Shown here: positions 1-64,000 of the stretch, in pieces
How the letters are laid out: the number at the start of each line of letters is the position of its first letter
Position numbering within the stretch: position 1 is the first letter of the stretch
Source of the DNA: Actinomycetota bacterium
Lineage (GTDB): Bacteria; Actinomycetota; AC-67
Assembly (NCBI GenBank): GCA_040905475.1
Contig: JBBDRM010000100.1
Coordinates: 26,383 to 90,382, forward strand
DNA length: 64,000 bases
Direction of reading: 5' to 3'
The notes under the pieces: model-generated
Databases searched by the model: none
Told to the model about the DNA's origin: nothing
What the model saw: only the letters and a program-made list of their open reading frames with translations
Translations under genes and position numbers: made by a program

Positions 1-1002
1 CCCGGACGATCGTCACAGTCCCCTCCTCGAGCGGGCCGCGCAAGGCTTGCAGGGCGTCTCGCTTGAACTCGGCGGCCTCGTCCAGGAAGAGGACGCCTCG
101 ATGGGCGAGCGACACCTCTCCCGGTTGCGGCACCAGGCTTCCTCCGCCGATCAGTCCCACGGTTGACACGGATAGATGCGGCGCCCGGATCGGCCGTTGG
201 GTGATGAGGCCGGCGTCCTCGGGTAACAGCCCGGCAACGGAATAGATCCGGGTCACTTCGAGAGCCTCCCCGTGCGTCAGCGGCGGCAAGATGCCCCGCA
301 GACGCCGTGCGAGCATGGTTTTGCCGCCGCCGGGACTTCCCCTCAACAGAAGGTTGTGGCCGCCGGCGGCGGCGAGCTCGAGCGCCTGCTTCGGCAAGGT
401 CTGACCGCGCACATCGGTGAGGTCGGCGTCGTCGGCCTCCACGGGAGCCGGCGGTTCGGCCGCACCCTCGGTAACCCCGTCGAGCGTGCATTCGCCCCGA
501 AGGAAGTGCACCGCCTGCGCGAGGTGGTCGACCGGAAGCACTTCGATGCCGCCGACGAGCCCCGCCTCGGTCGCGTTCGCCCGCGGCAGCAGGATCGCGC
601 GCTTCCCTGCCTGCGACGCCGCCATCGCACTCGCGAGCGCGCCGCGTACCCGCCGGATCGTCCCGTCGAGCGACAATTCGCCGAGCAGACACATCTCGCG
701 GAGGCGATCCTGCGCGATCCGGCCGTCGGCGGCGAGCACGCCGAGCGCGATCGCCAGATCGAAACCGGGACCGGCCTTGCGCAGATGGGCCGGCGACAGG
801 TTGACCGTGATCCGCTGCATCGGCCACTTCTCGTTGCTCGACAGAACGGCGGCGCGAACACGCTCGCGCGCCTCTTGGATCGACGCGTCCGGCAGACCTA
901 CGAGCGTGAACTGTGGAAGGCCCGAGGCGAGCGCGACCTCCACCTCGACGGGGTAGCCGTCGAGCCCGACGATCGCGACCGTTTCGGCCTTGGCGACGCT
1001 CA
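1..1002 (-). CDS. comM: Mg-chelatase-like ATPase ComM/YifB, N-terminal part; the gene runs off the window
   Basis: My reverse-complement translation from the ATG at 1000-1002 gives [23 protein letters not shown]...[10 protein letters not shown]...[13 protein letters not shown]. Walker A and the YifB-type N-terminus are present. It lies immediately downstream of yraN, as in actinobacteria. The ORF track does not list it because no stop falls in the window. Confidence 0.85.
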
Positions 1003-1007
1003 TCGGC

Positions 1008-1361
1008 TCAGAACGCTCCCTCGAGGTGCGTGACCAGCGGGCCGGTCCCGCCGGTGCGCACTTCGACGACGTCGAAGCGGATCGCGGCCGCGGTCGGCCG
1101 CTCGTGCATCAAGAAATGGCGTGCGAGCCCGCGGATGCGATTCTGCTTGCGCCACGTGACGGCCTCACCGGGCGTGCCGAACCGGTCGGACCTTCGGGTC
1201 TTCACCTCGACGAATGCCAACACCCCGGCGCGCTCGGCGACGATGTCGATCTCACCGGCGCGGCCGCATCGAACGTTGCGGCCGACGATCCGCCACCCCT
1301 GTTCGGCGAGGAACCGCGCGGCGATCTCCTCGCCGGCCCGTCCGAGTTCGCCGCGTCCCAC
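1008..1361 (-). CDS. yraN: UPF0102 family endonuclease YraN
   Basis: The 117-aa ORF reads [35 protein letters not shown]...AFVEVKTRR, which is typical YraN. It is syntenic with comM. Confidence 0.85.
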
Positions 1362-1704
1362 CGCGCGACGATAACGGGATGGAGACGAAGGATCGGGCTT
1401 TCAGGACCGTCTTGCGCGAAGAAGGAAGAGTTTCACGATCCATCTGTACGAGAACAGAGCCTCGTCAAGAACGTCATCAGGGCTGGGCGTCGATCCGAGG
1501 ACACCGTGCTGTGATCGGGCGACCATCGCGATCTTTCGCCCCGGCCGATTCTCGTATCGATCGAGCGTCACATGTGGCGGCGGTCATTCCATACGAGTTC
1601 TCGATACTGCTCCTGACTCGGGGCGATGATCACCAAACCCGCCAAAGCACGCGGGAGAAACAGGAGCCGATCGGGAATCGCCGAGCCGCAGGCTCCTTCT
1701 GAGG

Positions 1705-1815
1705 TCAACGCGTGGCCCAGATGACGAGCAGCGCGACGACGATCATCGTGATCGCGAAGATCGTGATGTCGGCGGTCTTGCCGCCGCGGTACTTCCGGAG
1801 CGGGTTGTAGCCCAT
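1705..1815 (-). CDS. Possible 36-aa single-TM micro-protein (MGYNPLRKYRGGKTADITIFAITMIVVALLVIWATR)
   Basis: ATG lies 8 nt after the DUF2469 stop. There is a hydrophobic helix. It is below the 60-aa cutoff of the track. There is no homology evidence. Confidence 0.25.
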   Translation of the reverse strand: MGYNPLRKYRGGKTADITIFAITMIVVALLVIWATR

Positions 1816-1825
1816 CGCGCTCAGC

Positions 1826-2152
1826 CTAGCTCAAGGCCGCGGGCCCGGCCGCCGCTTCCGGGCCGTCCTCCTTGCGGAGCTCTTCGATGTTGACGTCCTC
1901 GAACGTGATCACGCGAACCTGTGGCACGAACCGGCTCTGCCGGTACATGTCCCAGACCCACGCGTCGGACAATGTGACCTCGAACCAGATCTCATCGCCC
2001 CGACGTTTCTCCGCGACGTCGACCTTGTTCGCGAGGTAGAACCGGCGCTCGGTCTCGACCAGGTAACGGAACATCTGGAAGACGTCGCGGTACTCTCGAT
2101 AGAGCGCGAGCTCCATCTCGGCCTCGTACTTCTCGAGATCGTCGATGCTCAC
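1826..2152 (-). CDS. DUF2469-family conserved actinobacterial protein (Rv2901c-like)
   Basis: The sequence SIDDLEKYEAEMELALYREYRDVFQMFRYLVETERRFYLANKVDV is present. The GTG start was inferred at VSIDD, and the track ORF is N-terminally over-extended. It sits next to lepB/rnhB as in mycobacteria. Confidence 0.7.
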   Translation of the reverse strand: MSIDDLEKYEAEMELALYREYRDVFQMFRYLVETERRFYLANKVDVAEKRRGDEIWFEVTLSDAWVWDMYRQSRFVPQVRVITFEDVNIEELRKEDGPEAAAGPAALS

Positions 2153-2904
2153 GCCGCCCGCCTCCTCAGTCGTACGGCACCGATAACAAGAAGCATCGCC
2201 GAAGCCGCCTCCGGACCGCCGCCGTAGGCCGGCACGTCGAACAGATCCCATCGCTTCGGCGGCCACACCTTCACGAACGCTTTCCCGATCATCTGCGTGC
2301 GCTTCACCGGCCCGAGCGAGAAGCGGCTGTCTTCCGAGTGCGGCCGGTTGTCCCCCATCATGAAGTACGAGCCCTTCGGCACGACGAACGGCGCGAACGG
2401 ACGCAGGTCGCGCTCCTCGGCGATGTAGGGCTCGTCGAGGGTCAGCTTCGAGCCGTCGACTCGGGTGACCGTCACGATCCCGTCGGTCATCTCCACCGTC
2501 TCGCCGGGCAGGCCGACGATCCTCTTGATCAGATCCTCCTCGCCCGGTGACGCCGCGCCGATGCCTTCGGTGAGGAAATCGATCGCCCGTCGCACGATCC
2601 CGCGCGGGGGCTGGACGGTCTCGCGAGCGAAGACGACCACCTCACCGCGGCGCGGCTCGCGGAACCGGAACGCGAGCTTGTTGACGAGCACGCGATCTCC
2701 CTTGATGAGCACCGGCTCCATCGACTCCGACGGGATCCAGAACGCCTGGAGCAAGAAGGTCTTCATCAGGAGCGCGAGCCCGAAGGCGATGAGTACGAGG
2801 ACGGGAAGCTCCTTGAAGAATCGGAGCCGTTCGCGCTTGGGCGGAACGCCCGCGGGCTTGTCCGGCCACTCCGCTTGCAGCGGGGAGCCCTCGAGCGGCC
2901 GCAT
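2149..2904 (-). CDS. lepB: Signal peptidase I (copy 1)
   Basis: The sequence MRPLEGSPLQAEWPDKPAG...FFKELPVLVLIAFGLALLMKTFLLQAFWIPSESMEPVL...KRIVGLPGETV...GDNRPHSEDSR carries the S26 catalytic Ser/Lys boxes. The start overlaps the rnhB stop (ATGA). Confidence 0.85.
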   Translation of the reverse strand: MRPLEGSPLQAEWPDKPAGVPPKRERLRFFKELPVLVLIAFGLALLMKTFLLQAFWIPSESMEPVLIKGDRVLVNKLAFRFREPRRGEVVVFARETVQPPRGIVRRAIDFLTEGIGAASPGEEDLIKRIVGLPGETVEMTDGIVTVTRVDGSKLTLDEPYIAEERDLRPFAPFVVPKGSYFMMGDNRPHSEDSRFSLGPVKRTQMIGKAFVKVWPPKRWDLFDVPAYGGGPEAASAMLLVIGAVRLRRRAA

Positions 2905-3590
2905 CACGGCGAACCCGACGGAACCAGCTCCTGGCCCAGCGCGGTCAGCTCGTCGAGCTCCGCCTCCAGCAGCTCGGCTTCGATCGTTCCCCCCGCGCCG
3001 ACGCCCTTGAACGACATCCGGTGGACGGGCGTCGGGCCGTGCGCCCGCAGCGCGGTCCAATGCTCGCGCGTGCCGTACCCCTTGTTCGACGCGAACCCGA
3101 ATTCCGGGAAACGGCGATGCAGCCGGCGCATCGTGCGATCACGCACGACCTTCGCGACGATCGAGGCCGCCGCGACCGACGCCGCGACACGGTCGCCCTT
3201 CCGGATCGAAAGCGTCGGCACCGGCATCCTCGGCACCGAGAAGCCGTCCGAGAGCGCGTAGTTCGGCCTCGGCTCCAAACGAGCGATCGCGGCGCGCAGT
3301 GCGCGGATGTTCGACTTGTGCAGCCCGCGACGGTCGATGATCGCCGGCGTCACGCGCACAAGCGTAAGCGCGACGGCCTGCGCCCGGATCTTCACGGCCA
3401 GGACGTCCCGCTGCTTGGGGGTTAGGAGCTTCGAGTCATTGAGGCCGGGGAGGTCGAAATCGTCGGGCAGGATCACGGCTCCGGCGACCAGCGGCCCGGC
3501 GAGGGCGCCGCGGCCGACCTCGTCGACCCCGGCGACCAGCGCGAACCCCTGATCGTGGAGCTCACGTTCGATGGCACCGTCCGGCCGCAT
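2904..3590 (-). CDS. rnhB: Ribonuclease HII
   Basis: The sequence LVAGVDEVGRGALAGPLVAGAVIL...DSKLLTPKQR...SDGF is present. The start was inferred at MRPDGAIERELHD. Confidence 0.9.
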   Translation of the reverse strand: MRPDGAIERELHDQGFALVAGVDEVGRGALAGPLVAGAVILPDDFDLPGLNDSKLLTPKQRDVLAVKIRAQAVALTLVRVTPAIIDRRGLHKSNIRALRAAIARLEPRPNYALSDGFSVPRMPVPTLSIRKGDRVAASVAAASIVAKVVRDRTMRRLHRRFPEFGFASNKGYGTREHWTALRAHGPTPVHRMSFKGVGAGGTIEAELLEAELDELTALGQELVPSGSP

Positions 3591-3663
3591 CGAGCTGAGG
3601 ATAACGCGGCCGGACGACGCCGGCGGGTCCCGCCGTCCGGTTCGGGTGCCCGGTCTGCTCCGC

Positions 3664-4458
3664 TCATGCAGCTCTGTCGTGGCGTTGCCGCCGTTTCCTG
3701 ACGCGAGCGGCGCCGAGGAAGACCACCGGGACGACAACCGCGACCGAACCCAACGCAGCCGCCTCGTACTTCGGGGTTCCGAGGATGCCGATGCGGCTCA
3801 ACGGCCATACCTTGACGAAGGCTTTACCGACGATGTCGGAGCGCTTGATCGGCCCGAGCCTGGTGCGGCTGTCTGCGGAGTTCGGCCGGTTGTCCCCCAT
3901 GACGAAATACGACCCCGCGGGAACCTTCGAAAGACCGAACGGCGACGTGTCCTTGTCCTCCGCCAGGTACGGCTCCTTCAAGGCGATCTTCGTACCGTCG
4001 GTCTTGGTGATCGTGACGACGCCGTCTTTCATCTCCACCGTCTCACCGGGCAGGCCGATGATGCGCTTGATGAAGTCGCGGTCCGACGGAGCCGACACGC
4101 CGAGCCCCTCGGTGAGCGTGTCGACGATCTTGCGCAACAAACCCCGATCGTCGGCCGTGGGGTCGCGTTCCGCCACGAAGACGATGACCTCACCCCGGCG
4201 TGGTTCGCGGAATCGATACACGAGCTTGTTGACGAGGACCCGGTCGCCGATCTCCAGCGTCGGCACCATCGATTCGGAGGGGATGAAGAAGGCCTGGATC
4301 AAGAAGGTCTTTATGAGCAGGGCCAAGCCGAACGCGATCAGGATGAGGACCGGGAGCTCCTTGAAGAACGACAGCGCGCTTCGCTTCTTCGGGGGCGGCC
4401 CGGCGGGTTTGTCCGGCCAGTCCGACTGAAGGGGGGAATCCTCGAGGGGCGGACGCAC
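3664..4458 (-). CDS. lepB: Signal peptidase I (copy 2, paralog)
   Basis: The sequence MRPPLEDSPLQSDWPDKPAG...IPSESMVPTL...KRIIGLPGETV...GDNRPNSADSR is about 65% identical to copy 1 by eye. Confidence 0.85.
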   Translation of the reverse strand: MRPPLEDSPLQSDWPDKPAGPPPKKRSALSFFKELPVLILIAFGLALLIKTFLIQAFFIPSESMVPTLEIGDRVLVNKLVYRFREPRRGEVIVFVAERDPTADDRGLLRKIVDTLTEGLGVSAPSDRDFIKRIIGLPGETVEMKDGVVTITKTDGTKIALKEPYLAEDKDTSPFGLSKVPAGSYFVMGDNRPNSADSRTRLGPIKRSDIVGKAFVKVWPLSRIGILGTPKYEAAALGSVAVVVPVVFLGAARVRKRRQRHDRAA

Positions 4459-4467
4459 GGGCGCGTC

Positions 4468-4959
4468 CTAGGCCTGCGCCGGAGTCTCGGTCTCGTCGGG
4501 TGCAGTCGCCTCGGTCGTTTCCTCGGCGGCCGCCTCCGGCTCTTCCGGCACCTCGGGCGCGGCAACTTCGACGGTCTCGGCCGTCACAACGGCCGCGATG
4601 CCCTCTTCGGGAACCGCAACACGCCGCTCCTTGATCTTGGCCTTTCGGCCGGTGAGCTCGCGCAGGTAGTAGAGCTTCGCGCGGCGCACCTTGCCGTGCT
4701 GGACGATCTCGAGCTTGGAGACCGTAGGCGCGTGGATGGGGAACGTCCGCTCGACGCCGACCCCGAAAGACATCTTTCGAACCGTGAACGACTCCCGGAG
4801 CCCACCGCCGCGCCGCGAGATCACGACACCCTGGAAGACCTGGATGCGTTCGCGACCGCCCTCGGAGACCTTGACGTGCACCTTGACGGTGTCGCCCGGC
4901 CGGAAGGCCGGGACGTCGGTACGCAGCCGCGACCGCTCGACGAGGTCGACCTTGTTCAC
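4468..4959 (-). CDS. rplS: 50S ribosomal protein L19 with an acidic Ala/Glu/Pro/Thr-rich C-terminal extension
   Basis: The sequence [53 protein letters not shown] is present. The GTG start at 4957-4959 is preceded by GGAGGAG. Confidence 0.9.
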
Positions 4960-5049
4960 GGCGCGCTCTCCTCCTGAGGTGGCCTGCTCGGCCGGATCGG
5001 CGAAAGGCCCATGGTACGGGCGGAGCACTTCCCCTGCAACGACGCCCAG

Positions 5050-5745
5050 CTAGGGCGCGATGTCGAGGTCCGGCCCGAGCAGATCCGGCCGCCGCCGTTT
5101 GGTCCGCTCGAGCGCTTCCCGCCTCCGCCAGGCCGCGATCTCGGCGTGGTCGCCCGACAGCAGCACGTCCGGCACGGCCATGCCGCGGAAGTCCGCCGGC
5201 CGCGTGTACTGGGGAAAGTCGAGGAGGCCGTCGGGGCCGAACGACTCCTGTTCGACCGAGGCCGCCTCCTTCACCACACCGGGCACCAGCCGCGTGACTG
5301 CCTCGACGACGAGCAGCGCCGCCGACTCGCCACCCGCCAGGACGTAGTCGCCGACGGACAGCTCATCGGTCGCGAGCCCTTCGGCGACCCGTTCGTCGAT
5401 CCCTTCGTACCGGCCGCACATCAAGATCAGATGCGGCGCAAGCGCGAGGTCACGCACAAGATCTTGGTCCAGCCGACGTCCGGCCGGCGTCAGCAAGACA
5501 CGGCGGGCCGTCTCCCATCCCTCGATCGCCTCGACCGCGGCGAACCACGGATCCGGCTTCATCACCATCCCCACCCCGCCGCCGTACGGCTCGTCGTCGA
5601 CGGTGCGATGCGGATCGGTCGTGTGCTCGCGGAGGTCGTGCAGGCGAACGTCGACCACACCGCGCTTCCTGGCTTTGCCGAGCAATGAGGCGTTCATGGG
5701 CCCGGTGAAGAACTCCGGGAAGATCGTCACCACGTCGATCCTCAT
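5050..5745 (-). CDS. trmD: tRNA (guanine37-N1)-methyltransferase
   Basis: The sequence MRIDVVTIFPEFFTGPMNASLLGKARKRGVVDVRLHDLR...YGGGVGMVMKPDPW is present. The track ORF is over-extended upstream. Confidence 0.9.
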   Translation of the reverse strand: MRIDVVTIFPEFFTGPMNASLLGKARKRGVVDVRLHDLREHTTDPHRTVDDEPYGGGVGMVMKPDPWFAAVEAIEGWETARRVLLTPAGRRLDQDLVRDLALAPHLILMCGRYEGIDERVAEGLATDELSVGDYVLAGGESAALLVVEAVTRLVPGVVKEAASVEQESFGPDGLLDFPQYTRPADFRGMAVPDVLLSGDHAEIAAWRRREALERTKRRRPDLLGPDLDIAP

Positions 5746-6146
5746 CAGGCGTCCATGATGAGCTGCGTGCAGGTGAAGATCGCGATCAGGCGCCCATCCT
5801 CTCGCGTCACCCGCGCCTCCCAGACGTGCGTCCGCTTCCCCTGATGTATCGGGAGGGCTTCCGCGATGATCCGCCCTTCCGACGCCGACGCGATGAGATT
5901 CGCTTTCAGCTCGACGGTTATGAAGGTCTTCCCCGGCTCGAGCGACGCCGAGCAGCCCTGGCCGCACGCGGTGTCGGCGAGCGACACGACGGCGCCCGCG
6001 TGCACGCCGTCGATGTGCGGACGCAGATGCTTCTCCTGGACCTCCATCTCGGCCCGGCAGTAGCCCGGCCGCCGCTCGACGATCTCCAGGCCGAGCAGGC
6101 CGGGGAATCGCCGCGCCCGCCGGGCGGCGAGCTCGTCGGAGCTCAT
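5745..6146 (-). CDS. PaaI/4HBT-type hotdog thioesterase
   Basis: This 133-aa protein has a hotdog fold pattern (HGGAVVSLADTACG...). It is inserted between rimM and trmD, with overlapping start and stop codons. Confidence 0.7.
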   Translation of the reverse strand: MSSDELAARRARRFPGLLGLEIVERRPGYCRAEMEVQEKHLRPHIDGVHAGAVVSLADTACGQGCSASLEPGKTFITVELKANLIASASEGRIIAEALPIHQGKRTHVWEARVTREDGRLIAIFTCTQLIMDA

Positions 6147-6661
6147 TCGAAAAGTCCCGGAATCACGTGGATCACGATCCTCCCCGACCCGAGGTCGACC
6201 GACCGGATGAACTCCTCCACCGCCGGGACCATGGCTTCACCATCTCCGGTGTCTATCACCCAGACGTCGTTCCCCGCTCGCTCGATCACCCGGTCCAACG
6301 TGCCGAGAACTTCTCCCTCCTCGTCGACCACCTCGAGCCCCCGGATCTGCCATTCGTAGTAGGTGCCTTCCGCGGGGGCGGCGACCTCGTCGGCCGGGAT
6401 CGACAGGAGCGCGCCGCGCATGCGCTCTGCCGCTCCGCGGTGGGGAACCTGTTTGAACGTCACGAGCAGCAGGCCGCGATCCCTGCGTGCCTTCCGCACC
6501 GTGAGCGGAGAGCGCTCCCCTTCGGGGTCACCGGCCTCGAGACTTGCTCCGGCGGCGAACCGGTCGGGGGCGTCGCTCAACACCTCGACGACGACTTCGC
6601 CGGTGGTCCCGTGGGGTTTGACGATCCTGCCGACCACGATCCGCTCGGGAGCGGAGCCCAC
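6143..6661 (-). CDS. rimM: 16S rRNA processing protein RimM
   Basis: The sequence VGRIVKPHGTTGEVVVEVLSD...PRB-like C-term is present. The GTG start is at VGSAPER after a GAGG RBS. The track ORF is artificially long. Confidence 0.85.
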   Translation of the reverse strand: MGSAPERIVVGRIVKPHGTTGEVVVEVLSDAPDRFAAGASLEAGDPEGERSPLTVRKARRDRGLLLVTFKQVPHRGAAERMRGALLSIPADEVAAPAEGTYYEWQIRGLEVVDEEGEVLGTLDRVIERAGNDVWVIDTGDGEAMVPAVEEFIRSVDLGSGRIVIHVIPGLFE

Positions 6662-6672
6662 TGGGGACCTCG

Positions 6673-6948
6673 CTACTCGACGATCTCGATGAGCACGTGG
6701 ACGCCGGCTTTCGCCGCTGCGGCCCGAGTCACCTGACGGATCGCGCGCGCCGTGCGCCCGCTGCGGCCGATCACGCGGCCCATGTCCTCGGGATTGACGC
6801 GCAGGCGGTAGACGGTCAGGTCGCCCTCGCCGGAGGAAGACGAAACCTCGACGTCGTCGGGATGCTCGACGATTGATTTGGCGAGATAGGTGAGCGTGGC
6901 CTCTACGAGGCCTTCGTCGCCTTCGTCGCCTCGAGGTGTTTCTTCCAT
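6673..6948 (-). CDS. KH-domain RNA-binding protein (YlqC/Rv2908c-like)
   Basis: The sequence LVEATLTYLAKSIVEHPDDVEV...VIGRSGRTARAIRQV is present. The start is uncertain and may lie downstream. Confidence 0.7.
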   Translation of the reverse strand: MEETPRGDEGDEGLVEATLTYLAKSIVEHPDDVEVSSSSGEGDLTVYRLRVNPEDMGRVIGRSGRTARAIRQVTRAAAAKAGVHVLIEIVE

Positions 6949-7184
6949 GTGCCCGTTGCCCGCAGCAAGGCGACGACGCTCGCGGACGGCTGGGCCCCTT
7001 TGGCCAGCCAGGCGAGCGCCTTCTCCTCGTCGATGCGGATCTCAGAGGGATCGGTGAGGGGGTTGTAGGTGCCGAGTTGCTGGACGGGGCGCCCGTCGCG
7101 GGGAGCGCGCTGATCTGCGACGACGACGCGATAGAAGGGCTGCTTGCGCTTGCCCGTCCGCATGAGTCTGATCCGCACCGACAT
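6903..7184 (-). CDS. rpsP: 30S ribosomal protein S16
   Basis: The sequence MSVRIRLMRTGKRKQPFYRVVVADQRAPRDGR is present. Confidence 0.9.
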   Translation of the reverse strand: MSVRIRLMRTGKRKQPFYRVVVADQRAPRDGRPVQQLGTYNPLTDPSEIRIDEEKALAWLAKGAQPSASVVALLRATGTWKKHLEATKATKAS

Positions 7185-7241
7185 GTGGAGGCACAGGCTA
7201 CCAGGCTGACCGATGCTCGTCGCACCGGGCCGGGGCGCCGC

Positions 7242-8657
7242 TCAGCGCCGCTTCTTCTTCTTGCGCTTGGCGTGCTGCTTGGGGCGGTGGGGGCGTTGCT
7301 TCGGTTTGGGACGTCCCCCGGCGCCCGGCACGCGCGGCATCGTCATCCCCGCCGGCATCCCCGGCATGCCGCCGCCGCCGGCCATCGCTTTCATCATCTT
7401 CTTGGCCTGCTCGAACTGACGCAGCAAACCGTTCACGTCGCCGGTCGTCATCCCGCAGCCGCGCGCGATCCGCGAGCGCCGCGAGCCGCCGATGATCGAG
7501 GGGTCACGCCGTTCCCCCGGCGTCATGGAGCAGATGATGGCCTCGGTCCGCGCCATGTCCTTCTCGTCGAGCTCCATCCCCTTGAGCTGCGAGCCGAGTC
7601 CCGGGATCATCCCGAGGATGTTCGTGAGCGGCCCCATCTTCTTCAGCTGGCGCATCTGGTCTAGGAAGTCCTCGAGGGTGAAGGTCGCCTCGAGCATCTT
7701 CTTTTCCATCTCGCGCGCTTGATCTTCCTCGTAGACCTCCTCGGCCTTCTCGATCAGCGTGAGCACGTCGCCCATGCCGAGGATCCGCGACGCGATCCGG
7801 TCGGGATGGAACGGCTCGAACGCATCGAGCTTCTCGCCGGTGGAAGCGAACTTCACCGGCCGGCCCGACACGTGCGCGATCGACAACGCGGCGCCGCCGC
7901 GCGCGTCGCCGTCGAGCTTCGACAGGACGATCCCCGTGAAGTCGACGTGCTCGAGGAACGAGGTCGCCACGTTCACCGCGTCCTGCCCGGTCATCGCGTC
8001 GACGACGAGCAGGGTCTCCGTCGGCTTCACGCGATCGCGGATCGCGGCGGCCTCGGCCATCATCTCCTCGTCGACGTGGAGCCGGCCGGCGGTGTCGACG
8101 ATCACGACATCGCGCCCGAGCCGCTCCGCCTCTTTGACGCCCTCCGCCGCGACCTCGATCGGCGTCATACCCTCACGCGCGACCACCGGGACTCCCGCCT
8201 GCTCCCCGAGCAGGACGAGCTGCTGCACGGCGGCCGGGCGGCGAAGGTCGCACGCGACGAGCAGCGGCTGTTTCCCTTTGGCTTTCAGCCACGTCGCGAG
8301 CTTCCCCGCGGCCGTCGTCTTCCCCGAGCCTTGCAGGCCGGCGAGCATGATCACCGTCGGGGGCTTTGGGGCGAAACGCAGCGGCTTCGAGGAGCCGCCG
8401 AGGATCCCCACGAGCTCCTCGTTCACGATCTTGATGACCTGTTGCGCCGGGGTGAGCGCCTTGAGCACTTCCTCGCCGACGGCACGCTCTCGGACGCGCG
8501 TGACGAATGCCCGCGCGACCTCCAGATGGACGTCCGCCTCCAAGAGGGCCATGCGGACCTCACGCAGGGCCTCGTCGACCTGCTCTTCAGAGAGCCGGCC
8601 ACGCGAGCGCAGCCGCTTGAAAACGGCCTCGAGGCGATCGGACAGGGTGTCGAACAT
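7242..8657 (-). CDS. ffh: Signal recognition particle protein Ffh
   Basis: The sequence MFDTLSDRLEAVFKRLRSRGRLSEEQVDEALREVRMALLEADV...GLQGSGKTTAAGKLA is present, with a Met-rich M domain and a basic tail. Confidence 0.9.
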   Translation of the reverse strand: MFDTLSDRLEAVFKRLRSRGRLSEEQVDEALREVRMALLEADVHLEVARAFVTRVRERAVGEEVLKALTPAQQVIKIVNEELVGILGGSSKPLRFAPKPPTVIMLAGLQGSGKTTAAGKLATWLKAKGKQPLLVACDLRRPAAVQQLVLLGEQAGVPVVAREGMTPIEVAAEGVKEAERLGRDVVIVDTAGRLHVDEEMMAEAAAIRDRVKPTETLLVVDAMTGQDAVNVATSFLEHVDFTGIVLSKLDGDARGGAALSIAHVSGRPVKFASTGEKLDAFEPFHPDRIASRILGMGDVLTLIEKAEEVYEEDQAREMEKKMLEATFTLEDFLDQMRQLKKMGPLTNILGMIPGLGSQLKGMELDEKDMARTEAIICSMTPGERRDPSIIGGSRRSRIARGCGMTTGDVNGLLRQFEQAKKMMKAMAGGGGMPGMPAGMTMPRVPGAGGRPKPKQRPHRPKQHAKRKKKKRR

Positions 8658-8697
8658 CCGGCGCATGGTATCGCGGCACGTGAGAGCCGGCCGGGCC

Positions 8698-8760
8698 GGG
8701 GAAACTGGGCGGAACCTCCCGAAACAGCGAGCCGAACGCGGCGGAAAATGGTCGGAACAG
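8698..8760. promoter_or_regulatory. Array of six GGAAC/GAAAC-type direct repeats at about 10-13 bp spacing in the ffh/kinase divergent promoter region
   Basis: GAAAC is at 8701. GGAAC is at 8711. GAAAC is at 8721. GAAC is at 8734. GGAAAA is at 8744. GGAAC is at 8755. Confidence 0.3.
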
Positions 8761-8791
8761 GCTACCGACCGGCCGTTTCGGCGCCGATACA

Positions 8792-10627
8792 TTGGGCGAG
8801 ATGCCTGGGGACATCGCCGGCCGGGAGATCGCGCGCCTTCGCGGGATCGAGCGCAAGCTCGTCTGGATCCGCTGGTTCGGGGTCGTCTTCGGCGTGTTCC
8901 AGGTCTGGCAGCTCGCCGGGCCGCAGACGCCCGATTACGTCGTCCCGATCTCGTATCAGACCATCGTCGTGCTCGGGATCGGGAACCTGATCATCGGCGC
9001 ACTCTCCGGACGCGCGAACACCGTCCGGGCCCTCAAGCGGATCGGGTACGCGGCCTTCGCGCTCGACATCGCGCTCGTGTTCGCGAACATCTGGCTCGGT
9101 TCCTACGATCGCAATTCAACCTCTTGGACGCTGGCATACGTCCTCCCGCTCGAAGGCGCGATCCGGTACCAGATGCGAGGTGCGGCCTTCAGCATCGCCG
9201 CGTTCTCGATCTCCGAGCTCGCGCGTGAGATCTACCGGCTCGGATTGTTCGACGACCTGCACTTCGAGATCTCTTCCGTCACCTACCGGGTGGGACTCTT
9301 CTCGATGATCGCCCTCATCGCCGGGATCATGGCCCGCAACCTCGAGCACGAGCGTAACGCAGCGGAATCACGCGCCGACGAGCTCGAGCAGATGGCCCGG
9401 CGCGAAGCAGCTTCCCGCGGCGAGATCCAAGCGTTCCACGACGTCGTTCTCGCCGGGATCGGCTCGGGCACGCTCGAGCAGACCCTCTCCGACGTCGCCG
9501 CCGCGATGGGTCGGGCGTTCGATTGGGAAGCGTTCGCGATCGGCTTGATCAACGAGGAGAACGACGACGTGCGGCTGCTGGGCTCCTACGGCTTTCCGGA
9601 GAAGGTGATCGACCAGGTCATGCCCGCCGGGCAAGGCGTCGTGGGCCGCTGCATCGCGACGGGTGAACCGCAGCTCGTTCCGGACACCGGCACCGATCCC
9701 GACTACGTGCCGTGGAACCCGCTCGTCCGCTCGGAGATGACCGCCCCGATCCGTTACGAGGGCAAGATCATCGGCGTCGTCGACGTCGAGGCTCGCGAAC
9801 CGGGGCGGTTCACACCCGCGGACGTCGAAGGCCTCGACCGGCTCGCCACGCAGATCGGCCTCGTCGTCTCCAACGCGCGATCGCTCGCGTCACAGCGGGC
9901 TATGGTCGAGCGTCTCCAGGAACTCGACACGATGAAGAGCGACTTCGTCGCGGTCACCTCGCACGAGCTCCGCACCCCGTTGACGGCGGTCCAAGGATTC
10001 ATCCGCACGCTCCGCCGCCCGGACGTGCGCCTTTCCCAGGGTGAGATGGAGGAGTTCCTCGCGATCGTGGACCGGCAGGTCGAACGCCTTTCCCGGCTCG
10101 TCGAGGAGCTCCTGTTGACCGCCCGCATAGACGCCGGAGCGATCGACCTGCTCATGGACTCGGTCGACGTCGCCGAGGTGCTGGAGGAAACGCTCGTCGA
10201 GCTGGGCGACGGGCGCGCTCGCGTGCAACTCGCGATCGATCCGTCGCTGCCGCGGATCGCGACCGACGCACAACGACTCGGGCAGATCGCGCGGAACCTG
10301 ATCGAGAACGCACTGAAGTTCTCCGGCGACGACGAACCCGTGCGGGTTACGGTCGTGCGCGACGGCTCCGTCCTGCTCCTCGAGGTAGCCGATCGGGGCC
10401 CGGGTATCCCCGAAGATCAGCTTCCCCAGATCTTCGAGCGCTTCCATCAGCTTGGGGGATCCCTTCGACGACGCGGTCAGGGCCTGGGGCTCGGCCTCTA
10501 CATCGTGCGCAACCTCGTCGACGCGCTCAACGGCACGGTGCGCGTGCGATCGACGGTGGGCGAGGGAACGACCTTCTCGGTAGGGATCCCGCTCGTGCCG
10601 GCGGCGGTTCGCTCCTCGAGCGCGTAA
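8792..10627 (+). CDS. Membrane sensor histidine kinase (multi-TM N-terminal domain + GAF + HisKA + HATPase_c)
   Basis: There are 5-6 predicted TM helices in the first 200 aa. A GAF-like region is present. The H-box is SHELRTPLTAVQGF, and the G-boxes are GLGLGLYIV...GTVRVRSTVGEGTTF. Confidence 0.85.
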   Translation: MGEMPGDIAGREIARLRGIERKLVWIRWFGVVFGVFQVWQLAGPQTPDYVVPISYQTIVVLGIGNLIIGALSGRANTVRALKRIGYAAFALDIALVFANIWLGSYDRNSTSWTLAYVLPLEGAIRYQMRGAAFSIAAFSISELAREIYRLGLFDDLHFEISSVTYRVGLFSMIALIAGIMARNLEHERNAAESRADELEQMARREAASRGEIQAFHDVVLAGIGSGTLEQTLSDVAAAMGRAFDWEAFAIGLINEENDDVRLLGSYGFPEKVIDQVMPAGQGVVGRCIATGEPQLVPDTGTDPDYVPWNPLVRSEMTAPIRYEGKIIGVVDVEAREPGRFTPADVEGLDRLATQIGLVVSNARSLASQRAMVERLQELDTMKSDFVAVTSHELRTPLTAVQGFIRTLRRPDVRLSQGEMEEFLAIVDRQVERLSRLVEELLLTARIDAGAIDLLMDSVDVAEVLEETLVELGDGRARVQLAIDPSLPRIATDAQRLGQIARNLIENALKFSGDDEPVRVTVVRDGSVLLLEVADRGPGIPEDQLPQIFERFHQLGGSLRRRGQGLGLGLYIVRNLVDALNGTVRVRSTVGEGTTFSVGIPLVPAAVRSSSA

Positions 10628-10633
10628 CTTGAT

Positions 10634-11260
10634 TCAGCTCGCCGAGCGCGTCCTGCGCGGCGGCGCGGCGTGAACCTGTTCGACCTCAGGCTTGTCGGCG
10701 AACATCCTCTCGGCGCGGATCACCGAGTCCGCGATTTCGCGCATCTTTCGGTTCTCGTCCTGGCTCGCCTTCTGGAGCTTGCGGAACGCGTCGGGCTCGG
10801 ACAGCCCGAGCCGGTCCATCAGGATGCCCTTGGCACGTTCGACGAGCTTCCGCGTCTCGAGCTGATCTCGAAGGTCGTTCGCCTCGCCCCGTGCTTTCGC
10901 GAGATCGGCCGCGCGTGCGACCGCGGCGCGCACCTGGGCGTGGAACAGCGTCCCGTCGACGGGGAACGGCACGAACGAAGACGCGCCGTGCTCGACGGAT
11001 GGACCGATCGCGACATCGGAAAGCCGATCGGTGACGACGACGACGGGGCGATCGCCCGAGCAGATGTCATACAGGAGCTTCGGATCCTCGCCGGCGACCA
11101 CCACGAAACCGTCCACCGAGCGGGCGTTCGCCTGGTCGGCGAGCGTCGCCCAGTCCGAGCCTTCCGCGACCACGTCGACATCGAGTGATTCGAGGACGCG
11201 TCGCAACGAACCGTGTGAGAACGTGCCGTCCTCTACCAGAACGACGCGGAGACGAGCCAT
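10634..11260 (-). CDS. ANTAR-domain response regulator (REC-like + ANTAR RNA-binding antiterminator)
   Basis: The REC-like N-terminus reads MARLRVVLVED. The C-terminal sequence LETRKLVERAKGILMDRLGLSEPDAFRKLQKASQDENRKMREIA is an ANTAR signature. It is convergent with the kinase. Confidence 0.8.
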   Translation of the reverse strand: MARLRVVLVEDGTFSHGSLRRVLESLDVDVVAEGSDWATLADQANARSVDGFVVVAGEDPKLLYDICSGDRPVVVVTDRLSDVAIGPSVEHGASSFVPFPVDGTLFHAQVRAAVARAADLAKARGEANDLRDQLETRKLVERAKGILMDRLGLSEPDAFRKLQKASQDENRKMREIADSVIRAERMFADKPEVEQVHAAPPRRTRSAS

Positions 11261-11426
11261 GTCTCCCTCCCGCAGCAACGGCACCCAACTCCGAGCGCCT
11301 CTTCTTCCGGCCTTCTGTGACCGTTTCGTCGGCCACCGAAAGGAGCATCGGCATTCGTCGCGAACCGCTTAATCGGCTCGGATAAGGACGCCCGATTCGT
11401 TGCTGTTCGTCCAGGCGAAACGGCTG

Positions 11427-12572
11427 CTATCCGACGAGCGCGTCGACGAAAGCAGCGGGGTCGAAGGGCTCCAGATCCTCGGGTCCCTCCCCCACCCCGA
11501 CCAGCTTGACGGGGATCCCGAGCTCCTGCTGGACGGCGATCACGATGCCGCCCTTGGCGGTGCCGTCCAGCTTCGTCAGCACGATGCCGGTCACCTCGGC
11601 GGCCTCGGCAAAGGCGCGAGCCTGAGCGATCCCGTTCTGACCCGTCGTCGCGTCGAGCACGAGCAGCACCTCGGTCGGCGGGCCGGCTTCGCGCTCTATC
11701 ACGCGGCGGATCTTGGAGAGCTCCTCCATCAGGTTCCGTTTGGTGTGCAGACGTCCGGCGGTGTCGATGATCAACAGATCCGCTCCCCGCGCCTTCGCGG
11801 CTTTGACGCCGTCGAACGCGACGGCCGCCGGGTCGGCGCCGGGCACCTGCTTTATGACCTCGGCGCCCGCGCGCTCAGCCCATCGCTCGAGCTGCGTGTC
11901 GGCCGCGGCGCGGAAGGTATCGGCCGCGGCAAGGATCACCCGACTCCCCTTGAGGCGTTCACGAAGCGCGAGCTTTCCGATCGTCGTCGTCTTTCCCGTG
12001 CCGTTGACGCCGGTGACCAGCCAGATCGTGACCCCGTCCGCCGTCCGAAGCGACCGGTCGGTATCGCCGATTATCTGCAGGAGCTCTTGGCGCAAGACGC
12101 CGAGGAGCTGCTCGGGCGCGACGTCGCGAGATCTCGCGCGCAGATCGTCGACGATCCGCGCCGTCGCCGCGACGCCGACGTCGGCCTGAAGCAGCAGCGC
12201 TTCGACCTCCTCCCAGTCCGCGTCGTTCAGGGTCTCGCGCTTGAAGACGCGCACCAGCGCCTGGCCGAAGGACGACCGTGCCCGACCCAGACGCTCGCGG
12301 AGCGGGCGGGGAGGGGCAAGGTCTTCGGGCTCGGGTGCCGGCGCTTCGGGGGGCGCAGCGACCGGAGGAGCCTCGACGGCGGGAGCCGGTGGTGCGTCGA
12401 CGACGGGTGACGCTGCCTCGCCTATCTGCGCACCTTCCGGCGGACGTTCCGGCGCTTCGACCCCGCCGCGACCGGATCGACGGCGCGACACGACCACGCT
12501 TCCGGCGATCGCACCGAGGAGTACCAGGACGATCAGGACGTAGAGCAGGACGAATCCGGGACCCTCCGACAT
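11427..12572 (-). CDS. ftsY: SRP receptor FtsY with N-terminal membrane anchor and Pro/Ala-rich linker
   Basis: The sequence LVTGVNGTGKTTTIGKLA...DTAGRLH...TKLDGTAKGG is present. Confidence 0.9.
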   Translation of the reverse strand: MSEGPGFVLLYVLIVLVLLGAIAGSVVVSRRRSGRGGVEAPERPPEGAQIGEAASPVVDAPPAPAVEAPPVAAPPEAPAPEPEDLAPPRPLRERLGRARSSFGQALVRVFKRETLNDADWEEVEALLLQADVGVAATARIVDDLRARSRDVAPEQLLGVLRQELLQIIGDTDRSLRTADGVTIWLVTGVNGTGKTTTIGKLALRERLKGSRVILAAADTFRAAADTQLERWAERAGAEVIKQVPGADPAAVAFDGVKAAKARGADLLIIDTAGRLHTKRNLMEELSKIRRVIEREAGPPTEVLLVLDATTGQNGIAQARAFAEAAEVTGIVLTKLDGTAKGGIVIAVQQELGIPVKLVGVGEGPEDLEPFDPAAFVDALVG

Positions 12573-12621
12573 CGAGCCGCGAGACTACCGCACGGATCGC
12601 ACGGGGCGCACCGAGGCAGGG

Positions 12622-15600
12622 TTAGGCGCCGACCGGCTCGTTCTCCTCGAGCCGTTCGCTGAGGACCCGAGTCACCCCGTCGCCGCCCATGGAGATGCCG
12701 TAAAGGGCGTCGGCGATCTCCATCGTGCGCTTCTGGTGCGTGACGATCAGGATCTGTGAAGCGTTCTTGAACTCCTTGGCGAGCTCGAGGAAGCGGTGCA
12801 GGTTAACGTCGTCGAGCGCGGCCTCTACCTCGTCCAAGAGATAGAAGGGAGACGGGCGGGCACGGAAGATGGACGAAAGCAGCGCGATCGCAGTCAGCGC
12901 GCGCTCCCCACCGGATAGGAGAGAGATCCGCTTCACGCGCTTTCCGCCGGGCCGCGCTTCGATCTCGACCCCGCTCTCGAGCAAGTCGTCGGGCTGGGTC
13001 AGCGTCAAGCGCCCCTCCCCACCGGGGAACAGACGGAGGAAGACCTCCTCGAACTGCCGGGAGACATCCGAGAACGCCCCGCCGAAGATCTCCACGATCT
13101 TGCGATCGACTTCGCCCACGACCGAAACCAGGTCGCGCCGGCTCTTGCGCAGGTCCTCGACCTGCTCGCTGAGGAAGGCGTGACGATCGACCATCCCTTG
13201 GTACTGCTCCATCGCGATGGGGTTGACCCGCCCGAGTAGTCCCAGCTTGCGGTCCAGGGTGGCTGCGCGGCGGCGGAGCTCCTCGAGCGCCTCGCCGGTT
13301 GGGGGTTCGCCCACGCGTTGCATCGCTTCGTCGGGCGCCAGATCCTGATCGGCGCGAAGGCGCTCGACGAGCGACGAGATGCGATGCGATCGCTCGGCGC
13401 GCGCGAGATCGCTGCGATGGGCGGTCTCGCGGAGCTCCTCAAGGCGCGACTCCGCTTGGCGGCGATAGCGGCGGACGCTTCCGAGCTCCTCTTCGAGGCC
13501 GGCGCGTTCGGACTCGCGACGCTGTCGCTCAGCACGCGCCTCGGAGAGCCAGCCGTCCATCCGCGACTCGACGGTAGCCGCTGCGCGCGCGATCTCTTGC
13601 GAGCGCAGCGCGGCGCTCGCGCGCTCCGCACGGCTCGCTTCCCACGTCTCCATCGCGACGCGGACGCGTGCCGCCCTCGCCTCGAGCTCCTCGAGGGCGC
13701 TCCGCGCTGCGCGCTCACGTTCTCGCATTCCACCGAGACGCAGCGCGTTCTCAGCGGCACGGCGCTCCATCGTGGCGAGGGCGGCCGCGTCGAAGGTGTG
13801 ATCGACGCCCATCGCTCTTCCGAGCTGCGCCTCGACGGCGCCAAGCTTCTCGGAGTCCACCGCCAAGCGCTCTTCGACCTCGACCGAACGTCCGGCGAGC
13901 ACCGCCTGCTCGCGATCGGCCGCGTGCTCCTCGCGCTCGAGATGCGCCAGCCGCTCGACGGCGCCGGTGATGAGCGCGTCGAGCTCGTTCATCTGGCCGG
14001 TGAGTGCGTTGACCTCACCGATGCTGGCCTCCGCCAGCGCTCTGGCGCTCCACGCTTCCTTCGTAGCGCCCTCGAGGTCGGACGAAACAACCTGCAACCG
14101 CTCGTCGATCGATGCGACGTCGACGGCGAGATCACCGCGCGGTTCGGCTTCGGCCCCGCCGGCCACGAGGTCGCTCGCGACCCGATCGCCTTCGCGCGTC
14201 ACGATCACGAGGTCCCGGTGTGCGCGGGCGAGCGCGAGCGCGTCGTCCAGGGTGTCGACGAGACCCACCGAGGACAGGATCGCAACCAGCGCCGGCGGGA
14301 TGTCGCGACCGGCTGTCGGCTTGGCCGCCTCGATCGCGCTGCGAACGCCCGGCGGCAGCGCTCTCGCGATCTGACGTCCGGTCACGATGAATGCAGCCCT
14401 GCTCCCCATAGCCTTGAGCCGGCCGATCGCCGCGGCCGCGTCGTCGAGGGATCGGGCGAGCAGCGCCCCCGTGTACGGCTCGAGCGCCGCAGCAAGCGCG
14501 CGTTCGAACCCGGGCGCCGGCCGGACCAGCTCGGCGATCCGGCCGAGCAGTCCGGGGAACCGCTCGCGGTCGATGAGGTCGGCGGCGCCTGCAGTTCCCG
14601 CCCGCTCCAGCTCCGAACGCAAGATCGCGCGCCGCGTCTCGAGCTTCTCGACATCGCGCTCGAGTTCGCGAACGCGATCGTCTGCCGTGGCGGCCGAGAC
14701 CTCACGCTCCCGCGCCGATATCTCGAGCTCCTCGAGGCTTCGGCCGAGACTCGTCTCGCGCGTGTCGAGCACCTCGATCTCTTCCTTGACCGCCGAGATC
14801 TCGGTCGCCCGCCGGCGGGACGCTTCGGTGAGCGCCGCCTGTTGGTCGGCGATGTGACGGCGTTCGTCCTCCGCGGCTTCGACGGCGGCGCGGAGCGCCG
14901 CCCGCTCGCCGTGGAGGTGCACGACGGCCTCGCGCGCCCGTGCGGCTTCTTCGCGCGCACCCGCCGCGCGAGCCCACTCCTCCTCGGCGGTGCGCGCATC
15001 GCGTTCGATCGATGCGCGCTCGGAGGCCGCTTCCTCGAGCGCGCGACGAGCGGCGGCGATCATCTCCTCGCCCGGCGCTTCTCCTTCCGGGGCGCGGTCG
15101 GCGAGGTCGGAGAGGTGCCGCCCTCGCTCTTCTGCCAGCCTGGCGAGCCCGACGAACCGCTCTCGCAGCGAGGCGAGGCGATACTCGGCGCCGAGGGCCT
15201 CTTGCGCGTCCCGGCTCGCGCGAGCGCTGCCGTCCTCGATCTCCTCACCGCGGACCTCGAGCGCGCTCACCTGCGCGGACAGCGCGTCGAGCTCCTCGGA
15301 GAGCCGGCGTTCGGCGTCGACGTCGGCCTCACTGACGACGGCGGAGTAGTCGGCCGCCCAGACGGCGAGGCGTACCTCCTTCAGCTCGCCTTCGATCTCC
15401 GATGCGCGCTTCGCGACCTCGGCCTGCCGCTCGAGGGGCCGGATCTGACGGCGAAGTTCCGAGATGAGATCACCGATGCGCTCGATGTCGGCGTCCACGC
15501 GCTCGAGCTTGCGTATCGCACGCTCCTTGCGACGTCGATGCTTGAGGATGCCGGCAGCCTCTTCGATGTACGCGCGGCGGTCCTCGGGCCGTGCGTTCAG

Positions 15601-16047
15601 GATCTCGTCGAGCTGGCCCTGCCCCACGATGGTGTGCAGCTCGCGGCCGACACCCGTGTCGGAGAGCAGCTCTTGGACGTCGAGGAGACGGCAGGTGACG
15701 TCGTTGATCGCGTATTCGCTGTCGCCGTTGCGGAAAAGCGTCCGCCGTATCGTCACCTCGGTGAACTCGATCGGGAGGATCCCCGACGAGTTGTCGATCG
15801 TCAGAGCGACTTCCGCACGCCCCGCGCCCGGTTTTTTCGGCGTGCCGGCGAAGATGACGTCTTCCATCTTGCCGCCGCGCAACGTCTTCGGGCCTTGTTC
15901 ACCGAGAACCCACGCGATGGCGTCTACGAGGTTGGATTTTCCGGACCCGTTCGGTCCGACGATGACGCTGACGCCGGGAGCGAACTCCAGCACGGTCCGC
16001 TCGGCGAACGACTTGAAACCCCGGATCTCAAGGGATTTGAGAAACAC
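12622..16047 (-). CDS. smc: Chromosome partition protein Smc
   Basis: The 1141-aa protein starts MFLKSLEIRGFKSFAERTVLEFAPGVSVIVGPNGSGKSNLVDAI. It has long coiled coils and a C-terminal LSGGE signature motif followed by the Walker B aspartate. Confidence 0.9.
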   Translation of the reverse strand: MFLKSLEIRGFKSFAERTVLEFAPGVSVIVGPNGSGKSNLVDAIAWVLGEQGPKTLRGGKMEDVIFAGTPKKPGAGRAEVALTIDNSSGILPIEFTEVTIRRTLFRNGDSEYAINDVTCRLLDVQELLSDTGVGRELHTIVGQGQLDEILNARPEDRRAYIEEAAGILKHRRRKERAIRKLERVDADIERIGDLISELRRQIRPLERQAEVAKRASEIEGELKEVRLAVWAADYSAVVSEADVDAERRLSEELDALSAQVSALEVRGEEIEDGSARASRDAQEALGAEYRLASLRERFVGLARLAEERGRHLSDLADRAPEGEAPGEEMIAAARRALEEAASERASIERDARTAEEEWARAAGAREEAARAREAVVHLHGERAALRAAVEAAEDERRHIADQQAALTEASRRRATEISAVKEEIEVLDTRETSLGRSLEELEISAREREVSAATADDRVRELERDVEKLETRRAILRSELERAGTAGAADLIDRERFPGLLGRIAELVRPAPGFERALAAALEPYTGALLARSLDDAAAAIGRLKAMGSRAAFIVTGRQIARALPPGVRSAIEAAKPTAGRDIPPALVAILSSVGLVDTLDDALALARAHRDLVIVTREGDRVASDLVAGGAEAEPRGDLAVDVASIDERLQVVSSDLEGATKEAWSARALAEASIGEVNALTGQMNELDALITGAVERLAHLEREEHAADREQAVLAGRSVEVEERLAVDSEKLGAVEAQLGRAMGVDHTFDAAALATMERRAAENALRLGGMRERERAARSALEELEARAARVRVAMETWEASRAERASAALRSQEIARAAATVESRMDGWLSEARAERQRRESERAGLEEELGSVRRYRRQAESRLEELRETAHRSDLARAERSHRISSLVERLRADQDLAPDEAMQRVGEPPTGEALEELRRRAATLDRKLGLLGRVNPIAMEQYQGMVDRHAFLSEQVEDLRKSRRDLVSVVGEVDRKIVEIFGGAFSDVSRQFEEVFLRLFPGGEGRLTLTQPDDLLESGVEIEARPGGKRVKRISLLSGGERALTAIALLSSIFRARPSPFYLLDEVEAALDDVNLHRFLELAKEFKNASQILIVTHQKRTMEIADALYGISMGGDGVTRVLSERLEENEPVGA

Positions 16048-16099
16048 GCGGAACCCTAGCAGAGCGTTTCACGCGCCCCGCGTAGCAACGAAGCCCGCC

Positions 16100-16134
16100 A
16101 TGAAAGAAAGAAACGACCACCCCCGCGGGGTGGC
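16100..16134 (-). terminator. Intrinsic terminator downstream of the small ORF and upstream of smc
   Basis: A perfect palindrome CCACCCCCGCGGGGGTGG (16118-16134) is followed on the minus strand by UCGUUUCUUUCUUUC. Confidence 0.5.
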
Positions 16135-16157
16135 CGTTGGAGTCGAAGCGCTTCGCG

Positions 16158-16337
16158 CTACGCCAGCGCCTTGACCTCTTCGCGGGTCTCCGCGATGGCG
16201 CGGAGAGCGATGATCTCTGCCTCGGACGACTCAAGTGCCTTCTCGAGCTCTGCGACTCGAGCCTTCAGATCGGCGATCTGCTTCAGCAATACATAGGCGC
16301 GTGGTTCCCCCAGATATCCGAACAGCGCTTTCGACAT
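16158..16337 (-). CDS. Hypothetical 59-aa coiled-coil protein (MSKALFGYLGEPRAYVLLKQIADLKARVAELEKALESSEAEIIALRAIAETREEVKALA)
   Basis: ATG at 16335-16337 follows a GAAGGGGG RBS. It has heptad-like charge periodicity and its own terminator downstream. It is preceded by a 260-nt unusually AT-rich leader. The track ORF (116 aa) is over-extended. Confidence 0.35.
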   Translation of the reverse strand: MSKALFGYLGEPRAYVLLKQIADLKARVAELEKALESSEAEIIALRAIAETREEVKALA

Positions 16338-16600
16338 ACCCGTGCCCCCTTCGTCAACAGGGGGGCGGATCCCGCCTGCTGGGCCGCCCAACTCCTCGAC
16401 GCGTTGCCGCCGAGGCCGTTCTTCTCTTGCCTCTTCCCTGGTCGTGGCTGGATCTTGATCCGACAAGGCTTGGGACAAGGCTCGGGAGGGACCTTGGTCC
16501 CTCTTCACGAGAGCACTTTAACGTAGCGTTCGGCTCCTGAAAAGGGGTTGAAGGCGATCCGCTCAGAAAATGTCTGGAAACTCTTAGGAAACTGCGGGCG

Positions 16601-16876
16601 CTAAATCGTTGAAAATACGGAAAACTCACGAGTCGCAGGCTCCCACGAGACCTCTACGTGCTCGACGGTCGCGTGCGGTGGACCCGACCTGCACCAGTCG
16701 ACGACCGCCCCGACGTCGGATTCCTCGCCCTCCACAACGGCCTCGACGCGGCCGTCGTCGAGGTTGCGCACCCATCCGCTCACGCCCAGGTCTCGAGCCC
16801 GCTTGGCCATCGAGTGCCGGAAGAAGACCCCCTGGACGTAGCCGGTGACGTAGACGTGCGCCCTCATGACCGCCAC
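16601..16876 (-). CDS. acyP: Acylphosphatase
   Basis: The sequence VYVTGYVQGVFFRHSMAKRARDLGVSGWVRNLDDGRVEAVVEG is present. Confidence 0.85.
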   Translation of the reverse strand: MAVMRAHVYVTGYVQGVFFRHSMAKRARDLGVSGWVRNLDDGRVEAVVEGEESDVGAVVDWCRSGPPHATVEHVEVSWEPATREFSVFSTI

Positions 16877-16887
16877 GGCGGCCGGCC

Positions 16888-18078
16888 TCAGTAACGCGGG
16901 ATGGTCGGATCGATCTGCGCTGCGTAGGACTCGATCCCGCCGGCGAGATGCTTCGTGTTCGTCAGGCCGACCTGGTGCAGGAACTTGAGCACTTCCGCCG
17001 ACCGTGCACCTACCTTGCAGTAGACGAGGACGTTCCCGGATTGGGGGATCTCACTGATGCGTGCCGGCACGTCGTTCATCGGGATGAGCTGTGCTCCGGG
17101 GATCCGCGCGATCTCCCACTCGTGGGGCTCTCGGACGTCGATGAGCACGATCTCGTCTCCCCGGTCGCGCATCTGCGCGAGTTCGCGCGGGGTGACCGAC
17201 AGCTGCGAAGCGAACTGGGCGATCTCGTCGGTGACGCCGCAGAACGCCTCGTAGTCGATGAGCTCCTTGACCGTCGGGTTCTTCCCACACACCGGGCACT
17301 CGGGATCCTTGCGAACGCGAAGCTCCTTGAACTTGAGTTCGAGGGCGTCGTAGATGAGCATCCGGCCGATCATCGGGTCGCCGATCCCGGTGATCAGCTT
17401 CACGGCCTCGGTTGTCTGCAGCGATCCGATCGTGCCGCAGAGCATCCCGAGGACGCCGCCCTCCGCGCACGACGGAACCATCCCAGGCGGCGGGGGCTCG
17501 GGGAACAAGCACCGGTAGCAGGGCCCGTGCTCCGCCCAGAAAACGGAGAGCTGGCCGTCGAAGCGGAAGATCGAGCCCCATACGTACGGCTTGCCGAGCA
17601 GGACGCACGCGTCGTTCACGAGGTAGCGCGTCGGGAAGTTGTCGGATCCGTCGACGATGAGGTCGTACGGTGCGAACAGCTCCATCGCGTTCTCACTCGA
17701 GACCATCGTCTCGTGCTTCACCACGTTCACGAAGGGGTTGATCTCGCCGATCCGGTCGGCGGCCGAATCGAGTTTCGGCCGGCCAACGTCGCTCGTCCCG
17801 TGGATGACCTGACGCTGGAGGTTGGTGTCGTCGACGACGTCGAAGTCCACGATCCCGAGCGTGCCCACGCCCGCCGCCGCCAGGTACATGGCGACCGGGG
17901 AGCCGAGCCCGCCGGCGCCGATGCAGAGGACCTTGGCGTTCTTCAGCCGCTTCTGCCCGGCCATCGCGACGTCGGGGATGATGAGATGCCGCGAATAACG
18001 TCGGATCTCCTGGAACGAGAGCTCATCGGCGGGCTCGACCAAGGGTGGAGGCCGCAGTATCTCGCCGTCCCGCGTCAT
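16888..18078 (-). CDS. moeZ: MoeB/ThiF-type adenylyltransferase fused to a C-terminal rhodanese domain (MoeZ-like sulfur-carrier activating enzyme)
   Basis: The sequence YSRHLIIPDVAMAGQKRLKNAKVLCIGAGGLGSPVAMYLAAAGVGTLGIVDFDVVDDTNLQRQ...CAEGGVLG is present. The rhodanese Cys loop is YCKVGARS. Confidence 0.85.
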   Translation of the reverse strand: MTRDGEILRPPPLVEPADELSFQEIRRYSRHLIIPDVAMAGQKRLKNAKVLCIGAGGLGSPVAMYLAAAGVGTLGIVDFDVVDDTNLQRQVIHGTSDVGRPKLDSAADRIGEINPFVNVVKHETMVSSENAMELFAPYDLIVDGSDNFPTRYLVNDACVLLGKPYVWGSIFRFDGQLSVFWAEHGPCYRCLFPEPPPPGMVPSCAEGGVLGMLCGTIGSLQTTEAVKLITGIGDPMIGRMLIYDALELKFKELRVRKDPECPVCGKNPTVKELIDYEAFCGVTDEIAQFASQLSVTPRELAQMRDRGDEIVLIDVREPHEWEIARIPGAQLIPMNDVPARISEIPQSGNVLVYCKVGARSAEVLKFLHQVGLTNTKHLAGGIESYAAQIDPTIPRY

Positions 18079-18235
18079 AAATCTGCTTCCTTCGCTCGCG
18101 CCGATCGAGTGATACGCCCCTCTGAACGCTCCGGATGAGCCCGACATTCCTGGTCAGCGGGTCGCCGGAGCGACTCGGGAGCGTCCGCGCTGGATACTAG
18201 CGCGCGCCAACCGACAGAAGCACCGGCGCGGAACC

Positions 18236-19480
18236 GTGGCGCAACTGGGGCGAAAACGACCCGATGCTTGCCGGGGAAGGAGCGGGTATGAATGGGGTCG
18301 AACGGAATTGATGATGATGTTAGGGACTTCCAGGTTGACGAAGGCACATGCGGCACTCATAGCGATCTTGTTGGCCGCGGCGACCGCGGCTCTCGTCGTC
18401 GTCGGCCCCGGATCCACGCCGGCGAGCTCGAGACCGCAAACAGCAAGTCAACCTCCGGCGCGCTCGCCGGTCGTCCCGGACGCCCCGGCGGTGGTTCCGC
18501 CGGCACCCGCCAAGGCTCCGGGGAAGGCGAGCGGCGCCGGCTCGGCGCGCCTCGTGGCCACCGACGAGAGCAGTGTGGCGGCCGCGTCGACGACGACTTC
18601 GTCGTCCTCGTCGGGTAGTTCCTCCTTCGCCCAGAAGTACCCGGCCCAGGCGAACGCGTCGGTGGATCCCTCGGTCCCGGCCACCAACTATTGGGCGCTT
18701 CTCATCGGGATCAACGACTACGCGGGCTCGACGCGAGACAACGTCGGGTCGTATCAGGATGCTCGGGATCTGAGGATGCATCTGTTGTCGCTCGGGTGGC
18801 ACTCCGACCACATCGTGCTCATCGGGAACCGTGACGCGACCGCTTCGCGCATCCTCCAGGGGATCCGATGGCTGGCCTCGAAGACGAACTCGTCTTCCGT
18901 CGTGGTGTTCCACTATTCGGGGCACGAGAAGCCGCTCAAGACCTCTGCCGATGGCGACAACGAGAGCCGGGATGTCGCGCTGTGGGTCGCGGACAACAAG
19001 CTGATCGTCGATGGGGTGCTCGGGCGCGAGATGGGCAAGGTCGCCGCCGCGAAGATGTGGATCGATCTCGCCGTATGCCGTGCCGGAGGGTTCAGCGACG
19101 TCGGGATGGTAAAGGCGGGGCGGGTTCTCACCTTCTCCTCGCCAGAGAGCGAGCTGTCATACGAGGATCCGGGCCTCCATCACTCAGTCTTCGGCTGGTA
19201 CGTGATCATGGAAGGGATGCGCCAGCACCTCGGCGATTTGAACGGCGACGGCGTCGTCACGGTCGAGGAGGCGTTCGTTTACGGCAGACCGCTTGTCACC
19301 GATCGCACGGGTGGTCGGCAGCACCCGAAGATCTCCGACAAGCTCAGCGGGGAGCTGAACCTGACCCCGCCGGAGCCGGCGCCCCCACCCGAACAGCCTT
19401 CGCCGGACGACGGCTCCGGTGGCGGATGCGGGATCGTCATCTTCTGCACCGAGGGCTACCGCTCGGAGTACTGGGCCTGA
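18236..19480 (+). CDS. Membrane-anchored caspase-like (peptidase C14/orthocaspase) protein with a dockerin/EF-hand-like Ca loop and Pro-rich tail
   Basis: A TM helix (AHAALIAILLAAATAALVVV) is followed by a Pro/Ala/Ser linker. The C14 p20-like core has ALLIGINDYAG, FHYSGHE (His) and IDLAVCRAGGF (Cys). The Ca loop is DLNGDGVVTVEE. The start is ambiguous: GTG at 18236 or the ATG cluster near 18311. Confidence 0.65.
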   Translation: MAQLGRKRPDACRGRSGYEWGRTELMMMLGTSRLTKAHAALIAILLAAATAALVVVGPGSTPASSRPQTASQPPARSPVVPDAPAVVPPAPAKAPGKASGAGSARLVATDESSVAAASTTTSSSSSGSSSFAQKYPAQANASVDPSVPATNYWALLIGINDYAGSTRDNVGSYQDARDLRMHLLSLGWHSDHIVLIGNRDATASRILQGIRWLASKTNSSSVVVFHYSGHEKPLKTSADGDNESRDVALWVADNKLIVDGVLGREMGKVAAAKMWIDLAVCRAGGFSDVGMVKAGRVLTFSSPESELSYEDPGLHHSVFGWYVIMEGMRQHLGDLNGDGVVTVEEAFVYGRPLVTDRTGGRQHPKISDKLSGELNLTPPEPAPPPEQPSPDDGSGGGCGIVIFCTEGYRSEYWA

Positions 19481-19502
19481 GCCGCTCCTCCCCGGATCGG
19501 CG

Positions 19503-20336
19503 TCACACCTGGCATTGCGGGCAGTAATACGTGCTTCGGTTCGACCAGCGCGCTCGTTCGATCGGGGTGCGACAGCGCCTGCAGGGTTGGCCTTCGCGGC
19601 CGTAGACCTTCAGGTGGTCCTGCATCTCTCCCGTCTTACCGTAGAGATCCTTGTAGGTCTCGTCCTCGAGCGTGACGCCGCGGAACCGCACGCCCTCCTG
19701 CAGCACCTCTTGCATCGCGCGATACAGCCGCCGCACCTCTTGCGCGCTGAGCGAATCGGAGGGCCGGTCGTGTCGCAACCCCGCGGCCCAAAGGATCTCG
19801 TCCGAGTAGATGTTGCCGAGGCCCGAGATGAACTTCTGGTCCATGAGGAGCGCCTTGAGCTTCGTTCTGCGGCTGTTGAGCGACTCCGAGAAGTGCTGCC
19901 ACGTGAACGAGTCCTCGAGCGGGTCGATCGCGATGTGCTGCAACTCCTTGACGCCCGAGATCTGATCGCCGGTCGTGACGAAGAGCTCGCCGAACTGTCG
20001 CATGTCGATGAACCGCAACTCGCCGCCGACCTGGAACCTGATAACGGCGTGGGTGTGCTTCTCCAGCGCCTTTCGGCCGGTCGACCGCTCGACGCGACCG
20101 CTCATCCCAAGATGCATCACGAGGACGTCGCCAGAATCGAGCGACAGCAAGACGTACTTCCCACGGCGGTCGACCTTGGTGATCTTGCGACCCACCAGGG
20201 GTGCGGTGAACTCCTTCTTCGTCTTATGACGACGGATGATCCGCGGAAGACGGACGTCGACGTCTTTGATCTTCTTGCCGACGACATCGCGTTCCAGATC
20301 CTTGCGAACGACCTCGACCTCGGGCAGCTCCGGCAC
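19503..20336 (-). CDS. fpg: Formamidopyrimidine-DNA glycosylase
   Basis: The sequence MPELPEVEVVRKDLER is followed by the H2TH region and the C-terminal zinc finger CPQCQ. Confidence 0.9.
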   Translation of the reverse strand: MPELPEVEVVRKDLERDVVGKKIKDVDVRLPRIIRRHKTKKEFTAPLVGRKITKVDRRGKYVLLSLDSGDVLVMHLGMSGRVERSTGRKALEKHTHAVIRFQVGGELRFIDMRQFGELFVTTGDQISGVKELQHIAIDPLEDSFTWQHFSESLNSRRTKLKALLMDQKFISGLGNIYSDEILWAAGLRHDRPSDSLSAQEVRRLYRAMQEVLQEGVRFRGVTLEDETYKDLYGKTGEMQDHLKVYGREGQPCRRCRTPIERARWSNRSTYYCPQCQV

Positions 20337-20337
20337 G

Positions 20338-21093
20338 CTATCGCCCGGCCCTGGGTCGGGAACCGGACCGCAAGCTGGGACCCGGCGACGCGCGAAGGCG
20401 AGCGATCGCCTCGCTGGCCGCCGCTTGCTCGGCTTCCTTCTTCGAACGTCCCTCGCCTGATCCGTGATCCTCTCCGGCGAGGAAGACCGAGGCCTGGAAT
20501 CGCTTGGCGTGATCGGGCCCGCTCTCCGTGATCCGGTACTCGGGCAGCGTCCCGAGGCGTGCGGCCGCCAGCTCTTGGAGCGAGGTCTTGTAGTCCTGCA
20601 CGGTGCCGCCCTCGACCTGCCCGCGGATGCGCGGCAGGAACAAGCCGAGGATCACACGCCCGGCCCCGCCGATCCCGCGGTCGAGGTATATCGCTCCGAA
20701 GACGGCTTCGAGCGTGTCGGCGAGGATCGACGGCTTGGTGCGTCCGCCGGTCATCGCTTCGCCGCGGCCCAGCAAGACCGCATCGCCGAGCCCGACCTCG
20801 CGCGCGACGTCCGCGAGGATCGTCATGTTGACCAGCGCGGCGCGCATCTTCGCGAGATCCCCCTCGGGCAGCGTCGGATACTCCTTGTAGAGGGCGTCGG
20901 TGACGACGATGCCGAGCACCGCGTCGCCCAAGAACTCCAGGCGCTCGTTCGTCTCGAGCTTGCCCTTCTCGTACGCGAACGAGCGATGGGTAAGGGCCAT
21001 CTCGAGGAGACGGCGGTCACGGATCCGTACGCCCAGACGGCGCTCGAGCGGCGTCGCCCGGCCCACACGGCTCCGGACGCGGCCCAGAAGCAT
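20338..21093 (-). CDS. rnc: Ribonuclease III
   Basis: The sequence ERLEFLGDAVLGIVVTDALYKEYPTLPEGDLAKMRAALV is followed by the dsRBD region. Confidence 0.9.
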   Translation of the reverse strand: MLLGRVRSRVGRATPLERRLGVRIRDRRLLEMALTHRSFAYEKGKLETNERLEFLGDAVLGIVVTDALYKEYPTLPEGDLAKMRAALVNMTILADVAREVGLGDAVLLGRGEAMTGGRTKPSILADTLEAVFGAIYLDRGIGGAGRVILGLFLPRIRGQVEGGTVQDYKTSLQELAAARLGTLPEYRITESGPDHAKRFQASVFLAGEDHGSGEGRSKKEAEQAAASEAIARLRASPGPSLRSGSRPRAGR

Positions 21094-21096
21094 GGT

Positions 21097-21279
21097 CTAG
21101 GAGACCGGAAGTACCTGACGACCGTCGTAGGTCCCGCAGTTGGCGCAGGCGTGGTGCGGCAGCACCGGCTTGTGACACTGCGGACACGAGGCGTACGGCG
21201 GCGACTTCGCGGTCGCTTTCCACTGCGCCTTGCGCGAACGGGTTCGCGACCGCGGCTTCTTCCTCTTGGGTACGGGCAT
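21097..21279 (-). CDS. rpmF: 50S ribosomal protein L32
   Basis: The sequence MPVPKRKKPRSRTRSRKAQWKA...CPQCH...CANCG is present. The track ORF is over-extended. Confidence 0.9.
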   Translation of the reverse strand: MPVPKRKKPRSRTRSRKAQWKATAKSPPYASCPQCHKPVLPHHACANCGTYDGRQVLPVS

Positions 21280-21281
21280 CT

Positions 21282-21824
21282 CTATTCCCCCATCCGTTCT
21301 TTCAGCTTCTCGAGTGGCGCCCAGCGAAGGTCTACGCGCTCCGAGCCGTGCCCGCAATCGACCACGTTCCGGTCGGCGCCGCACACCGGACACAGCCCCT
21401 TGCAGTCCGGTCCGTGCAGCGGGTTGCCGGGCATGGCCAGCAGGACCGCGTCCCGGATCACCGGTTCGAGGTGGGCATGGTCGCCGTCGATCTCGTAGCC
21501 CTCTTCGGCTCCGGGCTGCCCCGGGTAGGCCAGGATCTCGTTCAGCTCGAGGGCGAAGGGCAGCTCGAACTCCTCCAGGCAGCGGATGCACTCGAGCAGG
21601 TACGAGCCTCGGACCGTTCCACCGACTAGGACCCCTTCGACCAGGCTCTCGAGCAGCAGATCGAAGCTGAGCGCCGGGTCGACCCGCCCGATATCCAGCG
21701 CGAGACCGGCGACCTCTTCGGTGAACTCGAGACGCTTGGAGGTTCCTGGATCGCGGAGAAGCTCCGAGACTTCTACGGAGAGTTTGCTTACTTCACGCAG
21801 CGCGTTCAACCCCTTGGAAGTCAT
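21282..21824 (-). CDS. DUF177 (YceD-like) protein
   Basis: The sequence MTSKGLNALREV...GSYLLECIRCLEEFELPF...CKGLCPVCG is present. It lies upstream of rpmF as usual. Confidence 0.8.
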   Translation of the reverse strand: MTSKGLNALREVSKLSVEVSELLRDPGTSKRLEFTEEVAGLALDIGRVDPALSFDLLLESLVEGVLVGGTVRGSYLLECIRCLEEFELPFALELNEILAYPGQPGAEEGYEIDGDHAHLEPVIRDAVLLAMPGNPLHGPDCKGLCPVCGADRNVVDCGHGSERVDLRWAPLEKLKERMGE

Positions 21825-21888
21825 TCGCGCGAACAATAGCACAGCGACATTTAGGGGGTCTGACCTGGGGAAACAGAGCGTTGAAGGG

Positions 21889-22491
21889 TTAGTTTCCCGC
21901 CTTGTCGCCCTCGGATTCGTCGGTGGACAACTCGTCGGCCTCGAGCCGACCGGCGAGCCGCCGACGACCTCGCTCCACCGCCTGCAGGGTCTTCTGGAGG
22001 ACGACCTCGAAGTTGGCCAGCTTCGACTCGACGTATACCTCCGCCTCGGCTCGGATCCTCTTGGAAGTGGACTCGGCCTCGGCGACCAGCCGGTCGGCTT
22101 CACGAGCGGCGGCCTGGACGATCTCCGTCTTGGAAAGCAGGCGCTCGCGCTCCTGGCGCGCCCGTTCCAGGACCCGCTGGGCCTCGTGGCCGGCACGTTC
22201 GAGCACCTCCTCGCCGTCCTGGAGGATGGAGCGGGCCCGGGTGATCTCCGATGGCAGCGACCTGCGAAGGAGCTCGATCAGGTCGAGTACCTCCTGGCGG
22301 TTGACCAATGCCGAAGAGGACAAAGGCATCGAGCGGGCGTCGGCCACGATCTCCGCGAGCTTCTCGATCAAGCTCTCGGGTCCTCCCGCCGGAGGCGGGA
22401 CGGCCGGCTCGGCGTCCGGCGGCGCGAGCTGCTCCCCGGACCGGATCACGACCGGCCCGGAGGACGCGGGAGCCTCGTCAGCCTTGGCCAC
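21889..22491 (-). CDS. Coiled-coil protein, possible DivIVA-domain protein (Rv2927c/SepIVA-like by position)
   Basis: The 200-aa protein is predicted to be helical/coiled-coil with a Pro-rich N-terminus. The assignment is from synteny only, not a motif match. Confidence 0.4.
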   Translation of the reverse strand: MAKADEAPASSGPVVIRSGEQLAPPDAEPAVPPPAGGPESLIEKLAEIVADARSMPLSSSALVNRQEVLDLIELLRRSLPSEITRARSILQDGEEVLERAGHEAQRVLERARQERERLLSKTEIVQAAAREADRLVAEAESTSKRIRAEAEVYVESKLANFEVVLQKTLQAVERGRRRLAGRLEADELSTDESEGDKAGN

Positions 22492-22963
22492 CGATACGCT
22501 CCTTCAGCCGGCGCGCGACCTCGGAGGGCACCAGTCCTTCGACCGATCCCCCGAAACGCGCGACTTCTTTCACGATGCTGGAAGACAGGAAGCTGAATGC
22601 CGGGTTCGCGACCATGAACAGCGTCTCCACACCTGCCAGCCGATGGTTCATCTGCGCCATCTGCATCTCGTACTCGAAGTCGCTGACGGCTCGCAGCCCC
22701 TTGACGATGAGCCGGGCGCCCCGACCGAGCGCGTAATCCACAAGCAGCCCCTCGAACGAGTCCACCTCGACGCCGTCGACGTCGTTGAGAACCTCCTTCA
22801 CCGTCGCGATCCGCTCATCGAGCGTGAACATCGGCTGCTTGCCGGGGTTCTGGGATACCGCCACGACGAGGGTCGACACGTGCAGCCGGGCCCGCTCGAT
22901 GATGTCGAGGTGGCCATGGGTGATCGGGTCGAAAGTGCCGGGGTAGACCGCGATGTCAGGCAT
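22478..22963 (-). CDS. coaD: Phosphopantetheine adenylyltransferase
   Basis: The sequence MPDIAVYPGTFDPITHGHLDIIERA is present. Confidence 0.9.
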   Translation of the reverse strand: MPDIAVYPGTFDPITHGHLDIIERARLHVSTLVVAVSQNPGKQPMFTLDERIATVKEVLNDVDGVEVDSFEGLLVDYALGRGARLIVKGLRAVSDFEYEMQMAQMNHRLAGVETLFMVANPAFSFLSSSIVKEVARFGGSVEGLVPSEVARRLKERIGGQG

Positions 22964-23507
22964 CGTCCCGCACCGCGATGCTCAGCTGGGTCCGTCCGAA
23001 GCGCCGGGTCCGCGTTTCGCGGAACCCCGGTGGCCATTCCACCGACCCTGAGGCAGCTTCCACGACGACCGTTCCCCCCGTCCGGATCCACGCTCCGGAC
23101 CCCAGTTTCCCCAGGATACGAGCCACGAATCGTAGTCCGCGTGCGTAAGGAGGGTCAAGGAAAGCCAGGTCGAACGGCTCGGTGGCCGGGCGCGAGAGGA
23201 ACTTCTCGGCGTCGCGCCTCCGGACGACCCCTTTCGCTCGCAATGCAGTGGTGCCGAGATTCGCAAGGATCACGCCGCACGCCTCTCGGGACGACTCGAC
23301 GAACACCGCTTCCGCGGCCCCCCGGGACAGCGCCTCGATGCCGAGCGCCCCGCTCCCCGCGAACAGGTCCAGCACCCGAGCCCCGTGAACGCCGGGACCC
23401 AAGATGTCGAAGATCGCCTTCCGGGCCATGTCGGTGGTCGGGCGGGTCTCCGGACCCGGAAGTGTGCGGAGCCGGGCTCCTTTCGCCTCGCCGGCAGTGA
23501 CACGCAT
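22956..23507 (-). CDS. rsmD: 16S rRNA (guanine966-N2)-methyltransferase RsmD
   Basis: The sequence VLDLFAGSGALGIEALSRGA...FLDPPY is present. The start MRVTAGEAKG overlaps the recG stop. Confidence 0.85.
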   Translation of the reverse strand: MRVTAGEAKGARLRTLPGPETRPTTDMARKAIFDILGPGVHGARVLDLFAGSGALGIEALSRGAAEAVFVESSREACGVILANLGTTALRAKGVVRRRDAEKFLSRPATEPFDLAFLDPPYARGLRFVARILGKLGSGAWIRTGGTVVVEAASGSVEWPPGFRETRTRRFGRTQLSIAVRDDA

Positions 23508-25696
23508 CAGCCGGCGAACAGCCAATCGAGCCGCTCGCCGAATCGGCGCCTGACCTCCTCGCGAAGCAGCCCGTGTGCCGGATCGGTGAGGCGGGGGTCG
23601 TCCTCGACGAGCGCGAAGGCTTCCCGGCGGGCGGCGGCGAGCAACTCGACGTTACGCACGAGCGGGCTCGCGAACCGAAGATCGCTCTGCCCGGCCTGAG
23701 CCGGGGCGCCGGTCCCGTCCTCGGCGGTGACCGCTCCTCGCCCGAACAGCTGCCCCTCTCCGCGGATCTCCAGATCCTTCTCCGCGAGCACGAACCCGTC
23801 GGTCGTCGCTGCCATCGCCGCGAGGCGCTCTCGCGCGGCTCGGCGCTGCTCCGTGTCCGCCTGGTCGAGCGACGTCAGCAGGAAGCAGGTCGACGGGTGC
23901 TCGCCTCGGCCGATCCGACCTCGGAGCTGGTGCAGCTGCGATAGTCCGAAACGGTCCGCATCCTCGACGACCATGATCGAGGCGTTCGGGATGTCGACCC
24001 CGACTTCGATCACCGTCGTCGCCACGAGGACGTCGATCTCGCCGTCCCGCAACGCCTGCATCACGCGTTCCTTCTGAGCCGATCTGAGGCGACCGTGGAT
24101 CAGCCCGACGCGCAGGTCGGGGAAGACGTCCTTCGCGATCCGCTCGTACTCGGTCGTCGCGGCCTTCGCCTCCAGCGTTTCCGAGTCGGATACGAGCGGA
24201 CAGACGATGAACGCCTGTCTCCCGGCCACGGCCTCTTCCCGGATCCGCTCGTACGCCTGGTCGCGCTCCGCCGGGCCGAGCACGTGCGTGCGAACCTTGA
24301 TGCGCCCAGAGGGCATCTCGTCGAGCACGCCGACGTCCAGGTCGCCGTACAAGGTCATGGCGAGCGTCCGTGGGATCGGCGTCGCCGTCATGATCAGCAG
24401 ATCGGGTTCCGCGTCGTCCGAGCCCTTGGCTCTCAGCGCGATCCGTTGATGCACGCCGAAGCGATGTTGTTCGTCCACGACGGCGAGCCCGAGTCGCTTG
24501 AACTCGACGCCTTCCTGGATCAGCGCGTGGGTGCCGATGAGCATTGTCGCCCGTCCGCCGGCGGCTTCCTCTAAGGTGCGCTGACGGGCCTTGCCTGTTA
24601 CCGCCGACGTGAGCAGCTCGACGCCGAAGCCCTCACCGAACAGCCGGCCGTCTTCTGCGGGCGCAGCGCCGGCCAGCGGCTCGAGCAGGCGGCGCACGGT
24701 GAGGAAGTGCTGCTCCGCCAGAACCTCGGTGGGAGCCATGAACGCGGTTTGTGATCCAGACCCCGCCGCGACCAGGGCGGCGGCCACCGCGACGACCGTC
24801 TTGCCGCTCCCTACCTCACCCTGGAGAAGACGGTGCATCGGCCGCGGCTCGGCCATGTCGGAAGCGATCTCTTCGATCGCCCGTCGCTGTGCGGCCGTCG
24901 GACGGAACGGCAGCGATCGCAAGAATCGCTCGACCAGGTCGGCGCCACCCGGGTGCGACAGACCACGGACCTCACGCTCGAACCGGTGCTTGCGGACGGC
25001 GAGACCCGCCTCGAGCACGAACAACTCCTCGAACGCGAGCCGTCGTTTCGCGCGGCTCGAGGAATCCGACGCCGTCGGGAAGTGCATCTCTGCGATCGCA
25101 TCGGACCGCGGCATGAGTTTGAGCCGCTTGACCAAGGCCGGAGGAAGGGGTTCTTCGATCAGGCGGCCGTACTTGCCCAATGCCGAGTGCACGTAGCGAC
25201 GGATCATCATCGTCGTCACGCCCTCGGTCGCGGGATGGATCGGTATCCTGCGGCCCGTGTGAACCCCTTCATCATCGCCGCGGATCGCCTCGATGAACGG
25301 ATTGCCCGAGACCTGAAATCTCCCGGCTCGCCGCTCGAAGCGGCCGGCGACGGCGACTTCCATCCCGGTTGCGTAGTTCTTGGCCCGGAACGGCTGATTC
25401 CAGAAGACGACCTCGATGTAGCCGGTTCCGTCCCCGATCTTCACGCTCAGCATGTGCTTGCGGCCGCGCAGGTAGCGGCCGTCGACCTTGTGGATCTTGC
25501 CGAGCACGGTCGCCTGTTCGCCGATCTTCAGATCGACGATCCTCTTCGTCTTCGAGAGATCGATGTAGTCGCGCGGGACGTACTCGAGCAGGTCCCGAAC
25601 CGTGTGTACGCCCTTCTTGGCGAGCTTCGATGCGACCGCCGCCTGGAGCCCGGCGATGCCGGCCTTTGAGAGTGGAAGGTCGAGGGGCGAGCTCAC
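23507..25696 (-). CDS. recG: ATP-dependent DNA helicase RecG
   Basis: The 729-aa protein carries a wedge/OB domain, a GEVGSGKT Walker A motif, a DEQHRFG motif and helicase C motifs. Confidence 0.9.
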   Translation of the reverse strand: MSSPLDLPLSKAGIAGLQAAVASKLAKKGVHTVRDLLEYVPRDYIDLSKTKRIVDLKIGEQATVLGKIHKVDGRYLRGRKHMLSVKIGDGTGYIEVVFWNQPFRAKNYATGMEVAVAGRFERRAGRFQVSGNPFIEAIRGDDEGVHTGRRIPIHPATEGVTTMMIRRYVHSALGKYGRLIEEPLPPALVKRLKLMPRSDAIAEMHFPTASDSSSRAKRRLAFEELFVLEAGLAVRKHRFEREVRGLSHPGGADLVERFLRSLPFRPTAAQRRAIEEIASDMAEPRPMHRLLQGEVGSGKTVVAVAAALVAAGSGSQTAFMAPTEVLAEQHFLTVRRLLEPLAGAAPAEDGRLFGEGFGVELLTSAVTGKARQRTLEEAAGGRATMLIGTHALIQEGVEFKRLGLAVVDEQHRFGVHQRIALRAKGSDDAEPDLLIMTATPIPRTLAMTLYGDLDVGVLDEMPSGRIKVRTHVLGPAERDQAYERIREEAVAGRQAFIVCPLVSDSETLEAKAATTEYERIAKDVFPDLRVGLIHGRLRSAQKERVMQALRDGEIDVLVATTVIEVGVDIPNASIMVVEDADRFGLSQLHQLRGRIGRGEHPSTCFLLTSLDQADTEQRRAARERLAAMAATTDGFVLAEKDLEIRGEGQLFGRGAVTAEDGTGAPAQAGQSDLRFASPLVRNVELLAAARREAFALVEDDPRLTDPAHGLLREEVRRRFGERLDWLFAG

Positions 25697-27282
25697 TCCA
25701 GCGCGAACAGGTATCGATGGACCGGCTGCCCGCCCTCACGGATCTCGATCGCGACGCCGGGAAGTCGTTCCGCGAGCGCGCGTTCCAAGGCTTCCACTTC
25801 GGTGGGAGGAGCGTCGGCTCCCACGAGCACGGTGAGGGCCTCACCCTGACCCAAGGCCTCGGCCACCGCGAGCGCGACTGCCAGTGGGTTCTGGTCGGTC
25901 GCGACCACGTCTCCTCCGGCGAAGCCGATCGCGTTCCCGGCTTGGACGGGTCCGGCCGGCGTGACGCCGTCGCGCATCACGAGCGTGACCGTCCCGGTGC
26001 GCGTGCCGGCCAGCGCGGCGCGGATGTCCGCCAGGTTGTCGTCCATCCCTCGGCCGTCGGAGAAGGCGACTGTGGCCGCGAACCCCTGCGCGAGATCCCC
26101 GGCGTCGATCAGCTCGACACGCTTGTCCCCGACCTGCTCGATCGCCGCACGGGCGGCCGTCATCGCATCCTCGTTGTTCACGAGAAGGATGACGTCGCGT
26201 GCAGGAGCTCGCTCGATCGCTGCGATGAGCTCCCCCACCGACGGGTTCATCGTCCGCCCTCCGTCGATCAGCACACCGGCGCCGAGCTCCGCGAACACAT
26301 CCCGGATCCCATCGCCCGAAACCACTGCTACCAGGGTGACGGCGGCTTCCGGCAACGCAACCGGGATGGAGCGCGCCCCGGCGACCCCGGCGATCTGGTC
26401 GGCGAACGCCACGACCGAGATGTCGTGCGGCCGCCCGGCCGCCATGCCCATCTCGATCGCTCGACCGACCTCGTTCGTGTGGACGTGCACGTTCCACAAG
26501 CCGGCGCCTCCGATCACCGCCACCGAGTCGCCGATGCTACCCAGACGCTGCCGCAGCGCGAGCGCCTGCTCGTCGTCCGCTTCCTCGAGGAGGTATTGGA
26601 CCTCGTATGCGAAGGCGCTCGACCCGGCCTCGCGGCGACGGACGACCGGCCGAAGCGTCCGCGGGGCCACCGGAAGCGGACGGCCCGCGACCGATGCCGC
26701 GAACGCGTCGAGCACGACGCATAGCCCCATGCCGCCGGCGTCGACCACGCCGGACTGCCTGAGCACCGGCAAAAGCTCGGGAGTCCGCTCGAGCGCTTCG
26801 TGCGCCGCCCGCCCGGCTGCGTCGAGGATCACCGAGCAGTCGTCGTCGGAGAGGTCCGCGACCGCGTCGGCTGCCTCGCGCGCGACGGTGAGCATCGTCC
26901 CCTCGACGGGTGTGAGCATCGCTTCGTACGCGAGCTCCGCGCCGCGCGCCAGCCCCTTCGCGAGCGATCGGGCGTCGAGCCCCGCTTCGTCGACCGCATC
27001 GCAGAGCCCTCTCAGCACCTGGGCCAGGATGACGCCGGAGTTTCCTCGCGCACCCATCAAGGAGCCTCGCGCGATCGCGTCGGCCAGCGCGCGGGGCTCA
27101 TCGGGGACGCCTGGGAGCGCCCCGGCGACGGCGGTCATGGTCAAGACGAGGTTGGTGCCGGTGTCCCCGTCCGGAACGGGATAGACGTTGGCGGCGTCGA
27201 TCTCGTCTTGGCGGGCTCGGAGCGCCTCGAGAGCTGCGAGACAGGCACGCCGCAGCTCGGACGCGCCGAGGACCGTTATCAC
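25693..27282 (-). CDS. DAK2-domain fusion protein YloV
   Basis: The DAK2 sequence PVPDGDTGTNL and a C-terminal DegV-like uncharacterised domain are present. It lies between recG and rpmB, as in Mtb Rv2974c. Confidence 0.8.
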   Translation of the reverse strand: MITVLGASELRRACLAALEALRARQDEIDAANVYPVPDGDTGTNLVLTMTAVAGALPGVPDEPRALADAIARGSLMGARGNSGVILAQVLRGLCDAVDEAGLDARSLAKGLARGAELAYEAMLTPVEGTMLTVAREAADAVADLSDDDCSVILDAAGRAAHEALERTPELLPVLRQSGVVDAGGMGLCVVLDAFAASVAGRPLPVAPRTLRPVVRRREAGSSAFAYEVQYLLEEADDEQALALRQRLGSIGDSVAVIGGAGLWNVHVHTNEVGRAIEMGMAAGRPHDISVVAFADQIAGVAGARSIPVALPEAAVTLVAVVSGDGIRDVFAELGAGVLIDGGRTMNPSVGELIAAIERAPARDVILLVNNEDAMTAARAAIEQVGDKRVELIDAGDLAQGFAATVAFSDGRGMDDNLADIRAALAGTRTGTVTLVMRDGVTPAGPVQAGNAIGFAGGDVVATDQNPLAVALAVAEALGQGEALTVLVGADAPPTEVEALERALAERLPGVAIEIREGGQPVHRYLFALE

Positions 27283-27293
27283 CAGATCATCCT

Positions 27294-27307
27294 AGCAACG
27301 CGTTGCT
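27294..27307. promoter_or_regulatory. Perfect 14-bp palindrome AGCAACGCGTTGCT in the yloV/rpmB divergent promoter region
   Basis: I checked the self-complementarity by hand. It lies about 35 nt upstream of the rpmB ATG. Confidence 0.3.
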
Positions 27308-27340
27308 CCCCGTTCGGGCGGCCGGTACCATGTCCCGGCC

Positions 27341-27532
27341 ATGGCAGCCGTCTGTGAGATCTGTGGGCGCAAGCCCGGCTTCGGCATGCAGGTTTCCCAC
27401 TCTCACCGCCGCTCTCCCCGCCGCTGGGACCCCAACATCCAGCGGGTACGGGCGGTCGTCAACGGCTCGCCGAAGCGGCTGAACGTCTGCACCCGCTGCA
27501 TCAAGGCGGGCAAGGTCCAGCGCGCCGGCTAG
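27341..27532 (+). CDS. rpmB: 50S ribosomal protein L28 (Zn-ribbon C+ form)
   Basis: The sequence MAAVCEICGRKPGFGMQVSHSHRRSPRRWDPN...CTRC is present. Confidence 0.9.
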   Translation: MAAVCEICGRKPGFGMQVSHSHRRSPRRWDPNIQRVRAVVNGSPKRLNVCTRCIKAGKVQRAG

Positions 27533-28332
27533 CCGCTCCCGGTAGCCAGCCGCCAGGACGGATTCACCGGGCCGATCCCTTTGCCGATCGCGAGCGAGTG
27601 CTCGATCGCGCCGGTGACGAACTCCTTCGCATCTCCCACGGCGACCTCAAGTGCCAGCCCCTTCGCGAGCCCGGCGGCGATCGCAGCCGACAGCATGCAA
27701 CCGGTCCCGTGCGTGTTGGGCGTGTCGAGGCGACGCCCGGCGAACTCGCGGATCCCCTCCGAAGTCACGAGCACGTCCACCGCGTCGGCTCCTTCGACGT
27801 GGCCGCCTTTCACGAGAACCGCGCGGGCGCCGAGCGCCAGGATCGCTTGCCCGGCCGAGACCTGATCGGCGTGCGTCTTGACCACCGGCATCCCGGCCAG
27901 CCCGGCCGCCTCGTGGGCGTTGGGCGTCACGACGAGCGCCAGCGGCACGATCCACCGGCGAAGCGCGTCCACCGCGTTCTCGTTCAGCAACGGGTCGCCG
28001 TGCTTCGAGACGAAGACCGGATCGACGACGAGCCGATCGATCTCGACCTCGCGGATCGCGCGCGCGACCGCATCGATTATCGGCTCGCCCGCGAGCATGC
28101 CGGTCTTGGCCGCATCAACGCCGATGTCGGACGCCACGGCGGTGATCTGCTCGGCAACGGTCTCGGGCGGCAACTCGACGAAGCCGCTCACGCCGACGGT
28201 GTTCTGCACCGTGACGGCGGTGATGGCCGTCATCCCCCACACACCCAACGCTTGGAAGGTCTTGAGGTCCTGCTGGATCCCCGCACCGCCGCCCGAGTCG
28301 GAACCGGCGATCGTGAGCACCCGATAGATCAC
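27529..28332 (-). CDS. thiD: Hydroxymethylpyrimidine/phosphomethylpyrimidine kinase
   Basis: The sequence [31 protein letters not shown]...TPNAHEA...[15 protein letters not shown] is present. The GTG start at 28330-28332 follows a GGGAGG RBS. The track ORF (534 aa) is over-extended. Confidence 0.85.
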
Positions 28333-29351
28333 GCGTCCTCCCCGAAATGATCCCAGCCGAGCCCGGCGAGCGGTGATCGCGCCCCGTCCGGTTCGATCAA
28401 GACCCGATCGTCCCCCACCAACTCGCCGATCGGGGTCACGGGTGTTGGAGCAAGGGCCTCGGCGAGCGCACGCACCTGAGCCGCCGGGATGGCGATCGCG
28501 AGCTCGTAGTCGTCCCCGCCCCCAAGGACGAGCCGGTTCCGGTCGGCGCCGGCCCAGGCCGCTACATCGGTGACCCCCTCCGCCATCGGGACGGACGCCG
28601 CGCGCATCTCGACTCCGATTCCGGACGCATCGCACAGGTGACCGACGTCTGCCGCCAGCCCGTCCGAAACGTCGATCATCGCGGTGGCCCCCACGGCCGC
28701 CGCCGCGAGGCCTTCCGGAACGCGCGGCTTCGGGCGGCGATGCGCGGCGACCAGTGCCGGGAACCGTTCGAGGAGCGCAACCGCTCGTTCGTCCTCGTGC
28801 GCTGCGCGGAGGAGCCACAGTCCGGCCGCAGCCCCGCCGACCGATCCGGTGACGCAAACGACGTCTCCCGTCCGCGCGCCTCCACGGCGCACGACACCCG
28901 ACGGCCCGGCGTCGCCGAGCACCGCAACGGAAACGATCAGACGGTCCGAACCCACCGTGTCGCCGCCGACCACCGAAACGCCGAACGTACGCGCGCACTC
29001 CCCGAGCCCGTCGTACAACGCCTCGAGCGTGGCGACCGGCGTCGACGCCGGCGCTCCGAGCGACACCAGCGCGTAGCGGGGCACGCCACCCATGGCCGCG
29101 ATATCGGAGAGGTTCACCGCCAGCGCCTTCCAACCGATGTCGCCTGGCGAGGAGAACGCGAAGTCGAAATGAACCCCCTCGAGCAGCAGGTCCGCCGTCG
29201 CCAGCGCCGTACCCCCGAACCTCAGCGCCGCCGCATCGTCCCCAGGCCCGAGGACGACGTTCTCGCCCGGGGGTCCGAGGCGGGATACGAGCCGCGCGAT
29301 GAGACCGAATTCGCCGAGGTCACGCGCGTCCTCACCCACGCTCGCCAGCAT
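28329..29351 (-). CDS. thiL: Thiamine-monophosphate kinase
   Basis: The sequence LGEFGLIARL...AADLLLEGVHFD...GGDT is present. Start MLASVGEDARD. The stop overlaps the thiD start. Confidence 0.85.
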   Translation of the reverse strand: MLASVGEDARDLGEFGLIARLVSRLGPPGENVVLGPGDDAAALRFGGTALATADLLLEGVHFDFAFSSPGDIGWKALAVNLSDIAAMGGVPRYALVSLGAPASTPVATLEALYDGLGECARTFGVSVVGGDTVGSDRLIVSVAVLGDAGPSGVVRRGGARTGDVVCVTGSVGGAAAGLWLLRAAHEDERAVALLERFPALVAAHRRPKPRVPEGLAAAAVGATAMIDVSDGLAADVGHLCDASGIGVEMRAASVPMAEGVTDVAAWAGADRNRLVLGGGDDYELAIAIPAAQVRALAEALAPTPVTPIGELVGDDRVLIEPDGARSPLAGLGWDHFGEDA

Positions 29352-29439
29352 AGCCCCGGTCGTCGGGGGCTTCGCCGGGCTTGCCCCCGGTCGCCGCGTC
29401 GGGAGAGAATCCGTCGCAAGACGAGTCGGGAGGCAGGGA

Positions 29440-29649
29440 ATGGGCGTCATCAACACCATCGAGCTCGAAGGCGTTTCCAACGAATCCTGGGGCGCCGCCG
29501 CCCGCGAGGCCCTGCGCGAGGCCGCCAAGACGATCCGCCACATCCAGAAGATGGACGTTCTCTCGACCGCCTGCTCGGTCAAAGAGAACAAGCTGACCGA
29601 ATATCGCACCCAGGTTCGGCTCTATTTCGAGGTCGAGCCGAGCCGATAG
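29440..29649 (+). CDS. Dodecin-family small flavin/CoA-binding protein (69 aa)
   Basis: The sequence MGVINTIELEGVSNESWGAAAREALREAAKTIRHIQKMDVLSTACSVKENKLTEYRTQVRLYFEVE is present. ATG follows a GGGAGG RBS. Confidence 0.55.
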   Translation: MGVINTIELEGVSNESWGAAAREALREAAKTIRHIQKMDVLSTACSVKENKLTEYRTQVRLYFEVEPSR

Positions 29650-29722
29650 CAACCGGCCCACGAAACACTTCCGAAACTTCCGATTCTTGTTTTGTCTGCT
29701 CAGCGGCCCGGCCGGTATCATT

Positions 29723-29738
29723 TGTGAACGCTTTCACA
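29723..29738. promoter_or_regulatory. CRP/GlxR-type binding site TGTGA-N6-TCACA upstream of pckA
   Basis: The sequence TGTGAACGCTTTCACA is a perfect consensus half-site pair. It lies 54 nt upstream of the pckA GTG. Confidence 0.5.
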
Positions 29739-29791
29739 ACGGGGTGGGCGCGCGTCGTCGGCGTCCTGCCGATGACGCAAGGAGCCCGGCC

Positions 29792-31357
29792 GTGACCCAG
29801 AAGAAGCTCGAAGGGCCTTCTTACCTTCTCGAAGCGAGATCGTTCCTCGTCGACCCCTCGCAGGATGAGCTCATCGAGCTCACCGCGAAGATGCCCAACG
29901 CGAAGTGGACCAGTTACGAGAACCTGAACGTGACGACGCGCGTCGACTCGCGCAGCGCCGCCTCGACCTTCATCGCGACCGACTCACCCGACGCTCACAA
30001 GGGTCACAAGACGATCACGCGGGAGGAGTACGCGCGCGTCGCGGAGATGCAGGAGGCGTACATCCGCGACCAGGACATGGTCGTGATCAACGGCTACATC
30101 GGCAACGACGAAGCCTTCCGTGTGCCCGCGCGACTCGTGATCGAGGCGCGCAACGCGAACGTCGCCGGCTCGCAGGACCTCCTCTACTTCCACGAGGGCC
30201 AGTCGCCCGACCACGAGCCCGAGGTCACGGTCATCTACACGCCGAACCTCCAGGCGCCGGGCTATCCGAACGAGCGCCTGATCGCGGTGGACCTCGAGAA
30301 CAACGTCACCCGCGTCATCTACTCCGACTACTTCGGTGAGTCGAAGAAGGGTGGCCTGCGGATGTGGAACAAGATCGTCTTCGACCGCGGCGGTCTCGGC
30401 CTGCACGCGGGCGGCAAGGTCATCCCGACGCCGAACGGCGACAAGACGTTCTTGATCATCGGCCTGTCGGGGACCGGCAAGACGACGACGACGTTCACGC
30501 GGCAGAACGACTCCAAACCCGTGCAGGACGACTTCATCGCGCTGATGCCGGGCGGCAAGATCTACGGGACCGAGAACGGCTGCTTCGCGAAGACCTACGC
30601 GCTGTCGCCCGAGTACGAGCCGACGATCCACAGCGCAGTCACTTCACCCGGCTCGTACCTAGAAAACGTCTCGCAGAAGAACGGCGATCTGGACTTCTTC
30701 GACGAGTCGTTCACGGCCAACGGCCGCGCGGTCTTCGCGATGGAGAAGCTGGGCTGGTTCAAGGACGCGCGTGAGGCCGGCACGGTCGACTACCTGCTCA
30801 TCCTCAACCGGAACAACAACATCATCCCTGCCGTCGCCAAGCTCAGGCCCGAGCAAGCCGCTGCCTACTTCATGCTCGGCGAAACGCAGGGCACGAGCGC
30901 CGGCGGGAAAGACGAGGCCGGCAAGGCGCTCCGCGTGCCCGGAACGAACCCCTTCTTCCCGCTCCCGCACGAGCTGCAAGGGAACCGCTTCCTCGAGCTG
31001 CTGAACACGCACTCGATGGAGGTTTTCCTGATGAACACGGGGTGGATCGGCGGGGACGACGCCGACGAGAAGGAGGGCCGCGCCAAGAAGGTCAAGATCC
31101 CCATCTCGAGCGCCGTCGTGAAAGCGGTCGCCGAAGGCACGATGACCTTCGAGGAGGACCCCGACTTCGGTTACGGACTCGCGACCGCGGTGCCGGGCAT
31201 CGACGACCCCGAGTTCCTGAAGCCGTGGCTCCTCTACGAGCGTCAGGGCCGCGCCGGCGAGTACGGGGAACAGGTCGCCCGATTGAAGAAGGAGCGCGCC
31301 GAGTTCCTGGGCGGCTTCACAGGCCTCGGCTCTTCGATCGCGTCAGCCGTGTCCTAG
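29792..31357 (+). CDS. pckA: Phosphoenolpyruvate carboxykinase (ATP-dependent type)
   Basis: The sequence LIIGLSGTGKTTTTFT...DDFIALMPGGKIYGTENGCFAK is present. GTG follows an AAGGAG RBS. Confidence 0.9.
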   Translation: MTQKKLEGPSYLLEARSFLVDPSQDELIELTAKMPNAKWTSYENLNVTTRVDSRSAASTFIATDSPDAHKGHKTITREEYARVAEMQEAYIRDQDMVVINGYIGNDEAFRVPARLVIEARNANVAGSQDLLYFHEGQSPDHEPEVTVIYTPNLQAPGYPNERLIAVDLENNVTRVIYSDYFGESKKGGLRMWNKIVFDRGGLGLHAGGKVIPTPNGDKTFLIIGLSGTGKTTTTFTRQNDSKPVQDDFIALMPGGKIYGTENGCFAKTYALSPEYEPTIHSAVTSPGSYLENVSQKNGDLDFFDESFTANGRAVFAMEKLGWFKDAREAGTVDYLLILNRNNNIIPAVAKLRPEQAAAYFMLGETQGTSAGGKDEAGKALRVPGTNPFFPLPHELQGNRFLELLNTHSMEVFLMNTGWIGGDDADEKEGRAKKVKIPISSAVVKAVAEGTMTFEEDPDFGYGLATAVPGIDDPEFLKPWLLYERQGRAGEYGEQVARLKKERAEFLGGFTGLGSSIASAVS

Positions 31358-31381
31358 CTCCGATCCGTTAGGCTTAGTTTC

Positions 31382-32101
31382 ATGGTCGACAGAGCTGCCC
31401 TGCGAACGTACATCCGGTCGATCTACGAGTCCGAACGCGTGGTGAGCGACAATGGACGGGAGTTTCCCCTCTCCCCGACCGGCATCTCCGAGGAACAAGG
31501 CGAAGCGATCCGCGACTCGGTCATGGCCGAGGGCGCGACGCGCACATTGGAGACCGGATTCGGGCTCGGGCTGTCGGCTCTCTTCCTCGCGGAAGGCCTC
31601 CTGGCTTCGGGCGATCCCAGCGCGAGACACGTTGCCGTGGATCCATTGCAGAAAGCGCTGTTCGACGACGTTGGCCTCCGCGTCATCCACGAAGCCGGCC
31701 TCAGCGAAGTGGTAGAGCTCGTTCGCGAGCCGTCTTCGCTCGCGCTTCCCCGGCTCGTAGACGACGCGCTCAACCACGGGGGCAAGATAGAGCTCGGGAT
31801 CGGCTCGGTCGGCGCCTTCGACGTCGCCTTCATCGACGGCGATCACCATTTCGAGAACGCTTTCCTCGATATCTATTACTCGTTCGCCCTCGTGAAGCCA
31901 GAAGGGCTGATCATCATCGACGATGTCCTCTTGCCCGCCGTGGGGAAGGCGCTGAGCTACTTCGAGAACAACCTCGTGCTCCATCGGCTCCCGTCACCGA
32001 TCGGCTCGCGCATACACAAGGGGAAGATCCTCCGAAGGGGGGGGGCAGCGGGAAGAGGCCGTGGCGTTCCTGCGCCGGCCCTCGGAAGCGATCGTCCGTG
32101 A
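31382..32101 (+). CDS. Class I SAM-dependent O-methyltransferase (Methyltransf_24-like)
   Basis: The sequence TLETGFGLGLSALFLA...VAVDP...FIDGDHHFENAFLDIYYSFALVKPEGLIIIDDV is present. Confidence 0.7.
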   Translation: MVDRAALRTYIRSIYESERVVSDNGREFPLSPTGISEEQGEAIRDSVMAEGATRTLETGFGLGLSALFLAEGLLASGDPSARHVAVDPLQKALFDDVGLRVIHEAGLSEVVELVREPSSLALPRLVDDALNHGGKIELGIGSVGAFDVAFIDGDHHFENAFLDIYYSFALVKPEGLIIIDDVLLPAVGKALSYFENNLVLHRLPSPIGSRIHKGKILRRGGAAGRGRGVPAPALGSDRP

Positions 32102-32122
32102 CTGGGATCAATTCGTAACGTT

Positions 32123-32752
32123 CTAAGCGCCTTCGGCCCCGAGCGCGACGAGCACCTCGGCGTCGCTCACCTGAGGGAAGTGCGCGTACCACTGCCCCAC
32201 GGCGGCGAAGGGCTCCGGCGTCGCCAGGCACACGACCTCATCAGCGACGGCGCTGAGTCTTTCGATCGATTCGTAAGGCGCGACCGGAACGGCCAGCACG
32301 ACCGACCGCGCACCCTGCGCCCGGAGCGATCGAACGGCCACCTCGGCGGTTCCGCCGGTCGCGATGCCGTCGTCGACGACGATACAGTCCCTGCCGGATA
32401 CCGAGAGTCGGGGACGTCCCGCACGATAGAGCGCGAGCCGCCGCTTGATCTCCTTGAGCTGACGGGCGACCTCCGCGGCGATGTACTCCTCCGTCACGCG
32501 AAGCGCGTTGACGAGCCGTTCGTCGAGGACGGTCGTCCCGTCGGCCGCGACCGCGCCGATCCCCAGCTCCGGGTTGGCCGGCGCGCCGAGCTTGCGGGGC
32601 ACCACGACGTCGAGCATCCCACGGGTGACTGGGGCAACCTCCACAGCGACGATCACGCCGCCTCGCGGGATCCCGAGCACGAGCGCTCCCGCCCGCTCCC
32701 CCAGCGCCTCACCGAGCATCCGGCCGGCCTCACGCCGATCCGAGAAGATCAC
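32123..32752 (-). CDS. Phosphoribosyltransferase-family protein
   Basis: The PRTase fold sequence IVVDDGIATGGTAEVAVRSL is present. Confidence 0.7.
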   Translation of the reverse strand: MIFSDRREAGRMLGEALGERAGALVLGIPRGGVIVAVEVAPVTRGMLDVVVPRKLGAPANPELGIGAVAADGTTVLDERLVNALRVTEEYIAAEVARQLKEIKRRLALYRAGRPRLSVSGRDCIVVDDGIATGGTAEVAVRSLRAQGARSVVLAVPVAPYESIERLSAVADEVVCLATPEPFAAVGQWYAHFPQVSDAEVLVALGAEGA

Positions 32753-32858
32753 CGTTCGAGTCTACGCCGTGGGCCGAGTTGTCCCGGCCTCGGACGCCCC
32801 GTATAGAATCCCGGCTCTCATGGCTGCGACAAAGACGCGTCCCAAGGAGGTGAGGTCC

Positions 32859-33092
32859 GTGGTAAACGCGTACATCCTTATCCAGACCGAGGTCGGCCGC
32901 GCCGCGCAGGTCGCCAAGGAAGTGGCGCGGATCAAGGGCGTGAAGTCGGCCGAGGACGTGACCGGTCCCTACGACGTCATCGTCCGCGCCGAGGCCCGAA
33001 CGGTCGACGACCTGGGCAAGCTGGTCGTCGCGAAGATCCAGGGCGTTGAAGGGATCACGCGTACCCTCACCTGCCCCGTGGTGCACCTCTAG
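32859..33092 (+). CDS. Stand-alone Lrp/AsnC ligand-binding (RAM) domain protein (77 aa)
   Basis: The sequence VVNAYILIQTEVGRAAQVAKEVARIKGVKSAEDVTGPYDVIVRAEARTVDDLGKLVVAKIQGVEGITRTLT is present. GTG follows the strong SD AAGGAGGTGA. The alternative ATG at 32820 is less supported. Confidence 0.6.
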   Translation: MVNAYILIQTEVGRAAQVAKEVARIKGVKSAEDVTGPYDVIVRAEARTVDDLGKLVVAKIQGVEGITRTLTCPVVHL

Positions 33093-33108
33093 ACTCCGCA
33101 ATAACGGC

Positions 33109-33140
33109 GAGCGGGCCACGAGCCCGCTCGTTTCGTTCTC
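33109..33140 (+). terminator. Intrinsic terminator after the Lrp-like gene
   Basis: GAGCGGGC-cacga-GCCCGCTC is followed by GTTTCGTTCTC. Confidence 0.5.
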
Positions 33141-34251
33141 AGCCGGGACTCCCGTGCCGCTCGAGCGCCAGCTCTATGAGCCGGTCGATCAGCTTCGCGT
33201 AGGGGACGCCGCTCGCCTCCCACAGCTTGGGATACATCGAGATCGGCGTGAAGCCCGGGATCGTGTTGATCTCATTGAGGTAGAGCGTCCCGGAATCGTC
33301 CTCGTAGAAGAAGTCGACGCGGGCCATCCCCACGCAGTCGATCGCGCGGAACGCTTCGATCGCGACCCGGCGGACCTCATCGGAGATCTGCTCCGGGATC
33401 GGCGCCGGGATCCGCAACTCGCTCCCCTCTTCGAGGTATTTCGCTCCGAAGTCGTAGAACTCGTGGTGCGGGACGACCTCGCCGACGATCGACGCTTCGG
33501 GCTCGTCGTTGCCGAGCACGGCACACTCGAGCTCCCGCGCGGGGATCGCGCGCTCGACGAGCGCCTTCCGGTCGAACGACAGCGCCGTCTCGAGCCCGGC
33601 GCGGAGCTCGACAACGTTGCGACATTTCGAGATCCCGACGCTCGAGCCCATATTCGCCGGCTTCGTGAAGCACGGGAAGCCGATCTCTCCTTCGGCCAGC
33701 TCCACCAGACGAGCGGGGCTTCGCCGCCAGTCTTCGACGTGGACGTGGATATGCGGCACGACGCGAAGCCCGCGCGATGCGAAGAGCTGCTTCTGCATCT
33801 CCTTGTCCATCCCCAGCGCCGATGCGAGCACCCCAGCGCCCACGTATGGAACGCCGGCGAGCTCGAGCATCCCCTGCACCGTGCCGTCCTCCCCATACGG
33901 ACCGTGGAGCACGGGGAAAACGACGTCGACCGAGCCCGATCCCTTCGCGCCGGAAGCGCCCTCCAAGGGCCGGAGCGTCGCCTCACGGCCTTCCCTGACG
34001 AGCGCGACGCCGGTACCCTCTTCGCCGGTGCCGGGCAGCGCCCCCGGCGTCGCCTCGAGCTGCTCGAGAGTCTTGGCAGGGAGAAGCCACCGTCCTTGCT
34101 TGGTGATGGCGATCGGGACCACGTCGTACTTATCGAGATCGATCGCGGCCATCATCGAGCGCGCGCTCACGACGGAAACCTCATGCTCGGCCGAACGGCC
34201 GCCGTACAGGATCGCCAGCCGGATCCTCCTTGCCGGTTCACGCCCACTCAA
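33139..34251 (-). CDS. ddl: D-alanine--D-alanine ligase
   Basis: The sequence RIRLAILYGGRSAEHEVSVVSARS...VLHGPYGEDGTVQGMLELAGVPYVG plus an ATP-grasp domain is present. Confidence 0.9.
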   Translation of the reverse strand: MSGREPARRIRLAILYGGRSAEHEVSVVSARSMMAAIDLDKYDVVPIAITKQGRWLLPAKTLEQLEATPGALPGTGEEGTGVALVREGREATLRPLEGASGAKGSGSVDVVFPVLHGPYGEDGTVQGMLELAGVPYVGAGVLASALGMDKEMQKQLFASRGLRVVPHIHVHVEDWRRSPARLVELAEGEIGFPCFTKPANMGSSVGISKCRNVVELRAGLETALSFDRKALVERAIPARELECAVLGNDEPEASIVGEVVPHHEFYDFGAKYLEEGSELRIPAPIPEQISDEVRRVAIEAFRAIDCVGMARVDFFYEDDSGTLYLNEINTIPGFTPISMYPKLWEASGVPYAKLIDRLIELALERHGSPG

Positions 34252-35432
34252 GAAAGGGCCTCCACCAAGTCGGCGATCAGATCTTCGGGGTCTTCGATCC
34301 CAACGCTCACCCGCATGAGCCCGTCGGTTACCCCGGCCGCCTCACGGTCCTCACGCGAGAGTTGCGTGTGCGTGATGCTGGCCGGGTGGACGATCAGCGT
34401 CTTCGTGCCGCCGAGCGACGCCGCCGGCGACGCCAGCCGCACGCGCTCGAGCACGCGCCTTCCCGCCGGGATGCCGCCCGATACCTCGAACGTGAGCATC
34501 CCGCCGAACCCATTCGGGAACTGCTTCGCAGCGAGCTCGTGCTGCGGATGGGACGCCAGCCCCGGATACGTGACGCGCTCGACGGACGGCAATCGCTCGA
34601 GCGCCTTCGCGACCGCCTTGGCGTTGGAACAGATCCGATCCATGCGCAGTGCCAGCGTCTGTACGCCCCGGATCGTCAGCCACGCCTCCAACGGTGCGAG
34701 GCACCCGCCGTAGTCGATGCCGAGGTGGCGGATGCGTGCGATCGCCTCCGCGGTTCCGGACACGACGCCGGCGGTCACGTCCGAGTGACCGCCGAGATAC
34801 TTGGTGGCCGAGTGCACCACCAGGTCCACGCCGTGCTCGACGGCCGTGAACAGATACGGCGTCGTGAACGTCGCGTCGACGATCACCGTCACCCCTCGAT
34901 CGCGAGCGATAGCAACGAGTGCGTCCACGTCCGCGACCGGAAGCGAAGGGTTGCCGATCGTCTCGAAGTACAGCACGCGGGTGTTGTCGCGGAAGGCGCC
35001 GGCGACCGAGTCCGGGTCGGTCACGTTCACGAAGCTCACGTCGACGCCGGTTCGGGCCAGGATCTCGTTGAACAGCCCGAACGTTCCTCCGTAGATCTGG
35101 CGGGCCGACACCACGTGCTCTCCGGCCCTCACGCACGACGCGACCGTGCCGTGGATGGCTCCCATGCCGCTCGCGAACGTCGCGCTCGCTTCGGCGCCCT
35201 CCAGAGAGGCGATCGTCCGGGAAAGCGCGTCGACGGTCGGATTCGCCCAACGGGAGTAGAGATACCCACCCGAGATCTTGGATTTCCCGACGGCCGCGAA
35301 CTGTTCCATGTCCGAGAAGATGAACGGCGCGGACTGGTAGATCGGCACGCTTCCCGGCTCCTCCACCACCGGCTCGGTGGCTCGGCTCGCGTGCACGGAT
35401 CTCGTCGTGAAGCCTCGCCGTTCCTCGACCAC
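34248..35432 (-). CDS. PLP-dependent Cys/Met-metabolism enzyme (O-acetylhomoserine sulfhydrylase / cystathionine gamma-synthase family)
   Basis: The sequence VHSATKYLGGHSDVTAGVV...LGGTKTLIVHPASITH is present. Confidence 0.8.
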   Translation of the reverse strand: MVEERRGFTTRSVHASRATEPVVEEPGSVPIYQSAPFIFSDMEQFAAVGKSKISGGYLYSRWANPTVDALSRTIASLEGAEASATFASGMGAIHGTVASCVRAGEHVVSARQIYGGTFGLFNEILARTGVDVSFVNVTDPDSVAGAFRDNTRVLYFETIGNPSLPVADVDALVAIARDRGVTVIVDATFTTPYLFTAVEHGVDLVVHSATKYLGGHSDVTAGVVSGTAEAIARIRHLGIDYGGCLAPLEAWLTIRGVQTLALRMDRICSNAKAVAKALERLPSVERVTYPGLASHPQHELAAKQFPNGFGGMLTFEVSGGIPAGRRVLERVRLASPAASLGGTKTLIVHPASITHTQLSREDREAAGVTDGLMRVSVGIEDPEDLIADLVEALS

Positions 35433-35445
35433 GAGGGCTCGCCTC

Positions 35446-36417
35446 CTACCAGGAATGGATGTCGTTCAACGCGCGGTTGAGCACGTGCCACGGAAGATTT
35501 CCGCCGGACAGTACCGTGCCGACGATCCGCCCGGCCAGCTGTTCCCGGAGCTTCACCACACCCGCGAGGCCCGCCGCGCCGGCGCCTTCGGCCAGGTTGT
35601 GCGTCTTCTCGAGGAGCAAGATGATGGCGCGCCGCATCTCCTCTTCGGTCACGGTGATCACGTCGTCGACGAGGTCGCGCACCATCTCGAACGTCAGGGC
35701 CGGAGGTTGCCGGACGGCGATCCCTTCCGCGAACGTCGAGTTCGGCGCGCACTCGACGATCTGTCCGGCGTTCAGCGACTCCACGAAGCCCGGCGTGCGC
35801 TCGGCCTGAACGCCGATGACTTCGACCTCCGGTTTCAGGGTCTTCGCGACGAGCGCCGAGCCGCTGATCAATCCGCCGGCGCCGATCGGGAACACGATCG
35901 TGTCGAGCGTGGGCTCATGGGCGAACATCTCGAGCGCCACGGTTGCGTGACCCGCCACGATCAACGGATCGTCGGCGGCATGCAGATAGGTCGCCTTCCG
36001 CTCGGCCGCGATCTCCCACGCCTTGGCGACCGCCGCCTCGAAATCCTTGCCGTAGGTGACCACCTCCGCGCCGAGGTTGCGCATGGCTTCGACCTTGTCG
36101 GGGTTGGCCTTCTCGGGCACCACGACGGTCGCATGCGCTCCGACGATCCGAGCCGCGTAACACACGCCCTGCCCGTGGTTCCCTTGCGAGGCGGTGACGA
36201 ACCCTCTCGCCCGCTCCTCATTCGCCGCTCCCAGCATGCGGTTCAGCGCGCCGCGGACCTTGAAAGACCCCACCGGCTGGTGGTTCTCATATTTGATGAA
36301 CAGCCGGAGTCCGAGCATCTTGCCCAGCGAGATCGACTCGTAGAAGGCCGTCGGCGTGATGTACGGCCTGATCGTCCGCGCCGCAGCGAGGACGTCCACG
36401 AATGCGGGCCGGTCCAC
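35446..36417 (-). CDS. ilvA: Threonine/serine dehydratase (PLP, short catabolic-type)
   Basis: The sequence FIKYENHQPVGSFKVRGALN...ASQGNHGQGVCYAARIVG is present. The GTG start overlaps the gpsA stop. The track ORF (653 aa) is over-extended. Confidence 0.8.
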   Translation of the reverse strand: MDRPAFVDVLAAARTIRPYITPTAFYESISLGKMLGLRLFIKYENHQPVGSFKVRGALNRMLGAANEERARGFVTASQGNHGQGVCYAARIVGAHATVVVPEKANPDKVEAMRNLGAEVVTYGKDFEAAVAKAWEIAAERKATYLHAADDPLIVAGHATVALEMFAHEPTLDTIVFPIGAGGLISGSALVAKTLKPEVEVIGVQAERTPGFVESLNAGQIVECAPNSTFAEGIAVRQPPALTFEMVRDLVDDVITVTEEEMRRAIILLLEKTHNLAEGAGAAGLAGVVKLREQLAGRIVGTVLSGGNLPWHVLNRALNDIHSW

Positions 36418-37448
36418 TATCCGCTCCCTGGCAGGATGCCCAGGAACTCGGGCTCCGGGTCGCGGGTCAGCAGCTCCTCGACCATCGCCGCCGGGTCGGC
36501 GCCTTCGTCGACGATCCGTCGAACGCGCGTGGCGATGGGCATGTCGACCGCGTTGCGCCCGGCGAGGGCGGCGATCGAACGCGACGACTTCACGCCTTCG
36601 GCCACCATGTTCATCGAAGCGATGATCTCGTCGAGGGTTCGGCCCTTGCCGAGCTCCTCGCCGACGTGCCGGTTGCGGCTCTGCCGGCTCATGCACGTGG
36701 CCACCAGATCGCCCACGCCGGCGAGCCCCGCCATGGTGAGGGGGTTCGCTCCCAGCTTCACGCCCAAGCGCGTGATCTCGACCAGCCCGCGGGTGATGAG
36801 CGCGGCCTTGGAGTTGTCGCCGTACTCGAGCCCGTCGGCGATCCCGGCCGCGATCGCCACGACGTTCTTCGCCGCGCCGCCGATCTCGACCCCGCACACA
36901 TCGGTGTTGGTGTAGACGCGGAACGAGCGGCAATGGAAGAGTCGCTGGAGCCGCTCGGCGCGGGCGATGTCGGCGCACGCGATGACGGTTGCGCCGGGCA
37001 GATCGCGGGCGACCTCCTTGGCCAGATTCGGTCCCGAGACGGCCCCGGTCCTTTCCGGATCGACGTTTCCCGCCTCCGATATGACCTCGGTCATGCGTAG
37101 GAGCGATCCTTGCTCGACGCCCTTCGTGAGGCTCACGACCGAAGCATCCGGCGAGATGAGCGGACCCATCTCCTTCATCTTCTCGCGCAGGGCGTGCGAT
37201 GGGACGGCGACGACGACGACGGAAGCCCGCCCGACTGCTTCCTCCAGATCCGCGGTCGCCCGCAAGGTCGTGGGCAACGCGCAACCGGGCAGGTAGGACT
37301 CGTTCGCGTGGCGCGTGTTGATCTCGCGGGCGAGCTCGGGCCTGCGGGCCCACAAGAGCGTCGGCAGGTGGTTCCGCGCGAGCACGGTCGCGAAGGCGGT
37401 CCCCCATGATCCGGCGCCGACGACGGCGAGGTGCCCCCGCTTACCCAT
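36417..37448 (-). CDS. gpsA: Glycerol-3-phosphate dehydrogenase [NAD(P)+]
   Basis: The sequence LAVVGAGSWGTAFATVLARN...GAAKNVVAIAAGI is present. Confidence 0.9.
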   Translation of the reverse strand: MGKRGHLAVVGAGSWGTAFATVLARNHLPTLLWARRPELAREINTRHANESYLPGCALPTTLRATADLEEAVGRASVVVVAVPSHALREKMKEMGPLISPDASVVSLTKGVEQGSLLRMTEVISEAGNVDPERTGAVSGPNLAKEVARDLPGATVIACADIARAERLQRLFHCRSFRVYTNTDVCGVEIGGAAKNVVAIAAGIADGLEYGDNSKAALITRGLVEITRLGVKLGANPLTMAGLAGVGDLVATCMSRQSRNRHVGEELGKGRTLDEIIASMNMVAEGVKSSRSIAALAGRNAVDMPIATRVRRIVDEGADPAAMVEELLTRDPEPEFLGILPGSG

Positions 37449-38178
37449 CCTGGCCGATCAGCTCCGGGACGGCACCGCCGTCGGGGTGGATCTTGTGCAA
37501 CTCGCGCACGAGCCGGTCCAGCTCCCCCATGACGCGGTCGGTAACCTCGCGCGCGGCTTCGGCGTCATCACGCCCCTTGAGGTCGTCGAACCGCATCGGC
37601 TCACCGGCTTTGACCGCCATCAACCGCCGCATCTTGTTCGAGCGCCTGCGCCTCTTCGGCCGCACCCACTGCGAACCCCACACCGCGATCGGGACCACCG
37701 GCGCACCGGTCGCGAGCGCGACGCGTCCCACGCCGGTCTTGCCCTGCATCGGAGTGAGGTCCGGGTTGGTGGTGATGGTTGCCTCCGGGTAGATGATCAC
37801 GAGCTCGCCCCGCCCGAGCCATTCGATCGCTTTCTCCACCGGGCCCGTCTCGCCACTCCCCCGCTCCACGGGGATCTGATGCGCGTGCGTGAGCACCAGC
37901 CGGAGGAATGGGTTCTTCCACAGCTCGGCCTTGGCGAAGAAGCGACACTTCCGCCCCGCCCGGTCGATCATGTACGCGTGGCAGAGCGGATCGAAGTATG
38001 AGATATGGTTGCAAGCCACGATGACGGGGCCCGACGTGGGGATGTTCTGTGCGCCGAGCAATCTCCATCGACAGAACAGCTTCAAGAACGGCAAGAGCAG
38101 CGCCCGCGCGAACGCATACATCGGTTCCACGTACGACCTCCTGAGCCCGTCGCCGGGAAGACGCGCCCATCCTAGCAA
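37441..38178 (-). CDS. plsC: 1-acyl-sn-glycerol-3-phosphate acyltransferase
   Basis: The sequence NHISYFDP (HX4D) ... IIYPEATI is present. Confidence 0.85.
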   Translation of the reverse strand: MLGWARLPGDGLRRSYVEPMYAFARALLLPFLKLFCRWRLLGAQNIPTSGPVIVACNHISYFDPLCHAYMIDRAGRKCRFFAKAELWKNPFLRLVLTHAHQIPVERGSGETGPVEKAIEWLGRGELVIIYPEATITTNPDLTPMQGKTGVGRVALATGAPVVPIAVWGSQWVRPKRRRRSNKMRRLMAVKAGEPMRFDDLKGRDDAEAAREVTDRVMGELDRLVRELHKIHPDGGAVPELIGQDG

Positions 38179-38208
38179 CGGCCCCTACGGGCTCGAAGGT
38201 GCTTCCCG

Positions 38209-38850
38209 ATGAGGATCTGCCTCGTTCCGATGAAACCGCTCGCCGGAGCGAAGGAGCGCCTCGCACCGGCCCTCGACCCCGACGAACGACGCCGCCTGTC
38301 CCTCGCCATGCTTGCCGACGTGATAGCTGCAGCACACGGCTTCGACCGGGTGTGGGTACTTCAGTCCGACAACGACGCAGCGGTAGTCGCACAGCGCTTC
38401 GGCGCCGATCCGCGCCCCGACCCCGCGCCGGGCCGCGGCCTCAACGCTTCGCTCGACGCAGCGACCGCGGACGCCGTGTCGGCCCGCGCGACCGGCGTGC
38501 TCGTCGTGGCGGCGGACCTCGCGGCCGCGACGGCGGAAGACCTTCGCGCGCTCGCGCAGGGGGACGGCGTGGCGCTCGCCCCAGACGCCGGCGGCTCGGG
38601 AACAAACGCCCTCTGGCGCCACCCGGCGGACGTCATCGGGGCGGCGTTCGGTCCGGCCAGCCGCGCCGCGCACGAAGCCGCCGCCGCCGCGGCCGGCGCG
38701 GCGTTCCGCACCCTGAACTCGCCCCGGCTGGCCGCCGACGTCGATACTTCAGAAGCCCTCGCCGCGGTGTGGGCCCTCGGGCCGGGGCCCGCGACCCGTC
38801 GTGCGCTCGAGGACATGGGCATCGCGGCGCGCTTGCGGCTCGCCGGCTGA
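38209..38850 (+). CDS. cofC: 2-phospho-L-lactate guanylyltransferase (F420 biosynthesis CofC/FbiD)
   Basis: The sequence MRICLVPMKPLAGAKERLAPAL...GTNAL is present, with typical CofC N-terminus and size. Confidence 0.7.
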   Translation: MRICLVPMKPLAGAKERLAPALDPDERRRLSLAMLADVIAAAHGFDRVWVLQSDNDAAVVAQRFGADPRPDPAPGRGLNASLDAATADAVSARATGVLVVAADLAAATAEDLRALAQGDGVALAPDAGGSGTNALWRHPADVIGAAFGPASRAAHEAAAAAAGAAFRTLNSPRLAADVDTSEALAAVWALGPGPATRRALEDMGIAARLRLAG

Positions 38851-38877
38851 ACGGTTCGCGAGAACGAGGAGACGTCA

Positions 38878-40006
38878 TATGACGTTGGAGATCGGTGCTC
38901 CCGGAAACATCATGCCGCCCATCGAGGGCGTACTGAGGACGGCGATGCGCAACGAACAGAAGGGCTACGACGCTCTCTGGTGGCCCGACCATCTGATGGG
39001 CTGGCATCCAGAGTCGATCTGGACGGCGGACGTCACGCCGCTGGCGAACTTCCAGTCGAACCCGCACATCTACTTCGACCCGGTCGCATGTATCGCGGCG
39101 GCCGCGACCCACACCGACCGCATCCGCCTCGGCACGAGCGTGACCGAGCCGGTCCGGCGGCATCCGGCCATGCTCGCGAATGAATGGCTGACGCTCGATC
39201 ACTTCTCCAAGAGCCGCGTGATCCTCGGGATCGGAGCCGGCGAAGGCGAGAACATCATCCCCTACGGCATGGACTTCTCGAAGCCGGCGTCGCGATTCGA
39301 GGAGGCCCTAACGATCATCCGCTTGTTGTGGGAGAACGACGAGCCGGTCGACTTCGACGGGGACGTCTGGACCATGCGGCGCGCCGTCTGCGGCATGGGC
39401 CCGTACACGCCCGGCGTCTTCCCCCCGATCTGGACGGGCGCACACGGCCCGCGGATGCTCGAGATCACCGGCCGTCTCGCCGACGGCTGGCTCCCGACCC
39501 GGATGTCGCCCCAGGAGTACGGTCATCGCCTCGGGGTGATCCGCGCCGCCGCCGAGAAGGCGGACCGCGACCTCTCCACGTTCACGCCCGGCTTGTGGGC
39601 GTACACGGTCGTCGCGAACGACCACGAGGAAGCACACCGCATCCTGAACGAGACGCTGCCGAAAGGCTTCCAGTTGGTGCTGCCGAGCGAGGAGTACGAG
39701 AAGCGCGGTTTCTCCCATCCGCTCGGCTCGAAGTTCCAAGGCCTCCGCGACTACATCCCGACCCATTTCGCGAAGGACGAGGCCCTCAAGGCGATCGGCC
39801 AGATCCCAGACGAGATCTCGCACGAGTTCACGCTGCACGGCACGCCCGACGATATCGTGGCCGAACTCCGGGAGTTCGAGGCCGTCGGCGTGCGACACGT
39901 GGTGCCGTGGAACATCACGTTCCTCGGCGACGCGACCAAGGTCCGCGAATCGTTCCATCTGCTCGACGACGTCCTCGCGTCGATCAAGTCCCGTTCGGTA
40001 TCGTAG
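38878..40006 (+). CDS. LLM-class (luciferase-like) F420-dependent oxidoreductase
   Basis: The sequences LGTSVTEP, LGIGAGEGEN, VDFDGDVW and GRLADGWLP are present. It is adjacent to cofC. Confidence 0.65.
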
Positions 40007-40025
40007 CCGCGCCCAAGGAGGACGC

Positions 40026-40232
40026 ATGGCACAGGGAACCATAAGGACGTACAACGCCCAGAGCAGGAGCGGGCTCATCCTGGACGACGCGAAGAACGAG
40101 ATCCCGTTCGACCACCAAGCCTTCCGCGATACCGGGATCCGCGAGTTCCGGATCGGCCAGCGAGTGAAGTTCAACCTGGAAGGCGACCGGTCGCAACCGA
40201 AGGTCCGCGACCTCACCATCGTCAGCTTCTGA
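40026..40232 (+). CDS. Cold-shock protein (CSD)
   Basis: The sequence MAQGTIRTYNAQSRSGLILDD...IGQRVKF is present. Confidence 0.9.
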   Translation: MAQGTIRTYNAQSRSGLILDDAKNEIPFDHQAFRDTGIREFRIGQRVKFNLEGDRSQPKVRDLTIVSF

Positions 40233-40251
40233 CGATCCGTCCGGAGGACCT

Positions 40252-41043
40252 ATGCCGCAAGGTGAACTGAACGGCTGGCGTTACGCCTACACGGACGAAG
40301 GATCGGGCCCCGCCGTCCTTCTGCTGCACGGCCTGCTGATGGATCGTTCGATGTGGGATGGTCAGATCGACGAGCTCAAAGACCACTACCGGCTCGTCGC
40401 GATCGATATGCCCGGACACGGCGAGAGCGCCGGGGTCGAGCTCGGCATCGACTTCTGGCAGTACGCAGACATGGTCGCAGCGATCTGCGATCAGCTCGGG
40501 ATCGGCTCCGCATACTGGTGCGGTCAGTCGACGGGCGGATGGACGTCCATCCGTGCTGCGATAGCGCATCCCGATCGCGCAATGGGTCTGGTTCTCATCG
40601 ACACCCAGGCGCATGAGGAGGACCGTGACAAGCTCGCGCAGTACGAGGCGTTCCTTCAGGTCGCGCTCGCCGACGGAGTCAGTGAGGATCTCGCGTCGAT
40701 CCTCTTGACGCTCCTGTTCAGCGGCACCTACGCGGCGAAGCCGGAGTCCGACGCGTGGCGCAAGAAGCTGATGTCTGCCGACATCGAGGGCGAGCACGCC
40801 ATCGTTCGCGCGGTGTTCGATCGAGAAGACGTTCACGACCGGCTGGGCGAGATCAACTGTCCCGCGGTCGTGATCCATGGGCTCGAGGACATCGCGATCG
40901 AGCCGGAGCGCGGCGAAGAGCTCGCGCGAGCGCTCGGAGCCCCGTACGTCCCGATCGAGGCCGCGGGCCACGCGTCTCCGGTGGAGCAACCCACACCAGT
41001 GACGGCGGCCATCCGGGAGTTCCTGGACTCCCAGAAGACGTAG
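40252..41043 (+). CDS. Alpha/beta-fold hydrolase
   Basis: The sequence LLLHGLLMDRSMW...WCGQSTGG (nucleophile elbow) ... IHGLEDI ... GH is present. Confidence 0.8.
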   Translation: MPQGELNGWRYAYTDEGSGPAVLLLHGLLMDRSMWDGQIDELKDHYRLVAIDMPGHGESAGVELGIDFWQYADMVAAICDQLGIGSAYWCGQSTGGWTSIRAAIAHPDRAMGLVLIDTQAHEEDRDKLAQYEAFLQVALADGVSEDLASILLTLLFSGTYAAKPESDAWRKKLMSADIEGEHAIVRAVFDREDVHDRLGEINCPAVVIHGLEDIAIEPERGEELARALGAPYVPIEAAGHASPVEQPTPVTAAIREFLDSQKT

Positions 41044-41063
41044 CTCATGTGCGGAATAGGTTG

Positions 41064-41087
41064 AGGGCGGGACTGGGTCCCGCCCTC
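41064..41087. terminator. Bidirectional terminator hairpin between the hydrolase and hupB
   Basis: GAGGGCGGGAC-tgg-GTCCCGCCCTC is a perfect 11-bp stem. Confidence 0.5.
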
Positions 41088-41103
41088 AGTGCTACCCAGC
41101 CGT

Positions 41104-41529
41104 CTAGCGCTTGCGCTTGGCCGGGCCCTTCTTCGCAGCGGCCTTCTTGGGCGCGGCCTTCTTCGCCGTCGCCTTCTTGGGCGCTGCCGTAGCCTTCTGC
41201 GCGGGGAGCGCCGGGAGCTTCAGGCTGCCCGACACGTACTCTTTGAACTGCTTCGCCGGCGAGAAGCGCGGGAGGCGCCGCTCGGGGCGCGCCGCGATCT
41301 TGATGCTCTCGCCGGTGAAGGGGTTCTTCCCCATGCCGGCCTTGCGCGCTGCCTGCACGCGCTGGGTGAACCGACCGAAGCCGGTCAACGCCACCTTCCG
41401 CCCCGACTTCACCGCGTCCTGGATGGTACGCACGGTGTGCTCGTAAACCTGCTCTACCTCCTTGCGGGCCATGCCGGTCCGCTCAGAGACGGTCTTGAGC
41501 AGTTGCGAGCGATTCAGTGTGTCTGCCAC
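41104..41529 (-). CDS. hupB: Histone-like DNA-binding protein HU with a Lys/Ala-rich (AKKA/PAKK repeat) C-terminal tail, Hlp/HupB type
   Basis: The sequence MADTLNRSQLLKTVSERTGMARKEVEQVYE...GFGRF...PAKQFKEYV plus AAPKKATAKKAAPKKAAAKKGPAKRKR is present. Confidence 0.9.
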   Translation of the reverse strand: MADTLNRSQLLKTVSERTGMARKEVEQVYEHTVRTIQDAVKSGRKVALTGFGRFTQRVQAARKAGMGKNPFTGESIKIAARPERRLPRFSPAKQFKEYVSGSLKLPALPAQKATAAPKKATAKKAAPKKAAAKKGPAKRKR

Positions 41530-41735
41530 TAACCACCTCCCGGTATCGATGCCGTCGGAACGCTAACCGAGGAGAGGGCAAGAGTCAAAGAACCCCGTGT
41601 TTTCTAGGGGAAACCGCGCTTGGTTAACCAACGGGCATTTCTCCTCCGATGTACCAACGGCCATGTCCGGCCATCTGCCTGCACGGCGACCCTGGTGGAA
41701 GCAAGCCCTACCCGGGCGGACGGTGGGAGGTAGAG

Positions 41736-43085
41736 ATGACCTGGTGCGCGAGATGCGATGTGCTCACGACGGTATCCGTGGGCGACCCGTGTCCGGCGTG
41801 TGGCGTCCCAACTCTCGACGCGGCACCGGTGAGAGGCAAGGCACGTTCGCCGATCCAGGTGCTCGAGCTTGAGGAGGCACCGATCGTTCATATCCCGGAC
41901 GCTGGTCTCGACACCACCGACCCATCCGTCGAGCCGAGCAAGCCGCAGAGCCGACGACGCGCCGTGTTGTCACGTCTCCGCGCTCATTCGCGGCTCATCG
42001 CGATCGCGCTCACGACGGCGCTCGTCGGCGCGGTGTACGTAGGGACGCGGCCAGATCCGGAGGCGGGATCCAGGGCGCAACCGACGGGGACGCCGACCGC
42101 GTCTCCGGCTCCCCAAGGACCCGTTCTTAGAGAGCCGGCCAACGGCTGGGCGGTGTTCGCGCTCGAGCACGGCTTCACGCTGCTCGATCTGCCGACCGGA
42201 GCGGAGCACAGCATCGAGGTGGAGGGCTCGATCCTCGAATTCGCGCCATCACCCAGGGGCGGGCGCATCGCATACACCGACGAAGTTCGTGTTCTCTATG
42301 TCACGACGGCCCAAGGCCGAGCTCCCGTCACCATAGCCACGGAGGTCAGCAGCTTCTCGTGGACCCCAGACGGCGACGCACTCGTCGTCGGTCGTTCGCA
42401 GACGGACGGACAGGGCTCGGAGCGCATGCGAGTCGAGCTGATCAGCTTGGCCGACCGCACGCCGCTCCTCCTCATGGAGAGTCAGTGGTTCGCGGGTCCG
42501 GTGATCTCCTCCGGCTTCACACATCTCGTTACGCTCTACGAGGGTGACACGCCGAGCGTTTTCGACCTTCAGCCGGGCAGCAAGCCGCGGCTGATCCGTA
42601 AGAACGCGGCGCTGCTCGACGCCTCGACGGACGGACGTCATGCCCTGCTCGCGACCAACAACGGCCAGCGTCTGATCATGGTCGACTTGCAGACCAAGAA
42701 GGCCCGCCGGATCGGGCCCGACATCTTCCTCACGGCCGCTGCGAAGTTCTCCCCCGATGGTCGGACGGCCGCCGTCACCGGCACGTCACATTTCACGCTC
42801 GAGGAGAGCCACTGCGAAGCCCCGGAGGCGACGTGCGACCGCTATCCCTACCCGACGGATCAGACGCTGTGGTCGCTGGACGTGAAGACGCTCGAGCTGA
42901 GCTCCATCCGGTCATGGCCGAGTCCCGAGTTCGCGAGCGCGCCGGTCTGGGGTCCGAACGGATGGGTGTTCATGGCCAACTCCCAGGGGCCGGTCGCCAT
43001 CTCCATGACCGACCCATCCAAGACCCCGGTCGAATTCACCACCACGTACGGCGCCGCAGAAACCGCGCCCAAGTACCTGGCTTGA
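41736..43085 (+). CDS. Bitopic protein: cytoplasmic Zn-ribbon + TM helix + extracytoplasmic TolB/PD40-like beta-propeller
   Basis: The sequence MTWCARCDV...CPACG is followed by the TM helix LIAIALTTALVGAVYVG. PD40-like repeats follow (WTPDGDALVV, FSPDGRTAAVTG). ATG follows GGGAGG. Confidence 0.6.
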   Translation: MTWCARCDVLTTVSVGDPCPACGVPTLDAAPVRGKARSPIQVLELEEAPIVHIPDAGLDTTDPSVEPSKPQSRRRAVLSRLRAHSRLIAIALTTALVGAVYVGTRPDPEAGSRAQPTGTPTASPAPQGPVLREPANGWAVFALEHGFTLLDLPTGAEHSIEVEGSILEFAPSPRGGRIAYTDEVRVLYVTTAQGRAPVTIATEVSSFSWTPDGDALVVGRSQTDGQGSERMRVELISLADRTPLLLMESQWFAGPVISSGFTHLVTLYEGDTPSVFDLQPGSKPRLIRKNAALLDASTDGRHALLATNNGQRLIMVDLQTKKARRIGPDIFLTAAAKFSPDGRTAAVTGTSHFTLEESHCEAPEATCDRYPYPTDQTLWSLDVKTLELSSIRSWPSPEFASAPVWGPNGWVFMANSQGPVAISMTDPSKTPVEFTTTYGAAETAPKYLA

Positions 43086-43164
43086 GCCCCCCGCCCGGGG
43101 AAAGGCGGGCCGGCTCAACGGGCCGGCCCGCCGCACGTTCGCGGGCGTCGACCCTTGGAAGGCG

Positions 43165-43190
43165 GGAGCCCGGCCTATTCGGCCGGGCTC
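43165..43190. terminator. Bidirectional terminator hairpin between convergent surface-protein genes
   Basis: GGAGCCCGGCC-tatt-CGGCCGGGCTCC has a perfect 11-bp stem. Confidence 0.5.
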
Positions 43191-43212
43191 CGCGGCTTGC
43201 CAGGGCTTCGCG

Positions 43213-44919
43213 CTACGGCTTCGTGCGGCGCAGCGACCTGATGCTCACACCCGCGAGGCTGAGGAGGCTCAGGGCGCCCACGTAGAAGGCTCCGCTGGTC
43301 CCAACACCCGTCTCGGGGAGGAACTTGGCCTTGAGCACGACCAGCACCTTGAGCGGAGGCGAGTTGCCCACGACCGTGCTGCCGTCGCCCTCACCGTCGC
43401 AGTTGCCGAGCACCGCGGCGGCGGTCGCGATGTCTTCGATGATGCCACCGCCGCCCTGCGCGCGAAGGGTCACGGACACGGTCTTGCTTCCGCCCTTCGC
43501 GATCGGACCGATGTTGTCCCATACCACGGTCCCCGAATCGAGATTCGATCCCGCGGGAACCTGGTTGGCTGTCGGGCTCGTGCTGAGCACCTGGAACTTC
43601 GCGTCACCTTCGGTCGTGATCTTGTCGACGACCTTGACGACCGTCATGTCGCAGCCGAAGGGGTTGTCGACCTTGATCGACGTGGTGAACGCCTGGCCGA
43701 CCGTGACGCCGTTCAGGTTCGAGGTCTTCGAGACCGGAATGCCGCAGTCGATGCCGCCCACCGGAACCTGCGCTGCGACCTCCATGTGACCGAAGCGGAG
43801 GTCCAGTGCCTCACCGTCGAGCACCTTGACGCGGACGACGTCCAGCGCCGCCGAGGCGCTGGTGCCGTTCGCCGCGACCGAAGGCTCGGTCGTGTCGTCG
43901 CCGCCGATCGCCCGCGGGTTCTCGCCGATGACGAGCTCGAGGACGCCGGGGATGATGATCGGGAGACCCTCGTCACCGAGGATGTCCTGGAACGTGATGA
44001 TGTCGGTGATCTCCCCGTCCTGGATGATGCGCAGGATCGGCGTCGAGGGGCTTGCCTCGCCGGGACCGAAGTGGATGTGCGAGCTGCCGGGGATGCCCCC
44101 GGCCGTCGCGCGCAGGACCCACTCACCGAGGAAATCGAGCGTCAGTGCGCCGTCCGCCAATGTCACCGGAGCGATCGTCATCCGTACCTCGGACGAGAGA
44201 CCGAACCTCAGACCGAGCGGGTTGCCGGCCGCGTTCTGCTGAACGTCGAGGAACGTGTGCGAGAACGACTGAGCGACCCGCCGGTCGGCCGGAAGCTCGG
44301 AGTTAACCGAGATCAGCGGCGCGTCCAGGTTGCCGTCGCCCTCGGGATCGGTCGTGCCCGTCTCGACAAGCTCGACGTTGGCCGCGTAGCCGAGGCCGTT
44401 GCTGAGGTCCTTGCCGAGCACGCAGGTGCTGGAGTTGCTCCAGTTCGCTTCCGCTGCGCCGCGGAGCAGCGAGGCGTACGCGATCGGCGAAGCGGGGAGG
44501 CCGAGAAGCTCGTCCATCGTCGAAGTGTTCGGCGGAGCAGCCGCTTCGGCGATCTGGATCTGGAGATCGTTCGCCGTGTCGTCGTCGACACCAAGCCCGA
44601 GCTCGAGGCCCGAGCCGCGGCCGGCCGTCTTCTTGGTCGGCTGCGCCGCGATCACGGTCCGGTCGAGGCCGGCTTCGTTCTTGATGGCGCTCGTCAACCC
44701 CTTCGAGTCGACGGCCGCGCCGGTCCAAGCCTCTTCCACGTTGGCGACGTTCACGCCGGTAGCGTGAAGCGCGTCTGCGTGGAGCACTTGACCGGTTGCG
44801 TAGCCGGAGAAATCCGCCTCATCGAACGGGACTGCCGATGCCGGGATCGCCACAACCGCGATAGCGAGTAGGGCGACCAGCAGGGCGGCTACCAACCGTC
44901 CGCTCCTGTGTACTGCCAT
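43213..44919 (-). CDS. Secreted cell-wall-anchored surface protein with a sortase sorting signal (LPETG + hydrophobic segment + RSLRRTKP) and a DUF11-like C-terminal repeat domain
   Basis: The signal peptide is MAVHRSGRLVAALLVALLAIAVVAIPASA. LPETG lies 35 aa from the C-terminus. A DUF11-like block (NGVTVGQAFTTSIKVDNPFG...GSKTVSVTLRA) is present. ATG at 44917-44919 follows GGGAGG. Confidence 0.7.
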   Translation of the reverse strand: MAVHRSGRLVAALLVALLAIAVVAIPASAVPFDEADFSGYATGQVLHADALHATGVNVANVEEAWTGAAVDSKGLTSAIKNEAGLDRTVIAAQPTKKTAGRGSGLELGLGVDDDTANDLQIQIAEAAAPPNTSTMDELLGLPASPIAYASLLRGAAEANWSNSSTCVLGKDLSNGLGYAANVELVETGTTDPEGDGNLDAPLISVNSELPADRRVAQSFSHTFLDVQQNAAGNPLGLRFGLSSEVRMTIAPVTLADGALTLDFLGEWVLRATAGGIPGSSHIHFGPGEASPSTPILRIIQDGEITDIITFQDILGDEGLPIIIPGVLELVIGENPRAIGGDDTTEPSVAANGTSASAALDVVRVKVLDGEALDLRFGHMEVAAQVPVGGIDCGIPVSKTSNLNGVTVGQAFTTSIKVDNPFGCDMTVVKVVDKITTEGDAKFQVLSTSPTANQVPAGSNLDSGTVVWDNIGPIAKGGSKTVSVTLRAQGGGGIIEDIATAAAVLGNCDGEGDGSTVVGNSPPLKVLVVLKAKFLPETGVGTSGAFYVGALSLLSLAGVSIRSLRRTKP

Positions 44920-45226
44920 CTGCTCCAACCTCCCTCGACGAACCAATCCGACCTTTGTTTCTACCCTCGCCGGAACCACACTAACTTCACTCAAGTTCCC
45001 AAAGCAGAGCCTTTCGCCGAAACCGCTCAGGACCCTGCTACTTACCTAATGCGAATGCATGAGGAAACTCTTACGCGACTGGTTTCCCCTCTTAACGACG
45101 TGACTCCTCTCAGTGGCCGTCAGGTTACCCGCTCTGGTTGCTTTTGAACCGGAACGTAACCATTGCGCGAACACGGTAGGTGATGGTAGGACTTCGCAGA
45201 TTTGGCCTGGGACGAAAAACCCGTCC

Positions 45227-46420
45227 TTATCGGCGCAGCGACCCGAACGGGACGTCCTTGTCGGGTGCGGAATCACGCGGCAGACCAAGCACTCGCTCTC
45301 CGATGAGGTTGCGCTGGATCTCGTCGGTCCCCCCGCCCAGCCGGAATGCCGGCCATCCCAGAAACGCCCGTTGGACTCCTTCTTCTCCCATAACGCTTCC
45401 ATCGGGCCCAAGGACACGCATACCCACCATCGCGGTCTGTCCAACGAGGTTCGCAAGGACGAGTTTCGCGATCGACCCTTCAGCGTCGGGGATCTGCCCG
45501 CGGCCGAGCTTCGAGAGGATCCGGGCGTTCAGCAGTGCAAGTATCCGACCCTGCGTGTAGACCCGGGCGAGCGCGTCCCGTGTTAGCGGATCGATCCCGT
45601 CCGGCGCCCGCTCCCGCGCCAGCTGCACGAGACGTTCGAAGGGGAACGTGTAGCCGCCGCTCGCACTGCCGATCGACATGCGTTCGTGCATGAGGGTAGT
45701 GATGGCGATCCGCCAGCCGTCGCCCGGCTCGCCCAGCCGGTCGGCGTGCGGCACGCGGACGTCGTTGAGGAAGACCTCGTTGAAGTGCGAGTTGCCGTCC
45801 ATCTGCTTGAGGGGGCGAACCTCGACGCCGGGCGACGACATGTCGACGATCAGATAGACGAGGCCCTTGTGCTTCGGCACGTCGAAGTCGTGCCGCGCAA
45901 GGAGCAGGCCGTAGTGCGCCTCGTGAGCGAGCGAGGACCAAACCTTTTGACCGTTGACGACCCACTCGTCGCCGTCACGGACCGCTCGTGTCGACAGCGA
46001 CGCGAGATCCGAGCCGGCACCGGGTTCGGAGAAGAGCTGGCACCAGATCTCGTCGCCGTTGAGCAGCGGCGGAAGGTACCGCGCTTTCTGCTCGGGCGAG
46101 CCGTGCGCGATGACGGTAGGCCCGGCCATCCCGAAGCCGACCACGTTGAACGGGATCGTCGCACCGATGCGAGCCTTCTCCTCGCCCCAGATGGTGGATT
46201 CGAGTGGGCCGAAGCCGCGCCCCCCGAACTCCGCCGGCCACGAGGGCGCACCCCATCCGGCTTGCGCAAGGCGGTGCTGCCATGCGCGCGACCGTGCCGG
46301 GTTCGGCACGCCGGTGTCGGGATGCTCGGCGTTGAACGCCGGCCAATTCTCCTCCAGCCAGGCGCGCGCCTCGGCGCGTACCGCTGCGAGATGCTCGGGC
46401 TCGTCGAAGCGCATCATCAC
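45227..46420 (-). CDS. Acyl-CoA dehydrogenase
   Basis: The ACAD N/M/C domains are present (LFSEPGAGSDLASLSTRAV...NGQKVW). It is the last gene of the long operon. Confidence 0.85.
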   Translation of the reverse strand: MMMRFDEPEHLAAVRAEARAWLEENWPAFNAEHPDTGVPNPARSRAWQHRLAQAGWGAPSWPAEFGGRGFGPLESTIWGEEKARIGATIPFNVVGFGMAGPTVIAHGSPEQKARYLPPLLNGDEIWCQLFSEPGAGSDLASLSTRAVRDGDEWVVNGQKVWSSLAHEAHYGLLLARHDFDVPKHKGLVYLIVDMSSPGVEVRPLKQMDGNSHFNEVFLNDVRVPHADRLGEPGDGWRIAITTLMHERMSIGSASGGYTFPFERLVQLARERAPDGIDPLTRDALARVYTQGRILALLNARILSKLGRGQIPDAEGSIAKLVLANLVGQTAMVGMRVLGPDGSVMGEEGVQRAFLGWPAFRLGGGTDEIQRNLIGERVLGLPRDSAPDKDVPFGSLRR

Positions 46421-47577
46421 TCCCTCGATAGAACGATCCCGCTCGTCGGCACGCCGACGCCGGCGGTGACGAGCACGTTGGACACGTCGGGCACTTGATT
46501 GGCCGCGGCGCCGCGGATCTGCCGAACGCCCTCGGCGACGCCGTTCATGCCGTGGATGTATCCCTCCCCCAGCTGGCCGCCGTTGGTGTTGATCGGAAGC
46601 CTGCCGCCCGGGCCGATGCCCGTGTCACGCACGAAGTCCTTCGACTCACCCGGGCCGCAGAAGCCGAACTCCTCGAGCTGCAAGAGCACGAACGGCGTGA
46701 AGGGGTCGTAGATGACCGCTGTCTGGATGTCGGCCGGCGTGAGGCCCGACTGCCGCCAGAGCTGCCGCGAGACGGCGGCTACCTCGGGGAGGTGGGTCAG
46801 GTCGTCGCGGTAATAGGACGTCATCTCCTCCTGGCCCGCGCCGGAGCCCTGCGCGGCTGCTCGGATGATCGCCGGGGTCTGGCGGAGGTCTTTCGCGCGC
46901 TCGGCGCTCGTGACGACCACGGCCACGCCGCCGTCGGATTCCTGACAGCAGTCGAGCAGGCGGAGCGGCTCGACGATCCAGCGGCTGGACTGATGATCCT
47001 CCAAGGTGATCGGCTTCCCGTGGAACCAGGCGTCCGGGTTCGTTGCCGCGAACGCGCGATGCGCGACGGCGACGCGCCCGAGGTCCTCGCTCGTCGCGCC
47101 GTAGGTGTGCATGTATCGCTGCGCGAACATCGCGACCCAGCTTGCCGGCGTCGTGAGGCCGAACGGCGTGTACCAGCTGTAGTGGATGAGCTCGGCCGTC
47201 GGCTTGTCGTGGATGCTCAAACCGAATCGGCGCCAGGAGCGGCCGTTCAGTGCCCGGTACGCGATCACGACTTCGGCCGAGCCGGTCGCGACGGCCATCG
47301 CCGCCTGGTGGATAACGGCGCATGCTGCTCCGCCGCCGTAATGGATCCGGCTGTAGAAGCTCAGGTCGCCGCACCCGAGGTTCCGGGCGAGCTCGATCTC
47401 TTCGTTCGAGTCCATCGTGAACGTGCAGAACCCGTCGACGTCGGCGGGGCTGAGCCCGGCGTCGGCGAGCGCGGCGGAGGCCGCCTCGACGGCGAGGCGC
47501 ATCTCGGTGCGGCCGGACTCCTTGGAGAACTCGGTCTGGCCGATCCCGGCGATCGCGGCGCGTCCGGCGAGGCTCAT
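46417..47577 (-). CDS. SCP-x/Ltp-type thiolase-like protein
   Basis: The sequence MSLAGRAAIAGIGQTEF is present on a thiolase fold. The track ORF is over-extended. The start overlaps the MaoC stop (ATGA). Confidence 0.8.
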   Translation of the reverse strand: MSLAGRAAIAGIGQTEFSKESGRTEMRLAVEAASAALADAGLSPADVDGFCTFTMDSNEEIELARNLGCGDLSFYSRIHYGGGAACAVIHQAAMAVATGSAEVVIAYRALNGRSWRRFGLSIHDKPTAELIHYSWYTPFGLTTPASWVAMFAQRYMHTYGATSEDLGRVAVAHRAFAATNPDAWFHGKPITLEDHQSSRWIVEPLRLLDCCQESDGGVAVVVTSAERAKDLRQTPAIIRAAAQGSGAGQEEMTSYYRDDLTHLPEVAAVSRQLWRQSGLTPADIQTAVIYDPFTPFVLLQLEEFGFCGPGESKDFVRDTGIGPGGRLPINTNGGQLGEGYIHGMNGVAEGVRQIRGAAANQVPDVSNVLVTAGVGVPTSGIVLSRE

Positions 47578-47996
47578 GCGCGGTCCTTGCCCGCCAGCGT
47601 GAGCCGGACGGTTCCGGAGACATGCTCCCCGAGGCCGGTCGTGCCGCGGATCGAGACCTCGACGTCGTCCCCTTCGACGAGCGTGACATGGCCGGCGAGG
47701 CGCATCACGTCGCCGGGGTAGTTCGGGGAGCCGAGCCGGATGGCGACCTTGCGCAGGATGGCCTCGGGTCCGGCCCAGTCCGTGACGAAGCGTCCGACCA
47801 ATCCGTTGGTCGTCAGGATGTTCATGAAGATGTCGCCGGCCCCGCGCTGCCGCGCCAGCGCGGCGTCGTGGTGGACGTCCTGGAAGTCTCGCGACGCGAG
47901 CGCGCCCGCCACGATGAGGGTCGCGGTGATCGGGATCTCGCTCGCGGGAAGCTCGTCGCCGACCGTCACGTCGCTCGGGCTGAGCGTGCGCATCAC
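47574..47996 (-). CDS. MaoC-like (R)-hydratase hotdog protein (ChsH1-like)
   Basis: The 140-aa hotdog protein carries DFQDVHHDAALARQ. Confidence 0.8.
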   Translation of the reverse strand: MMRTLSPSDVTVGDELPASEIPITATLIVAGALASRDFQDVHHDAALARQRGAGDIFMNILTTNGLVGRFVTDWAGPEAILRKVAIRLGSPNYPGDVMRLAGHVTLVEGDDVEVSIRGTTGLGEHVSGTVRLTLAGKDRA

Positions 47997-49117
47997 CGCT
48001 CCCCTCCCGAAGCCATCCCGGCACCGAGCCGCGCGAGCTGCCGGCCGGCGCCGCCGAGCATCAGCTCGACATGTTTCGCGCCGAGCGTGTAGCGATGCAA
48101 CGGGTACTCCATGTCGACGCCGATCCCGCCGTGAAGGTGCTGCGCGGCGGCGAGCACGCGGTGTCCGCCGTCGGCCGCCCAGAACTTGGCGATCGCGACC
48201 TCATCCGTCGCCGGCAGCCCCTCGTCGAGGCGCCACGCGGCTTGCCACATCGTCCACCGCATCGCCTCCACGTCGATGTAGGCGTCGGCGGCCCGCTGCT
48301 GGACCGCTTGGAACTTCGCGAGCGGCCGCCCGAACTGCTCGCGGCCGGACAGGTACTCGGCCGTCATGTGCAGCGCGCGCTCGGCCATGCCGACCTGAAG
48401 CGCGCAGAGGCCGGTGAGCGCCGCGTCGTGGAGCCACCCGAGAGCGGCGGGGTCGGTTCCCGGCTCGACCAGGACGTCGTCCTCGGGCACCGAGGCGCCG
48501 TCGAGGGTGAGCATCGACAGGATCTCGCCGCTGGTTGCGGACTGCCGCTCGAGGGTCAGTCCCCCCGAGCGCGGGTCGAGCAGGAAGATCCCGACGCCGC
48601 CGTTCGACCGCGCGGGGACGAGGACCCGCTCGGCGAGATGTGCGGCGGGCACAGCGATCTTCGCGCCTTCGAGTCGCCACGCGTCGCCCTCCCAGGTCGC
48701 GGTCGTCGCCGGCCGTAGCGGGTCATCTGAGTCGGGCTCGGCGAGTGCGGCGGTTAGGACGGCGTCCCCGGAGACAACACGCGGCAGCAGCGAGGATCGA
48801 AGCGACGGCGACCCGTAGCGGGTGATCGTTCGCGCGCCGAGGACGAGGGCGGGCCACAGCGGCACGGACGCCGCCGCCGCGCCGGCTTGCTCGAGCAGAA
48901 GGCAGACCTCGGTGAGGCCGCCGCCGATCCCGCCGTGGTCTTCGGAGATGCCGACGCCGAGGAGGTTCGCGCGGGCGAGCTCGGCCCAAAGTGATCGGTC
49001 GAAGCGATCGGGATCGGCCTCGACCTGCTTCAGCCGGTCGGTCGTCGTGTGCGCGCCGAGGATCTGACGCGCGAGGTCCCGCAGCGCCTCCTGGTCCTCG
49101 CTGAAACCCAGATCCAC
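47993..49117 (-). CDS. Acyl-CoA dehydrogenase
   Basis: The ACAD family protein lacks the usual FAD-binding Arg pattern and may be a heteromeric-type subunit. Confidence 0.8.
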   Translation of the reverse strand: MDLGFSEDQEALRDLARQILGAHTTTDRLKQVEADPDRFDRSLWAELARANLLGVGISEDHGGIGGGLTEVCLLLEQAGAAAASVPLWPALVLGARTITRYGSPSLRSSLLPRVVSGDAVLTAALAEPDSDDPLRPATTATWEGDAWRLEGAKIAVPAAHLAERVLVPARSNGGVGIFLLDPRSGGLTLERQSATSGEILSMLTLDGASVPEDDVLVEPGTDPAALGWLHDAALTGLCALQVGMAERALHMTAEYLSGREQFGRPLAKFQAVQQRAADAYIDVEAMRWTMWQAAWRLDEGLPATDEVAIAKFWAADGGHRVLAAAQHLHGGIGVDMEYPLHRYTLGAKHVELMLGGAGRQLARLGAGMASGGER

Positions 49118-49120
49118 GGC

Positions 49121-50080
49121 TCAGCTCCTTTGCTTGAAGACCGGCAACGTGACCGCGTCGTCGATGGTGAGGAAGTCCAGCTCGACCGGCATGCCGATGC
49201 GCACCTCGCCGGGCTCTACCCCGACGATGCTCGTGACGATCCGCGTCCCTTCCTCCAGGGCCACGAGCGCGACGACGTAGGGCATCTCGAACCCCGGCAC
49301 CGGCGGATGGTGCACCACGACGTACGAGAAGACCTCTCCTCGGCCGCTCGCCCGGACCGCATCCCATTCGAACGAGCCGCAGGCGCCGCACATCGTCCGC
49401 GGCGGATGCCGGAGGGTATTGCACGCGGAGCAGCGCTGGATCAGGAGCTCCCGTCGCGCCGTGCCGTCCCAGAAGAACCGGGTGTCCTGGTTCATCGCCG
49501 GCCGCGGGCGCCGCCCGGTTCGCGGCGGGACGGCCGCGGCCTCCGGCCGGAACTTCAGGTAGCGCTGCATCATGCGCCCGACGACTTCGCCGGTCGCGTC
49601 GCAGCAGGTCGTCAGCGTCGTGAAGAAGTGGCCGGGCCCAAGACCGGTGCGCTTCTCCTCCGAGACCGACTCGATGATCGTGGTCGACGTGATGAGGTCG
49701 CCCGGCCGCAGGTAGCGGAGGTACTCCTGCTCGCAGTTCGTCGCCACGATCGAGGTGAATCCGGCCTCGTCCAGAGCCGCGATCAGCTCCGCCTGCGCGT
49801 TGTCGGGCGACGGCGGAGGCTTGAGACCTTTCATCGTCCAAACCTGCAGCATCGTCGGAGGCGCGACGATGCTGCCGTGGACCGACCATTTCGCGAACGT
49901 GGGATCGGTGTAGGAAGGATTGGCGTCACCGAGCGCCTCGCACCAATGGCGGATCATCGACTCGTTCACCGGGTCCGGCGAGGTGAACTGCGGCCCGGCC
50001 CGCCGCCCGACGAAGGACCGCAGCCGCTCGACGAGATCCTCGCGCTCGGACTCGGTGCGGCGGTCCGCGGTCTTGCTCAC
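49121..50080 (-). CDS. MaoC-like hotdog fused to a DUF35 OB-fold/Zn-ribbon domain (ChsH2-like)
   Basis: The N-terminal hotdog is followed by the C-terminal Zn ribbon CSACNTLRHPPRTMCGACGS and an OB fold. Confidence 0.7.
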   Translation of the reverse strand: MSKTADRRTESEREDLVERLRSFVGRRAGPQFTSPDPVNESMIRHWCEALGDANPSYTDPTFAKWSVHGSIVAPPTMLQVWTMKGLKPPPSPDNAQAELIAALDEAGFTSIVATNCEQEYLRYLRPGDLITSTTIIESVSEEKRTGLGPGHFFTTLTTCCDATGEVVGRMMQRYLKFRPEAAAVPPRTGRRPRPAMNQDTRFFWDGTARRELLIQRCSACNTLRHPPRTMCGACGSFEWDAVRASGRGEVFSYVVVHHPPVPGFEMPYVVALVALEEGTRIVTSIVGVEPGEVRIGMPVELDFLTIDDAVTLPVFKQRS

Positions 50081-51258
50081 CGGCCGCTCCTCGGCATCCC
50101 GAGCCCGGCGGTCGCGATGATGTCGCGCTGGACCTCGTTGACGCCGCCGCCGAACGTAACGACGTATGCCCAGCGGTACATGATCTCGACGCGGCCGCCC
50201 AGCACCGCGCCCGGAGAACCGTGACGGATCTCGCCCGCTTCGCCCAGGACCTCCATGAGGCTGCGATAGACCTCGACGAACAGCTCTGTGCCGTAGACCT
50301 TGACGACCGACGCGTCGGCCGCGTTAAGGATCCCTTTCGTCAGCTCCCAGGCGAGACGCCAGTTCAGCAGCTTCAAGGCCTCGAGCCGAGCGCGCGTTCG
50401 GGCGAGCGTCATCTGCACCCAGGGGCGGTCGATGATGCGGCCGCCGTCGGACGCGGTGGTCTGGGCCGCCCACGCGAGCACGTCGTCGAGGAGCTGCTCG
50501 GCCTTGCCCGAGCATGCCAGCGCGACGCGCTCGTGGTTGAGCTGCGTGGTGATGAGCCCCCACCCCTCGTTCTCGCCGCCGACGATCGCGTCGGCCGTGG
50601 CGCGCACGTCCTCGAAATAGACGGCGTTCGTCCGCCCGTAGTCGATGGTCTCGATCGGGGTCATCTTCACTCCGTCGTGTGACGTCGGGACGATGAAGAT
50701 CGTGAGGCCCTTGTGCTTCGGAGCCTCTGTGTCGGTGCGCGCGGCGAGCCATATGTAGTCCGAGTCGTGCGCGCCCGTCGTGAAGATCTTCTGGCCGTTG
50801 ATCACGTAGCCGGTGCCGTCCTTGACCGCGCGGGTACGGAGCGACGCAAGGTCGGTTCCCGCGCCCGGCTCCGTGTAGCCGATCGCGAAATGCATCTCAC
50901 CGCGAAGGATCGGCCGGAGGAAGCGCTGCTTCTGCTCCTCGGTGCCGTACTGGATCAGCGTGGGGCCGACGGTGTTTAGGGTTACGAACGGGAACGGCAT
51001 GTCGGCGCGGCGGCACTCGTCGATGAAGAGCTGGTGCTCGATGAACGAGCGACCTTGCCCTCCGTACTCCTTCGGCCATCCGAGGCCGAGCCAGCCGTCC
51101 TCCCCCATCTGCCGGACGACGCGGCGGTAGGCGGGCCCCATCTGCTCGCCGGCGCGCGGGCCCAGCTCCGCGCGAAGCTCCGGCGTCAGGACCTTCGCGA
51201 AGTACGCACGGAGCTCGTCGCGCAGCGCGATCTGCTCGTCGGAATAGGCGACGCGCAC
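50077..51258 (-). CDS. Acyl-CoA dehydrogenase
   Basis: The sequence IGYTEPGAGTDLASLRTRAV...NGQKIFTT is present. Confidence 0.85.
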   Translation of the reverse strand: MRVAYSDEQIALRDELRAYFAKVLTPELRAELGPRAGEQMGPAYRRVVRQMGEDGWLGLGWPKEYGGQGRSFIEHQLFIDECRRADMPFPFVTLNTVGPTLIQYGTEEQKQRFLRPILRGEMHFAIGYTEPGAGTDLASLRTRAVKDGTGYVINGQKIFTTGAHDSDYIWLAARTDTEAPKHKGLTIFIVPTSHDGVKMTPIETIDYGRTNAVYFEDVRATADAIVGGENEGWGLITTQLNHERVALACSGKAEQLLDDVLAWAAQTTASDGGRIIDRPWVQMTLARTRARLEALKLLNWRLAWELTKGILNAADASVVKVYGTELFVEVYRSLMEVLGEAGEIRHGSPGAVLGGRVEIMYRWAYVVTFGGGVNEVQRDIIATAGLGMPRSGR

Positions 51259-51264
51259 GTCCGG

Positions 51265-52044
51265 CTACCCAAATCGGGGCACGTGTCCGCCCCACCCCAC
51301 GAAGGACGTCGCGCCGCCGTCGACGACGAACTCGGCGCCGGTGCAGTAAGAGCTTTCGTCGGACGCGAGGAACAAGACCATGTTCACGATGTCGTCGGGG
51401 ACCCCTGCGCGACGGAGCGGGATACCCGACTCGAACAGCTTGTCGACGTCGATGTCTTGCAGGCCCTGCGCGCGGGTCATCGGCGTATCGATGAAGCCCG
51501 GGTGGACGGAATTGACGCGGATCTTGTGCCGGCCGAGCTCCACCGCGGCGGACTTGCTCATCCCGCGGACGGCGAACTTGCTGGCCGTGTATGCGGTGAG
51601 ACGCGGAAGGCCGCGCAATCCCTCGACCGAGGAGATGTTGATGATCGAGCCGCCGCCGGCGCGCTTCATGGCCGGCACGGCCGCCTTCATGCCGAGGAAC
51701 ACGCCGACCTGGTTCACGTTGATGATCTGCATGTAGTCCTCGAGGGTCGAGTCCTCGAGCTTGCCGAACTTGAGGATGCCGGCGTTGTTGAGCAGGACGT
51801 CGAGGCGGCCGAACGACTGCTCGGCGTCCTTGACGGCCGAAACCCAGTCGTCCTCCTTCGTAACGTCGAGATGGGTGTAGATCGCGGCGTTGCCCAGCTC
51901 CTGGGCGAGCGCCTTGCCCTCGTCGTCGAGGATGTCCCCGAGCGCGACCCGGGCACCCTCGGCGACGAACCGGCGAGCAGCGGTGGCGCCCTGGCCACGC
52001 GAGCCACCGGAGATCAGCGCGACCTTGCCGTCGAGCCGTCCCAC
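51265..52044 (-). CDS. SDR-family oxidoreductase (3-hydroxyacyl-CoA / hydroxysteroid dehydrogenase-like)
   Basis: The sequence GKVALISGGSRGQG ... NNAG ... YTASK is present. Confidence 0.85.
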   Translation of the reverse strand: MGRLDGKVALISGGSRGQGATAARRFVAEGARVALGDILDDEGKALAQELGNAAIYTHLDVTKEDDWVSAVKDAEQSFGRLDVLLNNAGILKFGKLEDSTLEDYMQIINVNQVGVFLGMKAAVPAMKRAGGGSIINISSVEGLRGLPRLTAYTASKFAVRGMSKSAAVELGRHKIRVNSVHPGFIDTPMTRAQGLQDIDVDKLFESGIPLRRAGVPDDIVNMVLFLASDESSYCTGAEFVVDGGATSFVGWGGHVPRFG

Positions 52045-52055
52045 AGCTTGTCCTT

Positions 52056-53162
52056 TCAGATCCCGAGCCGGGTTGCCAGCAGCTCCCGATGGTAGACGGG
52101 GTCGCCGAACAGCAGTTCGGAGGACTTCGCACGCTTGAAGTACAGATGCGCGTCGTGCTCCCAGGTGAATCCGATGCCGCCGTGGACCTGGATGTTCTCC
52201 GAGGCGGCGAAGAAGTAGGCGTCCGAGGCGACCGCCTTGGCGAGCGGCGCGCTCAGACGGAGCTCGTCGTCATCCTTGGCCGCGACCCACATCGCGTAGT
52301 AGGCGGCGGTCTTCGCCGACTCGATCTGGAGGAGCATGTCGGCGCACTTGTGCTTGATCGCCTGGAATTGGCCGATGGGGCGACCGAACTGAACCCGGTT
52401 CTTCGCGTAGTCGACGGCCATGTCGAGGCAGCGCTGCGCGCCGCCGACGATCTCGGCCGCGATGCAGACGGAGATGTGGTCGAGCAGCTTGTCGAGCGAC
52501 GCGGGGATGTCCCCAAGCGCGGTTCCGCGCACGTTCTGGAGCTCCAGGCTGGCCTGCTTCCGGGTCTGGTCGAGTGTCGGCAGCGCCTCGCGGGTCAGCC
52601 CGCCCGCGTCGCCGGGGACGACGAACAGGCCGACGCCCTCGGGCGCCCTGGCGGCGACGATCAGCAGGGAAGCGATCCCGCCGTCGACCACGAAGCGTTT
52701 CGTGCCGTTCAGGATCCAGTCGGAGCCTTCTTTGCGCGCGGTCGAGGAGACGCCGGTCGCGTCCCAACGGCCGTTGGGCTCGGCGAACGCGAGCGCGGCG
52801 ATCGTCTCGCCGGACGCGATACCGGGCAGCAACTCCTTGCGTTGCGCGTCGGAGCCGAGATCGAGGATCGCGTTGCCGGCCAGGCACACGCTCGACAGGA
52901 ACGGCGCGGCGAGCAGCGACCGGCCCATCTCCTCGAGCACGATCCCGAGCTCGACGAACGAGAAGCCCTGTCCCCCGTACTCCTCGGGGATGTGGAGGCC
53001 CTGCAGGCCGAGCTCGGCGGCCATCTGCTTCCAGACAGACTCGTCGTAACCGCCGGGCGTCTCCATGAGGCGGCGGACTTCGGTCGTCGGCGACTTGTCC
53101 TCGAGGAAGCGCCGCATCGTTCGGCGAAGCTCTTCCTGCTCGTCGGTGAAGGTGAAATTCAT
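52056..53162 (-). CDS. Acyl-CoA dehydrogenase
   Basis: The start MNFTFTDEQEELRR is at 53160-53162. The ACAD fold is present. Confidence 0.85.
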   Translation of the reverse strand: MNFTFTDEQEELRRTMRRFLEDKSPTTEVRRLMETPGGYDESVWKQMAAELGLQGLHIPEEYGGQGFSFVELGIVLEEMGRSLLAAPFLSSVCLAGNAILDLGSDAQRKELLPGIASGETIAALAFAEPNGRWDATGVSSTARKEGSDWILNGTKRFVVDGGIASLLIVAARAPEGVGLFVVPGDAGGLTREALPTLDQTRKQASLELQNVRGTALGDIPASLDKLLDHISVCIAAEIVGGAQRCLDMAVDYAKNRVQFGRPIGQFQAIKHKCADMLLQIESAKTAAYYAMWVAAKDDDELRLSAPLAKAVASDAYFFAASENIQVHGGIGFTWEHDAHLYFKRAKSSELLFGDPVYHRELLATRLGI

Positions 53163-53166
53163 ATGG

Positions 53167-54321
53167 TTACGGCCTTTCGCTCGAGACCATCCACATCGCG
53201 AAGAACTGCGAGCCACCACCGTACGCGTGACCGAGGGCGAGGCGCGCGCCGTCCACCTGATGCTCGCCGGCCTGGCCGCGGACCTGCATCGCAGCTTCGG
53301 CGAAGCGGAGCATGCCGGACGCGCCGATCGGGTTCGACGAGAGCACGCCGCCGGACGGGTTGATCGGCAGGTCGCCGTCCAGAGCGGTCACGCCCTTGTC
53401 GGTGAGCTGCCACCCGGTCCCTTCATCGGCGAAGCCGAGGTTCTCGAGCCACATCGGTTCGAACCACGAGAACGGAACGTAGACCTCGGCGAGGTCGATC
53501 TGGCCGCGAGGGTCGGTGATCCCGGCCTGCGCGTAGACGTCGGCGGCGCAATCCCGGCCGGCGCGCGGGTTGACCTCGTCTCGCCCGGCCATCCCGAGCG
53601 GCTCGCTGCGCACGGCCGTCCCGCGCACCCAGGCCGCCGGGTTCTTGCCGGTGGCCGCGTACCGCTCGCTGGTGAGCACCATCGCGCATGCGCCGTCCGA
53701 GGACGGGCAGCACTCGAGGAAGCGGATCGGATCCCATAGCATCGGCGACTCGGCGACCTTCTCGAACGAGATGTCGGGGATCCGGAGGTGCGCGTAGGGG
53801 TTGCGCATGCCGTTCACGCGGTCCTTGACGGCGACCTCGATCCCGATGTGGTCGGGGGCCTTCGCACGGCGGATGTACTCGCGGATGTGCGGCGCGAAGT
53901 AGCCGCCGGCTCCGGCGACGAGCGTCGGCTGGAACGGGATCTTCGGCGCGAGGGCCCACATCGCGTTGGACTCGGACTGCTTCTCGAACGCGACCGTGAG
54001 GACCCGCTCGTAGAGACCCGACGCGACGTGGTGCGCGGCAACGACCGCGGTCGACCCGCCGACGCTGCCGGCCGTGTGGACGCGGAGCAGCGGCTTTCCG
54101 ACGGCGCCGAGCGCGTCGGCCAGGTAGAGCTCGGGCATCATGACGCCCTCGAACATGTCCGGCGCCTTTCCGACGACGACCGCGTCGATGTCGGACCAGC
54201 CCATGTTGGCGTCGTCGAGCGCGCGGGTGGCAGCCTCGCGCACGAGCCCGGCGATCGAAAGGTCCTCGCGCGCGGTGTCGTGCTTCGTCTGGCCGATCCC
54301 GACGATCGCGGTGCGCTCCAT
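53167..54321 (-). CDS. Thiolase-like protein (SCP-x/Ltp type; active-site Cys position appears occupied by Ser/Thr)
   Basis: The sequence MERTAIVGIGQTKHD...RVHTAGSVGGSTAVV is present. The track ORF is over-extended. Confidence 0.75.
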   Translation of the reverse strand: MERTAIVGIGQTKHDTAREDLSIAGLVREAATRALDDANMGWSDIDAVVVGKAPDMFEGVMMPELYLADALGAVGKPLLRVHTAGSVGGSTAVVAAHHVASGLYERVLTVAFEKQSESNAMWALAPKIPFQPTLVAGAGGYFAPHIREYIRRAKAPDHIGIEVAVKDRVNGMRNPYAHLRIPDISFEKVAESPMLWDPIRFLECCPSSDGACAMVLTSERYAATGKNPAAWVRGTAVRSEPLGMAGRDEVNPRAGRDCAADVYAQAGITDPRGQIDLAEVYVPFSWFEPMWLENLGFADEGTGWQLTDKGVTALDGDLPINPSGGVLSSNPIGASGMLRFAEAAMQVRGQAGEHQVDGARLALGHAYGGGSQFFAMWMVSSERP

Positions 54322-54323
54322 CG

Positions 54324-55385
54324 CTACTCGCCCTCCAGGACGCAGATCAGATTTTGCTGCAGGCACGGGCCGGAGGTCGCGTGAGCGAGCGCGCGGTTCG
54401 CTTCGCCGTTCGAGATCCGCGTCGCCGCCTCGCCGATCCGGATCAGCCCGGCGGCCATGATCGGGTTCGCCGCGAGCGCGCCGCCGGAGGGGTTGATCTT
54501 GGTTCCGTTCGGCTTCGCGAGCCCGAGCGCGTCGCGCAGGATCAGCTCTTGGTGGGTGAACGGCGCGTAGAGCTCGGCGACGTCGATCTCTCCTTCGAGC
54601 GCGCCGGCCACCTCCGCGGCCTTGCGGGTCGAGGGGGAGCGGGTCAGGTCGCGCACGCCCGGATAATGCGGCTCGATGCGGTGGTCGATGCCGCGGATCC
54701 ACGCGGGTCGATTCGAGACCTTCCGCGCCAGGTCCCCCGCGGCGAGCACGACCGCCGCGGCTCCGTCTGAGATCGGCGCGCAGTCGTGTTTGCGGAGCGG
54801 CGACACGATGTAGGGATCGGCCAGGATCTGCTCGGCGTCGAAGTCGCCGGTCACTTGCGCGTTCGGGTTGGCCTTCGCGTCGCGGCGGCTACGCGCGGCC
54901 ACCTCGGCCATCTCTCGCTCGGTGTGGTCGGTCGACTCGAGCAGCGCGCGGGCCTGCAGCGCGGCGAGCGAGATCGCGTCGGGCCAGAGCGGCGCGAGGT
55001 AGTACGGGTCGAGCTGTCGGGTCAACACGTCGCGCACCTGCCCCGGGGAGGACTTTCCGAAGCCGTAGACGAGCGCGGAGTCGATCACGCCTTCTTGCAA
55101 TAGCACCCACGCCTCGTACAGCGCCCACGCGCCGTCGGCCTCCACGTGTGACTCGCGGACGGGCGGCCAGGCGCCGATCGCCTCGAGGCCGTACACGAAC
55201 GCGAACGGCTGACCGGCGAGGTAGTCGGCCGAGCCCGAGCACGTGAAGCCGATCTCCTTCGATGGGATCCCCGAGTCGGCGACGGCTTTCTGGATCACCG
55301 GCATCAAGATCTCGACCTCGTTCTGGACGGCGTTGTTCCGCACGCTCGTCGATTGCGCGAAGGACACCACGGCGACGTCACGCAT
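54324..55385 (-). CDS. Thiolase-like protein
   Basis: The sequence MRDVAVVSFAQ...FTCSGSADYLAG is present on a thiolase fold. Confidence 0.75.
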   Translation of the reverse strand: MRDVAVVSFAQSTSVRNNAVQNEVEILMPVIQKAVADSGIPSKEIGFTCSGSADYLAGQPFAFVYGLEAIGAWPPVRESHVEADGAWALYEAWVLLQEGVIDSALVYGFGKSSPGQVRDVLTRQLDPYYLAPLWPDAISLAALQARALLESTDHTEREMAEVAARSRRDAKANPNAQVTGDFDAEQILADPYIVSPLRKHDCAPISDGAAAVVLAAGDLARKVSNRPAWIRGIDHRIEPHYPGVRDLTRSPSTRKAAEVAGALEGEIDVAELYAPFTHQELILRDALGLAKPNGTKINPSGGALAANPIMAAGLIRIGEAATRISNGEANRALAHATSGPCLQQNLICVLEGE

Positions 55386-55881
55386 CGGCGCGCATCCTCT
55401 TCAGCACGTCGTCGATCGGCGCGTCGGGCTCTCCGGTCGGGCGCCAGTAGCGGATCGAGTCCCCCGTCGGTCCCCGTTCGGCGTCGGGCACCCAGACCGC
55501 CTCGACGCGCATCCCCATGCGGACGTCGGCCGCCTGGACCTCCTGCAGCAAGGCCGTCAGCGGGATGTCGGCGCCGTCGAGCAGGATGGCGGCGGTCGTG
55601 TAGGGGATCTCGACGGTCGAGCCGGCGAACGGCACGTTGACGACGCAGAAGGTCGTGACGGTCCCGACGTGCGGGAGCTCCACGACTTCGGTCATCGGGA
55701 TGCCGTCGCGCGGGCACGCCCCGCTGCCGCCGCCCACGTACACCTTGTGGCAGCGCTCGCAGCGCTCGCCGAGGATGCGGCCCTCCGCGAGGCCGTTCAA
55801 GAATCGCGACCGCGCGACGCCGGGGGTGTAGTTGTACTCGAGCCGGATCGGCGTCTGGATGATCTCGACCGGATCGGACAT
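55378..55881 (-). CDS. DUF35 OB-fold/Zn-ribbon protein (thiolase partner)
   Basis: The sequence MSDPVEIIQTPIRLEYNYTPG...CERCHKVYVGGGSGAC is present. The start overlaps the stop of the next gene (ATGA). Confidence 0.7.
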   Translation of the reverse strand: MSDPVEIIQTPIRLEYNYTPGVARSRFLNGLAEGRILGERCERCHKVYVGGGSGACPRDGIPMTEVVELPHVGTVTTFCVVNVPFAGSTVEIPYTTAAILLDGADIPLTALLQEVQAADVRMGMRVEAVWVPDAERGPTGDSIRYWRPTGEPDAPIDDVLKRMRADA

Positions 55882-56336
55882 CACGCCTCCGGCTCGAAGC
55901 ATTCGATGTCGAGGATGTGGCCGGTGCGCTCCTCGCGCCAGCGCGGTTTCACGCGCATCCCGGTCGTCATCTTCGTCTCGTCGCCGGCGTCCACCGCGTG
56001 CAACAGCGCCGTGTCGGCGCCGTCGAGGCGGATCAGCGCCCACGCGAACGCCTTCTGCAACGGATTGTTGGGGCGCGGCTCGGCGATCCAGGCCCACGTC
56101 GTCACGACGCCGGACGGGCCGACCGCCACGAACTCACTGAGCTCGGCGGCGGTCTGCGGGTCGTACTCGACCGGCGGGACGATCACGCGGCCGTCGCTCC
56201 CGCGGATGCCCTCGAGCTTCTTGTCGCGCAGGCCGGTCAGGAACCGACCGATCACCCGGCCGACGCTTCGCTTGTACGGATACTCGAGGACGTGGAGCGC
56301 CGTGAGGACCTTGGTGTCGCCCGCCCCCGCTCTCAT
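55881..56336 (-). CDS. DUF35-like OB-fold protein (no Zn ribbon)
   Basis: The 151-aa protein resembles the C-terminal OB part of DUF35 proteins. Confidence 0.55.
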   Translation of the reverse strand: MRAGAGDTKVLTALHVLEYPYKRSVGRVIGRFLTGLRDKKLEGIRGSDGRVIVPPVEYDPQTAAELSEFVAVGPSGVVTTWAWIAEPRPNNPLQKAFAWALIRLDGADTALLHAVDAGDETKMTTGMRVKPRWREERTGHILDIECFEPEA

Positions 56337-56339
56337 GGC

Positions 56340-57893
56340 TCAGATCGCCCGTTCGCGTCCGGCCCAGTACGGGTCGCGCAGCTTGCGCTTGTAGAGCTTG
56401 CCGTTGGGATCGCGCGGAATCTCGGCGATGAAGTCGATCGTGCGCGGGATCTTGTACTTCGCGAGACGGTCGGAGAGGAACGCGGTCAGCTCTTGCTCGA
56501 GCGCCGGGCCCGGCTCGATGCCGGCCGACGGCTCGACGACGGCCTTGACCTCCTCGCCCCAGTCGTCGTGCGGGATGCCGAACACGGCGGCATCGCCGAC
56601 CTTGGGGTGCTGGTGCAGCGTTCCCTCGATCTCGGCGGGATAGATGTTGACGCCGCCCGAGATGATCATGTCGATCTTGCGGTCCATCAGGAACAGGTAG
56701 CCGTCCTCGTCGAGGTAGCCGATGTCCCCGACGGTGAAGAAGCCCTCATTCCAGGTCTTGTCGGTCTTCGCCTTGTCCTTGTGGTACTCGAAGGTGTAGT
56801 CGCCCATCTTCATCCACACGGTGCCTGGCGTCCCCGCCGGGACGGGCTTGTTGTCGTCGTCGAGCACCGAGACCTGCGAGATCGGCCACGGCTTCCCGAC
56901 CGTGCCGGGCTTCTTCAGCCACTCCTCCGGCGTGACGAGCGTGCCGCCGCCCTCGGTGGCGGCGTAGTACTCGTAGATCACCGGGCCCCACCAGTCGAGC
57001 ATCCTGCGCTTGGTCTCGATCGGGCACGGCGCGGCCGAGTGGATCATGTAGCGCAGCGAGCCGAGATCGCGGGTGTCCTTCGCGTCGTTCGGGAGCGCGA
57101 GCAGACGGTGGAACTGCGTGGGAACCATGTGCGAGCTCGTCACCTTGTAACGCTCGATGCGCTCGAGCGTGCCCTCGGGGGTCCACTTGTCCATCAGCAC
57201 GACGTTGTGACCCATGTGCAGGGAGCTCGACGCGAAACGCAGCACGGCCGTGTGGTACAGCGGCGAGACGACGAGGTGGGTGTTGTTGTCTTTCGGCTGG
57301 ATGCCGAACAGCATCAGGAACAAGCCGTTCAGCTCGGCGTTGGTGTCGGGGTCGAAAGGGCTCCCCGGACGGCGAACGCCCTTTGGGCTGCCGGTCGTTC
57401 CGGCGGTGTAGTTCATGATGTCGCCGGTCGCCCGGTCCTCGGGCATGGCGTCCGGCCGGCCGGCCTTCACGTCGGCGTAAGGACGAAAGCCTTCGATGTC
57501 TCCGGCGACCGCGAAGCGCGCGTCCGTCGGGAAGCTCGCCTCCTCGGCCGCGGCGTGCGCGGCGTCGGCGTATCGCGCTTCGGAGATGAAGGCTTTGGCC
57601 TCGGAGTCCTCGAGGATGTACGCGATCTCCGGCGCCGTGAGGTGGTAGTTGATCGGCACGAGGTACCAGCCCGCCTGCATGACGGCGAGGTAGGCCTCGA
57701 CCGCGGCGATCGAGTTCGGGAGCAGGATCGCGACGGTGTCGCCCTTGTTCAGGCCGAGCGCACGCAGCCCGTGAACGAGGCGGTTCGTCTCGGCGAGCAG
57801 CTCGCCGGCCGTGACCTCGACCCCCTCGGGATCGACGAGCGCCAAGCGCGAAGGATCGGCCTGCGCGAGGTTCCAGAACCCGAGTTCGCCCAC
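56340..57893 (-). CDS. Acyl-CoA synthetase (AMP-binding, FadD family)
   Basis: The sequences TAGTTGSPKGV, GDIGYLDEDGYLFLMDRKIDMI and YPAEIE are present. The start is either GTG at 57893 (preferred, because it places the operator upstream) or GTG at 57953. Confidence 0.8.
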   Translation of the reverse strand: MGELGFWNLAQADPSRLALVDPEGVEVTAGELLAETNRLVHGLRALGLNKGDTVAILLPNSIAAVEAYLAVMQAGWYLVPINYHLTAPEIAYILEDSEAKAFISEARYADAAHAAAEEASFPTDARFAVAGDIEGFRPYADVKAGRPDAMPEDRATGDIMNYTAGTTGSPKGVRRPGSPFDPDTNAELNGLFLMLFGIQPKDNNTHLVVSPLYHTAVLRFASSSLHMGHNVVLMDKWTPEGTLERIERYKVTSSHMVPTQFHRLLALPNDAKDTRDLGSLRYMIHSAAPCPIETKRRMLDWWGPVIYEYYAATEGGGTLVTPEEWLKKPGTVGKPWPISQVSVLDDDNKPVPAGTPGTVWMKMGDYTFEYHKDKAKTDKTWNEGFFTVGDIGYLDEDGYLFLMDRKIDMIISGGVNIYPAEIEGTLHQHPKVGDAAVFGIPHDDWGEEVKAVVEPSAGIEPGPALEQELTAFLSDRLAKYKIPRTIDFIAEIPRDPNGKLYKRKLRDPYWAGRERAI

Positions 57894-57902
57894 GTCGGCG
57901 AA

Positions 57903-57919
57903 ATTAGAACACGTTCTCG
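57903..57919 (-). promoter_or_regulatory. KstR-type TetR operator-like site (sense of fadD: GAGAACGTGTTCTAATT)
   Basis: It matches the TnnAACnnGTTnnA consensus and is identical to the 17-mer at 60468-60484. It lies about 10 nt upstream of the preferred fadD start. Confidence 0.5.
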
Positions 57920-57968
57920 TTATTGGGCGCAACCTGCCCGGCAGCCAGGGCACGAGCCCCGCGCCACG

Positions 57969-60362
57969 TCATTCCGTCCGGAGGATCACGGCCGGTTGGA
58001 GGCGTGCCGCCGTGCGGCCGGGGATCGCCGCCATCAGGTTCGCGAGGAGGATCGCCGCCGGAGCGATGAGCAGGACGACGATCACCGGTACCACCGCGCG
58101 CGGCACCACGCTGATCTGGGCGGCGAGCAGATGCCACGTCCAGCGTCCGAGCGCGATCCCGCCGGGCACCGCTGGGCAGATCGACGCGACCGTCAGCACC
58201 GTCGCCTGCCAGGCGACGGTCGCGCGGAGTTGCCGCCCCTCGAACCCGAGGGTCTTGAGGATCGCAAGGTCCCGGCTCCGGCGCCGCACGCCGCTCGCCA
58301 TCGTGTGCGCGAGGGTGGCAGCGGCGACGACCGCGAGGATCGACCCGAGGACGAGCGGGAGGCTGCGGACACGACCGAAGCTGACGACGTCCGCCGGGGT
58401 CTCGCTGGGTCCTTCGCCAAACTCTTCCGCCGTCCGTCCGAAGAGGGGGGCCAGGGAGCTGATCACCTCCTCACGGTCGGCCCCGGGGGCGAACCGGATC
58501 ATCGCGTCGCTCACGAGGCCGGTCAGGTCGATGCCGGGAGGAGCCAGCCGGAACGCTCCGTCCAGGGTCAACAACGCGCCCTCGCCCGGCTCGGCGTTCA
58601 CGAATCCGAATGGTGGGATCACCGTCTGTCCGACGATCGTGTAGGCGGCGGGCTGAGCTTCGCCGATGGGGATGCGAACCCTGATCGTGTCTCCTATCCG
58701 GGCGTGAACGCGTCGCGCGGTCTTGGAAGTGAGCGCGATCTCGTTCGGGTTGCCGGGCTCGCGGCCGTCCACGATCGGCGGCCCGGCGGCGCCGCGCACC
58801 GGTTCGATGCCGAGCGCGAAGACCTGCCGGCCGCCGACCTCGAGCGGGATATCGGTTCCGATCGTCACGTCGGTGACGCCGGGATTGGCGAGGAACCCGG
58901 CCGTGTTGTCCCGGAGGTCGGGCCCGTCGCCGTAGTGGGTAAGGAACGCGTCCCAGCCCACGCCGTACAGGGGCGGGGAGGCGATCAGGTGGTTGAGGCT
59001 CGCGCCGAACGTCACCGTCGCGATGAGCACCGCGAGGCCGAACGCGGCACCGACGACCGACGACCGAACGGGGACGGCCGTGCCTCCGCGCCCCATCTCG
59101 AACGCGAGGCGCGCTCCGGCGACGCCGGAGGCGGGCATGGACGCGCGGGCGAAGAATGCCGCGACGCGCGAAGGGCGGAGCGCGAAGCTTTCCCGCAACG
59201 AAGACGCCGAACGCATCCGGGCCGACCTCCACGCGGGATACGCCGTCAGCAGGACGGTCACGAGGAGCAGGCCGGCGGCGCCGAGGCCGACGACCGAGAC
59301 GTCGAACGCGAGGCCGGGAGAGGGCTCCGCGAAGCGCGCGTCCCCGACGGGAGTCAGCGGCGATAGCGCGAACGCGACGAGGACGGCGAGCGCGGCCGAC
59401 GCGATCCCGACGATCCCGGCCCGAAGGACCCCGATCGACGCGAGCCATCCGCGTCCGAAACCCAACGCCGAAAGCGTCGGGAAATCTCCCGAGCCGAGGA
59501 ACGTCTGCCGTGCGAGCGCTTGTCCGCCGATGAGGATCGTCGCGATGCCTCCGAACAGCGCGAGGAACCAGAGGCCGGTGGCCTGGAAACGGAACGAGCG
59601 TTGCGTGCCGAAGCCGAGCTCCTCGGCCGTGGTCGGGAAGAGCGGCAGCTCGGGCGCGAGCTGGTCGAGGGCGGCGCGAAACGCGGGAACGTCCGCGGCG
59701 CCGTTCTTCAGCTTGAGGAACAGCGTTCCGCGCTCCGGCGCCCCGTCCCCCGAGGAGAGCCTGTTCCCGTAGACGCGGAACAGCGCGGGCGTCAGGTGGA
59801 TCGAGGGGTAGAGCCCAACGTATTGGGGAGGGAAGTCGCCGGGCCCGGCGACGATCCCCACGACCTTCAACATCGCATTGGGCAGTCCCTCTGCCGCCAG
59901 GTCGTCGTCGAACTCGTCCTCGACGAGCGGGAATTCGCTTCCGACTTTCAGATCCAGGACGCGCGCGATCCCGATGCCGACCACGACTTCCTCCACTCGC
60001 GAGGAGTCGTACATGCGCCCCTCGATGATCTTGAAGCGGTTGATCGTCCGGCCGAGCCGATCGTCCACGGACGCCACGGCAGCGTGGTCGCGCTCGAGGA
60101 ATATGACCAGCGACCCGCGGGCGTACGCGGAGACCTGGGGCAAGCGGATGATCTCGTCGAGGGGGACGTCGATCCCGAAGCTCCCGTCGTCGAGGATGAT
60201 GAGATCCGCGGCGGTCTGCGCCTCCAAGAACCGGTCGTGCGCGCTGTCGGTTCGTCGCGCGCCGGCGGCGGCCGCGATCACGATCCCTCCGGCGAGTCCG
60301 AGCAGCAGCACGATCCCGGTAAGCGCCTTCCAGCGAGCACGAAGCTCGGCTCGTAGCCACAT
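57969..60362 (-). CDS. FtsX/MacB-type ABC-transporter permease with two FtsX-like domains; no ATPase gene in the window
   Basis: The likely start is MWLRAELRARWKALTGIVLLLGLAGG. There are multiple TM helices and two large extracytoplasmic loops. The first 48 codons of the track ORF are probably not coding. The exact start is +/-1 nt. Confidence 0.7.
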   Translation of the reverse strand: MWLRAELRARWKALTGIVLLLGLAGGIVIAAAAGARRTDSAHDRFLEAQTAADLIILDDGSFGIDVPLDEIIRLPQVSAYARGSLVIFLERDHAAVASVDDRLGRTINRFKIIEGRMYDSSRVEEVVVGIGIARVLDLKVGSEFPLVEDEFDDDLAAEGLPNAMLKVVGIVAGPGDFPPQYVGLYPSIHLTPALFRVYGNRLSSGDGAPERGTLFLKLKNGAADVPAFRAALDQLAPELPLFPTTAEELGFGTQRSFRFQATGLWFLALFGGIATILIGGQALARQTFLGSGDFPTLSALGFGRGWLASIGVLRAGIVGIASAALAVLVAFALSPLTPVGDARFAEPSPGLAFDVSVVGLGAAGLLLVTVLLTAYPAWRSARMRSASSLRESFALRPSRVAAFFARASMPASGVAGARLAFEMGRGGTAVPVRSSVVGAAFGLAVLIATVTFGASLNHLIASPPLYGVGWDAFLTHYGDGPDLRDNTAGFLANPGVTDVTIGTDIPLEVGGRQVFALGIEPVRGAAGPPIVDGREPGNPNEIALTSKTARRVHARIGDTIRVRIPIGEAQPAAYTIVGQTVIPPFGFVNAEPGEGALLTLDGAFRLAPPGIDLTGLVSDAMIRFAPGADREEVISSLAPLFGRTAEEFGEGPSETPADVVSFGRVRSLPLVLGSILAVVAAATLAHTMASGVRRRSRDLAILKTLGFEGRQLRATVAWQATVLTVASICPAVPGGIALGRWTWHLLAAQISVVPRAVVPVIVVLLIAPAAILLANLMAAIPGRTAARLQPAVILRTE

Positions 60363-60467
60363 CAGCACCGCGCTCACGCGCCGAACATACCGCCACCGTG
60401 GTCTCGGCTCGATGCAGCCCGCCACCGTGTCCACGGGGGTGCCAGCACGGCGGTTGAGCCCGCGAGG

Positions 60468-60484
60468 GAGAACGTGTTCTAATT
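60468..60484 (+). promoter_or_regulatory. KstR-type TetR operator-like site GAGAACGTGTTCTAATT in the permease/ADH divergent region
   Basis: It is about 35 nt upstream of the ADH ATG and an inverted copy of the 57903-57919 site. Confidence 0.5.
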
Positions 60485-60517
60485 CTTGTCCAACCAGTCC
60501 GAGCACGGAGGTCGACG

Positions 60518-61597
60518 ATGCGAGCAGCTATCCTTCCTGGTCTCAACGAGAAGCTCGAGGTACGCGACGACGTGAGCGTCGTCGGGCCGGGCCCCGGCGA
60601 GGTCCACATCCGGATCGTCGCCAGCGGCGTCTGCCACTCCGATATCTCGGCGCAGAACGGGACGCTGCCGTCGCCGATGCCCGGCGTGCTGGGGCACGAG
60701 GGTGCCGGCGAGATCCTCGCCGTCGGCGACGGCGTGACGACCCTTGCTCCCGGCGATCACGTGATCGTGTCCTGGGTCCCGCCGTGCGGATGGTGCCGCT
60801 TGTGCCTCGAGGGACAGCCCAACCTCTGCCAGACGTATCTGTTCGATGCGCTCACGGCGCAGCGGTTCACGATGGGCGACACACCGATCGGCGCGATGGC
60901 CGGGACCGGCACGTTCGCCGAGGAACTCGTCGTCCCGCAGGTCGCAGCGATCAAGATCCCCGACGACGTGCCGCTCGACGTGGCCTCGCTGGTGGGGTGC
61001 GGGGTGATGACGGGCGTCGGCGCCGCGCTTAACACCGCCAAAGTAAGGCCCGGCTCGTCCGTGGTCATCTTCGGCTGCGGTGGCGTGGGAGTGAGTGCGA
61101 TCCAAGGCGCGCGCATCGCCGGCGCGGCGGAGATCGTGGCGGTGGACCTCCTTGACCACAAGCTCGAGTCCGCGAAGAAGTTCGGCGCGACGCACGCGGT
61201 GAAGCCGGGCGATCTCGCGGCGTTGTCCGCCGACCTGACCGGCGGGCTCGGCTTCGACTACGCGTTCGAGGTGATCGGGCTCCCCGACACGATCCGCAGC
61301 GCGTGGGATGCAACCCGGCGCGGCGGGACGACGGTCGTCGTCGGAGCCGGCCGGGCCGAGGCGATGGTGTCGTTCAGCGCGTTCGAACTGTTCTATTTCG
61401 AGAAGAAGCTGCTCGGCTGCTTCTACGGCTCGGCGGACGTCCGCACGGACTTCCACCGGATGTTGCGGCTGTGGCGGGCCGGAAAGCTCGACCTCGAGGG
61501 CATGATCACGCGACGGATCGACCTGTCGGAGATCAACGACGCGTTCGACGCCTGCAAGAACGGCGACGTGATCCGCACGGTCATCGAGTTCAAGTAA
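60518..61597 (+). CDS. Zn-dependent alcohol dehydrogenase (MDR family)
   Basis: The sequences GVCHSD, GHEGAGEI, and the Rossmann motif GCGGVG are present. Confidence 0.85.
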   Translation: MRAAILPGLNEKLEVRDDVSVVGPGPGEVHIRIVASGVCHSDISAQNGTLPSPMPGVLGHEGAGEILAVGDGVTTLAPGDHVIVSWVPPCGWCRLCLEGQPNLCQTYLFDALTAQRFTMGDTPIGAMAGTGTFAEELVVPQVAAIKIPDDVPLDVASLVGCGVMTGVGAALNTAKVRPGSSVVIFGCGGVGVSAIQGARIAGAAEIVAVDLLDHKLESAKKFGATHAVKPGDLAALSADLTGGLGFDYAFEVIGLPDTIRSAWDATRRGGTTVVVGAGRAEAMVSFSAFELFYFEKKLLGCFYGSADVRTDFHRMLRLWRAGKLDLEGMITRRIDLSEINDAFDACKNGDVIRTVIEFK

Positions 61598-61601
61598 CCG
61601 C

Positions 61602-62438
61602 GTGTCGACGGTCGTCGTCACCGGATCCGCCTCCGGGATCGGTGCCGCCTGCGCCGCGCGCCTCGCGAGCGAAGGCCATGAGATCATCGGCGTCGACATG
61701 CGCGACGCGGATGTGATCGCGGATCTGTCGACCGTGGACGGCCGCCGCTCGGCGATCGACGCTTGCGGTTCGGCGCCTGGAGGGTCGATCGCGGGCCTGG
61801 TGACGTGCGCCGGCCTTGCGGGGATGCCCGACCGGCCGGGGTCGCTGCTGACGGCGGTGAACTACTTCGGCACCGTCGAGCTGCTGGAAGGGTTGCGGCC
61901 GCTGCTCGGCGGCGGAGCGGCGGTCGCGATCAGCTCCAACTCGACGACCGTGCAGCCCGGTGTGCCGATGGACGTCGTCGAGGCATGCCTTTCCGGGGAC
62001 GTCGAGCGCGCGGCCGCAGCGGCCGACGCGACGCCCGGCGGATCGATCGCGACCTACCCCGCCACCAAGATGGCGGTCGCCCGTTGGGTACGGCGGCAGG
62101 CGCCGCGGAAGGCGTGGATCGGAGCCGGGATCCGGCTCAACGCGGTCGCGCCGGGGTTGATCACGACTCCGATGACCGACGAGCTTCGCTCCGATCCCCT
62201 CCTCGGCCCGGCGCTCGACCTGTTCCCCGTGCCGATGGGCCGGCCCGGCACGCCCGAGGAGGTCGCAGCGGTCGTATCGTTCTTACTCGGACCCGACGCG
62301 AGCTTGCTGGCCGGCTCGATCGTGTTCGCCGACGGGGGCTCGGACGCGAAGATCCGCGCCGACGACTGGCCGGCTCCATGGGTCGTGGACGATCCAGCCG
62401 CCGCGTGGTTCGGCGATCGGGAAGAGCCGGACGACTAA
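61602..62438 (+). CDS. SDR-family oxidoreductase (hydroxysteroid dehydrogenase-like)
   Basis: The sequence VVVTGSASGIGAA ... YPATK is present. Confidence 0.8.
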   Translation: MSTVVVTGSASGIGAACAARLASEGHEIIGVDMRDADVIADLSTVDGRRSAIDACGSAPGGSIAGLVTCAGLAGMPDRPGSLLTAVNYFGTVELLEGLRPLLGGGAAVAISSNSTTVQPGVPMDVVEACLSGDVERAAAAADATPGGSIATYPATKMAVARWVRRQAPRKAWIGAGIRLNAVAPGLITTPMTDELRSDPLLGPALDLFPVPMGRPGTPEEVAAVVSFLLGPDASLLAGSIVFADGGSDAKIRADDWPAPWVVDDPAAAWFGDREEPDD

Positions 62439-62459
62439 GCCCTGGGGTCGGGTACCTCT

Positions 62460-62504
62460 TTCCCGAAGCGTCAGACACGTCAGACACGTCAGACACTTCG
62501 GGAA
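62460..62504. repeat. Hairpin with a 9-bp stem (TTCCCGAAG/CTTCGGGAA) whose loop is three tandem copies of GTCAGACAC
   Basis: It sits between the convergent SDR and P450 genes. Confidence 0.4.
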
Positions 62505-62538
62505 GAAGGTCCTGACCCCTGCCGAGCTCAGACCGCGG

Positions 62539-63732
62539 CTAAAGGCGCTCGGGGGTGAACTTCACCGGCAGGTGCTTCAGGCCGTTGATGAAGTTGGAGC
62601 GCAGACGTGAGGGCGGGCCCGTCATGGCCATATCGGGCAGCCGCGCGAGCAGCTCCTCGAACATGATCTTGATCTCGAGCTCCGCCAGCGAGAAGCCCAG
62701 GCAGAAGTGCGCTCCGCCGCCGCCGAACGTCACGTGCTCGCACTCGGGCCTGCCGACGTCGAAGCGGTGCGGGTTCTCGAACACCTCGTCGTCGCGGTTC
62801 GCGGAGATGTACCAGAGGATCACCTTGTCGCCGGCCTTGATCTCCTGGCCGCGCATCTCGAAATCGCGCGTCGCCGTGCGGCGGAAGTGCATGACCGGCG
62901 TGGCCATGCGCAACATCTCGTTGATGGCGGTCGGGAGCAACGACTGGTCGTCGAGGAGCCGGTCGCGCTGCTCCGGGTTCTCCATCAGGAAGTGCATGCC
63001 GTGCGAGATCAGGTTGCGTGTCGTCTCGTTCCCGGCGACCGCGAGCAGCAGGAAGAACACGTCGAACTCGAGCTGGTTGAGCTTCTCGCCCTCGACCTCC
63101 GCCTCGAGCAGGAGGCTCAGCAGGTCGTCGCGACGCTCCTCGCGACGCTCCGCAGCCAGCTTGTCCCAGTAAGCGAACATCTCGGACGCGGCGTTGGTCG
63201 CGATCTCCATCGAGCCGCCGTACTCGGGGTCCGCCCCCATCGCGATCATCGTGTTCGACCAGTCGAAGATCTTGCGATGGTCTTCAGGCGGCACCCCGAT
63301 CATCTCGGAGATGACGGCGAGCGGCAGCTCGGCGGCCACGTCGACGACGAAGTCGCACTCCCCTTTCGTCGCGACCGAGTCGACGATCTGCCGGGCGATG
63401 TCTCGGATGTGCGGCTCGAGCTTGGCGATCATCTTGGGGTGGAAGCCGTGGCTCACGAGCTGACGCAGCCGCGTGTGTTGCGGCGGATCCATGTTGACCA
63501 TCATCAGATCGGCGCCGCCTTGCGGGTCCTCGATATTGGTTCCGTGCGCGGAGGAGAACGCCTCGTGATGCCGGGACGCGTCCACGACGTCGGCGTGCTT
63601 CACCAGGTTCCAGAAGCCCGTCCCGTACGGCTGCGGGTTGAACGAAACCGGCGCGTTCTCGCGCAGCCAGTCGAAGACGTGATGCGGGACGCTCGGGACG
63701 AAGAGATCGAGATCGTCGAGGTCGACGTTCAT
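62539..63732 (-). CDS. Cytochrome P450 (CYP125/CYP142-like steroid-hydroxylase family)
   Basis: The heme loop FGGGGAHFCLG and the EXXR motif are present. The C-terminus is ...LKHLPVKFTPERL. Confidence 0.9.
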   Translation of the reverse strand: MNVDLDDLDLFVPSVPHHVFDWLRENAPVSFNPQPYGTGFWNLVKHADVVDASRHHEAFSSAHGTNIEDPQGGADLMMVNMDPPQHTRLRQLVSHGFHPKMIAKLEPHIRDIARQIVDSVATKGECDFVVDVAAELPLAVISEMIGVPPEDHRKIFDWSNTMIAMGADPEYGGSMEIATNAASEMFAYWDKLAAERREERRDDLLSLLLEAEVEGEKLNQLEFDVFFLLLAVAGNETTRNLISHGMHFLMENPEQRDRLLDDQSLLPTAINEMLRMATPVMHFRRTATRDFEMRGQEIKAGDKVILWYISANRDDEVFENPHRFDVGRPECEHVTFGGGGAHFCLGFSLAELEIKIMFEELLARLPDMAMTGPPSRLRSNFINGLKHLPVKFTPERL

Positions 63733-64000
63733 CCGCGCTCTGGGGTGAACTTCACCGGCATGTGCTTGATGCCGTTCACGAAGTTCGACGCGAGGCGCTG
63801 CACCGGGCCGGCGAGCGCCATGTCGGGCAAACGGGCGAGCAGCTCCTCGAACATGATCTTGATCTCGACCTCGGCCAGCGAGAAGCCGAGACAGAAGTGC
63901 GCACCGCCCCCGCCGAACGTCACGTGCTCGCCGGGATTGCGGCCGACGTCGAAGCGGTGCGGGTCGGGGAACGCCTCCGGGTCGCGGTTCGCCGCCACGT
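63729..64000 (-). CDS. Cytochrome P450, C-terminal part; near-identical paralog of the downstream P450, and the gene runs off the window
   Basis: FGGGGAHFCLGFSLAEVEIKIMFEELLARLPDMA is about 85% identical to the neighbour over 90 aa. The stop overlaps the start of the next P450 (ATGA). Confidence 0.85.
   Translation of the reverse strand, partial: VAANRDPEAFPDPHRFDVGRNPGEHVTFGGGGAHFCLGFSLAEVEIKIMFEELLARLPDMALAGPVQRLASNFVNGIKHMPVKFTPERG

Follow-up and report, generated by a model that had tools for sequence, protein, structure and literature searches.

Caspase homologues are abundant in prokaryotes, as ~20,000 clusters at 50% identity match the C14 profile, yet discussion of them has been mostly on intracellular cell death. 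As of 2017, biochemical characterisation was described for a single orthocaspase, MaOC1 of Microcystis aeruginosa, a cytoplasmic enzyme that is specific for Arg, does not depend on Ca2+ and is activated by autoprocessing (PMC5756287). Among 671 prokaryotic sequences surveyed by Asplund-Samuelsson et al. (2012), 46 had a single N-terminal transmembrane (TM) helix ahead of the metacaspase domain, and extracellular action was discussed, with the caution that a TM helix predicted at this end could be a signal peptide (PMC3501461). In metacaspases, the S1 pocket has two Asp residues, represented by Asp95 and Asp211 of TbMCA2 (PMC6426788).

The C14 (caspase-family) gene described here lies in a window of 64,000 nucleotides, the whole stretch of DNA that was analysed. 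The initial annotation of this DNA had identified the gene correctly. The gene belongs to a group that is large and already annotated, and it is less unusual than was claimed.

The C14 gene and its neighbourhood

A 414-aa ORF, counted from a GTG, is present at 18236..19480 on the forward strand, and residues are numbered here from this GTG, which is merely the longest possible start. An ATG triplet is found at 18311-18319, all homologues start nearby at MMM, MM or M, and a database protein (P0001) with 100% identity to the ORF product is 387 aa long. Hence, the first 25-27 codons are probably untranslated, and the segment upstream of the triplet is probably an untranslated leader or intergenic DNA (Table 1). 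The ORF and all of the motifs quoted for it previously were located at verified coordinates (ALLIGINDY, aa 154-162; HYSGHE, aa 226-231; DLAVCRAGG, aa 277-285; DLNGDGVVTVEE, aa 334-345), and only the start codon was corrected, from GTG to the ATG triplet.

Table 1. Features of the C14 locus, with coordinates in the window and residues counted from the GTG at 18236.
Feature	Coordinates	Strand	Basis or remark
moeZ	16888-18147	-	NCBIfam MoeZ 607.9 bits, just short of the curated cutoff of 647 bits; ThiF and Rhodanese of Pfam both pass their thresholds
5' extension of the longest ORF	18236..18310	+	GTG start; conserved in no homologue
C14 (caspase-family) CDS, 387-389 aa plus stop	18311..19480	+	ATG triplet, PF00656, homologues, dN/dS
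N-terminal hydrophobic helix, aa 38-57, HAALIAILLAAATAALVVVG	18347..18406	+	Signal-anchor or TM segment; basic residues on N-terminal side
Pro/Ala/Ser-rich disordered stalk, aa 58-127	18407..18616	+	Low pLDDT, poor conservation
Catalytic domain of caspase-hemoglobinase fold, aa 128-377	18617..19366	+	Pfam match aa 153-368 = 18692-19339
Asp175, equivalent of metacaspase S1-pocket Asp (TbMCA2 Asp95, 'GCxND')	18758..18760	+	AtMC4 alignment; invariant (column D148, alignment A1)
Putative catalytic His230, then Glu231 (GHE for canonical GHG)	18923..18928	+	AtMC4 His86 alignment; invariant
Ala279-Val280-Cys281-Arg282 with putative catalytic Cys281	19070..19081	+	AtMC4 Cys139 alignment; Cys and Arg invariant
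Ser-Tyr-Glu-Asp, aa 308-311, in loop after strand beta5	19157..19168	+	Invariant columns E283 and D284
Predicted EF-hand-type 12-residue Ca2+-binding loop DLNGDGVVTVEE, aa 334-345	19235..19270	+	Between the two C-terminal helices of the domain
Pro-rich spacer and Cys-bracketed hydrophobic motif C398-GIVIF-C404	19367..19477	+	Both Cys invariant
fpg	19503-20336	-	fpg model 304 bits

At least 247 homologues were recovered in a protein database search, with E-values as low as 1e-254, and dN/dS was 0.26-0.38 in comparisons with four orthologues. The number of homologues and the dN/dS values place the gene far above a chance ORF, and it is under purifying selection. No second copy of the protein was found by tblastn within the window, and no sigma-70 promoter sites were detected in 18000-19700. 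The same segment includes one weak terminator-like hairpin (18275-18260, reverse strand), which does not rise above chance expectation. Scans of the whole window with Rfam, at gathering thresholds, and for tRNAs identified no RNA element and no taxonomic marker.

The genes around the locus (smc, acyP, moeZ, fpg and rnc) provide a bacterial context, and moeZ, fpg, rnc and acyP are all on the strand opposite to the C14 gene. Given these housekeeping neighbours and their orientation, the genomic context is uninformative on substrates. The gene had been described as an insertion into a conserved housekeeping block in which moeZ and fpg are adjacent in related actinobacteria. Such adjacency was indeed seen in some relatives, where moeZ directly adjoins fpg (loci L013, L016, L017 and L023). 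However, comparison of the neighbourhoods of relatives revealed that synteny of the C14 gene extends over the entire lineage, as its placement between moeZ and fpg is kept in every orthologous locus recovered, to ~50% protein identity. At some of these loci the gene is duplicated, and the identity of the caspase protein tracks Fpg identity across the orthologous loci. This parallel, together with the synteny, fits vertical descent. In other sister MAGs, the slot is occupied by an unrelated exported protein of ~600 aa. The C14 gene is an old occupant of a variable moeZ-fpg slot, and the loci where moeZ directly adjoins fpg seem to have lost it secondarily. A recent horizontal insertion was rejected, as the GC content of the gene is indistinguishable from that of its flanks and the gene is syntenic and diverges in step with Fpg. 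The host lineage consists of uncultured Actinomycetota from soil and groundwater, in which the gene is stably inherited.

Catalytic domain and active site

The Pfam Peptidase_C14 profile (PF00656) matched aa 153-368 with 45.1 bits, as compared with a gathering score of 21.4 bits, and the match covered profile positions 3-225 (223 of 233 positions). PF00656 was likewise present in all 120 homologues among the matches listed, and homologues are already named "caspase family protein" at NCBI. With the caspase-hemoglobinase fold of clan CD also found, the protein belongs to peptidase family C14 (PF00656, clan CD) by family and by fold, and the caspase-like protease proposed initially is thus supported by the HMM search. 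When the profile was compared with PDB sequences, no alignment to a metacaspase extended beyond the immediate vicinity of the catalytic Cys, the longest reaching profile position 247 of 362, and the C-terminal half had no metacaspase match among PDB sequences. As judged by sequence, a metacaspase-type p10 with the acidic '280-loop' Ca2+ site appears to be lacking, so that the protein would not be a metacaspase sensu stricto (types I-III). It has the attributes of an orthocaspase, namely prokaryotic origin, an intact His/Cys dyad and no metacaspase-type p10 that could be found. Searches of NCBIfam returned no above-cutoff match for the caspase protein and no known C-terminal sorting signal.

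His230 and Cys281 aligned with His86 and Cys139 of Arabidopsis metacaspase-4 (AtMC4), and the entry for the C139A mutant puts Ala opposite the query Cys. Both residues are invariant in 66 homologues, and the catalytic His and Cys are kept in nearly all of the 121 representatives of the wider clade. The pair proposed in the initial annotation therefore corresponds, by alignment, to the putative catalytic dyad. Among the 66 family members, the residues at the His are GHE in 62, GHQ in 4 and GHG in none, and in the wider clade Gly follows the catalytic His in just 23 of 121 representatives. Of 14 cases with His-Glu, 13 also have Cys-Arg, and the reverse count is likewise 13 of 14. The GHE in place of GHG, which had been read as a possible indication of altered catalysis, is thus a real substitution, but as one of many non-Gly variants that covaries with the Arg after the Cys, it does not by itself indicate impaired catalysis. 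The His-Gly and Ala-Cys blocks, which are typical of clan CD though not defining, are represented here by His-Glu and Val-Cys, and this was treated as a subfamily trait that gives no ground for exclusion from C14.

Only one of the two S1 Asp residues of metacaspases is present. The equivalent of TbMCA2 Asp95 is kept, whereas that of Asp211 is replaced by Ala279, with Ala at this position in ≥90% of the family. Glu310 and Asp311 are presumably candidate S1/S3 pocket residues, given their position in the caspase L3 loop. As Asp175 is kept, and Glu231, Glu310 and Asp311 keep the region acidic despite Ala279, the best guess is that the P1 residue would be basic (Arg or Lys), though this assignment is uncertain. 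The His-Glu, the Val-Cys and the loss of Asp at Cys-2 mean that activity or specificity could differ from those of characterised enzymes. The remodelled active site, in which His-Glu is paired with Cys-Arg and one S1 Asp is lost, is of modest interest.

Export, calcium loop and mode of action

The segment at aa 38-57 has a Kyte-Doolittle hydrophobicity of 2.64 over 19 residues, is preceded by Arg and Lys and has no counterpart elsewhere in the protein. An N-terminal hydrophobic segment occurs in essentially all family members and also in 96 of 121 wider-clade representatives. The AF2 model places a helix at model residues 6-28, followed at model residues 30-75 by the stalk with pLDDT <50, which is poorly conserved, variable in length and missing from the short tandem paralogues. 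In these paralogues a typical signal peptide, with ANA, VHA or GRA as its last residues, directly precedes the domain. At the other end of the protein, none of the 66 sequences lacks Cys398 or Cys404, and in 62 of them there are exactly three Cys, i.e. the catalytic one and the invariant C-terminal pair. The Cys-bracketed hydrophobic motif was also found in 22 of the 121 representatives of the wider clade, and AF2 confidence in the tail is low (51-55). Both the Pro/Ala/Ser-rich linker after the anchor and the Pro-rich tail are present as first described. The predicted topology, anchored at the N-terminus and with the catalytic domain on the outer side, was also supported, by the indirect evidence of the single hydrophobic segment, the disordered stalk, the signal peptides of the paralogues and the Cys pattern, and the protein is most likely anchored on the outer face of the cell membrane.

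An EF-hand loop is expected to have its ligands at positions 1, 3, 5 and 12, with position 6 taken by Gly, position 8 by a hydrophobic residue, and helices on either side. Direct reading of the loop found D1, N3, D5, G6, V8, T9 and E12, and the AF2 model has a helix at 291-302, a loop and a helix at 316-330. The D, N, G and EE of the loop are invariant or nearly so among homologues. Pfam EF-hand_5 matched the loop with E = 0.21 and 11.6 bits versus a cutoff of 25.9, a single loop being too short for statistical support. The sole PDB sequence matches to the C-terminal half were all to genuine Ca2+ loops, those of dockerin and EhCaBP/EF-hand proteins, and were weak (E 0.02-2) with none passing alone. 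The consensus and its conservation suggest that the loop would bind Ca2+. Of the 'dockerin/EF-hand-like' loop in the initial annotation, the EF-hand part is favoured by this consensus and its conservation. Dockerin was rejected, since there is one loop embedded in the catalytic fold rather than two tandem segments of ~22 residues, and no dockerin Pfam match was found. MaOC1 is Ca2+-independent (PMC5756287), which counts against a role for Ca2+. An exported C14 protein with a Ca2+ loop had further been considered unusual, but export signals, EF-type loops and non-Gly residues after the catalytic His are all common in the wider clade, and an N-terminal TM segment with a C14 domain was described in 2012.

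Taken together, the product is probably a catalytically competent clan-CD C14 endopeptidase of the 'orthocaspase / metacaspase-like' kind, which is membrane-anchored and acts outside the cytoplasm. The N-terminal helix would be an uncleaved signal-anchor (N-in, C-out), and the stalk of ~70 residues would keep the catalytic domain off the membrane and within the cell envelope, with His230 and Cys281 serving as the catalytic dyad. The EF-hand-type loop (Asp334-Glu345) is predicted to belong to the half of the fold from which one wall of the substrate cleft is built, where Ca2+ may stabilise the active conformation. As Ca2+ is plentiful outside, the enzyme might then be competent only after export, when a Cys398-Cys404 disulfide would probably form. 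The proteins trimmed or matured by the enzyme would most likely be secreted or envelope proteins.

A secreted soluble protease, from which signal peptidase would cleave the helix and in which the Pro/Ala/Ser-rich region would be a pro-segment or a wall-spanning linker, is rather unlikely. The cleavable-looking signal peptides of the short paralogues and the caution of the 2012 survey on N-terminal TM calls (PMC3501461) are in its favour, but here the hydrophobic core of ~20 residues is followed by GPGS with no AxA site, and a long stalk is expected of a tethered enzyme. The anchored endopeptidase is also preferred over a non-hydrolytic or differently specific clan-CD enzyme, which the remodelled active site could produce, i.e. 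an envelope transpeptidase or ligase (cf. GPI transamidase, asparaginyl ligases and PorU) or a protease with a non-basic P1. This is decidedly improbable, as clan-CD enzymes all match structurally with metacaspases scoring highest, no linked gene encodes an acceptor or substrate, and Asp175 is kept as in Arg/Lys-specific enzymes. A broader proposal is that the family and the wider clade form a functionally distinct extracytoplasmic C14 subfamily, given their shared export signals, the non-Gly residue after the His and the loss of Asp at Cys-2, with the EF-type loop and the Pro-rich Cys-bracketed tail in many members. In such a subfamily Glu231-Arg282 would reshape S1 (for a new specificity or transpeptidase-like activity), Ca2+ binding at the EF-hand would be an 'outside-only' latch on activation, and the C-(hydrophobic)4-5-C peptide would be autoinhibitory or a sorting element; this is unlikely.

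That the protein has the fold but only binds or scaffolds, like the pseudo-orthocaspases common in bacteria (PMC6426788), would agree with the absent GHG and the missing S1 Asp. However, known pseudo-variants swap the dyad itself (Tyr/Ser), while here the His and Cys are invariant in the family and persist through nearly all of the wider clade. As the oxyanion hole uses backbone amides, the change of Gly to Glu need not abolish it, and a pseudo-enzyme is very unlikely. An intracellular cell-death or anti-phage effector like the CHAT/SAVED, EACC1-associated and NACHT-linked caspases is scarcely probable at all. It was raised by a match of the PADLOC 'caspase' model to aa 124-205 (E = 8e-14) and a weak NCBIfam caspase_w_EACC1 match. 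Both span just the first ~80 residues of the domain, with PADLOC profile positions 2-82 of 453 covered and NF047832 confined to aa 153-230, where it reached 24.3 bits versus a cutoff of 140. The surroundings contain no gene for a sensor, an NTPase or a partner, the neighbours are housekeeping genes in every locus, and the export signal and Cys pattern favour a location outside. Assignment to a defence-system caspase was accordingly rejected, the PADLOC match being partial and at the domain level, with no linked partner genes.

Comparison with described caspase homologues

No current view is overturned by these findings, as the annotation 'caspase family protein' exists and the architecture has been published since 2012. 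The C14 gene is a clear example of an exported branch with covarying active-site remodelling, and a reasonable candidate for asking what role extracytoplasmic bacterial caspase homologues have and whether Ca2+ gates them.

Legumain and GPI transamidase share clan CD with the C14 protein (13-15% identity) but are Asn-specific members of family C13, and no C13 Pfam match was found in the C14 protein. Identity is 17% with GSU0716 (PDB 3BIJ), an uncharacterised caspase-like protein from the bacterium Geobacter sulfurreducens. The type II Arabidopsis metacaspases AtMC4 and AtMC9 (PDB 6W8S/6W8R and 8A53) are ~20% identical. The C14 protein differs from them in that a long linker between p20 and p10 is missing, as is any p10 match at the sequence level. 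It also has His-Glu rather than His-Gly and Ala for the second S1 Asp, its EF-hand-type loop replaces the Ca2+ sites of metacaspases, and it is predicted to be exported and membrane-anchored. Its overall architecture is shared with the proteins of N-terminal TM helix and metacaspase domain in the 2012 survey, which covered finished genomes of 2011 and does not describe this family of uncultured Actinomycetota, nor the stalk, the EF-type loop, the His-Glu/Cys-Arg pair or the C-terminal Cys motif (PMC3501461). It shares with MaOC1 its prokaryotic origin, C14 membership and His/Cys dyad, as well as the lack of a metacaspase-type p10, and under the nomenclature used for MaOC1 it is an orthocaspase. 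It differs from MaOC1 in the loss of one of the two S1 Asp residues, in its EF-type loop and in its predicted export.

Identity of the C14 protein and its active site

The initial annotation had identified the ORF between moeZ and fpg as a caspase-like (C14) protease, and this identification is correct and well supported. All of the quoted motifs were located in the ORF at checked coordinates, including the Pro-rich C-terminal tail (Table). The protein matches Pfam Peptidase_C14 with 45.1 bits (gathering score 21.4), over profile positions 3-225 of 233. In structural comparison, Arabidopsis metacaspase-4 (AtMC4) scored 25.0 (217 residues, 2.3 Å), followed by metacaspase-9 (23.9), legumain (21.9), MALT1 and Geobacter GSU0716 (both 21.2), caspase-9 (20.4) and caspase-8 (20.3). 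Sequence alignment with AtMC4 pairs His86 with His230 and Cys139 with Cys281, and in the C139A mutant entry of AtMC4 it is Ala that lies opposite Cys281. With the family profile, the dyad was aligned identically and the E-values improved (2e-10 for metacaspase-1 of yeast and of Candida), and both residues are invariant in 66 of 66 aligned homologues. Thus, the family match, the fold and the dyad expected of the proposed caspase-like core were all found, the dyad being placed by sequence alignment.

Membership of the defence-associated caspase families was rejected, as NF047832 scored 24.3 against a cutoff of 140, the PADLOC profile was covered only at positions 2-82 of 453, and no partner genes were present.

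The gene is real and constrained, as judged by its at least 247 homologues (E-values reaching 1e-254), dN/dS of 0.26-0.38 against four orthologues with the fast-evolving linker counted in, and a GC content equal to that of its neighbours. The GTG start codon is probably not the start in use; the 100% identical database protein (P0001) has 387 aa versus 414 aa counted from GTG, and an ATG triplet coincides with the start position of all homologues. A weak terminator-like hairpin within the presumably untranslated 5' extension, upstream of moeZ, is probably not meaningful, since the terminator scan found one site versus 0.7 expected by chance.

The Glu of GHE had been taken as a possible sign of altered catalysis. 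However, across the clade the residue after the catalytic His covaries with that after the catalytic Cys, which argues against a defect. Among 50%-identity representatives, 13 of 14 with His-Glu also have Cys-Arg, and 13 of 14 with Cys-Arg also have His-Glu; canonical His-Gly pairs with Cys-(Tyr/Phe/His) and Asp at Cys-2 (15 cases), and His-Val/Thr/Ala pairs clade-wide with Cys-Glu/Tyr. As the His-bearing and Cys-bearing strands adjoin in the caspase fold, a salt bridge between Glu231 and Arg282, close to the dyad, is plausible. At Cys-2, the non-Gly forms carry Ala, Ser or Gly rather than Asp. This Asp corresponds to Asp211 of the metacaspase TbMCA2, one of the two S1-pocket Asp residues behind metacaspase Arg/Lys specificity (PMC6426788). 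The equivalent of the other, Asp95, is Asp175, which is invariant. The S1 pocket is probably reshaped, with the invariant Glu310 and Asp311 of the loop that follows beta5 as possible replacements.

Table. Coordinates of features in the window and in loci (L numbers) of related genomes; aa positions are counted from GTG.
Feature	Position	Remark
C14 ORF	18236-19480 (+)	GTG at 18236
Hairpin	18260-18275 (-)	terminator-like
ATG triplet	18311-18319
Hydrophobic segment	aa 38-57
ALLIGINDY	aa 154-162
HYSGHE	aa 226-231	His230 and covarying Glu231, 18923-18928
DLAVCRAGG	aa 277-285	Cys281 and covarying Arg282, 19076-19081
Putative Ca2+ loop, DLNGDGVVTVEE	aa 334-345
C-terminal module	19367-19477 (aa 378-414)	Pro-rich tail, C-terminal end of ORF
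ORF between smc and acyP	16158-16337 (-)	within ORF 16158-16508
Tandem C14 genes	L007:8908-9975, 10001-10930
Tandem C14 genes	L010:2668-3741, 3750-4898
Tandem C14 genes	L020:~3487-5375
Methyltransferase	L008:6004-6735	SAM-dependent
PLD-family gene	L008:6743-7966	PLDc_2
~600-aa protein	L022:10902-12707, 12742-14523	two copies
~600-aa protein	L045:10922-12724
~600-aa protein	L019 from ~10221
~600-aa protein	L018 from ~2962
Segment downstream of fpg	L014:5448-7103	~1.6 kb

Predicted export, putative calcium loop and C-terminal tail

The prediction that the protease domain lies outside the cell agrees with several indirect but consistent features. The protein has one strongly hydrophobic segment (Kyte-Doolittle 2.64, 19 residues), a helix of ~20 residues with Arg and Lys on its N-terminal side and GPGS, not an AxA site, on its C-terminal side. 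A disordered Pro/Ala/Ser stretch of ~70 residues follows, differing in length and sequence among homologues. Short paralogues (~300 aa) lack this stalk; their signal peptides are typical and end in ANA, VHA or GRA right before the conserved domain. In 62 of 66 family members the number of Cys residues is exactly three, made up of the catalytic Cys and two invariant ones in the C-terminal tail, and exported actinobacterial proteins with disulfides usually have an even number of non-catalytic Cys. The helix, stalk, paralogue signal peptides and Cys pattern together point to an extracytoplasmic catalytic domain, with the long form most likely tethered by a signal-anchor.

Tandem duplicates of the gene occur in three loci (L007, L010 and L020). 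In L007, the first copy is long and stalked and the second is short (~300 aa) and stalkless, with a signal peptide that looks cleavable, which suggests an anchored-plus-secreted pair.

The dockerin/EF-hand-like loop of the initial annotation was upheld as to the EF-hand pattern. The segment DLNGDGVVTVEE has the ligands D1, N3, D5, G6, hydrophobic 8, T9 and E12, with D, N, G and EE invariant or near-invariant, and binding of Ca2+ is a reasonable inference. In the AF2 model the loop lies between helices at model residues 291-302 and 316-330, a helix-loop-helix formed by the final two caspase-fold helices. Pfam EF-hand_5 gave E = 0.21, and PDB sequence matches to the C-terminal half were solely genuine Ca2+ loops (dockerins, Entamoeba CaBP), all below significance, as expected for a loop of 12 residues. 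A dockerin was rejected because the loop is single and sits inside the catalytic domain.

The C-terminal module consists of a Pro-rich spacer and a Cys-(4-5 hydrophobic)-Cys motif, here CGIVIFC, with both Cys residues invariant in the 66 homologues. NCBIfam sorting signals gave no match to this tail, and AF2 confidence is low across it. The module may act as a sorting tag, as an autoinhibitory strand or as a disulfide loop.

The protein is proposed to be a type-II anchored, stalked, extracytoplasmic Cys endopeptidase, in which the EF-type loop would steady the C-terminal half of the fold on meeting extracellular Ca2+ and the tail Cys pair would form a disulfide. Its substrates would be envelope or secreted proteins, cut probably after basic residues. 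This picture goes by inference from what the analysis shows, namely family, fold, dyad conservation, synteny and selection, to topology, binding of Ca2+, the tail disulfide, substrates and specificity.

The moeZ-fpg slot in related genomes

The gene lies in the block smc, 59-aa ORF, acyP, moeZ, [caspase, opposite strand], fpg, rnc, rpmF, yceD, ..., coaD, rsmD, recG, which is kept in every orthologous locus recovered, down to ~50% caspase identity. To survey the slot, Fpg served as the anchor in GTDB species genomes and the genes were mapped, which gave four patterns; the genomes are all uncultured 'Actinomycetota bacterium' MAGs of soil and groundwater origin. The caspase lies between moeZ and fpg in L001-L012, L015 and L020. 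The adjacency of moeZ and fpg asserted for relatives is true for some of them, namely L013, L016, L017 and L023, where the two adjoin directly (gaps of 38-118 bp), but not for those with the caspase or with an unrelated exported protein of ~600 aa (L018, L019, L022 and L045). The latter has an N-terminal hydrophobic segment, lies on the strand of fpg, matches no Pfam family at E <= 0.01, has no homologue in the window, and may be the older occupant of the slot. In distant 'uncultured Actinomycetes' genomes moeZ is absent and fpg lies a few hundred bp from acyP. Further evidence that the slot accumulates accessory genes is provided by L008, which has a methyltransferase and a PLD-family gene between caspase and fpg.

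Caspase identity drops alongside Fpg identity (78% at 94% Fpg, 65% at 91%, 63% at 83% and 59% at 80%), and vertical descent therefore fits. In a tentative single-gene NJ tree of Fpg, drawn without support values, caspase-bearing genomes form one clade with the empty L013 nested within it, and genomes with the ~600-aa protein form a sister clade and outgroup with the empty L016 and L017 nested among them. The block synteny, the identity trend and, tentatively, the tree argue against a recent insertion. The simplest reading is that the slot is variable and has held different exported-protein genes, the caspase having been gained once, early in the lineage, and the empty junctions being later losses.

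In L014, the Fpg of which groups with caspase-bearing genomes, neither caspase, moeZ nor the ~600-aa protein was detected in the segment downstream of fpg. The L013 contig (JACQXY010000002.1), titled 'Acidobacteria bacterium', has the same coaD-rnc-fpg-moeZ-acyP-smc order as the Actinomycetota MAGs, with 79-81% identity for Fpg, Rnc and MoeZ and 58-71% for other genes; judged from these sequences, the bin is probably misclassified. The small conserved ~59-aa ORF between smc and acyP, a predicted coiled coil (MSKALFGYLGEPRAY...), matches no Pfam family; genes of 59-60 aa are called at this position in L001, L003, L005, L007 and L008, and one of 110 aa in L010. No tRNA genes or Rfam families (gathering threshold) were found across the 64-kb window (1-64000).

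Distribution and relation to known orthocaspases

Searched exhaustively with the profile, 1.84 billion cluster representatives gave 19,927 matches at E <= 1e-3, 3,597 at 1e-10 and 178 at 1e-30. Features were counted in those of the top 150 representatives that are full-length (121). The catalytic His is followed by V in 45, G in 23, T in 14, A in 13, E in 10 and M in 6; an EF-type loop is present in 46, an N-terminal hydrophobic segment in 96, and, within the final 40 residues, a hydrophobic motif bracketed by Cys in 22. As judged by these counts, GHE, the Ca2+ loop and export all recur as traits within a large clade.

The modest interest of the protein lies in the covarying remodelling of its active site and in the uncharacterised C-terminal motif. 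Profile match, fold and, by alignment, dyad place it in family C14; of the features of a strict metacaspase, a p10-type match and the second S1 Asp are absent. In operational terms the protein is an orthocaspase. An exported protease with a Ca2+ loop had been considered unusual, but the clade counts and the NCBI label 'caspase family protein' already carried by homologues speak against this, as do the finding of an N-terminal helix plus metacaspase domain in 46 of 671 prokaryotic sequences, with extracellular action discussed (Asplund-Samuelsson et al. 2012, PMC3501461), and the listing of EF-hand motifs among the accessory features of orthocaspases (Klemencic et al. 2019, PMC6426788). The C14 protein thus belongs to a known, already annotated kind.

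Follow-up and report, generated by a model that had tools for sequence, protein, structure and literature searches.

A probable sortase substrate with a single DUF11/CLIPPER domain from an uncultured actinobacterium

The closest described systems to the surface protein considered here are the class E sortases with their substrates, the fibrillar adhesins and the CLIPPER domain. Class E sortases are known from Streptomyces coelicolor, in which SrtE1 and SrtE2 are associated with the chaplins ChpA-C and with LAXTG signals (PMC5148588). Fibrillar adhesins are made up of a stalk, an adhesive head and an anchor (PMC9210967, PMC12617251), and the CLIPPER domain (formerly DUF11, PF01345), as represented by structure 9IFR, contains an intramolecular isopeptide bond that involves K715, D748 and an Asn acceptor (PMC12617251). 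Like the substrates of class E sortases, the protein begins with a signal peptide and closes with a pentapeptide that ends in TG, a hydrophobic stretch and a basic tail, its family alternates between P and A at position P3, and its gene is unlinked from a sortase gene. It differs from them in carrying LPETG rather than LAXTG, in that the sortases adjoining its relatives fall below the NCBI class E cutoff, and in that its cargo is unrelated to the chaplins. In common with the fibrillar adhesins, it combines a signal peptide, a distal head, an Ig-like stalk domain and a sortase anchor; unlike them, it is short (568 aa), has a single stalk domain without tandem repeats, contains no known adhesive domain in the head (in none of 64 members does a Pfam family match aa 30-390), and comes from free-living, uncultured organisms, and no host is implied.

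The gene is found in a 64,000-nt stretch of contig JBBDRM010000100.1 (hereafter ‘the window’), where it and the features of its product are placed as follows.

44920..45226, minus strand: AT-richer upstream intergenic region, 307 nt, GC 0.541 against 0.678 for the window
44929..44936, minus strand: Shine-Dalgarno sequence GAGGGAGG, 9 nt upstream of the start codon (ATG at 44919), by direct reading
43213..44919, minus strand: surface-protein coding sequence, 568 aa from ATG, stop codon included
44833..44919, minus strand: Sec signal peptide MAVHRSGRLVAALLVALLAIAVVAIPASA, aa 1-29, from hydropathy, an AF2 helix and a rule-based cleavage site
43750..44832, minus strand: N-terminal all-beta domain, aa 30-390, AF2 pLDDT 89.1, pTM 0.90
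43336..43749, minus strand: single DUF11/CLIPPER (CnaA-like Ig) domain, aa 391-528, from PF01345, Foldseek and the family alignment
43306..43320, minus strand: LPETG, the pentapeptide for sortase recognition, aa 534-538, some 30 residues short of the C-terminus
43240..43290, minus strand: hydrophobic membrane-retention segment AFYVGALSLLSLAGVSI, aa 544-560, 17 residues, from hydropathy and AF2
43216..43239, minus strand: basic tail RSLRRTKP, aa 561-568

The order of parts is thus signal peptide, all-beta N-terminal domain, one DUF11/CLIPPER domain, LPETG, hydrophobic helix and basic tail, and the gene product, which is identical to the NCBI MAG protein WEB06_11800 (‘Actinomycetota bacterium’), has the ordinary look of a surface protein that an uncultured actinobacterium anchors in its cell wall; it is set apart solely by a large outer domain unlike any known family or solved structure, and by relatives whose genes adjoin one for a sortase or a caspase-like protease. 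An alternative in-frame start, a TTG upstream at 44994, would give a product of 593 aa; the homologues align from the ATG-encoded Met of the 568-aa form, and the Shine-Dalgarno sequence is conserved in two related loci (L006 and L010). The first search with the protein returned 309 homologues, and the head domain alone accounts for 329 clusters at 50% identity. All homologues come from Actinomycetota MAGs, with the addition of Acidiferrimicrobium sp. IK. The family is well defined and unannotated (∼330 clusters at 50% identity), and its members come nearly exclusively from uncultured Actinomycetota.

Both ends of the protein carry the signals that the preliminary description had assigned to them. 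The N-terminus consists of MAVHRSGR, 17 hydrophobic residues and PASA followed by VPF, that is, a basic n-region, a hydrophobic h-region and an AxA site, with a Kyte-Doolittle 19-residue maximum of 2.94 and a helix at aa 6-22 in the AF2 model. Cleavage by signal peptidase I is predicted by rule between ASA and VPF; the signal peptide is kept in homologues and the mature N-terminus, VPF(D/N)EADFSGYATG, is conserved across the family. At the C-terminus all three parts of a cell-wall sorting signal are present: LPETG is separated by VGTSG from the hydrophobic segment (15-residue Kyte-Doolittle maximum 1.87; AF2 helix at 543-565), and the basic tail follows. Among the 570 six-frame ORFs of the window, this protein is the sole carrier of such a tripartite signal. 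The combination of [L][P/A]xTG, helix and basic tail is retained in about 115 of 120 homologues of 40-92% identity, whose C-termini include LPRTG (40), LPPTG (22), LARTG (9), LPETG (7) and others; the motif is absent from two of the 120, both of which are truncated sequences. In the family alignment (n=64), T537 is found in 63 members and G538 in all 64; at position 535, 45 members have P and 17 have A.

It might be argued that the C-terminus is instead a pseudo-signal, in which the protein is a tail-anchored envelope protein and the LPETG is fortuitous and never cleaved. Curated anchor HMMs (PF00746 Gram_pos_anchor and the NCBIfam LPXTG models), of the kind that the preliminary description had proposed as a check, do not match the protein at E <= 1, and PF00746 is weakly matched by only 2 of 64 homologues; the window contains no sortase; and the linker from the folded domain to LPETG is very short. 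Indeed, the Pro/Gly-rich, wall-spanning linker that might be expected before LPETG is almost absent, which is unusual among classical sortase substrates. A match to a curated anchor HMM is, however, an aid to detection and not a defining property of a sorting signal. Against a fortuitous motif stand the retention of L, P/A, T and G in homologues while position X of the pentapeptide and the flanking linker vary, and the sortase genes found 3′ of homologues in five loci; this alternative is considered very unlikely.

No sortase was found in the 64-kb window by Pfam scans of ∼50 genes or by HMM and phmmer searches over all ORFs, in agreement with the preliminary description; the one match in a TLxTC motif scan, TLTTC at 49618, lies within a ChsH2-like hydratase. 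In Gram-positive bacteria, the housekeeping sortase is normally encoded away from the genes of its substrates, so the observation matters little. Among relatives, a sortase gene stands directly downstream of the homologue and on the same strand in four loci (L020, L046, L052 and L060). The three of these that were scanned (L020, L046 and L052) match PF04203 with E-values of 2e-30 to 4e-26, and the best NCBIfam match is class E sortase, with scores of 126-136 bits where the cutoff is 160. In a further locus (L040), a class F sortase directly follows the homologue (175 bits, cutoff 166), and in another (L017) a class E-like sortase is located 3 kb away. The adjoining genes in five loci support the view that the family is sortase-dependent, and there is evidence that class E-like sortases here go together with LPxTG signals in addition to LAxTG. 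Because the tripartite signal is conserved, sortases lie downstream of homologues in five loci and none is encoded in the window, the sequence evidence supports the reading of this protein as a sortase substrate with a DUF11-like domain, the cognate sortase of which would be encoded outside the window.

The preferred reading, to which we assign a probability of about 0.8, is that the protein is secreted by a monoderm actinobacterium and attached covalently to its peptidoglycan by a sortase. In this model, from which we infer the cleavage sites and the anchoring itself, the protein would be exported by the Sec pathway and cut by signal peptidase I after A29, and the precursor would stay in the membrane by virtue of its hydrophobic C-terminal helix and RSLRRTKP tail. 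A membrane-bound sortase, most likely of the class E-like type seen beside homologues, would then cut between T537 and G538 and transfer the protein to lipid II or the cell-wall cross-bridge. Since the CLIPPER domain ends about 6 residues before LPETG, it would serve as a wall-proximal stalk that presents the 360-residue all-beta head. A different outcome of sorting, namely that the protein is a pilin-type subunit polymerized by a pilus-specific (class C) sortase and not a monomeric wall-anchored protein, is suggested by the CnaA-like isopeptide-type domain and LPxTG, which also mark Gram-positive pilins (PMC12617251), and by the dedicated sortase adjacent to some homologues. Those adjoining sortases, however, score best as class E or F and not class C, no multi-pilin cluster surrounds the gene or its close relatives, and no YPKN-like motif is evident on direct reading of the protein, such that polymerization into pili is judged highly unlikely.

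The domain that precedes the sorting signal had been described as a DUF11-like repeat; the match is real though sub-threshold in this protein, and the domain is present in one copy, with no repeat. PF01345 scores 23.5 bits over aa 396-500, just below the gathering cutoff of 24.6, and the same model is matched by 56 of the 64 full-length homologues (best E 8.7e-13). The modelled domain has a pLDDT of 94-98 over most of its length, falling to about 55 in the last residues, and Foldseek matches it to the CLIPPER structure 9IFR (prob 1.00, TMt 0.53, E 1.8e-4). A phmmer match of this region to an Fc receptor in the PDB was dismissed as chance, and nothing else was found. As in 9IFR, a CnaA-like beta-sandwich is placed just ahead of the sorting signal, and the family keeps the Lys and the catalytic Asp without exception, at a similar spacing: the candidate isopeptide triad is composed of K398 (64/64), D432 (catalytic; 64/64) and D496, with a K-to-D spacing of +34 compared with +33 in 9IFR. 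The acceptor differs from the Asn of 9IFR, as position 496 is D in 55 of the 64 members, N in 8 and E in 1, and the single copy contrasts with the tandem stalk repeats of known CLIPPER proteins. An isopeptide bond between K398 and D496, with D432 as the catalyst, is possible. Three of the four conserved Cys residues of the protein fall within the domain, as is common among actinobacterial CLIPPER examples, and the domain is probably stabilized by disulfides.

The head domain is confidently modelled by AF2 and yet matches nothing in Pfam, in PDB sequences (searched with a family profile HMM) or in a Foldseek search of the PDB, where the best hit had an E-value of 9e-3 and a TM below 0.2. Its invariant residues are E82, C166, W267, T353, D360, R375, G377, H378 and E380, of which the last four belong to an invariant R375-x-G-H-M-E motif at the junction of the head and CLIPPER domains. 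A thioester-domain or ester-bond-domain reading of C166/Q311 and H378/E380 was rejected because there is no TED or related match in Pfam or the PDB and because Q384 is not conserved in the family. A binding, adhesin-like role for the ∼360-residue head is a guess.

The gene neighbourhoods of homologues point to a further candidate partner. A C14 (caspase-like) peptidase gene is found directly downstream and on the same strand in 13 of the 64 homologue copies with enough flanking sequence, as well as in L021 and L070, although many of the linked loci come from one Acidimicrobiales group and so the counts are not independent. The window itself encodes a homologous membrane-anchored C14 peptidase at 18236-19480; this gene is 25 kb from the surface-protein gene, and the two are not co-oriented as an operon. 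On this basis an extracytoplasmic C14 peptidase could have the protein as its dedicated substrate or partner, with sortase anchoring being one step of a two-enzyme maturation, and the R375-x-G-H-M-E motif at the two-domain junction would fit such a role. If this were true, the peptidase would process or activate the surface protein, perhaps at that junction, in addition to its anchoring by sortase, and C14 peptidase and sortase would together form a surface-maturation module of two enzymes that has not been described before. No paper was found that ties C14 peptidases to LPXTG proteins, and with the spacing and orientation of the genes in the window this leaves the partnership unlikely. The broader proposal, that the head is an undescribed fold that defines an Actinomycetota-restricted family and is functionally coupled to a membrane-anchored C14 peptidase acting on the surface protein, is more doubtful still. 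To our knowledge, substrates of bacterial caspase homologues are largely lacking, and for this reason the pairing could point to one.

The gene had also been placed in a lower-GC pocket, with comparison of GC and codon usage with the flanks suggested as a check for horizontal acquisition. Its composition is in fact typical of the window: GC is 0.670 (window gene mean 0.678 +/- 0.023), GC3 is 0.868 (0.854 +/- 0.034) and the synonymous-codon distance is 0.110 (0.111 +/- 0.022), all within 0.5 sd of the window genes. Synteny is also conserved, as the flanking genes are the same in L002, L003, L006 and L010 (58-91% protein identity), where the same locus lies between an acyl-CoA dehydrogenase/thiolase cluster and an HU gene. 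An acquired surface-protein islet in a low-GC pocket would account for the missing sortase, but the sole point in its favour is the AT-richer upstream spacer; with no mobile-element genes nearby, acquisition is the least probable of the alternatives considered, and composition and gene order mark the gene as part of the vertically inherited core of the lineage and not as an island.

The upstream region itself is as the preliminary description reported, an AT-richer stretch of ∼300 nt, and is presumably the promoter and 5′ leader. It is 90% identical to the corresponding region of L006 and 74% to that of L010, about equal to the coding sequence. An RNA element in this leader was considered and rejected (MFE z-score -0.14, corresponding to no excess of predicted structure, and no Rfam family), and the scan of metagenome contigs with a 14-nt pattern gave chance matches only, the pattern being too short. 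On the downstream side, a spacer of 127 nt separates the gene from a convergent neighbour.

41736..43085, plus strand: convergent neighbour gene, encoding a zinc-ribbon-like N-terminus, a single TM segment (LIAIALTTALVGAVYVG) and an ectodomain that resembles a beta-propeller
43104..43132, no strand assigned: second GC hairpin, with a stem of 13 bp and a loop of 3 nt, 18 nt past the stop codon of the convergent gene
43165..43191, no strand assigned: GC hairpin, with a stem of 11 bp and a loop of 5 nt, 21 nt past the surface-protein stop codon

The neighbour had been taken for another surface protein; it is indeed a convergent membrane protein with an extracytoplasmic beta-propeller, and its zinc-ribbon-like part has the form CxxC...CxxC, but it has no sorting signal and does not belong among the sortase substrates. 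L003 has an orthologue of it, and L002 has none. The supposed strong bidirectional terminator between the two genes resolves into two separate strong GC hairpins, one beside each stop codon; neither has a canonical U-tract and neither was called by the consensus terminator scan. The hairpin at 43165-43191 is a probable terminator without a canonical U-tract. In L006, L010 and L003 a hairpin of different sequence is found in the equivalent place, and the copy in L003 does have a U-tract.

The open reading frame at 43213-44919 (-) begins with an ATG at 44919 and encodes a 568-aa protein that is identical to WEB06_11800, annotated as a hypothetical protein in an uncultured Actinomycetota MAG. Read from its sequence, it is a predicted sortase-anchored surface protein containing a CLIPPER domain and an uncharacterised head; the surface-protein finding of the preliminary description is real and its main interpretation right. 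Starting from an alternative in-frame TTG (44994) would lengthen the protein by 25 residues, and the ATG is preferred because GAGGGAGG precedes it (44929-44936) and homologues align from its methionine. The signal peptide previously described was confirmed: the N-terminus consists of MAVHRSGR, a 17-residue hydrophobic core and PASA|VPF, with a Kyte-Doolittle maximum of 2.94 and an AF2 helix at residues 6-22, and is a predicted classical Sec signal. The C-terminus reads ...KAKF-LPETG-VGTSG-AFYVGALSLLSLAGVSI-RSLRRTKP, with an AF2 helix at 543-565 over the hydrophobic segment. When a sorting-signal rule (motif, followed by a hydrophobic stretch and two or more basic residues) was applied to the 570 six-frame open reading frames of the window, this protein alone passed, and together with the conservation described below this bears out the claimed LPETG, hydrophobic segment and basic tail.

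A first homology search recovered 309 relatives (40-92% identity), nearly all of 560-620 aa and alike in architecture. Among the 120 retrieved, about 115 carry [L][P/A]xTG, a hydrophobic helix and an Arg-rich tail at the C-terminus, the motifs including LPRTG (40), LPPTG (22), LARTG (9), LPETG (7), LPKTG (6) and LAATG (6); two sequences without the motif are truncated. In a 64-sequence family alignment T537 is kept in 63 members and G538 in all 64, and at position 535 proline occurs in 45 members and alanine in 17, with free variation at motif position X and in the linker before the motif. Such a conserved motif behind a variable linker is the pattern expected for a recognition site under selection. 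The surface protein was matched neither by PF00746 nor by the NCBIfam anchor HMMs, the models used for the LPXTG check that had been proposed, and PF00746 weakly matched 2/64 relatives; this silence is treated as a limit of those models and not as counter-evidence to the sorting signal.

The DUF11-like repeat placed before the anchor proved to be a genuine domain present in a single copy. PF01345 (DUF11) scores 23.5 bits at aa 396-500, just below the cutoff of 24.6, and matches 56/64 relatives (best E 8.7e-13). In the AF2 whole-protein model (pLDDT 88.4, pTM 0.83) local pLDDT is 94-98 over most of the region, falling to about 55 in its last residues, and Foldseek aligns the region to 9IFR, a solved CLIPPER structure, with a probability of 1.00 and a TMt of 0.53. 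DUF11, recently renamed CLIPPER, was shown to be CnaA-like, with an isopeptide bond between K715 and N806 that D748 catalyses (PMC12617251). K398 and D432 are invariant across the 64 members, and the K-to-D spacing is +34 in the surface protein as against +33 in 9IFR. The acceptor is Asn (N806) in the solved domain, whereas the candidate position 496 is mostly Asp in this family (D 55, N 8, E 1); an isopeptide cross-link is proposed as a plausible candidate. Exactly four cysteines are found in 62/64 members, C166, C392 and C423 being invariant, which suggests two disulfides. The last CLIPPER strand ends about six residues before LPETG, so that the domain itself, as modelled, must span or sit in the wall.

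The head (aa 30-390) is an all-beta domain of long antiparallel strands, modelled alone with a pLDDT of 89.1 and a pTM of 0.90 (AF2). It is without known relative by the tests applied: Pfam matched it in none of the 64 members, NCBIfam had no match to the surface protein, the family profile matched no PDB sequence, and Foldseek against the PDB gave nothing meaningful (best E 9e-3, TM < 0.2). It is found in 329 clusters among 1.84 billion representative proteins (262 at E <= 1e-10), nearly always N-terminally in proteins of ~600 aa. The residues E82, C166, W267, T353, D360, R375, G377, H378 and E380 are invariant in the 64-sequence alignment, a hint of a candidate specific site. In several genomes, three or four paralogues lie on different contigs, which points to expansion of the family in some lineages:

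SMAG_U11003: loci L019, L041, L044, L045
BP_132: loci L040, L056, L059
MAG083: loci L043, L065, L067

That the window holds no sortase gene was upheld by every search made. Pfam scans of about 50 window genes found none, 33-55 kb having been annotated through synteny; a TLxTC scan gave one match, inside a ChsH2-like protein; and neither an HMM built from the relatives' sortases nor phmmer queried with class E-like and class F sortases and with S. aureus SrtA returned anything better than E 0.14 among the 570 open reading frames. Comparison of 71 loci fetched from GTDB representative genomes identified sortase genes near homologues:

L020:5662-6306, L046:11875-12501, L052:11841-12530 and L060:11844-12485, class E-like, below the NCBI class cutoff, adjoining the homologue
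L040:2934-3899, class F, directly after the homologue (175 bits, cutoff 166)
L017:1721-2635, class E-like, 3 kb from the homologue

The first four lie directly 3' of the homologue on the same strand and encode proteins of 208-230 aa with a TM anchor and the motifs IAGHRT, LTLTTCHP and RLVxRA. The three that were scanned (L020, L046, L052) have Pfam Sortase E-values of 2e-30 to 4e-26 and match NCBIfam class E best, with scores of 126-136 bits where the cutoff is 160; that of L060 was recognised through the shared motif and the HMM built from relatives' sortases. At L046 a third gene (12498-13607) follows the sortase and encodes a protein with a signal peptide, a region rich in Pro and Ala, and a TM segment at the C-terminus. 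Class E sortases have been described as LAXTG-specific (PMC5148588); homologues paired with the class E-like enzymes bear LPVTG, LPRTG and LPITG, and the mixed P/A usage of the family suggests that these enzymes accept both LPxTG and LAxTG. Because none is present in the window and sortase genes stand beside relatives' homologues, the best reading is that the cognate sortase is encoded outside the window. A sortase substrate with its sortase encoded elsewhere is, as the finding stands, a normal arrangement.

Clustering of the family's neighbour genes across loci gave a further lead, which lies outside the main explanation. A gene for a membrane-anchored, caspase-like peptidase (Peptidase_C14) is found immediately 3' of the homologue, on the same strand, in 13/64 copies with enough flank, and also at L021 and L070 (the linked loci being L009, L011, L013, L017, L018, L021, L023, L025, L029, L033, L038, L042, L045, L047 and L070), counts that are not independent, many of these loci coming from one Acidimicrobiales group. 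Common to the peptidases are a TM or signal segment at the N-terminus, a conserved His/Cys dyad and a tail rich in Pro, with a CxnC motif at the end. A homologue of the same architecture is encoded in the window, 25 kb from the surface-protein gene, and is 30% identical over 251 aa to the L047 neighbour:

18236-19480 (+), C14 peptidase homologue (Pfam E 1.3e-11)

A literature search found no paper joining C14 peptidases with LPXTG proteins; the association is possibly meaningful.

The gene had been placed in a lower-GC pocket, with horizontal acquisition to be checked from composition. Its GC (0.670, window-gene mean 0.678 +/- 0.023), GC3 (0.868, 0.854 +/- 0.034) and synonymous-codon distance (0.110, 0.111 +/- 0.022) are all typical of the window, so that no such pocket exists. 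Relatives of 58-91% protein identity keep the gene in the same slot, flanked on one side by an acyl-CoA dehydrogenase/thiolase/ChsH2-type cluster and on the other by HU, alpha/beta hydrolase, luciferase-like oxidoreductase and CofC genes, and housekeeping genes make up the remainder of the window (S16, L19, TrmD, two LepB, RNase HII, Ffh, FtsY, SMC, RecG, RNase III). Horizontal acquisition was therefore rejected, on the typical composition, the conserved slot and these surroundings. The only AT-richer stretch at the gene is the 307-nt upstream spacer (44920-45226, GC 0.541), as had been described. It is 90% identical to that of locus L006 and 74% to that of L010, about as high as the coding sequence, with near-identical blocks that include GCGTAAGAGTTTCCTC and AGCAGGGTCC(T)TGAGCG; the spacer showed no excess of predicted structure, was matched by no Rfam family, and is most simply a promoter and leader.

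The 127-nt spacer on the other side, which had been called a strong bidirectional terminator, does contain hairpins, although as two separate GC elements (43104-43132 and 43165-43191), each beside one stop codon, and not as a single bidirectional one. A consensus terminator scan called neither; a terminator role is supported by hairpins of differing sequence at the same position 3' of the gene in L006, L010 and L003, the last with a U-tract. The facing gene, 41736-43085 (+), is indeed convergent, but its product, previously taken for another surface protein, is a membrane protein and not a sortase substrate: it has a zinc-ribbon-like N-terminus (CxxC...CxxC) on the cytoplasmic side, a single TM segment and an ectodomain that resembles a beta-propeller and draws only weak Pfam/TolB-like matches. 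It occurs in L003, whereas L002 lacks it.

Other features of the window were also observed:

45227-57953 (-), long same-strand run of acyl-CoA dehydrogenases, thiolase-like proteins, MaoC/ChsH2-type hydratases, SDR and acyl-CoA ligase
62539-63999, P450, after that run
2149-3060 (-) and 3664-4458 (-), signal peptidase I (Peptidase_S26)
27529-29319 (-), phosphomethylpyrimidine kinase domain
28329-29609 (-), AIR-synthase-related domains

The run and the P450 resemble gene clusters for the degradation of steroid or branched-lipid side chains, and L002 and L003 show synteny with the part nearest the surface-protein gene (about 45-55 kb). The signal peptidase I genes lie either side of RNase HII, within a housekeeping cluster with L19, TrmD, S16, Ffh and FtsY, and would be the machinery for processing the surface protein's signal peptide. 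Simple gene calls are ambiguous at 27358-29609, where long minus-strand open reading frames overlap in different frames, which may reflect overlapping genes, a gene fusion or a frameshift.

Follow-up and report, generated by a model that had tools for sequence, protein, structure and literature searches.

The DNA analysed here, a 64-kb stretch (64,000 nt, hereafter the window) from an uncultured Actinomycetota lineage, carries 13 tightly packed co-directional ORFs on the minus strand (45227-57893), and it raises the question of whether these genes make up a known catabolic system and what kind of compound they would degrade. To judge from homology and gene order, the 13-gene operon is two known steroid modules joined, an igr/cas-type set (g08-g12) and an Rv3521/Ltp4/Ltp3 module (g01-g07 with g13), apparently under the switch of a KstR-type steroid repressor. 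With good though not full confidence, we take the region to be a KstR-type-regulated sterol side-chain catabolic locus whose core is this single operon.

Results

In transcription order, the intergenic distances are 3, -1, -8, 2, 4, 11, 6, -4, 3, -4, -4 and -4 nt, a spread from -8 to +11 nt, and the co-directional operon of 13 minus-strand genes described in an earlier note is thereby borne out. The gene order given there agrees with Pfam in every domain call: an AMP-binding ligase, two OB_ChsH2_C (DUF35) proteins and two thiolase-like proteins (g01-g05); an ACAD, an SDR, an ACAD, a fusion of FAS1_DH hotdog, zf-ChsH2 and OB_ChsH2_C, and an ACAD (g06-g10); and a MaoC protein, a thiolase-like protein and an ACAD (g11-g13), the MaoC call (MaoC_dehydratas) being slightly below its cut-off (26.7 vs 27 bits). 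The arrangement is not a product of chance, since the identical 13-gene order is present in two independent, related metagenomic contigs (L002 and L085); in L087 the same order is kept through ltp2, with the final ACAD missing and toxin-antitoxin insertions present. The rest of the window holds mostly housekeeping-looking genes, as judged from their translations, and ffh appears to share one contig with the Ltp4 homologue in at least two relatives, as in the window.

If nothing but the broad family labels is considered (AMP-binding ligase, ACADs, SDR, "thiolase"), these genes could pass for an ordinary fatty-acid or branched-chain amino-acid beta-oxidation operon, but this reading is already contradicted and extremely improbable. 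Alignments showed that the thiolase Cys and His are both missing from all three thiolase-like proteins (g04, g05 and g12), which have neither the nucleophilic Cys, the HDCF/NEAF loop nor the GHP His; the ACADs are of alpha/beta heteromer types, two alpha (g08 and g13) and two beta (g06 and g10) on motif inspection; and crotonase and an HADH/FadB-type enzyme are absent from the operon. The best matches are to steroid enzymes, and not to ordinary beta-oxidation enzymes with canonical residues, the outcome that the earlier note had set against its own proposal.

On the strength of sequence comparison, g08-g12 is a complete igr/cas-type set for removal of the last propionyl unit, assignments that draw on closely homologous enzymes whose structures are solved and whose activity on steroids has been measured. 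The heteromeric, steroid-type ACADs proposed earlier are recovered in g08 and g10. The first of these, g08 (50077-51258), is a putative catalytic subunit, alpha in type, of an alpha2beta2 steroid ACAD; it has the motifs EPGAGTD and NHER, matches 6wy8_B (Tcur3483; 4e-132) and 4x28_A (3e-130), and shares 53% identity with an N. farcinica ACAD encoded directly upstream of chsH2. Its predicted beta-type partner g10 (47993-49117) matches 6wy8_A (Tcur3481; 1e-86) and 4x28_D (6e-64), so that each of the two proteins matches a different chain of the steroid ACAD from T. curvata, an enzyme reported to favour C3 side chains (PMC8399759); genes of these two types stand side by side in eight related loci. 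The resemblance to ChsH1, ChsH2 and Ltp2 noted earlier also held against the solved steroid enzymes. A hotdog, a Cys4 zinc ribbon and a DUF35 OB fold are fused in the ChsH2-type g09 (49121-50080; Pfam FAS1_DH_region, zf-ChsH2 and OB_ChsH2_C), which matches the DUF35 domain (6ok1_B, 6e-50) and the MaoC domain (4wnb_A, 3e-33) of ChsH2, and the ChsH1-type MaoC hydratase subunit g11 (47574-47996) matches ChsH1 (4wnb_B, 1e-31) and keeps the hydratase stretch RDFQDVHHD; in N. farcinica, ChsH2 and ChsH1 share 48-51% identity with g09 and g11. The Ltp2-type retro-aldolase g12 (46417-47577) matches T. curvata Ltp2 (6ok1_A, E=1e-163) and NCBIfam PRK07855 (668 bits vs cut-off 469), and shares 67% identity with the Ltp2 orthologue of N. 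farcinica (tblastn). Its Y290 and Y340 are the equivalents of the catalytic Tyr294 and Tyr344, both of which are present in 11/11 orthologues examined, and it has YDPF where YDHF is expected, the third position being H, A or P among orthologues.

The order of g08-g12 had been called permuted, which is true only relative to M. tuberculosis; the order ACAD-ChsH2-ACAD-ChsH1-Ltp2 also occurs in loci L014, L049 and L057 and agrees with the L-M-N-O-P lettering of the cas genes, where the dehydrogenase consists of CasLN, the hydratase of CasOM and the aldolase of CasP. This agreement, together with top structural matches from T. curvata, a reported degrader of bile acids, would suit an operon for bile-acid (cholate-type) side chains comparable to the cas cluster of Rhodococcus jostii or the T. 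curvata genes, with a pre-carboxylated substrate of which only C5 and C3 side chains are processed. We consider this quite unlikely, given that two CYP125/124-type terminal hydroxylase genes, not needed by carboxylated bile acids, adjoin the operon, that the operon includes the Ltp3/Ltp4 set, genetically tied to C24-branched sterols, that ligase g01 reaches just 217 bits against the CasG cut-off of 750, and that the operators match KstR, the repressor of the cholesterol regulon.

The earlier note had seen g02-g05 as extra thiolase-DUF35 pairs; the pairs are present, but rather than an unexplained expansion they appear to be the known Rv3521/ltp4/ltp3 set, an identity that we infer from orthology (PRK07937 and PRK08313), synteny with Tsukamurella and residue conservation. 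Their order, DUF35-DUF35-Ltp4-Ltp3 (hereafter the cassette), is intact in 75/75 untruncated species loci. The first stand-alone DUF35 OB-fold protein, g02 (55881-56336; Pfam OB_ChsH2_C), is without zinc-ribbon cysteines and corresponds to the N-terminal half of an Rv3521-type protein, sharing 50% identity with the first half of a fused 309-aa OB-fold protein of Tsukamurella; the second, g03 (55378-55881; OB_ChsH2_C), has a partial zinc ribbon (CxxC...C; zf-ChsH2 is called in the orthologues L004 and L086) and is the counterpart of the C-terminal half, with 49% identity to the second half of the Tsukamurella protein. Both g04 (54324-55385; Ltp4-type, PRK07937, 550 bits vs cut-off 419) and g05 (53167-54321; Ltp3-type, PRK08313, 690 bits vs cut-off 514) are thiolase-fold proteins. 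In g05, for which loss of the nucleophilic Cys had been suspected, the Cys site reads TAGSVGGS (Cys to Ser/Gly), with YVPF for HDCF and SNP for GHP, so the suspicion proved correct; the other two thiolase-like genes show this loss too. The equivalent of Tyr294 is invariant in Ltp3 and not in Ltp4: 151/384 residues of g05 are at least 97% invariant, E.YVPFSW among them, whereas the Tyr of YAPF in g04 is not conserved across 82 orthologues. Residue conservation thus points to g05 as probably the catalytic aldolase subunit and g04 as probably its non-catalytic partner.

The acyl-CoA ligase g01 (56340-57893; Pfam AMP-binding and AMP-binding_C) is FadD4-like (498 bits, below the NCBIfam cut-off) and, by NCBIfam and comparison with Tsukamurella, not of FadD19, FadD17 or CasG type, being 29% identical to the Tsukamurella ligase in the FadD19 position. 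Its GTG start at 57893 gives 517 aa, equal in length to the L002 and L085 orthologues; an alternative upstream start at 57953 would place the operator within the coding region. Ligases of this type adjoin the cassette in 31/80 loci, and in 18/80 loci a g13-type gene stands beside a g01-type ligase and the cassette. This second alpha-type ACAD subunit, g13 (45227-46420; Pfam ACAD domains), has EPGAGSD and MHER motifs and matches 6wy8_B at 4e-53 only, and g06 (52056-53162; Pfam ACAD domains) looks like a beta-type (non-catalytic) subunit, its EPxAGxD motif being degenerate and the Glu of the alpha-type HER position missing. Genes of these two types are neighbours in N. farcinica, L020 and L036, and we propose g06 and g13 as a second heteromeric ACAD; alternatively, g10 may pair with g13, by analogy with Comamonas, in which the gene after ltp2 is ChsE2. 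The classical FabG-like SDR g07 (51265-52044; adh_short_C2) may be a hydroxyacyl-CoA or steroid hydroxyl dehydrogenase; its orthologue comes immediately after ltp3 in 14/80 loci, and it is 62.5% identical to a Tsukamurella SDR adjoining hsd4A-like and fadE26-like genes.

Two exact KstR-type operators (AGAACNNGTTCT) lie in the window vs 0.02 expected by chance. One (57906-57917) precedes the GTG of fadD by 12 nt (operon strand, GAGAACGTGTTCTAATTTCGCCGAC-GTG), and in L002 and L085 fadD is preceded by the same operator sequence at the same spacing; TAATTT before fadD may be the -10 box of a leaderless transcript. The other, the palindrome AGAACGTGTTCT (60469-60480), is an exact match in a divergent promoter region, 37 nt upstream of the start of a Zn-dependent alcohol dehydrogenase. 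Across the window, related and comparison loci (1.59 Mb), 67 operator sites were found vs 0.32 expected, most of them 24-170 nt upstream of genes for ligases, cassette proteins, ACADs and P450s that match the window's proteins, and the consensus of the sites is the KstR motif TnnAACnnGTTnnA. The M. tuberculosis KstR regulon includes ltp2, ltp3, ltp4 and fadE26-29, with the same motif as KstR box (PMC1995591).

Between the two operators sits an FtsX/MacB-type permease gene (57969-60362, strand as the operon, inferred start codon; Pfam FtsX and MacB_PCD), with no NCBIfam match and no counterpart at this position in related loci. The alcohol dehydrogenase (60518-61597, plus strand; Pfam ADH_N and ADH_zinc_N), divergent from the operon side, is class III / NDMA-dependent-like (TIGR03989, 347 bits, below cut-off), and orthologues with 57-84% identity adjoin the cassette in 12/80 species loci and in L002, L085 and L087; 4 nt downstream and co-directional is an SDR oxidoreductase (61602-62438, plus strand; adh_short_C2 and adh_short) nearest to the coniferyl-alcohol dehydrogenase subfamily of NCBIfam, below cut-off. 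A CYP125/CYP124-type cytochrome P450 (62539-63732, minus strand; Pfam p450) matches best, among solved structures, CYP125MRCA (1.7e-154), CYP124 (4e-101), CYP125 (1e-93) and CYP142 (3e-76) and is likely the terminal (C26) side-chain oxidase. Its start overlaps (ATGA) the stop of a second CYP125-like gene, cut by the window end (63729-64000, minus strand), whose 3' end encodes the C-terminal 89 aa, with the heme-binding motif FGGGGAHFCLG and a C-terminus near-identical to that of the first. P450s of this type are also upstream in L002, L085 and L087. The operators and the CYP125-like genes give independent support to the steroid link.

A reading in which the degraded lipid is not a steroid but methyl-branched or alicyclic (such as an isoprenoid acid or the side chain of a hopanoid or terpenoid), with the same retro-aldol chemistry on tertiary beta-hydroxyacyl-CoAs, has also to be weighed. 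It is in line with the second-best P450 match, CYP124, being a methyl-branched lipid omega-hydroxylase, with the FadD4-like ligase, with the absence of ring-degradation genes from the window, and with the spread of the cassette over at least 586 species genomes (more than 8000 protein clusters in the search), among them Streptomyces, Chloroflexota and Myxococcota genomes not known as steroid degraders. However, the closeness of g12 to its N. farcinica and T. curvata counterparts and of g09 and g11 to those of N. farcinica, the conserved catalytic residues of Ltp2, the operators, and the TetR genes (best match KstR), EchA19-like hydratase and KshA-like Rieske oxygenases that adjoin the cassette in relatives make it unlikely. 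A steroid ring-degradation gene, a Cys-thiolase (FadA5 type), an Hsd4A-type dehydrogenase, a KstR gene and an ECH hydratase were not found in the 64-kb window, so a complete pathway cannot be shown from it.

Discussion

In a sterol side-chain locus of this kind, the upstream CYP125-like P450s would probably form the terminal carboxyl group, and the CoA ligase g01 and the second heteromeric ACAD (g13 and g06) would lead to the enoyl-CoA. Once this is hydrated, a heterodimer of Ltp3 and Ltp4 with g02 and g03 at its flanks would split a beta-hydroxyacyl-CoA that resists oxidation. In a genetic model from Rhodococcus rhodochrous, the target of Ltp3 and Ltp4 is reportedly the C24-C25 bond of C24-branched sterols, and we infer the bond and substrate here accordingly. 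Biochemical characterisation of an Ltp3/Ltp4 protein was not found in the literature searched, where the pair figures as a heteromeric aldol-lyase acting on the C24-C25 bond (PMC6678751; PMC10832528), and the carboxylase required by the published C24-branch scheme was not seen in related loci with Pfam-annotated genes.

The igr/cas-type set would then take off the final isopropionyl (C20-C22) unit: the alpha2beta2 ACAD (g08 and g10) would introduce the 17(20) double bond, the hydratase formed by ChsH1 (g11) and the N-terminal hotdog of ChsH2 (g09) would add water to give a tertiary C17 alcohol, and the cysteine-free Ltp2 (g12), which the DUF35 domain of g09 would hold in place, would carry out the retro-aldol cleavage to a 17-ketosteroid and propionyl-CoA. 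A TetR/KstR-like repressor encoded elsewhere probably binds both AGAACNNGTTCT operators.

The Tsukamurella locus (ECH, ligase, fused 2xDUF35, Ltp4 at 56%, Ltp3 at 68%, F420 oxidoreductase and P450) agrees in gene content with the M. tuberculosis Rv3515c-Rv3523 gene list, and differs from the present operon in that its Rv3521-type protein is one fused 2xDUF35 polypeptide whereas here there are two separate DUF35 genes. The enzyme types are already known, and the locus is a fresh example of a known system rather than a new kind of system.

RESULTS

Organization and conservation of the operon

ORF reading of the window places 13 minus-strand ORFs at 45227-57893, numbered here g01 to g13 in transcription order and spaced by 3, -1, -8, 2, 4, 11, 6, -4, 3, -4, -4 and -4 nt. 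Their Pfam domain order agrees exactly with the gene order proposed in the earlier note: an AMP-binding ligase (g01, fadD), two OB_ChsH2_C/DUF35 proteins (g02, g03), two thiolase-fold proteins (g04, g05), an ACAD (g06), an SDR (g07), a second ACAD (g08), a hotdog, zf-ChsH2 and OB_ChsH2_C fusion (g09), a third ACAD (g10), a MaoC protein (g11), a thiolase-fold protein (g12), and a final ACAD (g13). The operon is real and conserved, because a MAG, GCA_975200925.1 (L002), and a JGI contig (L085) have the same 13-gene order, and a third related locus (L087) keeps the order as far as ltp2, without the last ACAD.

The G+C content is about 68% throughout the window, and since the composition of the operon equals that of its flanks, an uncultured lineage apparently carries the operon as a stable chromosomal trait. 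Origin as a horizontal island is unsupported by this composition, and relatives apparently keep the operon and ffh on one contig. The Ffh of the window is 96% identical to its closest metagenomic protein and more than 80% identical to many others; its named relatives stand at about 75% or less and are nearly all labelled 'Actinomycetota bacterium'. Scans for consensus promoters and terminators round the operon ends gave nothing useful, and neither Rfam nor tRNA scanning of the window gave a hit.

A complete igr-type module for removal of the C3 side chain

The proposal that the operon contains a module resembling igr/ChsH/Ltp2 was borne out for g08-g12, all of which match solved steroid enzymes (6ok1, 4wnb, 6wy8, 4x28). 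The thiolase-fold protein g12 matches the aldolase Ltp2 of T. curvata (6ok1_A) at E=1e-163. Catalysis by the T. curvata enzyme depends on Tyr294, within a YDHF motif, and Tyr344 (PMC12329534), to which Y290 and Y340 of g12 align; equivalents of both tyrosines are present in g12 and in 11 of the 11 orthologues examined. The third position of the motif is H, A or P among orthologues and P in g12 (YDPF vs YDHF; His296 to Pro). The g09 product combines FAS1_DH_region, zf-ChsH2 and OB_ChsH2_C in one protein, its N-terminal part matching the MaoC domain of M. tuberculosis ChsH2 (4wnb_A, 3e-33) and its C-terminal part the ChsH2 DUF35 domain (6ok1_B, 6e-50). The separate ChsH1 MaoC subunit is g11 (4wnb_B, 1e-31), in which the RDFQDVHHD stretch is retained. 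The ACADs g08 and g10 each match one chain of the T. curvata steroid ACAD 6wy8 (4e-132 and 1e-86, respectively) and one of 4x28 (3e-130 and 6e-64); in a review (PMC8399759), the T. curvata ACAD is described as an alpha2beta2 enzyme with a preference for C3 side chains. Directly ahead of chsH2-chsH1-ltp2, N. farcinica has genes whose highest similarity is to g10 (35%) and g08 (53%). The structure matches, the presence of both Ltp2 tyrosines and the N. farcinica gene neighbours together make g08-g12 a complete igr-equivalent. The parts had been described as permuted, which holds against M. tuberculosis only, since the interleaved order ACAD-ChsH2-ACAD-ChsH1-Ltp2 itself recurs in L014, L049 and L057 and agrees with the cas names, CasLN being the dehydrogenase, CasOM the hydratase and CasP the aldolase.

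With regard to the four ACADs, g08 and g13 are alpha-type, with the EPGAGxD motif and the Glu of the xHER motif, and g06 and g10 are beta-type. The pairing of g08, which carries the HER Glu, with the beta-type g10 has, by sequence, the single catalytic subunit type of an alpha2beta2 enzyme; it is favored because of the 6wy8 match and the adjacency of both types in 8 loci. The pairing of g13 with g06 follows from the adjacency of both types in N. farcinica, L020 and L036. Alternatively, going by the gene order of Comamonas, g10 might pair with g13. The N. farcinica locus (L089, 3090-10155) consists of a KstR box, four ACAD genes in the order g06-type beta, g13-type alpha, g10-type beta and g08-type alpha, and then chsH2-chsH1-ltp2; therefore, a link between the window's third ACAD type and an igr-like operon exists in a Mycobacteriales genome too.

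The second set of thiolase-fold and DUF35 proteins

Both remaining thiolase-fold proteins pass NCBIfam cut-offs, g04 that of PRK07937 (550 bits, cut-off 419) and g05 that of PRK08313 (690 bits, cut-off 514), families which we take to be Ltp4 and Ltp3, respectively, on the basis of synteny and of the known M. tuberculosis proteins. Among the structure matches, no close solved structure was found for g04 or g05. In Tsukamurella tyrosinosolvens, a crotonase, a ligase and a 309-aa OB-fold protein are followed by two thiolase-domain proteins, with an F420-dependent oxidoreductase, a nitronate monooxygenase and a P450 nearby. One half of this fused OB-fold protein aligns with the DUF35 protein g02 (50%) and the other with g03 (49%), and identity to the thiolase-domain pair is 56% for g04 and 68% for g05. 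The layout is that of the M. tuberculosis list fadD19, echA19, cyp142, Rv3520c, Rv3521, ltp4 and ltp3 (PMC6429209). Therefore, the "extra thiolase-DUF35 pairs" of the earlier note are indeed present, but they are the known Rv3521/Ltp4/Ltp3 set, as PRK07937, PRK08313 and the Tsukamurella synteny indicate, with Rv3521 split in two. The ligase g01 is FadD4-like and not FadD19-like.

From R. rhodochrous mutants, Ltp3-Ltp4 has been described as a heteromeric aldol-lyase for the C24-C25 bond of C24-branched sterols; the two proteins are needed for growth on sitosterol and campesterol and not on cholesterol, a genetic phenotype from R. rhodochrous only (PMC10832528, PMC6678751). Our literature search found no biochemical or structural study of Ltp3/Ltp4 with DUF35.

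Residues were compared by alignment with SCP2-type thiolases and Ltp2. The suspicion that g05 (53167-54321) lacks the nucleophilic Cys proved correct, the loop reading TAGSVGGS, with HDCF replaced by YVPF and GHP by SNP; in g04 the Cys-loop, HDCF and GHP positions read EADGAWA, YAPF and ANP. The alignment extends the loss to all three thiolase-fold proteins: g04, g05 and g12 have neither the nucleophilic Cys, nor the HDCF or NEAF loop, nor the GHP His that are canonical in FadA5/SCP2-thiolases. For the Ltp3/Ltp4 set, this is consistent with an aldol-lyase and not a thiolase. Ordinary beta-oxidation, a rival reading of the operon, can be rejected because of the catalytic residues of the thiolase-fold proteins; moreover, the best matches are steroid enzymes. 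Among 73-82 orthologues, 151 of 384 positions are at least 97% invariant in the Ltp3 type, E.YVPFSW included, and by the same measure 87 of 353 in the Ltp4 type, in which the Tyr of the Ltp3 motif is not kept. From this contrast in the Tyr and in overall conservation, we infer that Ltp3 is probably the catalytic subunit and Ltp4 its partner. By analogy with the ChsH2 DUF35 domain beside Ltp2, the two different DUF35 proteins may flank an Ltp3-Ltp4 heterodimer.

KstR-type operators

The 75-nt fadD leader reads GAGAACGTGTTCTAATTTCGCCGAC-GTG, and the operator sites were obtained from this leader and then with a pattern having relaxed outer bases. The exact palindrome AGAACNNGTTCT occurs at two sites in the window, against 0.02 expected by chance: at 57906-57917, 12 nt before fadD, and at 60469-60480, 37 nt before a divergent Zn-ADH gene (60518-61597, plus strand). 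The strict KstR 14-mer TNNAACNNGTTNNA, with T at the first position, has no match in the window because both sites begin with G. Across 1.59 Mb of sequence (the window with related and comparison loci), 67 exact sites were counted against 0.32 expected, an approximately 200-fold enrichment. Where a window query protein had a match nearby, most sites fall 24-170 nt ahead of ligase, cassette, ACAD, P450 and ADH genes, the cassette being the four genes DUF35-DUF35-Ltp4-Ltp3 (g02-g05). The cross-locus consensus (T/G)AGAACGTGTTCTA equals the KstR operator TnnAACnnGTTnnA, which in M. tuberculosis precedes Rv3521 and governs a regulon including ltp2, ltp3, ltp4 and fadE26-29 (PMC1995591).

No TetR gene is present in the 64-kb window. 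TetR genes do lie beside the cassette in L012 and L072, with KstR as their best NCBIfam match (137 and 157 bits, below the equivalog cut-off of 280), and in L012 an operator lies just upstream of the TetR gene. In L087, two PhdYeFM/PIN toxin-antitoxin pairs are inserted in the syntenic operon (6852-7480 and 13236-13899), and each operon fragment has its own AGAACNNGTTCT box ahead of it (5217, 9044, 13920). Exact KstR-type boxes also adjoin the cassette in L018 (8925), L032 (15583) and L079 (5738), which carry Deltaproteobacteria, Polyangiaceae and Proteobacteria MAG labels; these could reflect horizontal regulon transfer or mis-binning.

P450s and flanking genes

A complete P450 gene lies upstream of the operon, at 62539-63732 on the minus strand. 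Its solved-structure matches are CYP125MRCA (1.7e-154), CYP124 (4e-101) and CYP125 (1e-93), so that it is closest to the CYP125 clade and is predicted to be a steroid C26-monooxygenase. The window end cuts a second minus-strand CYP125-like P450, represented by its C-terminal 89 aa (63729-64000); as the two CYP125-like genes share an ATGA overlap at the start of the complete one, they are tandem paralogues. A single P450 is found at the equivalent place in L085 and L087. In L085, the crotonase by the P450 scores 370 bits with the EchA19 model (cut-off 400) and passes PRK07799.

Between the two operators lies an FtsX/MacB_PCD permease gene (57969-60362, minus strand, about 800 aa), with no ATPase gene beside it and without a counterpart at this place in L002, L085 and L087; a co-regulated transporter and an insertion are both conceivable. 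Directly downstream of the operon, a large surface protein with an LPETG sortase signal at its end is read from translation only (43213-44994, minus strand), and a large gene of similar kind stands after the operon in L002 and L085 as well. A cofC-like F420 biosynthesis gene and then a luciferase-like oxidoreductase occupy 38209-40006 (plus strand); in both M. tuberculosis and Tsukamurella, an F420-dependent oxidoreductase likewise adjoins Rv3521. The rest of the window holds mostly housekeeping-like genes as judged by reading translations, most of them without family-model scoring, among them tandem signal peptidase I paralogues (2149-3060 and 3664-4458, minus strand) and an HU-like protein with a Lys/Ala-rich tail (41104-41529, minus strand), both from translations only. 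Ring-degradation genes, a true thiolase, an Hsd4A type, a carboxylase and kstR are all missing from the 64-kb window.

Distribution of the cassette

A scan of species-representative genomes returned at least 586 relatives of g04, and a g04 protein search returned at least 8000 candidate clusters, all with E<=1e-20, the best 120 of which are 71-93% identical. The order DUF35-DUF35-Ltp4-Ltp3 is present in 75 of 75 untruncated loci, out of 80 kept. The hosts are mostly Acidimicrobiales and unclassified Actinomycetota MAGs, but also Streptomyces, Aquihabitans, Chloroflexota and Myxococcota. Beside the cassette in these 80 loci are a g01-type ligase (31 loci), a g13-type ACAD (18), a g07-type SDR (14), the Zn-ADH (12), the g08 and g10 types (10 each), a P450 (8), and Ltp2 (5). 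Antisense ORFs in the high-GC DNA made ORF clustering over 85 related loci noisy, and it served only to flag recurrent neighbour families, followed by Pfam and NCBIfam checks. The recurrent partners are a FadD4-like ligase, a class-III-like Zn-ADH, a FabG-like SDR and the third alpha/beta ACAD type.

In 14 loci the cassette has a KshA-like oxygenase (Rieske plus KshA_C) near it, often directly after ltp3 (e.g., L042 12249-13358, L052 12273-13238, L025 15356-16405), its best NCBIfam match being a weak one to 4beta-methylsterol monooxygenase (57 bits). Eleven loci with Acidimicrobiaceae or Acidimicrobiales labels have a sulfatase gene just upstream of the cassette (L011, L017, L024, L030, L033, L034, L039, L060, L067 and L082 at about 7300-9300, and L043 at 202-2436); as a guess, sterol sulfates might serve as substrates there. 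In L086 (GCA_040960315.1), three genes for molybdopterin oxidoreductases of about 920 aa flank the cassette (632-6439 and 19876-21056), and these products could be steroid C25 dehydrogenase-like enzymes. The neighbours of the cassette there also include a P450, a TetR gene, an ECH, an Hsd4A-like SDR and a true thiolase.

DISCUSSION

The structure, family-model and synteny evidence supports and sharpens the steroid side-chain interpretation first read from the sequence. The locus belongs to a known system, the KstR-type sterol side-chain catabolic genes, and is no new type of system; its compact arrangement is unusual, and its host is uncultured. In the mechanism that we propose, the P450s would oxidize the terminal methyl group and g01 would form the CoA ester, after which g13 with g06 would carry out the desaturation. 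Hydration might fall to ChsH1/H2 or to a hydratase encoded outside the operon, which in relatives is EchA19-like, and Ltp3-Ltp4 with g02 and g03 would then cleave the tertiary beta-hydroxyacyl-CoA. The steps on the C3 side chain are assigned by close homology to characterized enzymes: dehydrogenation by g08 with g10, hydration by the N-terminal part of g09 with g11, and cleavage to a 17-ketosteroid and propionyl-CoA by g12, held by the DUF35 domain of g09. A KstR-like repressor would control both the fadD and the Zn-ADH promoter.

The most valuable by-product of this analysis is the Ltp3/Ltp4/2xDUF35 cassette as a widespread, tightly conserved unit. Poorly understood as it is, the cassette is now seen to be very widespread and highly conserved, with KstR-type operators, and its spread widens the set of environmental bacteria suspected of sterol or phytosterol degradation. 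It also offers a minimal four-gene target for a first biochemical study of the Ltp3-Ltp4 aldol-lyase. We consider it a speculative and rather improbable extension that the cassette is a self-contained hetero-oligomeric retro-aldolase, general for beta-branched acyl-CoAs forming tertiary alcohols from Actinomycetota to Chloroflexota and Myxococcota. If this were true, the sterol side-chain pathway in the lineage of the window would be aldolytic and largely independent of thiolases, and would be under a KstR-type operator conserved far outside Mycobacteriales. A compact, apparently KstR-controlled sterol side-chain locus is now placed in an uncultured, deep-branching actinobacterial lineage.

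Comparison with known systems

The M. tuberculosis igr operon (fadE28-fadE29-chsH2-chsH1-ltp2, with cyp125 upstream) has five functions in common with the window, covering a heteromeric ACAD, a ChsH1/ChsH2 hydratase with a DUF35 tail and a Cys-less Ltp2 aldolase, and it resembles the window also in a nearby CYP125-type P450 and a KstR-type operator. It differs in that the window order is interleaved, the module sits within a longer operon, the motif is YDPF and not YDHF, and the host is an uncultured, deep-branching actinobacterium. The closest structure-bearing sequence relatives are R. jostii RHA1 casL-casP and the T. curvata genes (Tcur3481/Tcur3483 and Ltp2-ChsH2DUF35; 6wy8, 6ok1); our literature search found no paper naming Tcur3481. 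The cas gene names imply the interleaved order as well. However, those clusters are assigned to bile-acid degradation, whereas the extra P450s, the Ltp3/Ltp4 set and the KstR boxes of the window point to sterols with alkyl side chains.

With Rv3521-ltp4-ltp3 of M. tuberculosis and ltp3/ltp4 of R. rhodochrous, the window shares the order DUF35, Ltp4, Ltp3, and a KstR box precedes the operon bearing the set in both cases, before Rv3521 in M. tuberculosis and before fadD in the window. In contrast, the window splits the double-DUF35 protein in two genes, the form that is common outside Mycobacteriales, has a FadD4-like and not a FadD19-like ligase, and joins the set with an igr-type module in one operon. 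The KstR regulon of Mycobacteriales has the same core, AGAAC-NN-GTTCT with T/A flanks, as the window sites, and the window site GAGAACGTGTTCTAATTT is nearly that of Rv0940c (ATTAGAACGTGTTCTAATTT); it differs in that the KstR gene is missing from the window. Lastly, a thiolase-fold dimer flanked by DUF35 proteins is the theme of Sal-Shy, Atf1-ChsH4, BbsAB, the archaeal thiolase/HMGCS/DUF35 complex and PhlACB, whose chains g05 and g04 match at 1e-14 to 1e-40. Compared with these complexes, the window appears to pair two different thiolase-fold subunits with two different DUF35 proteins.
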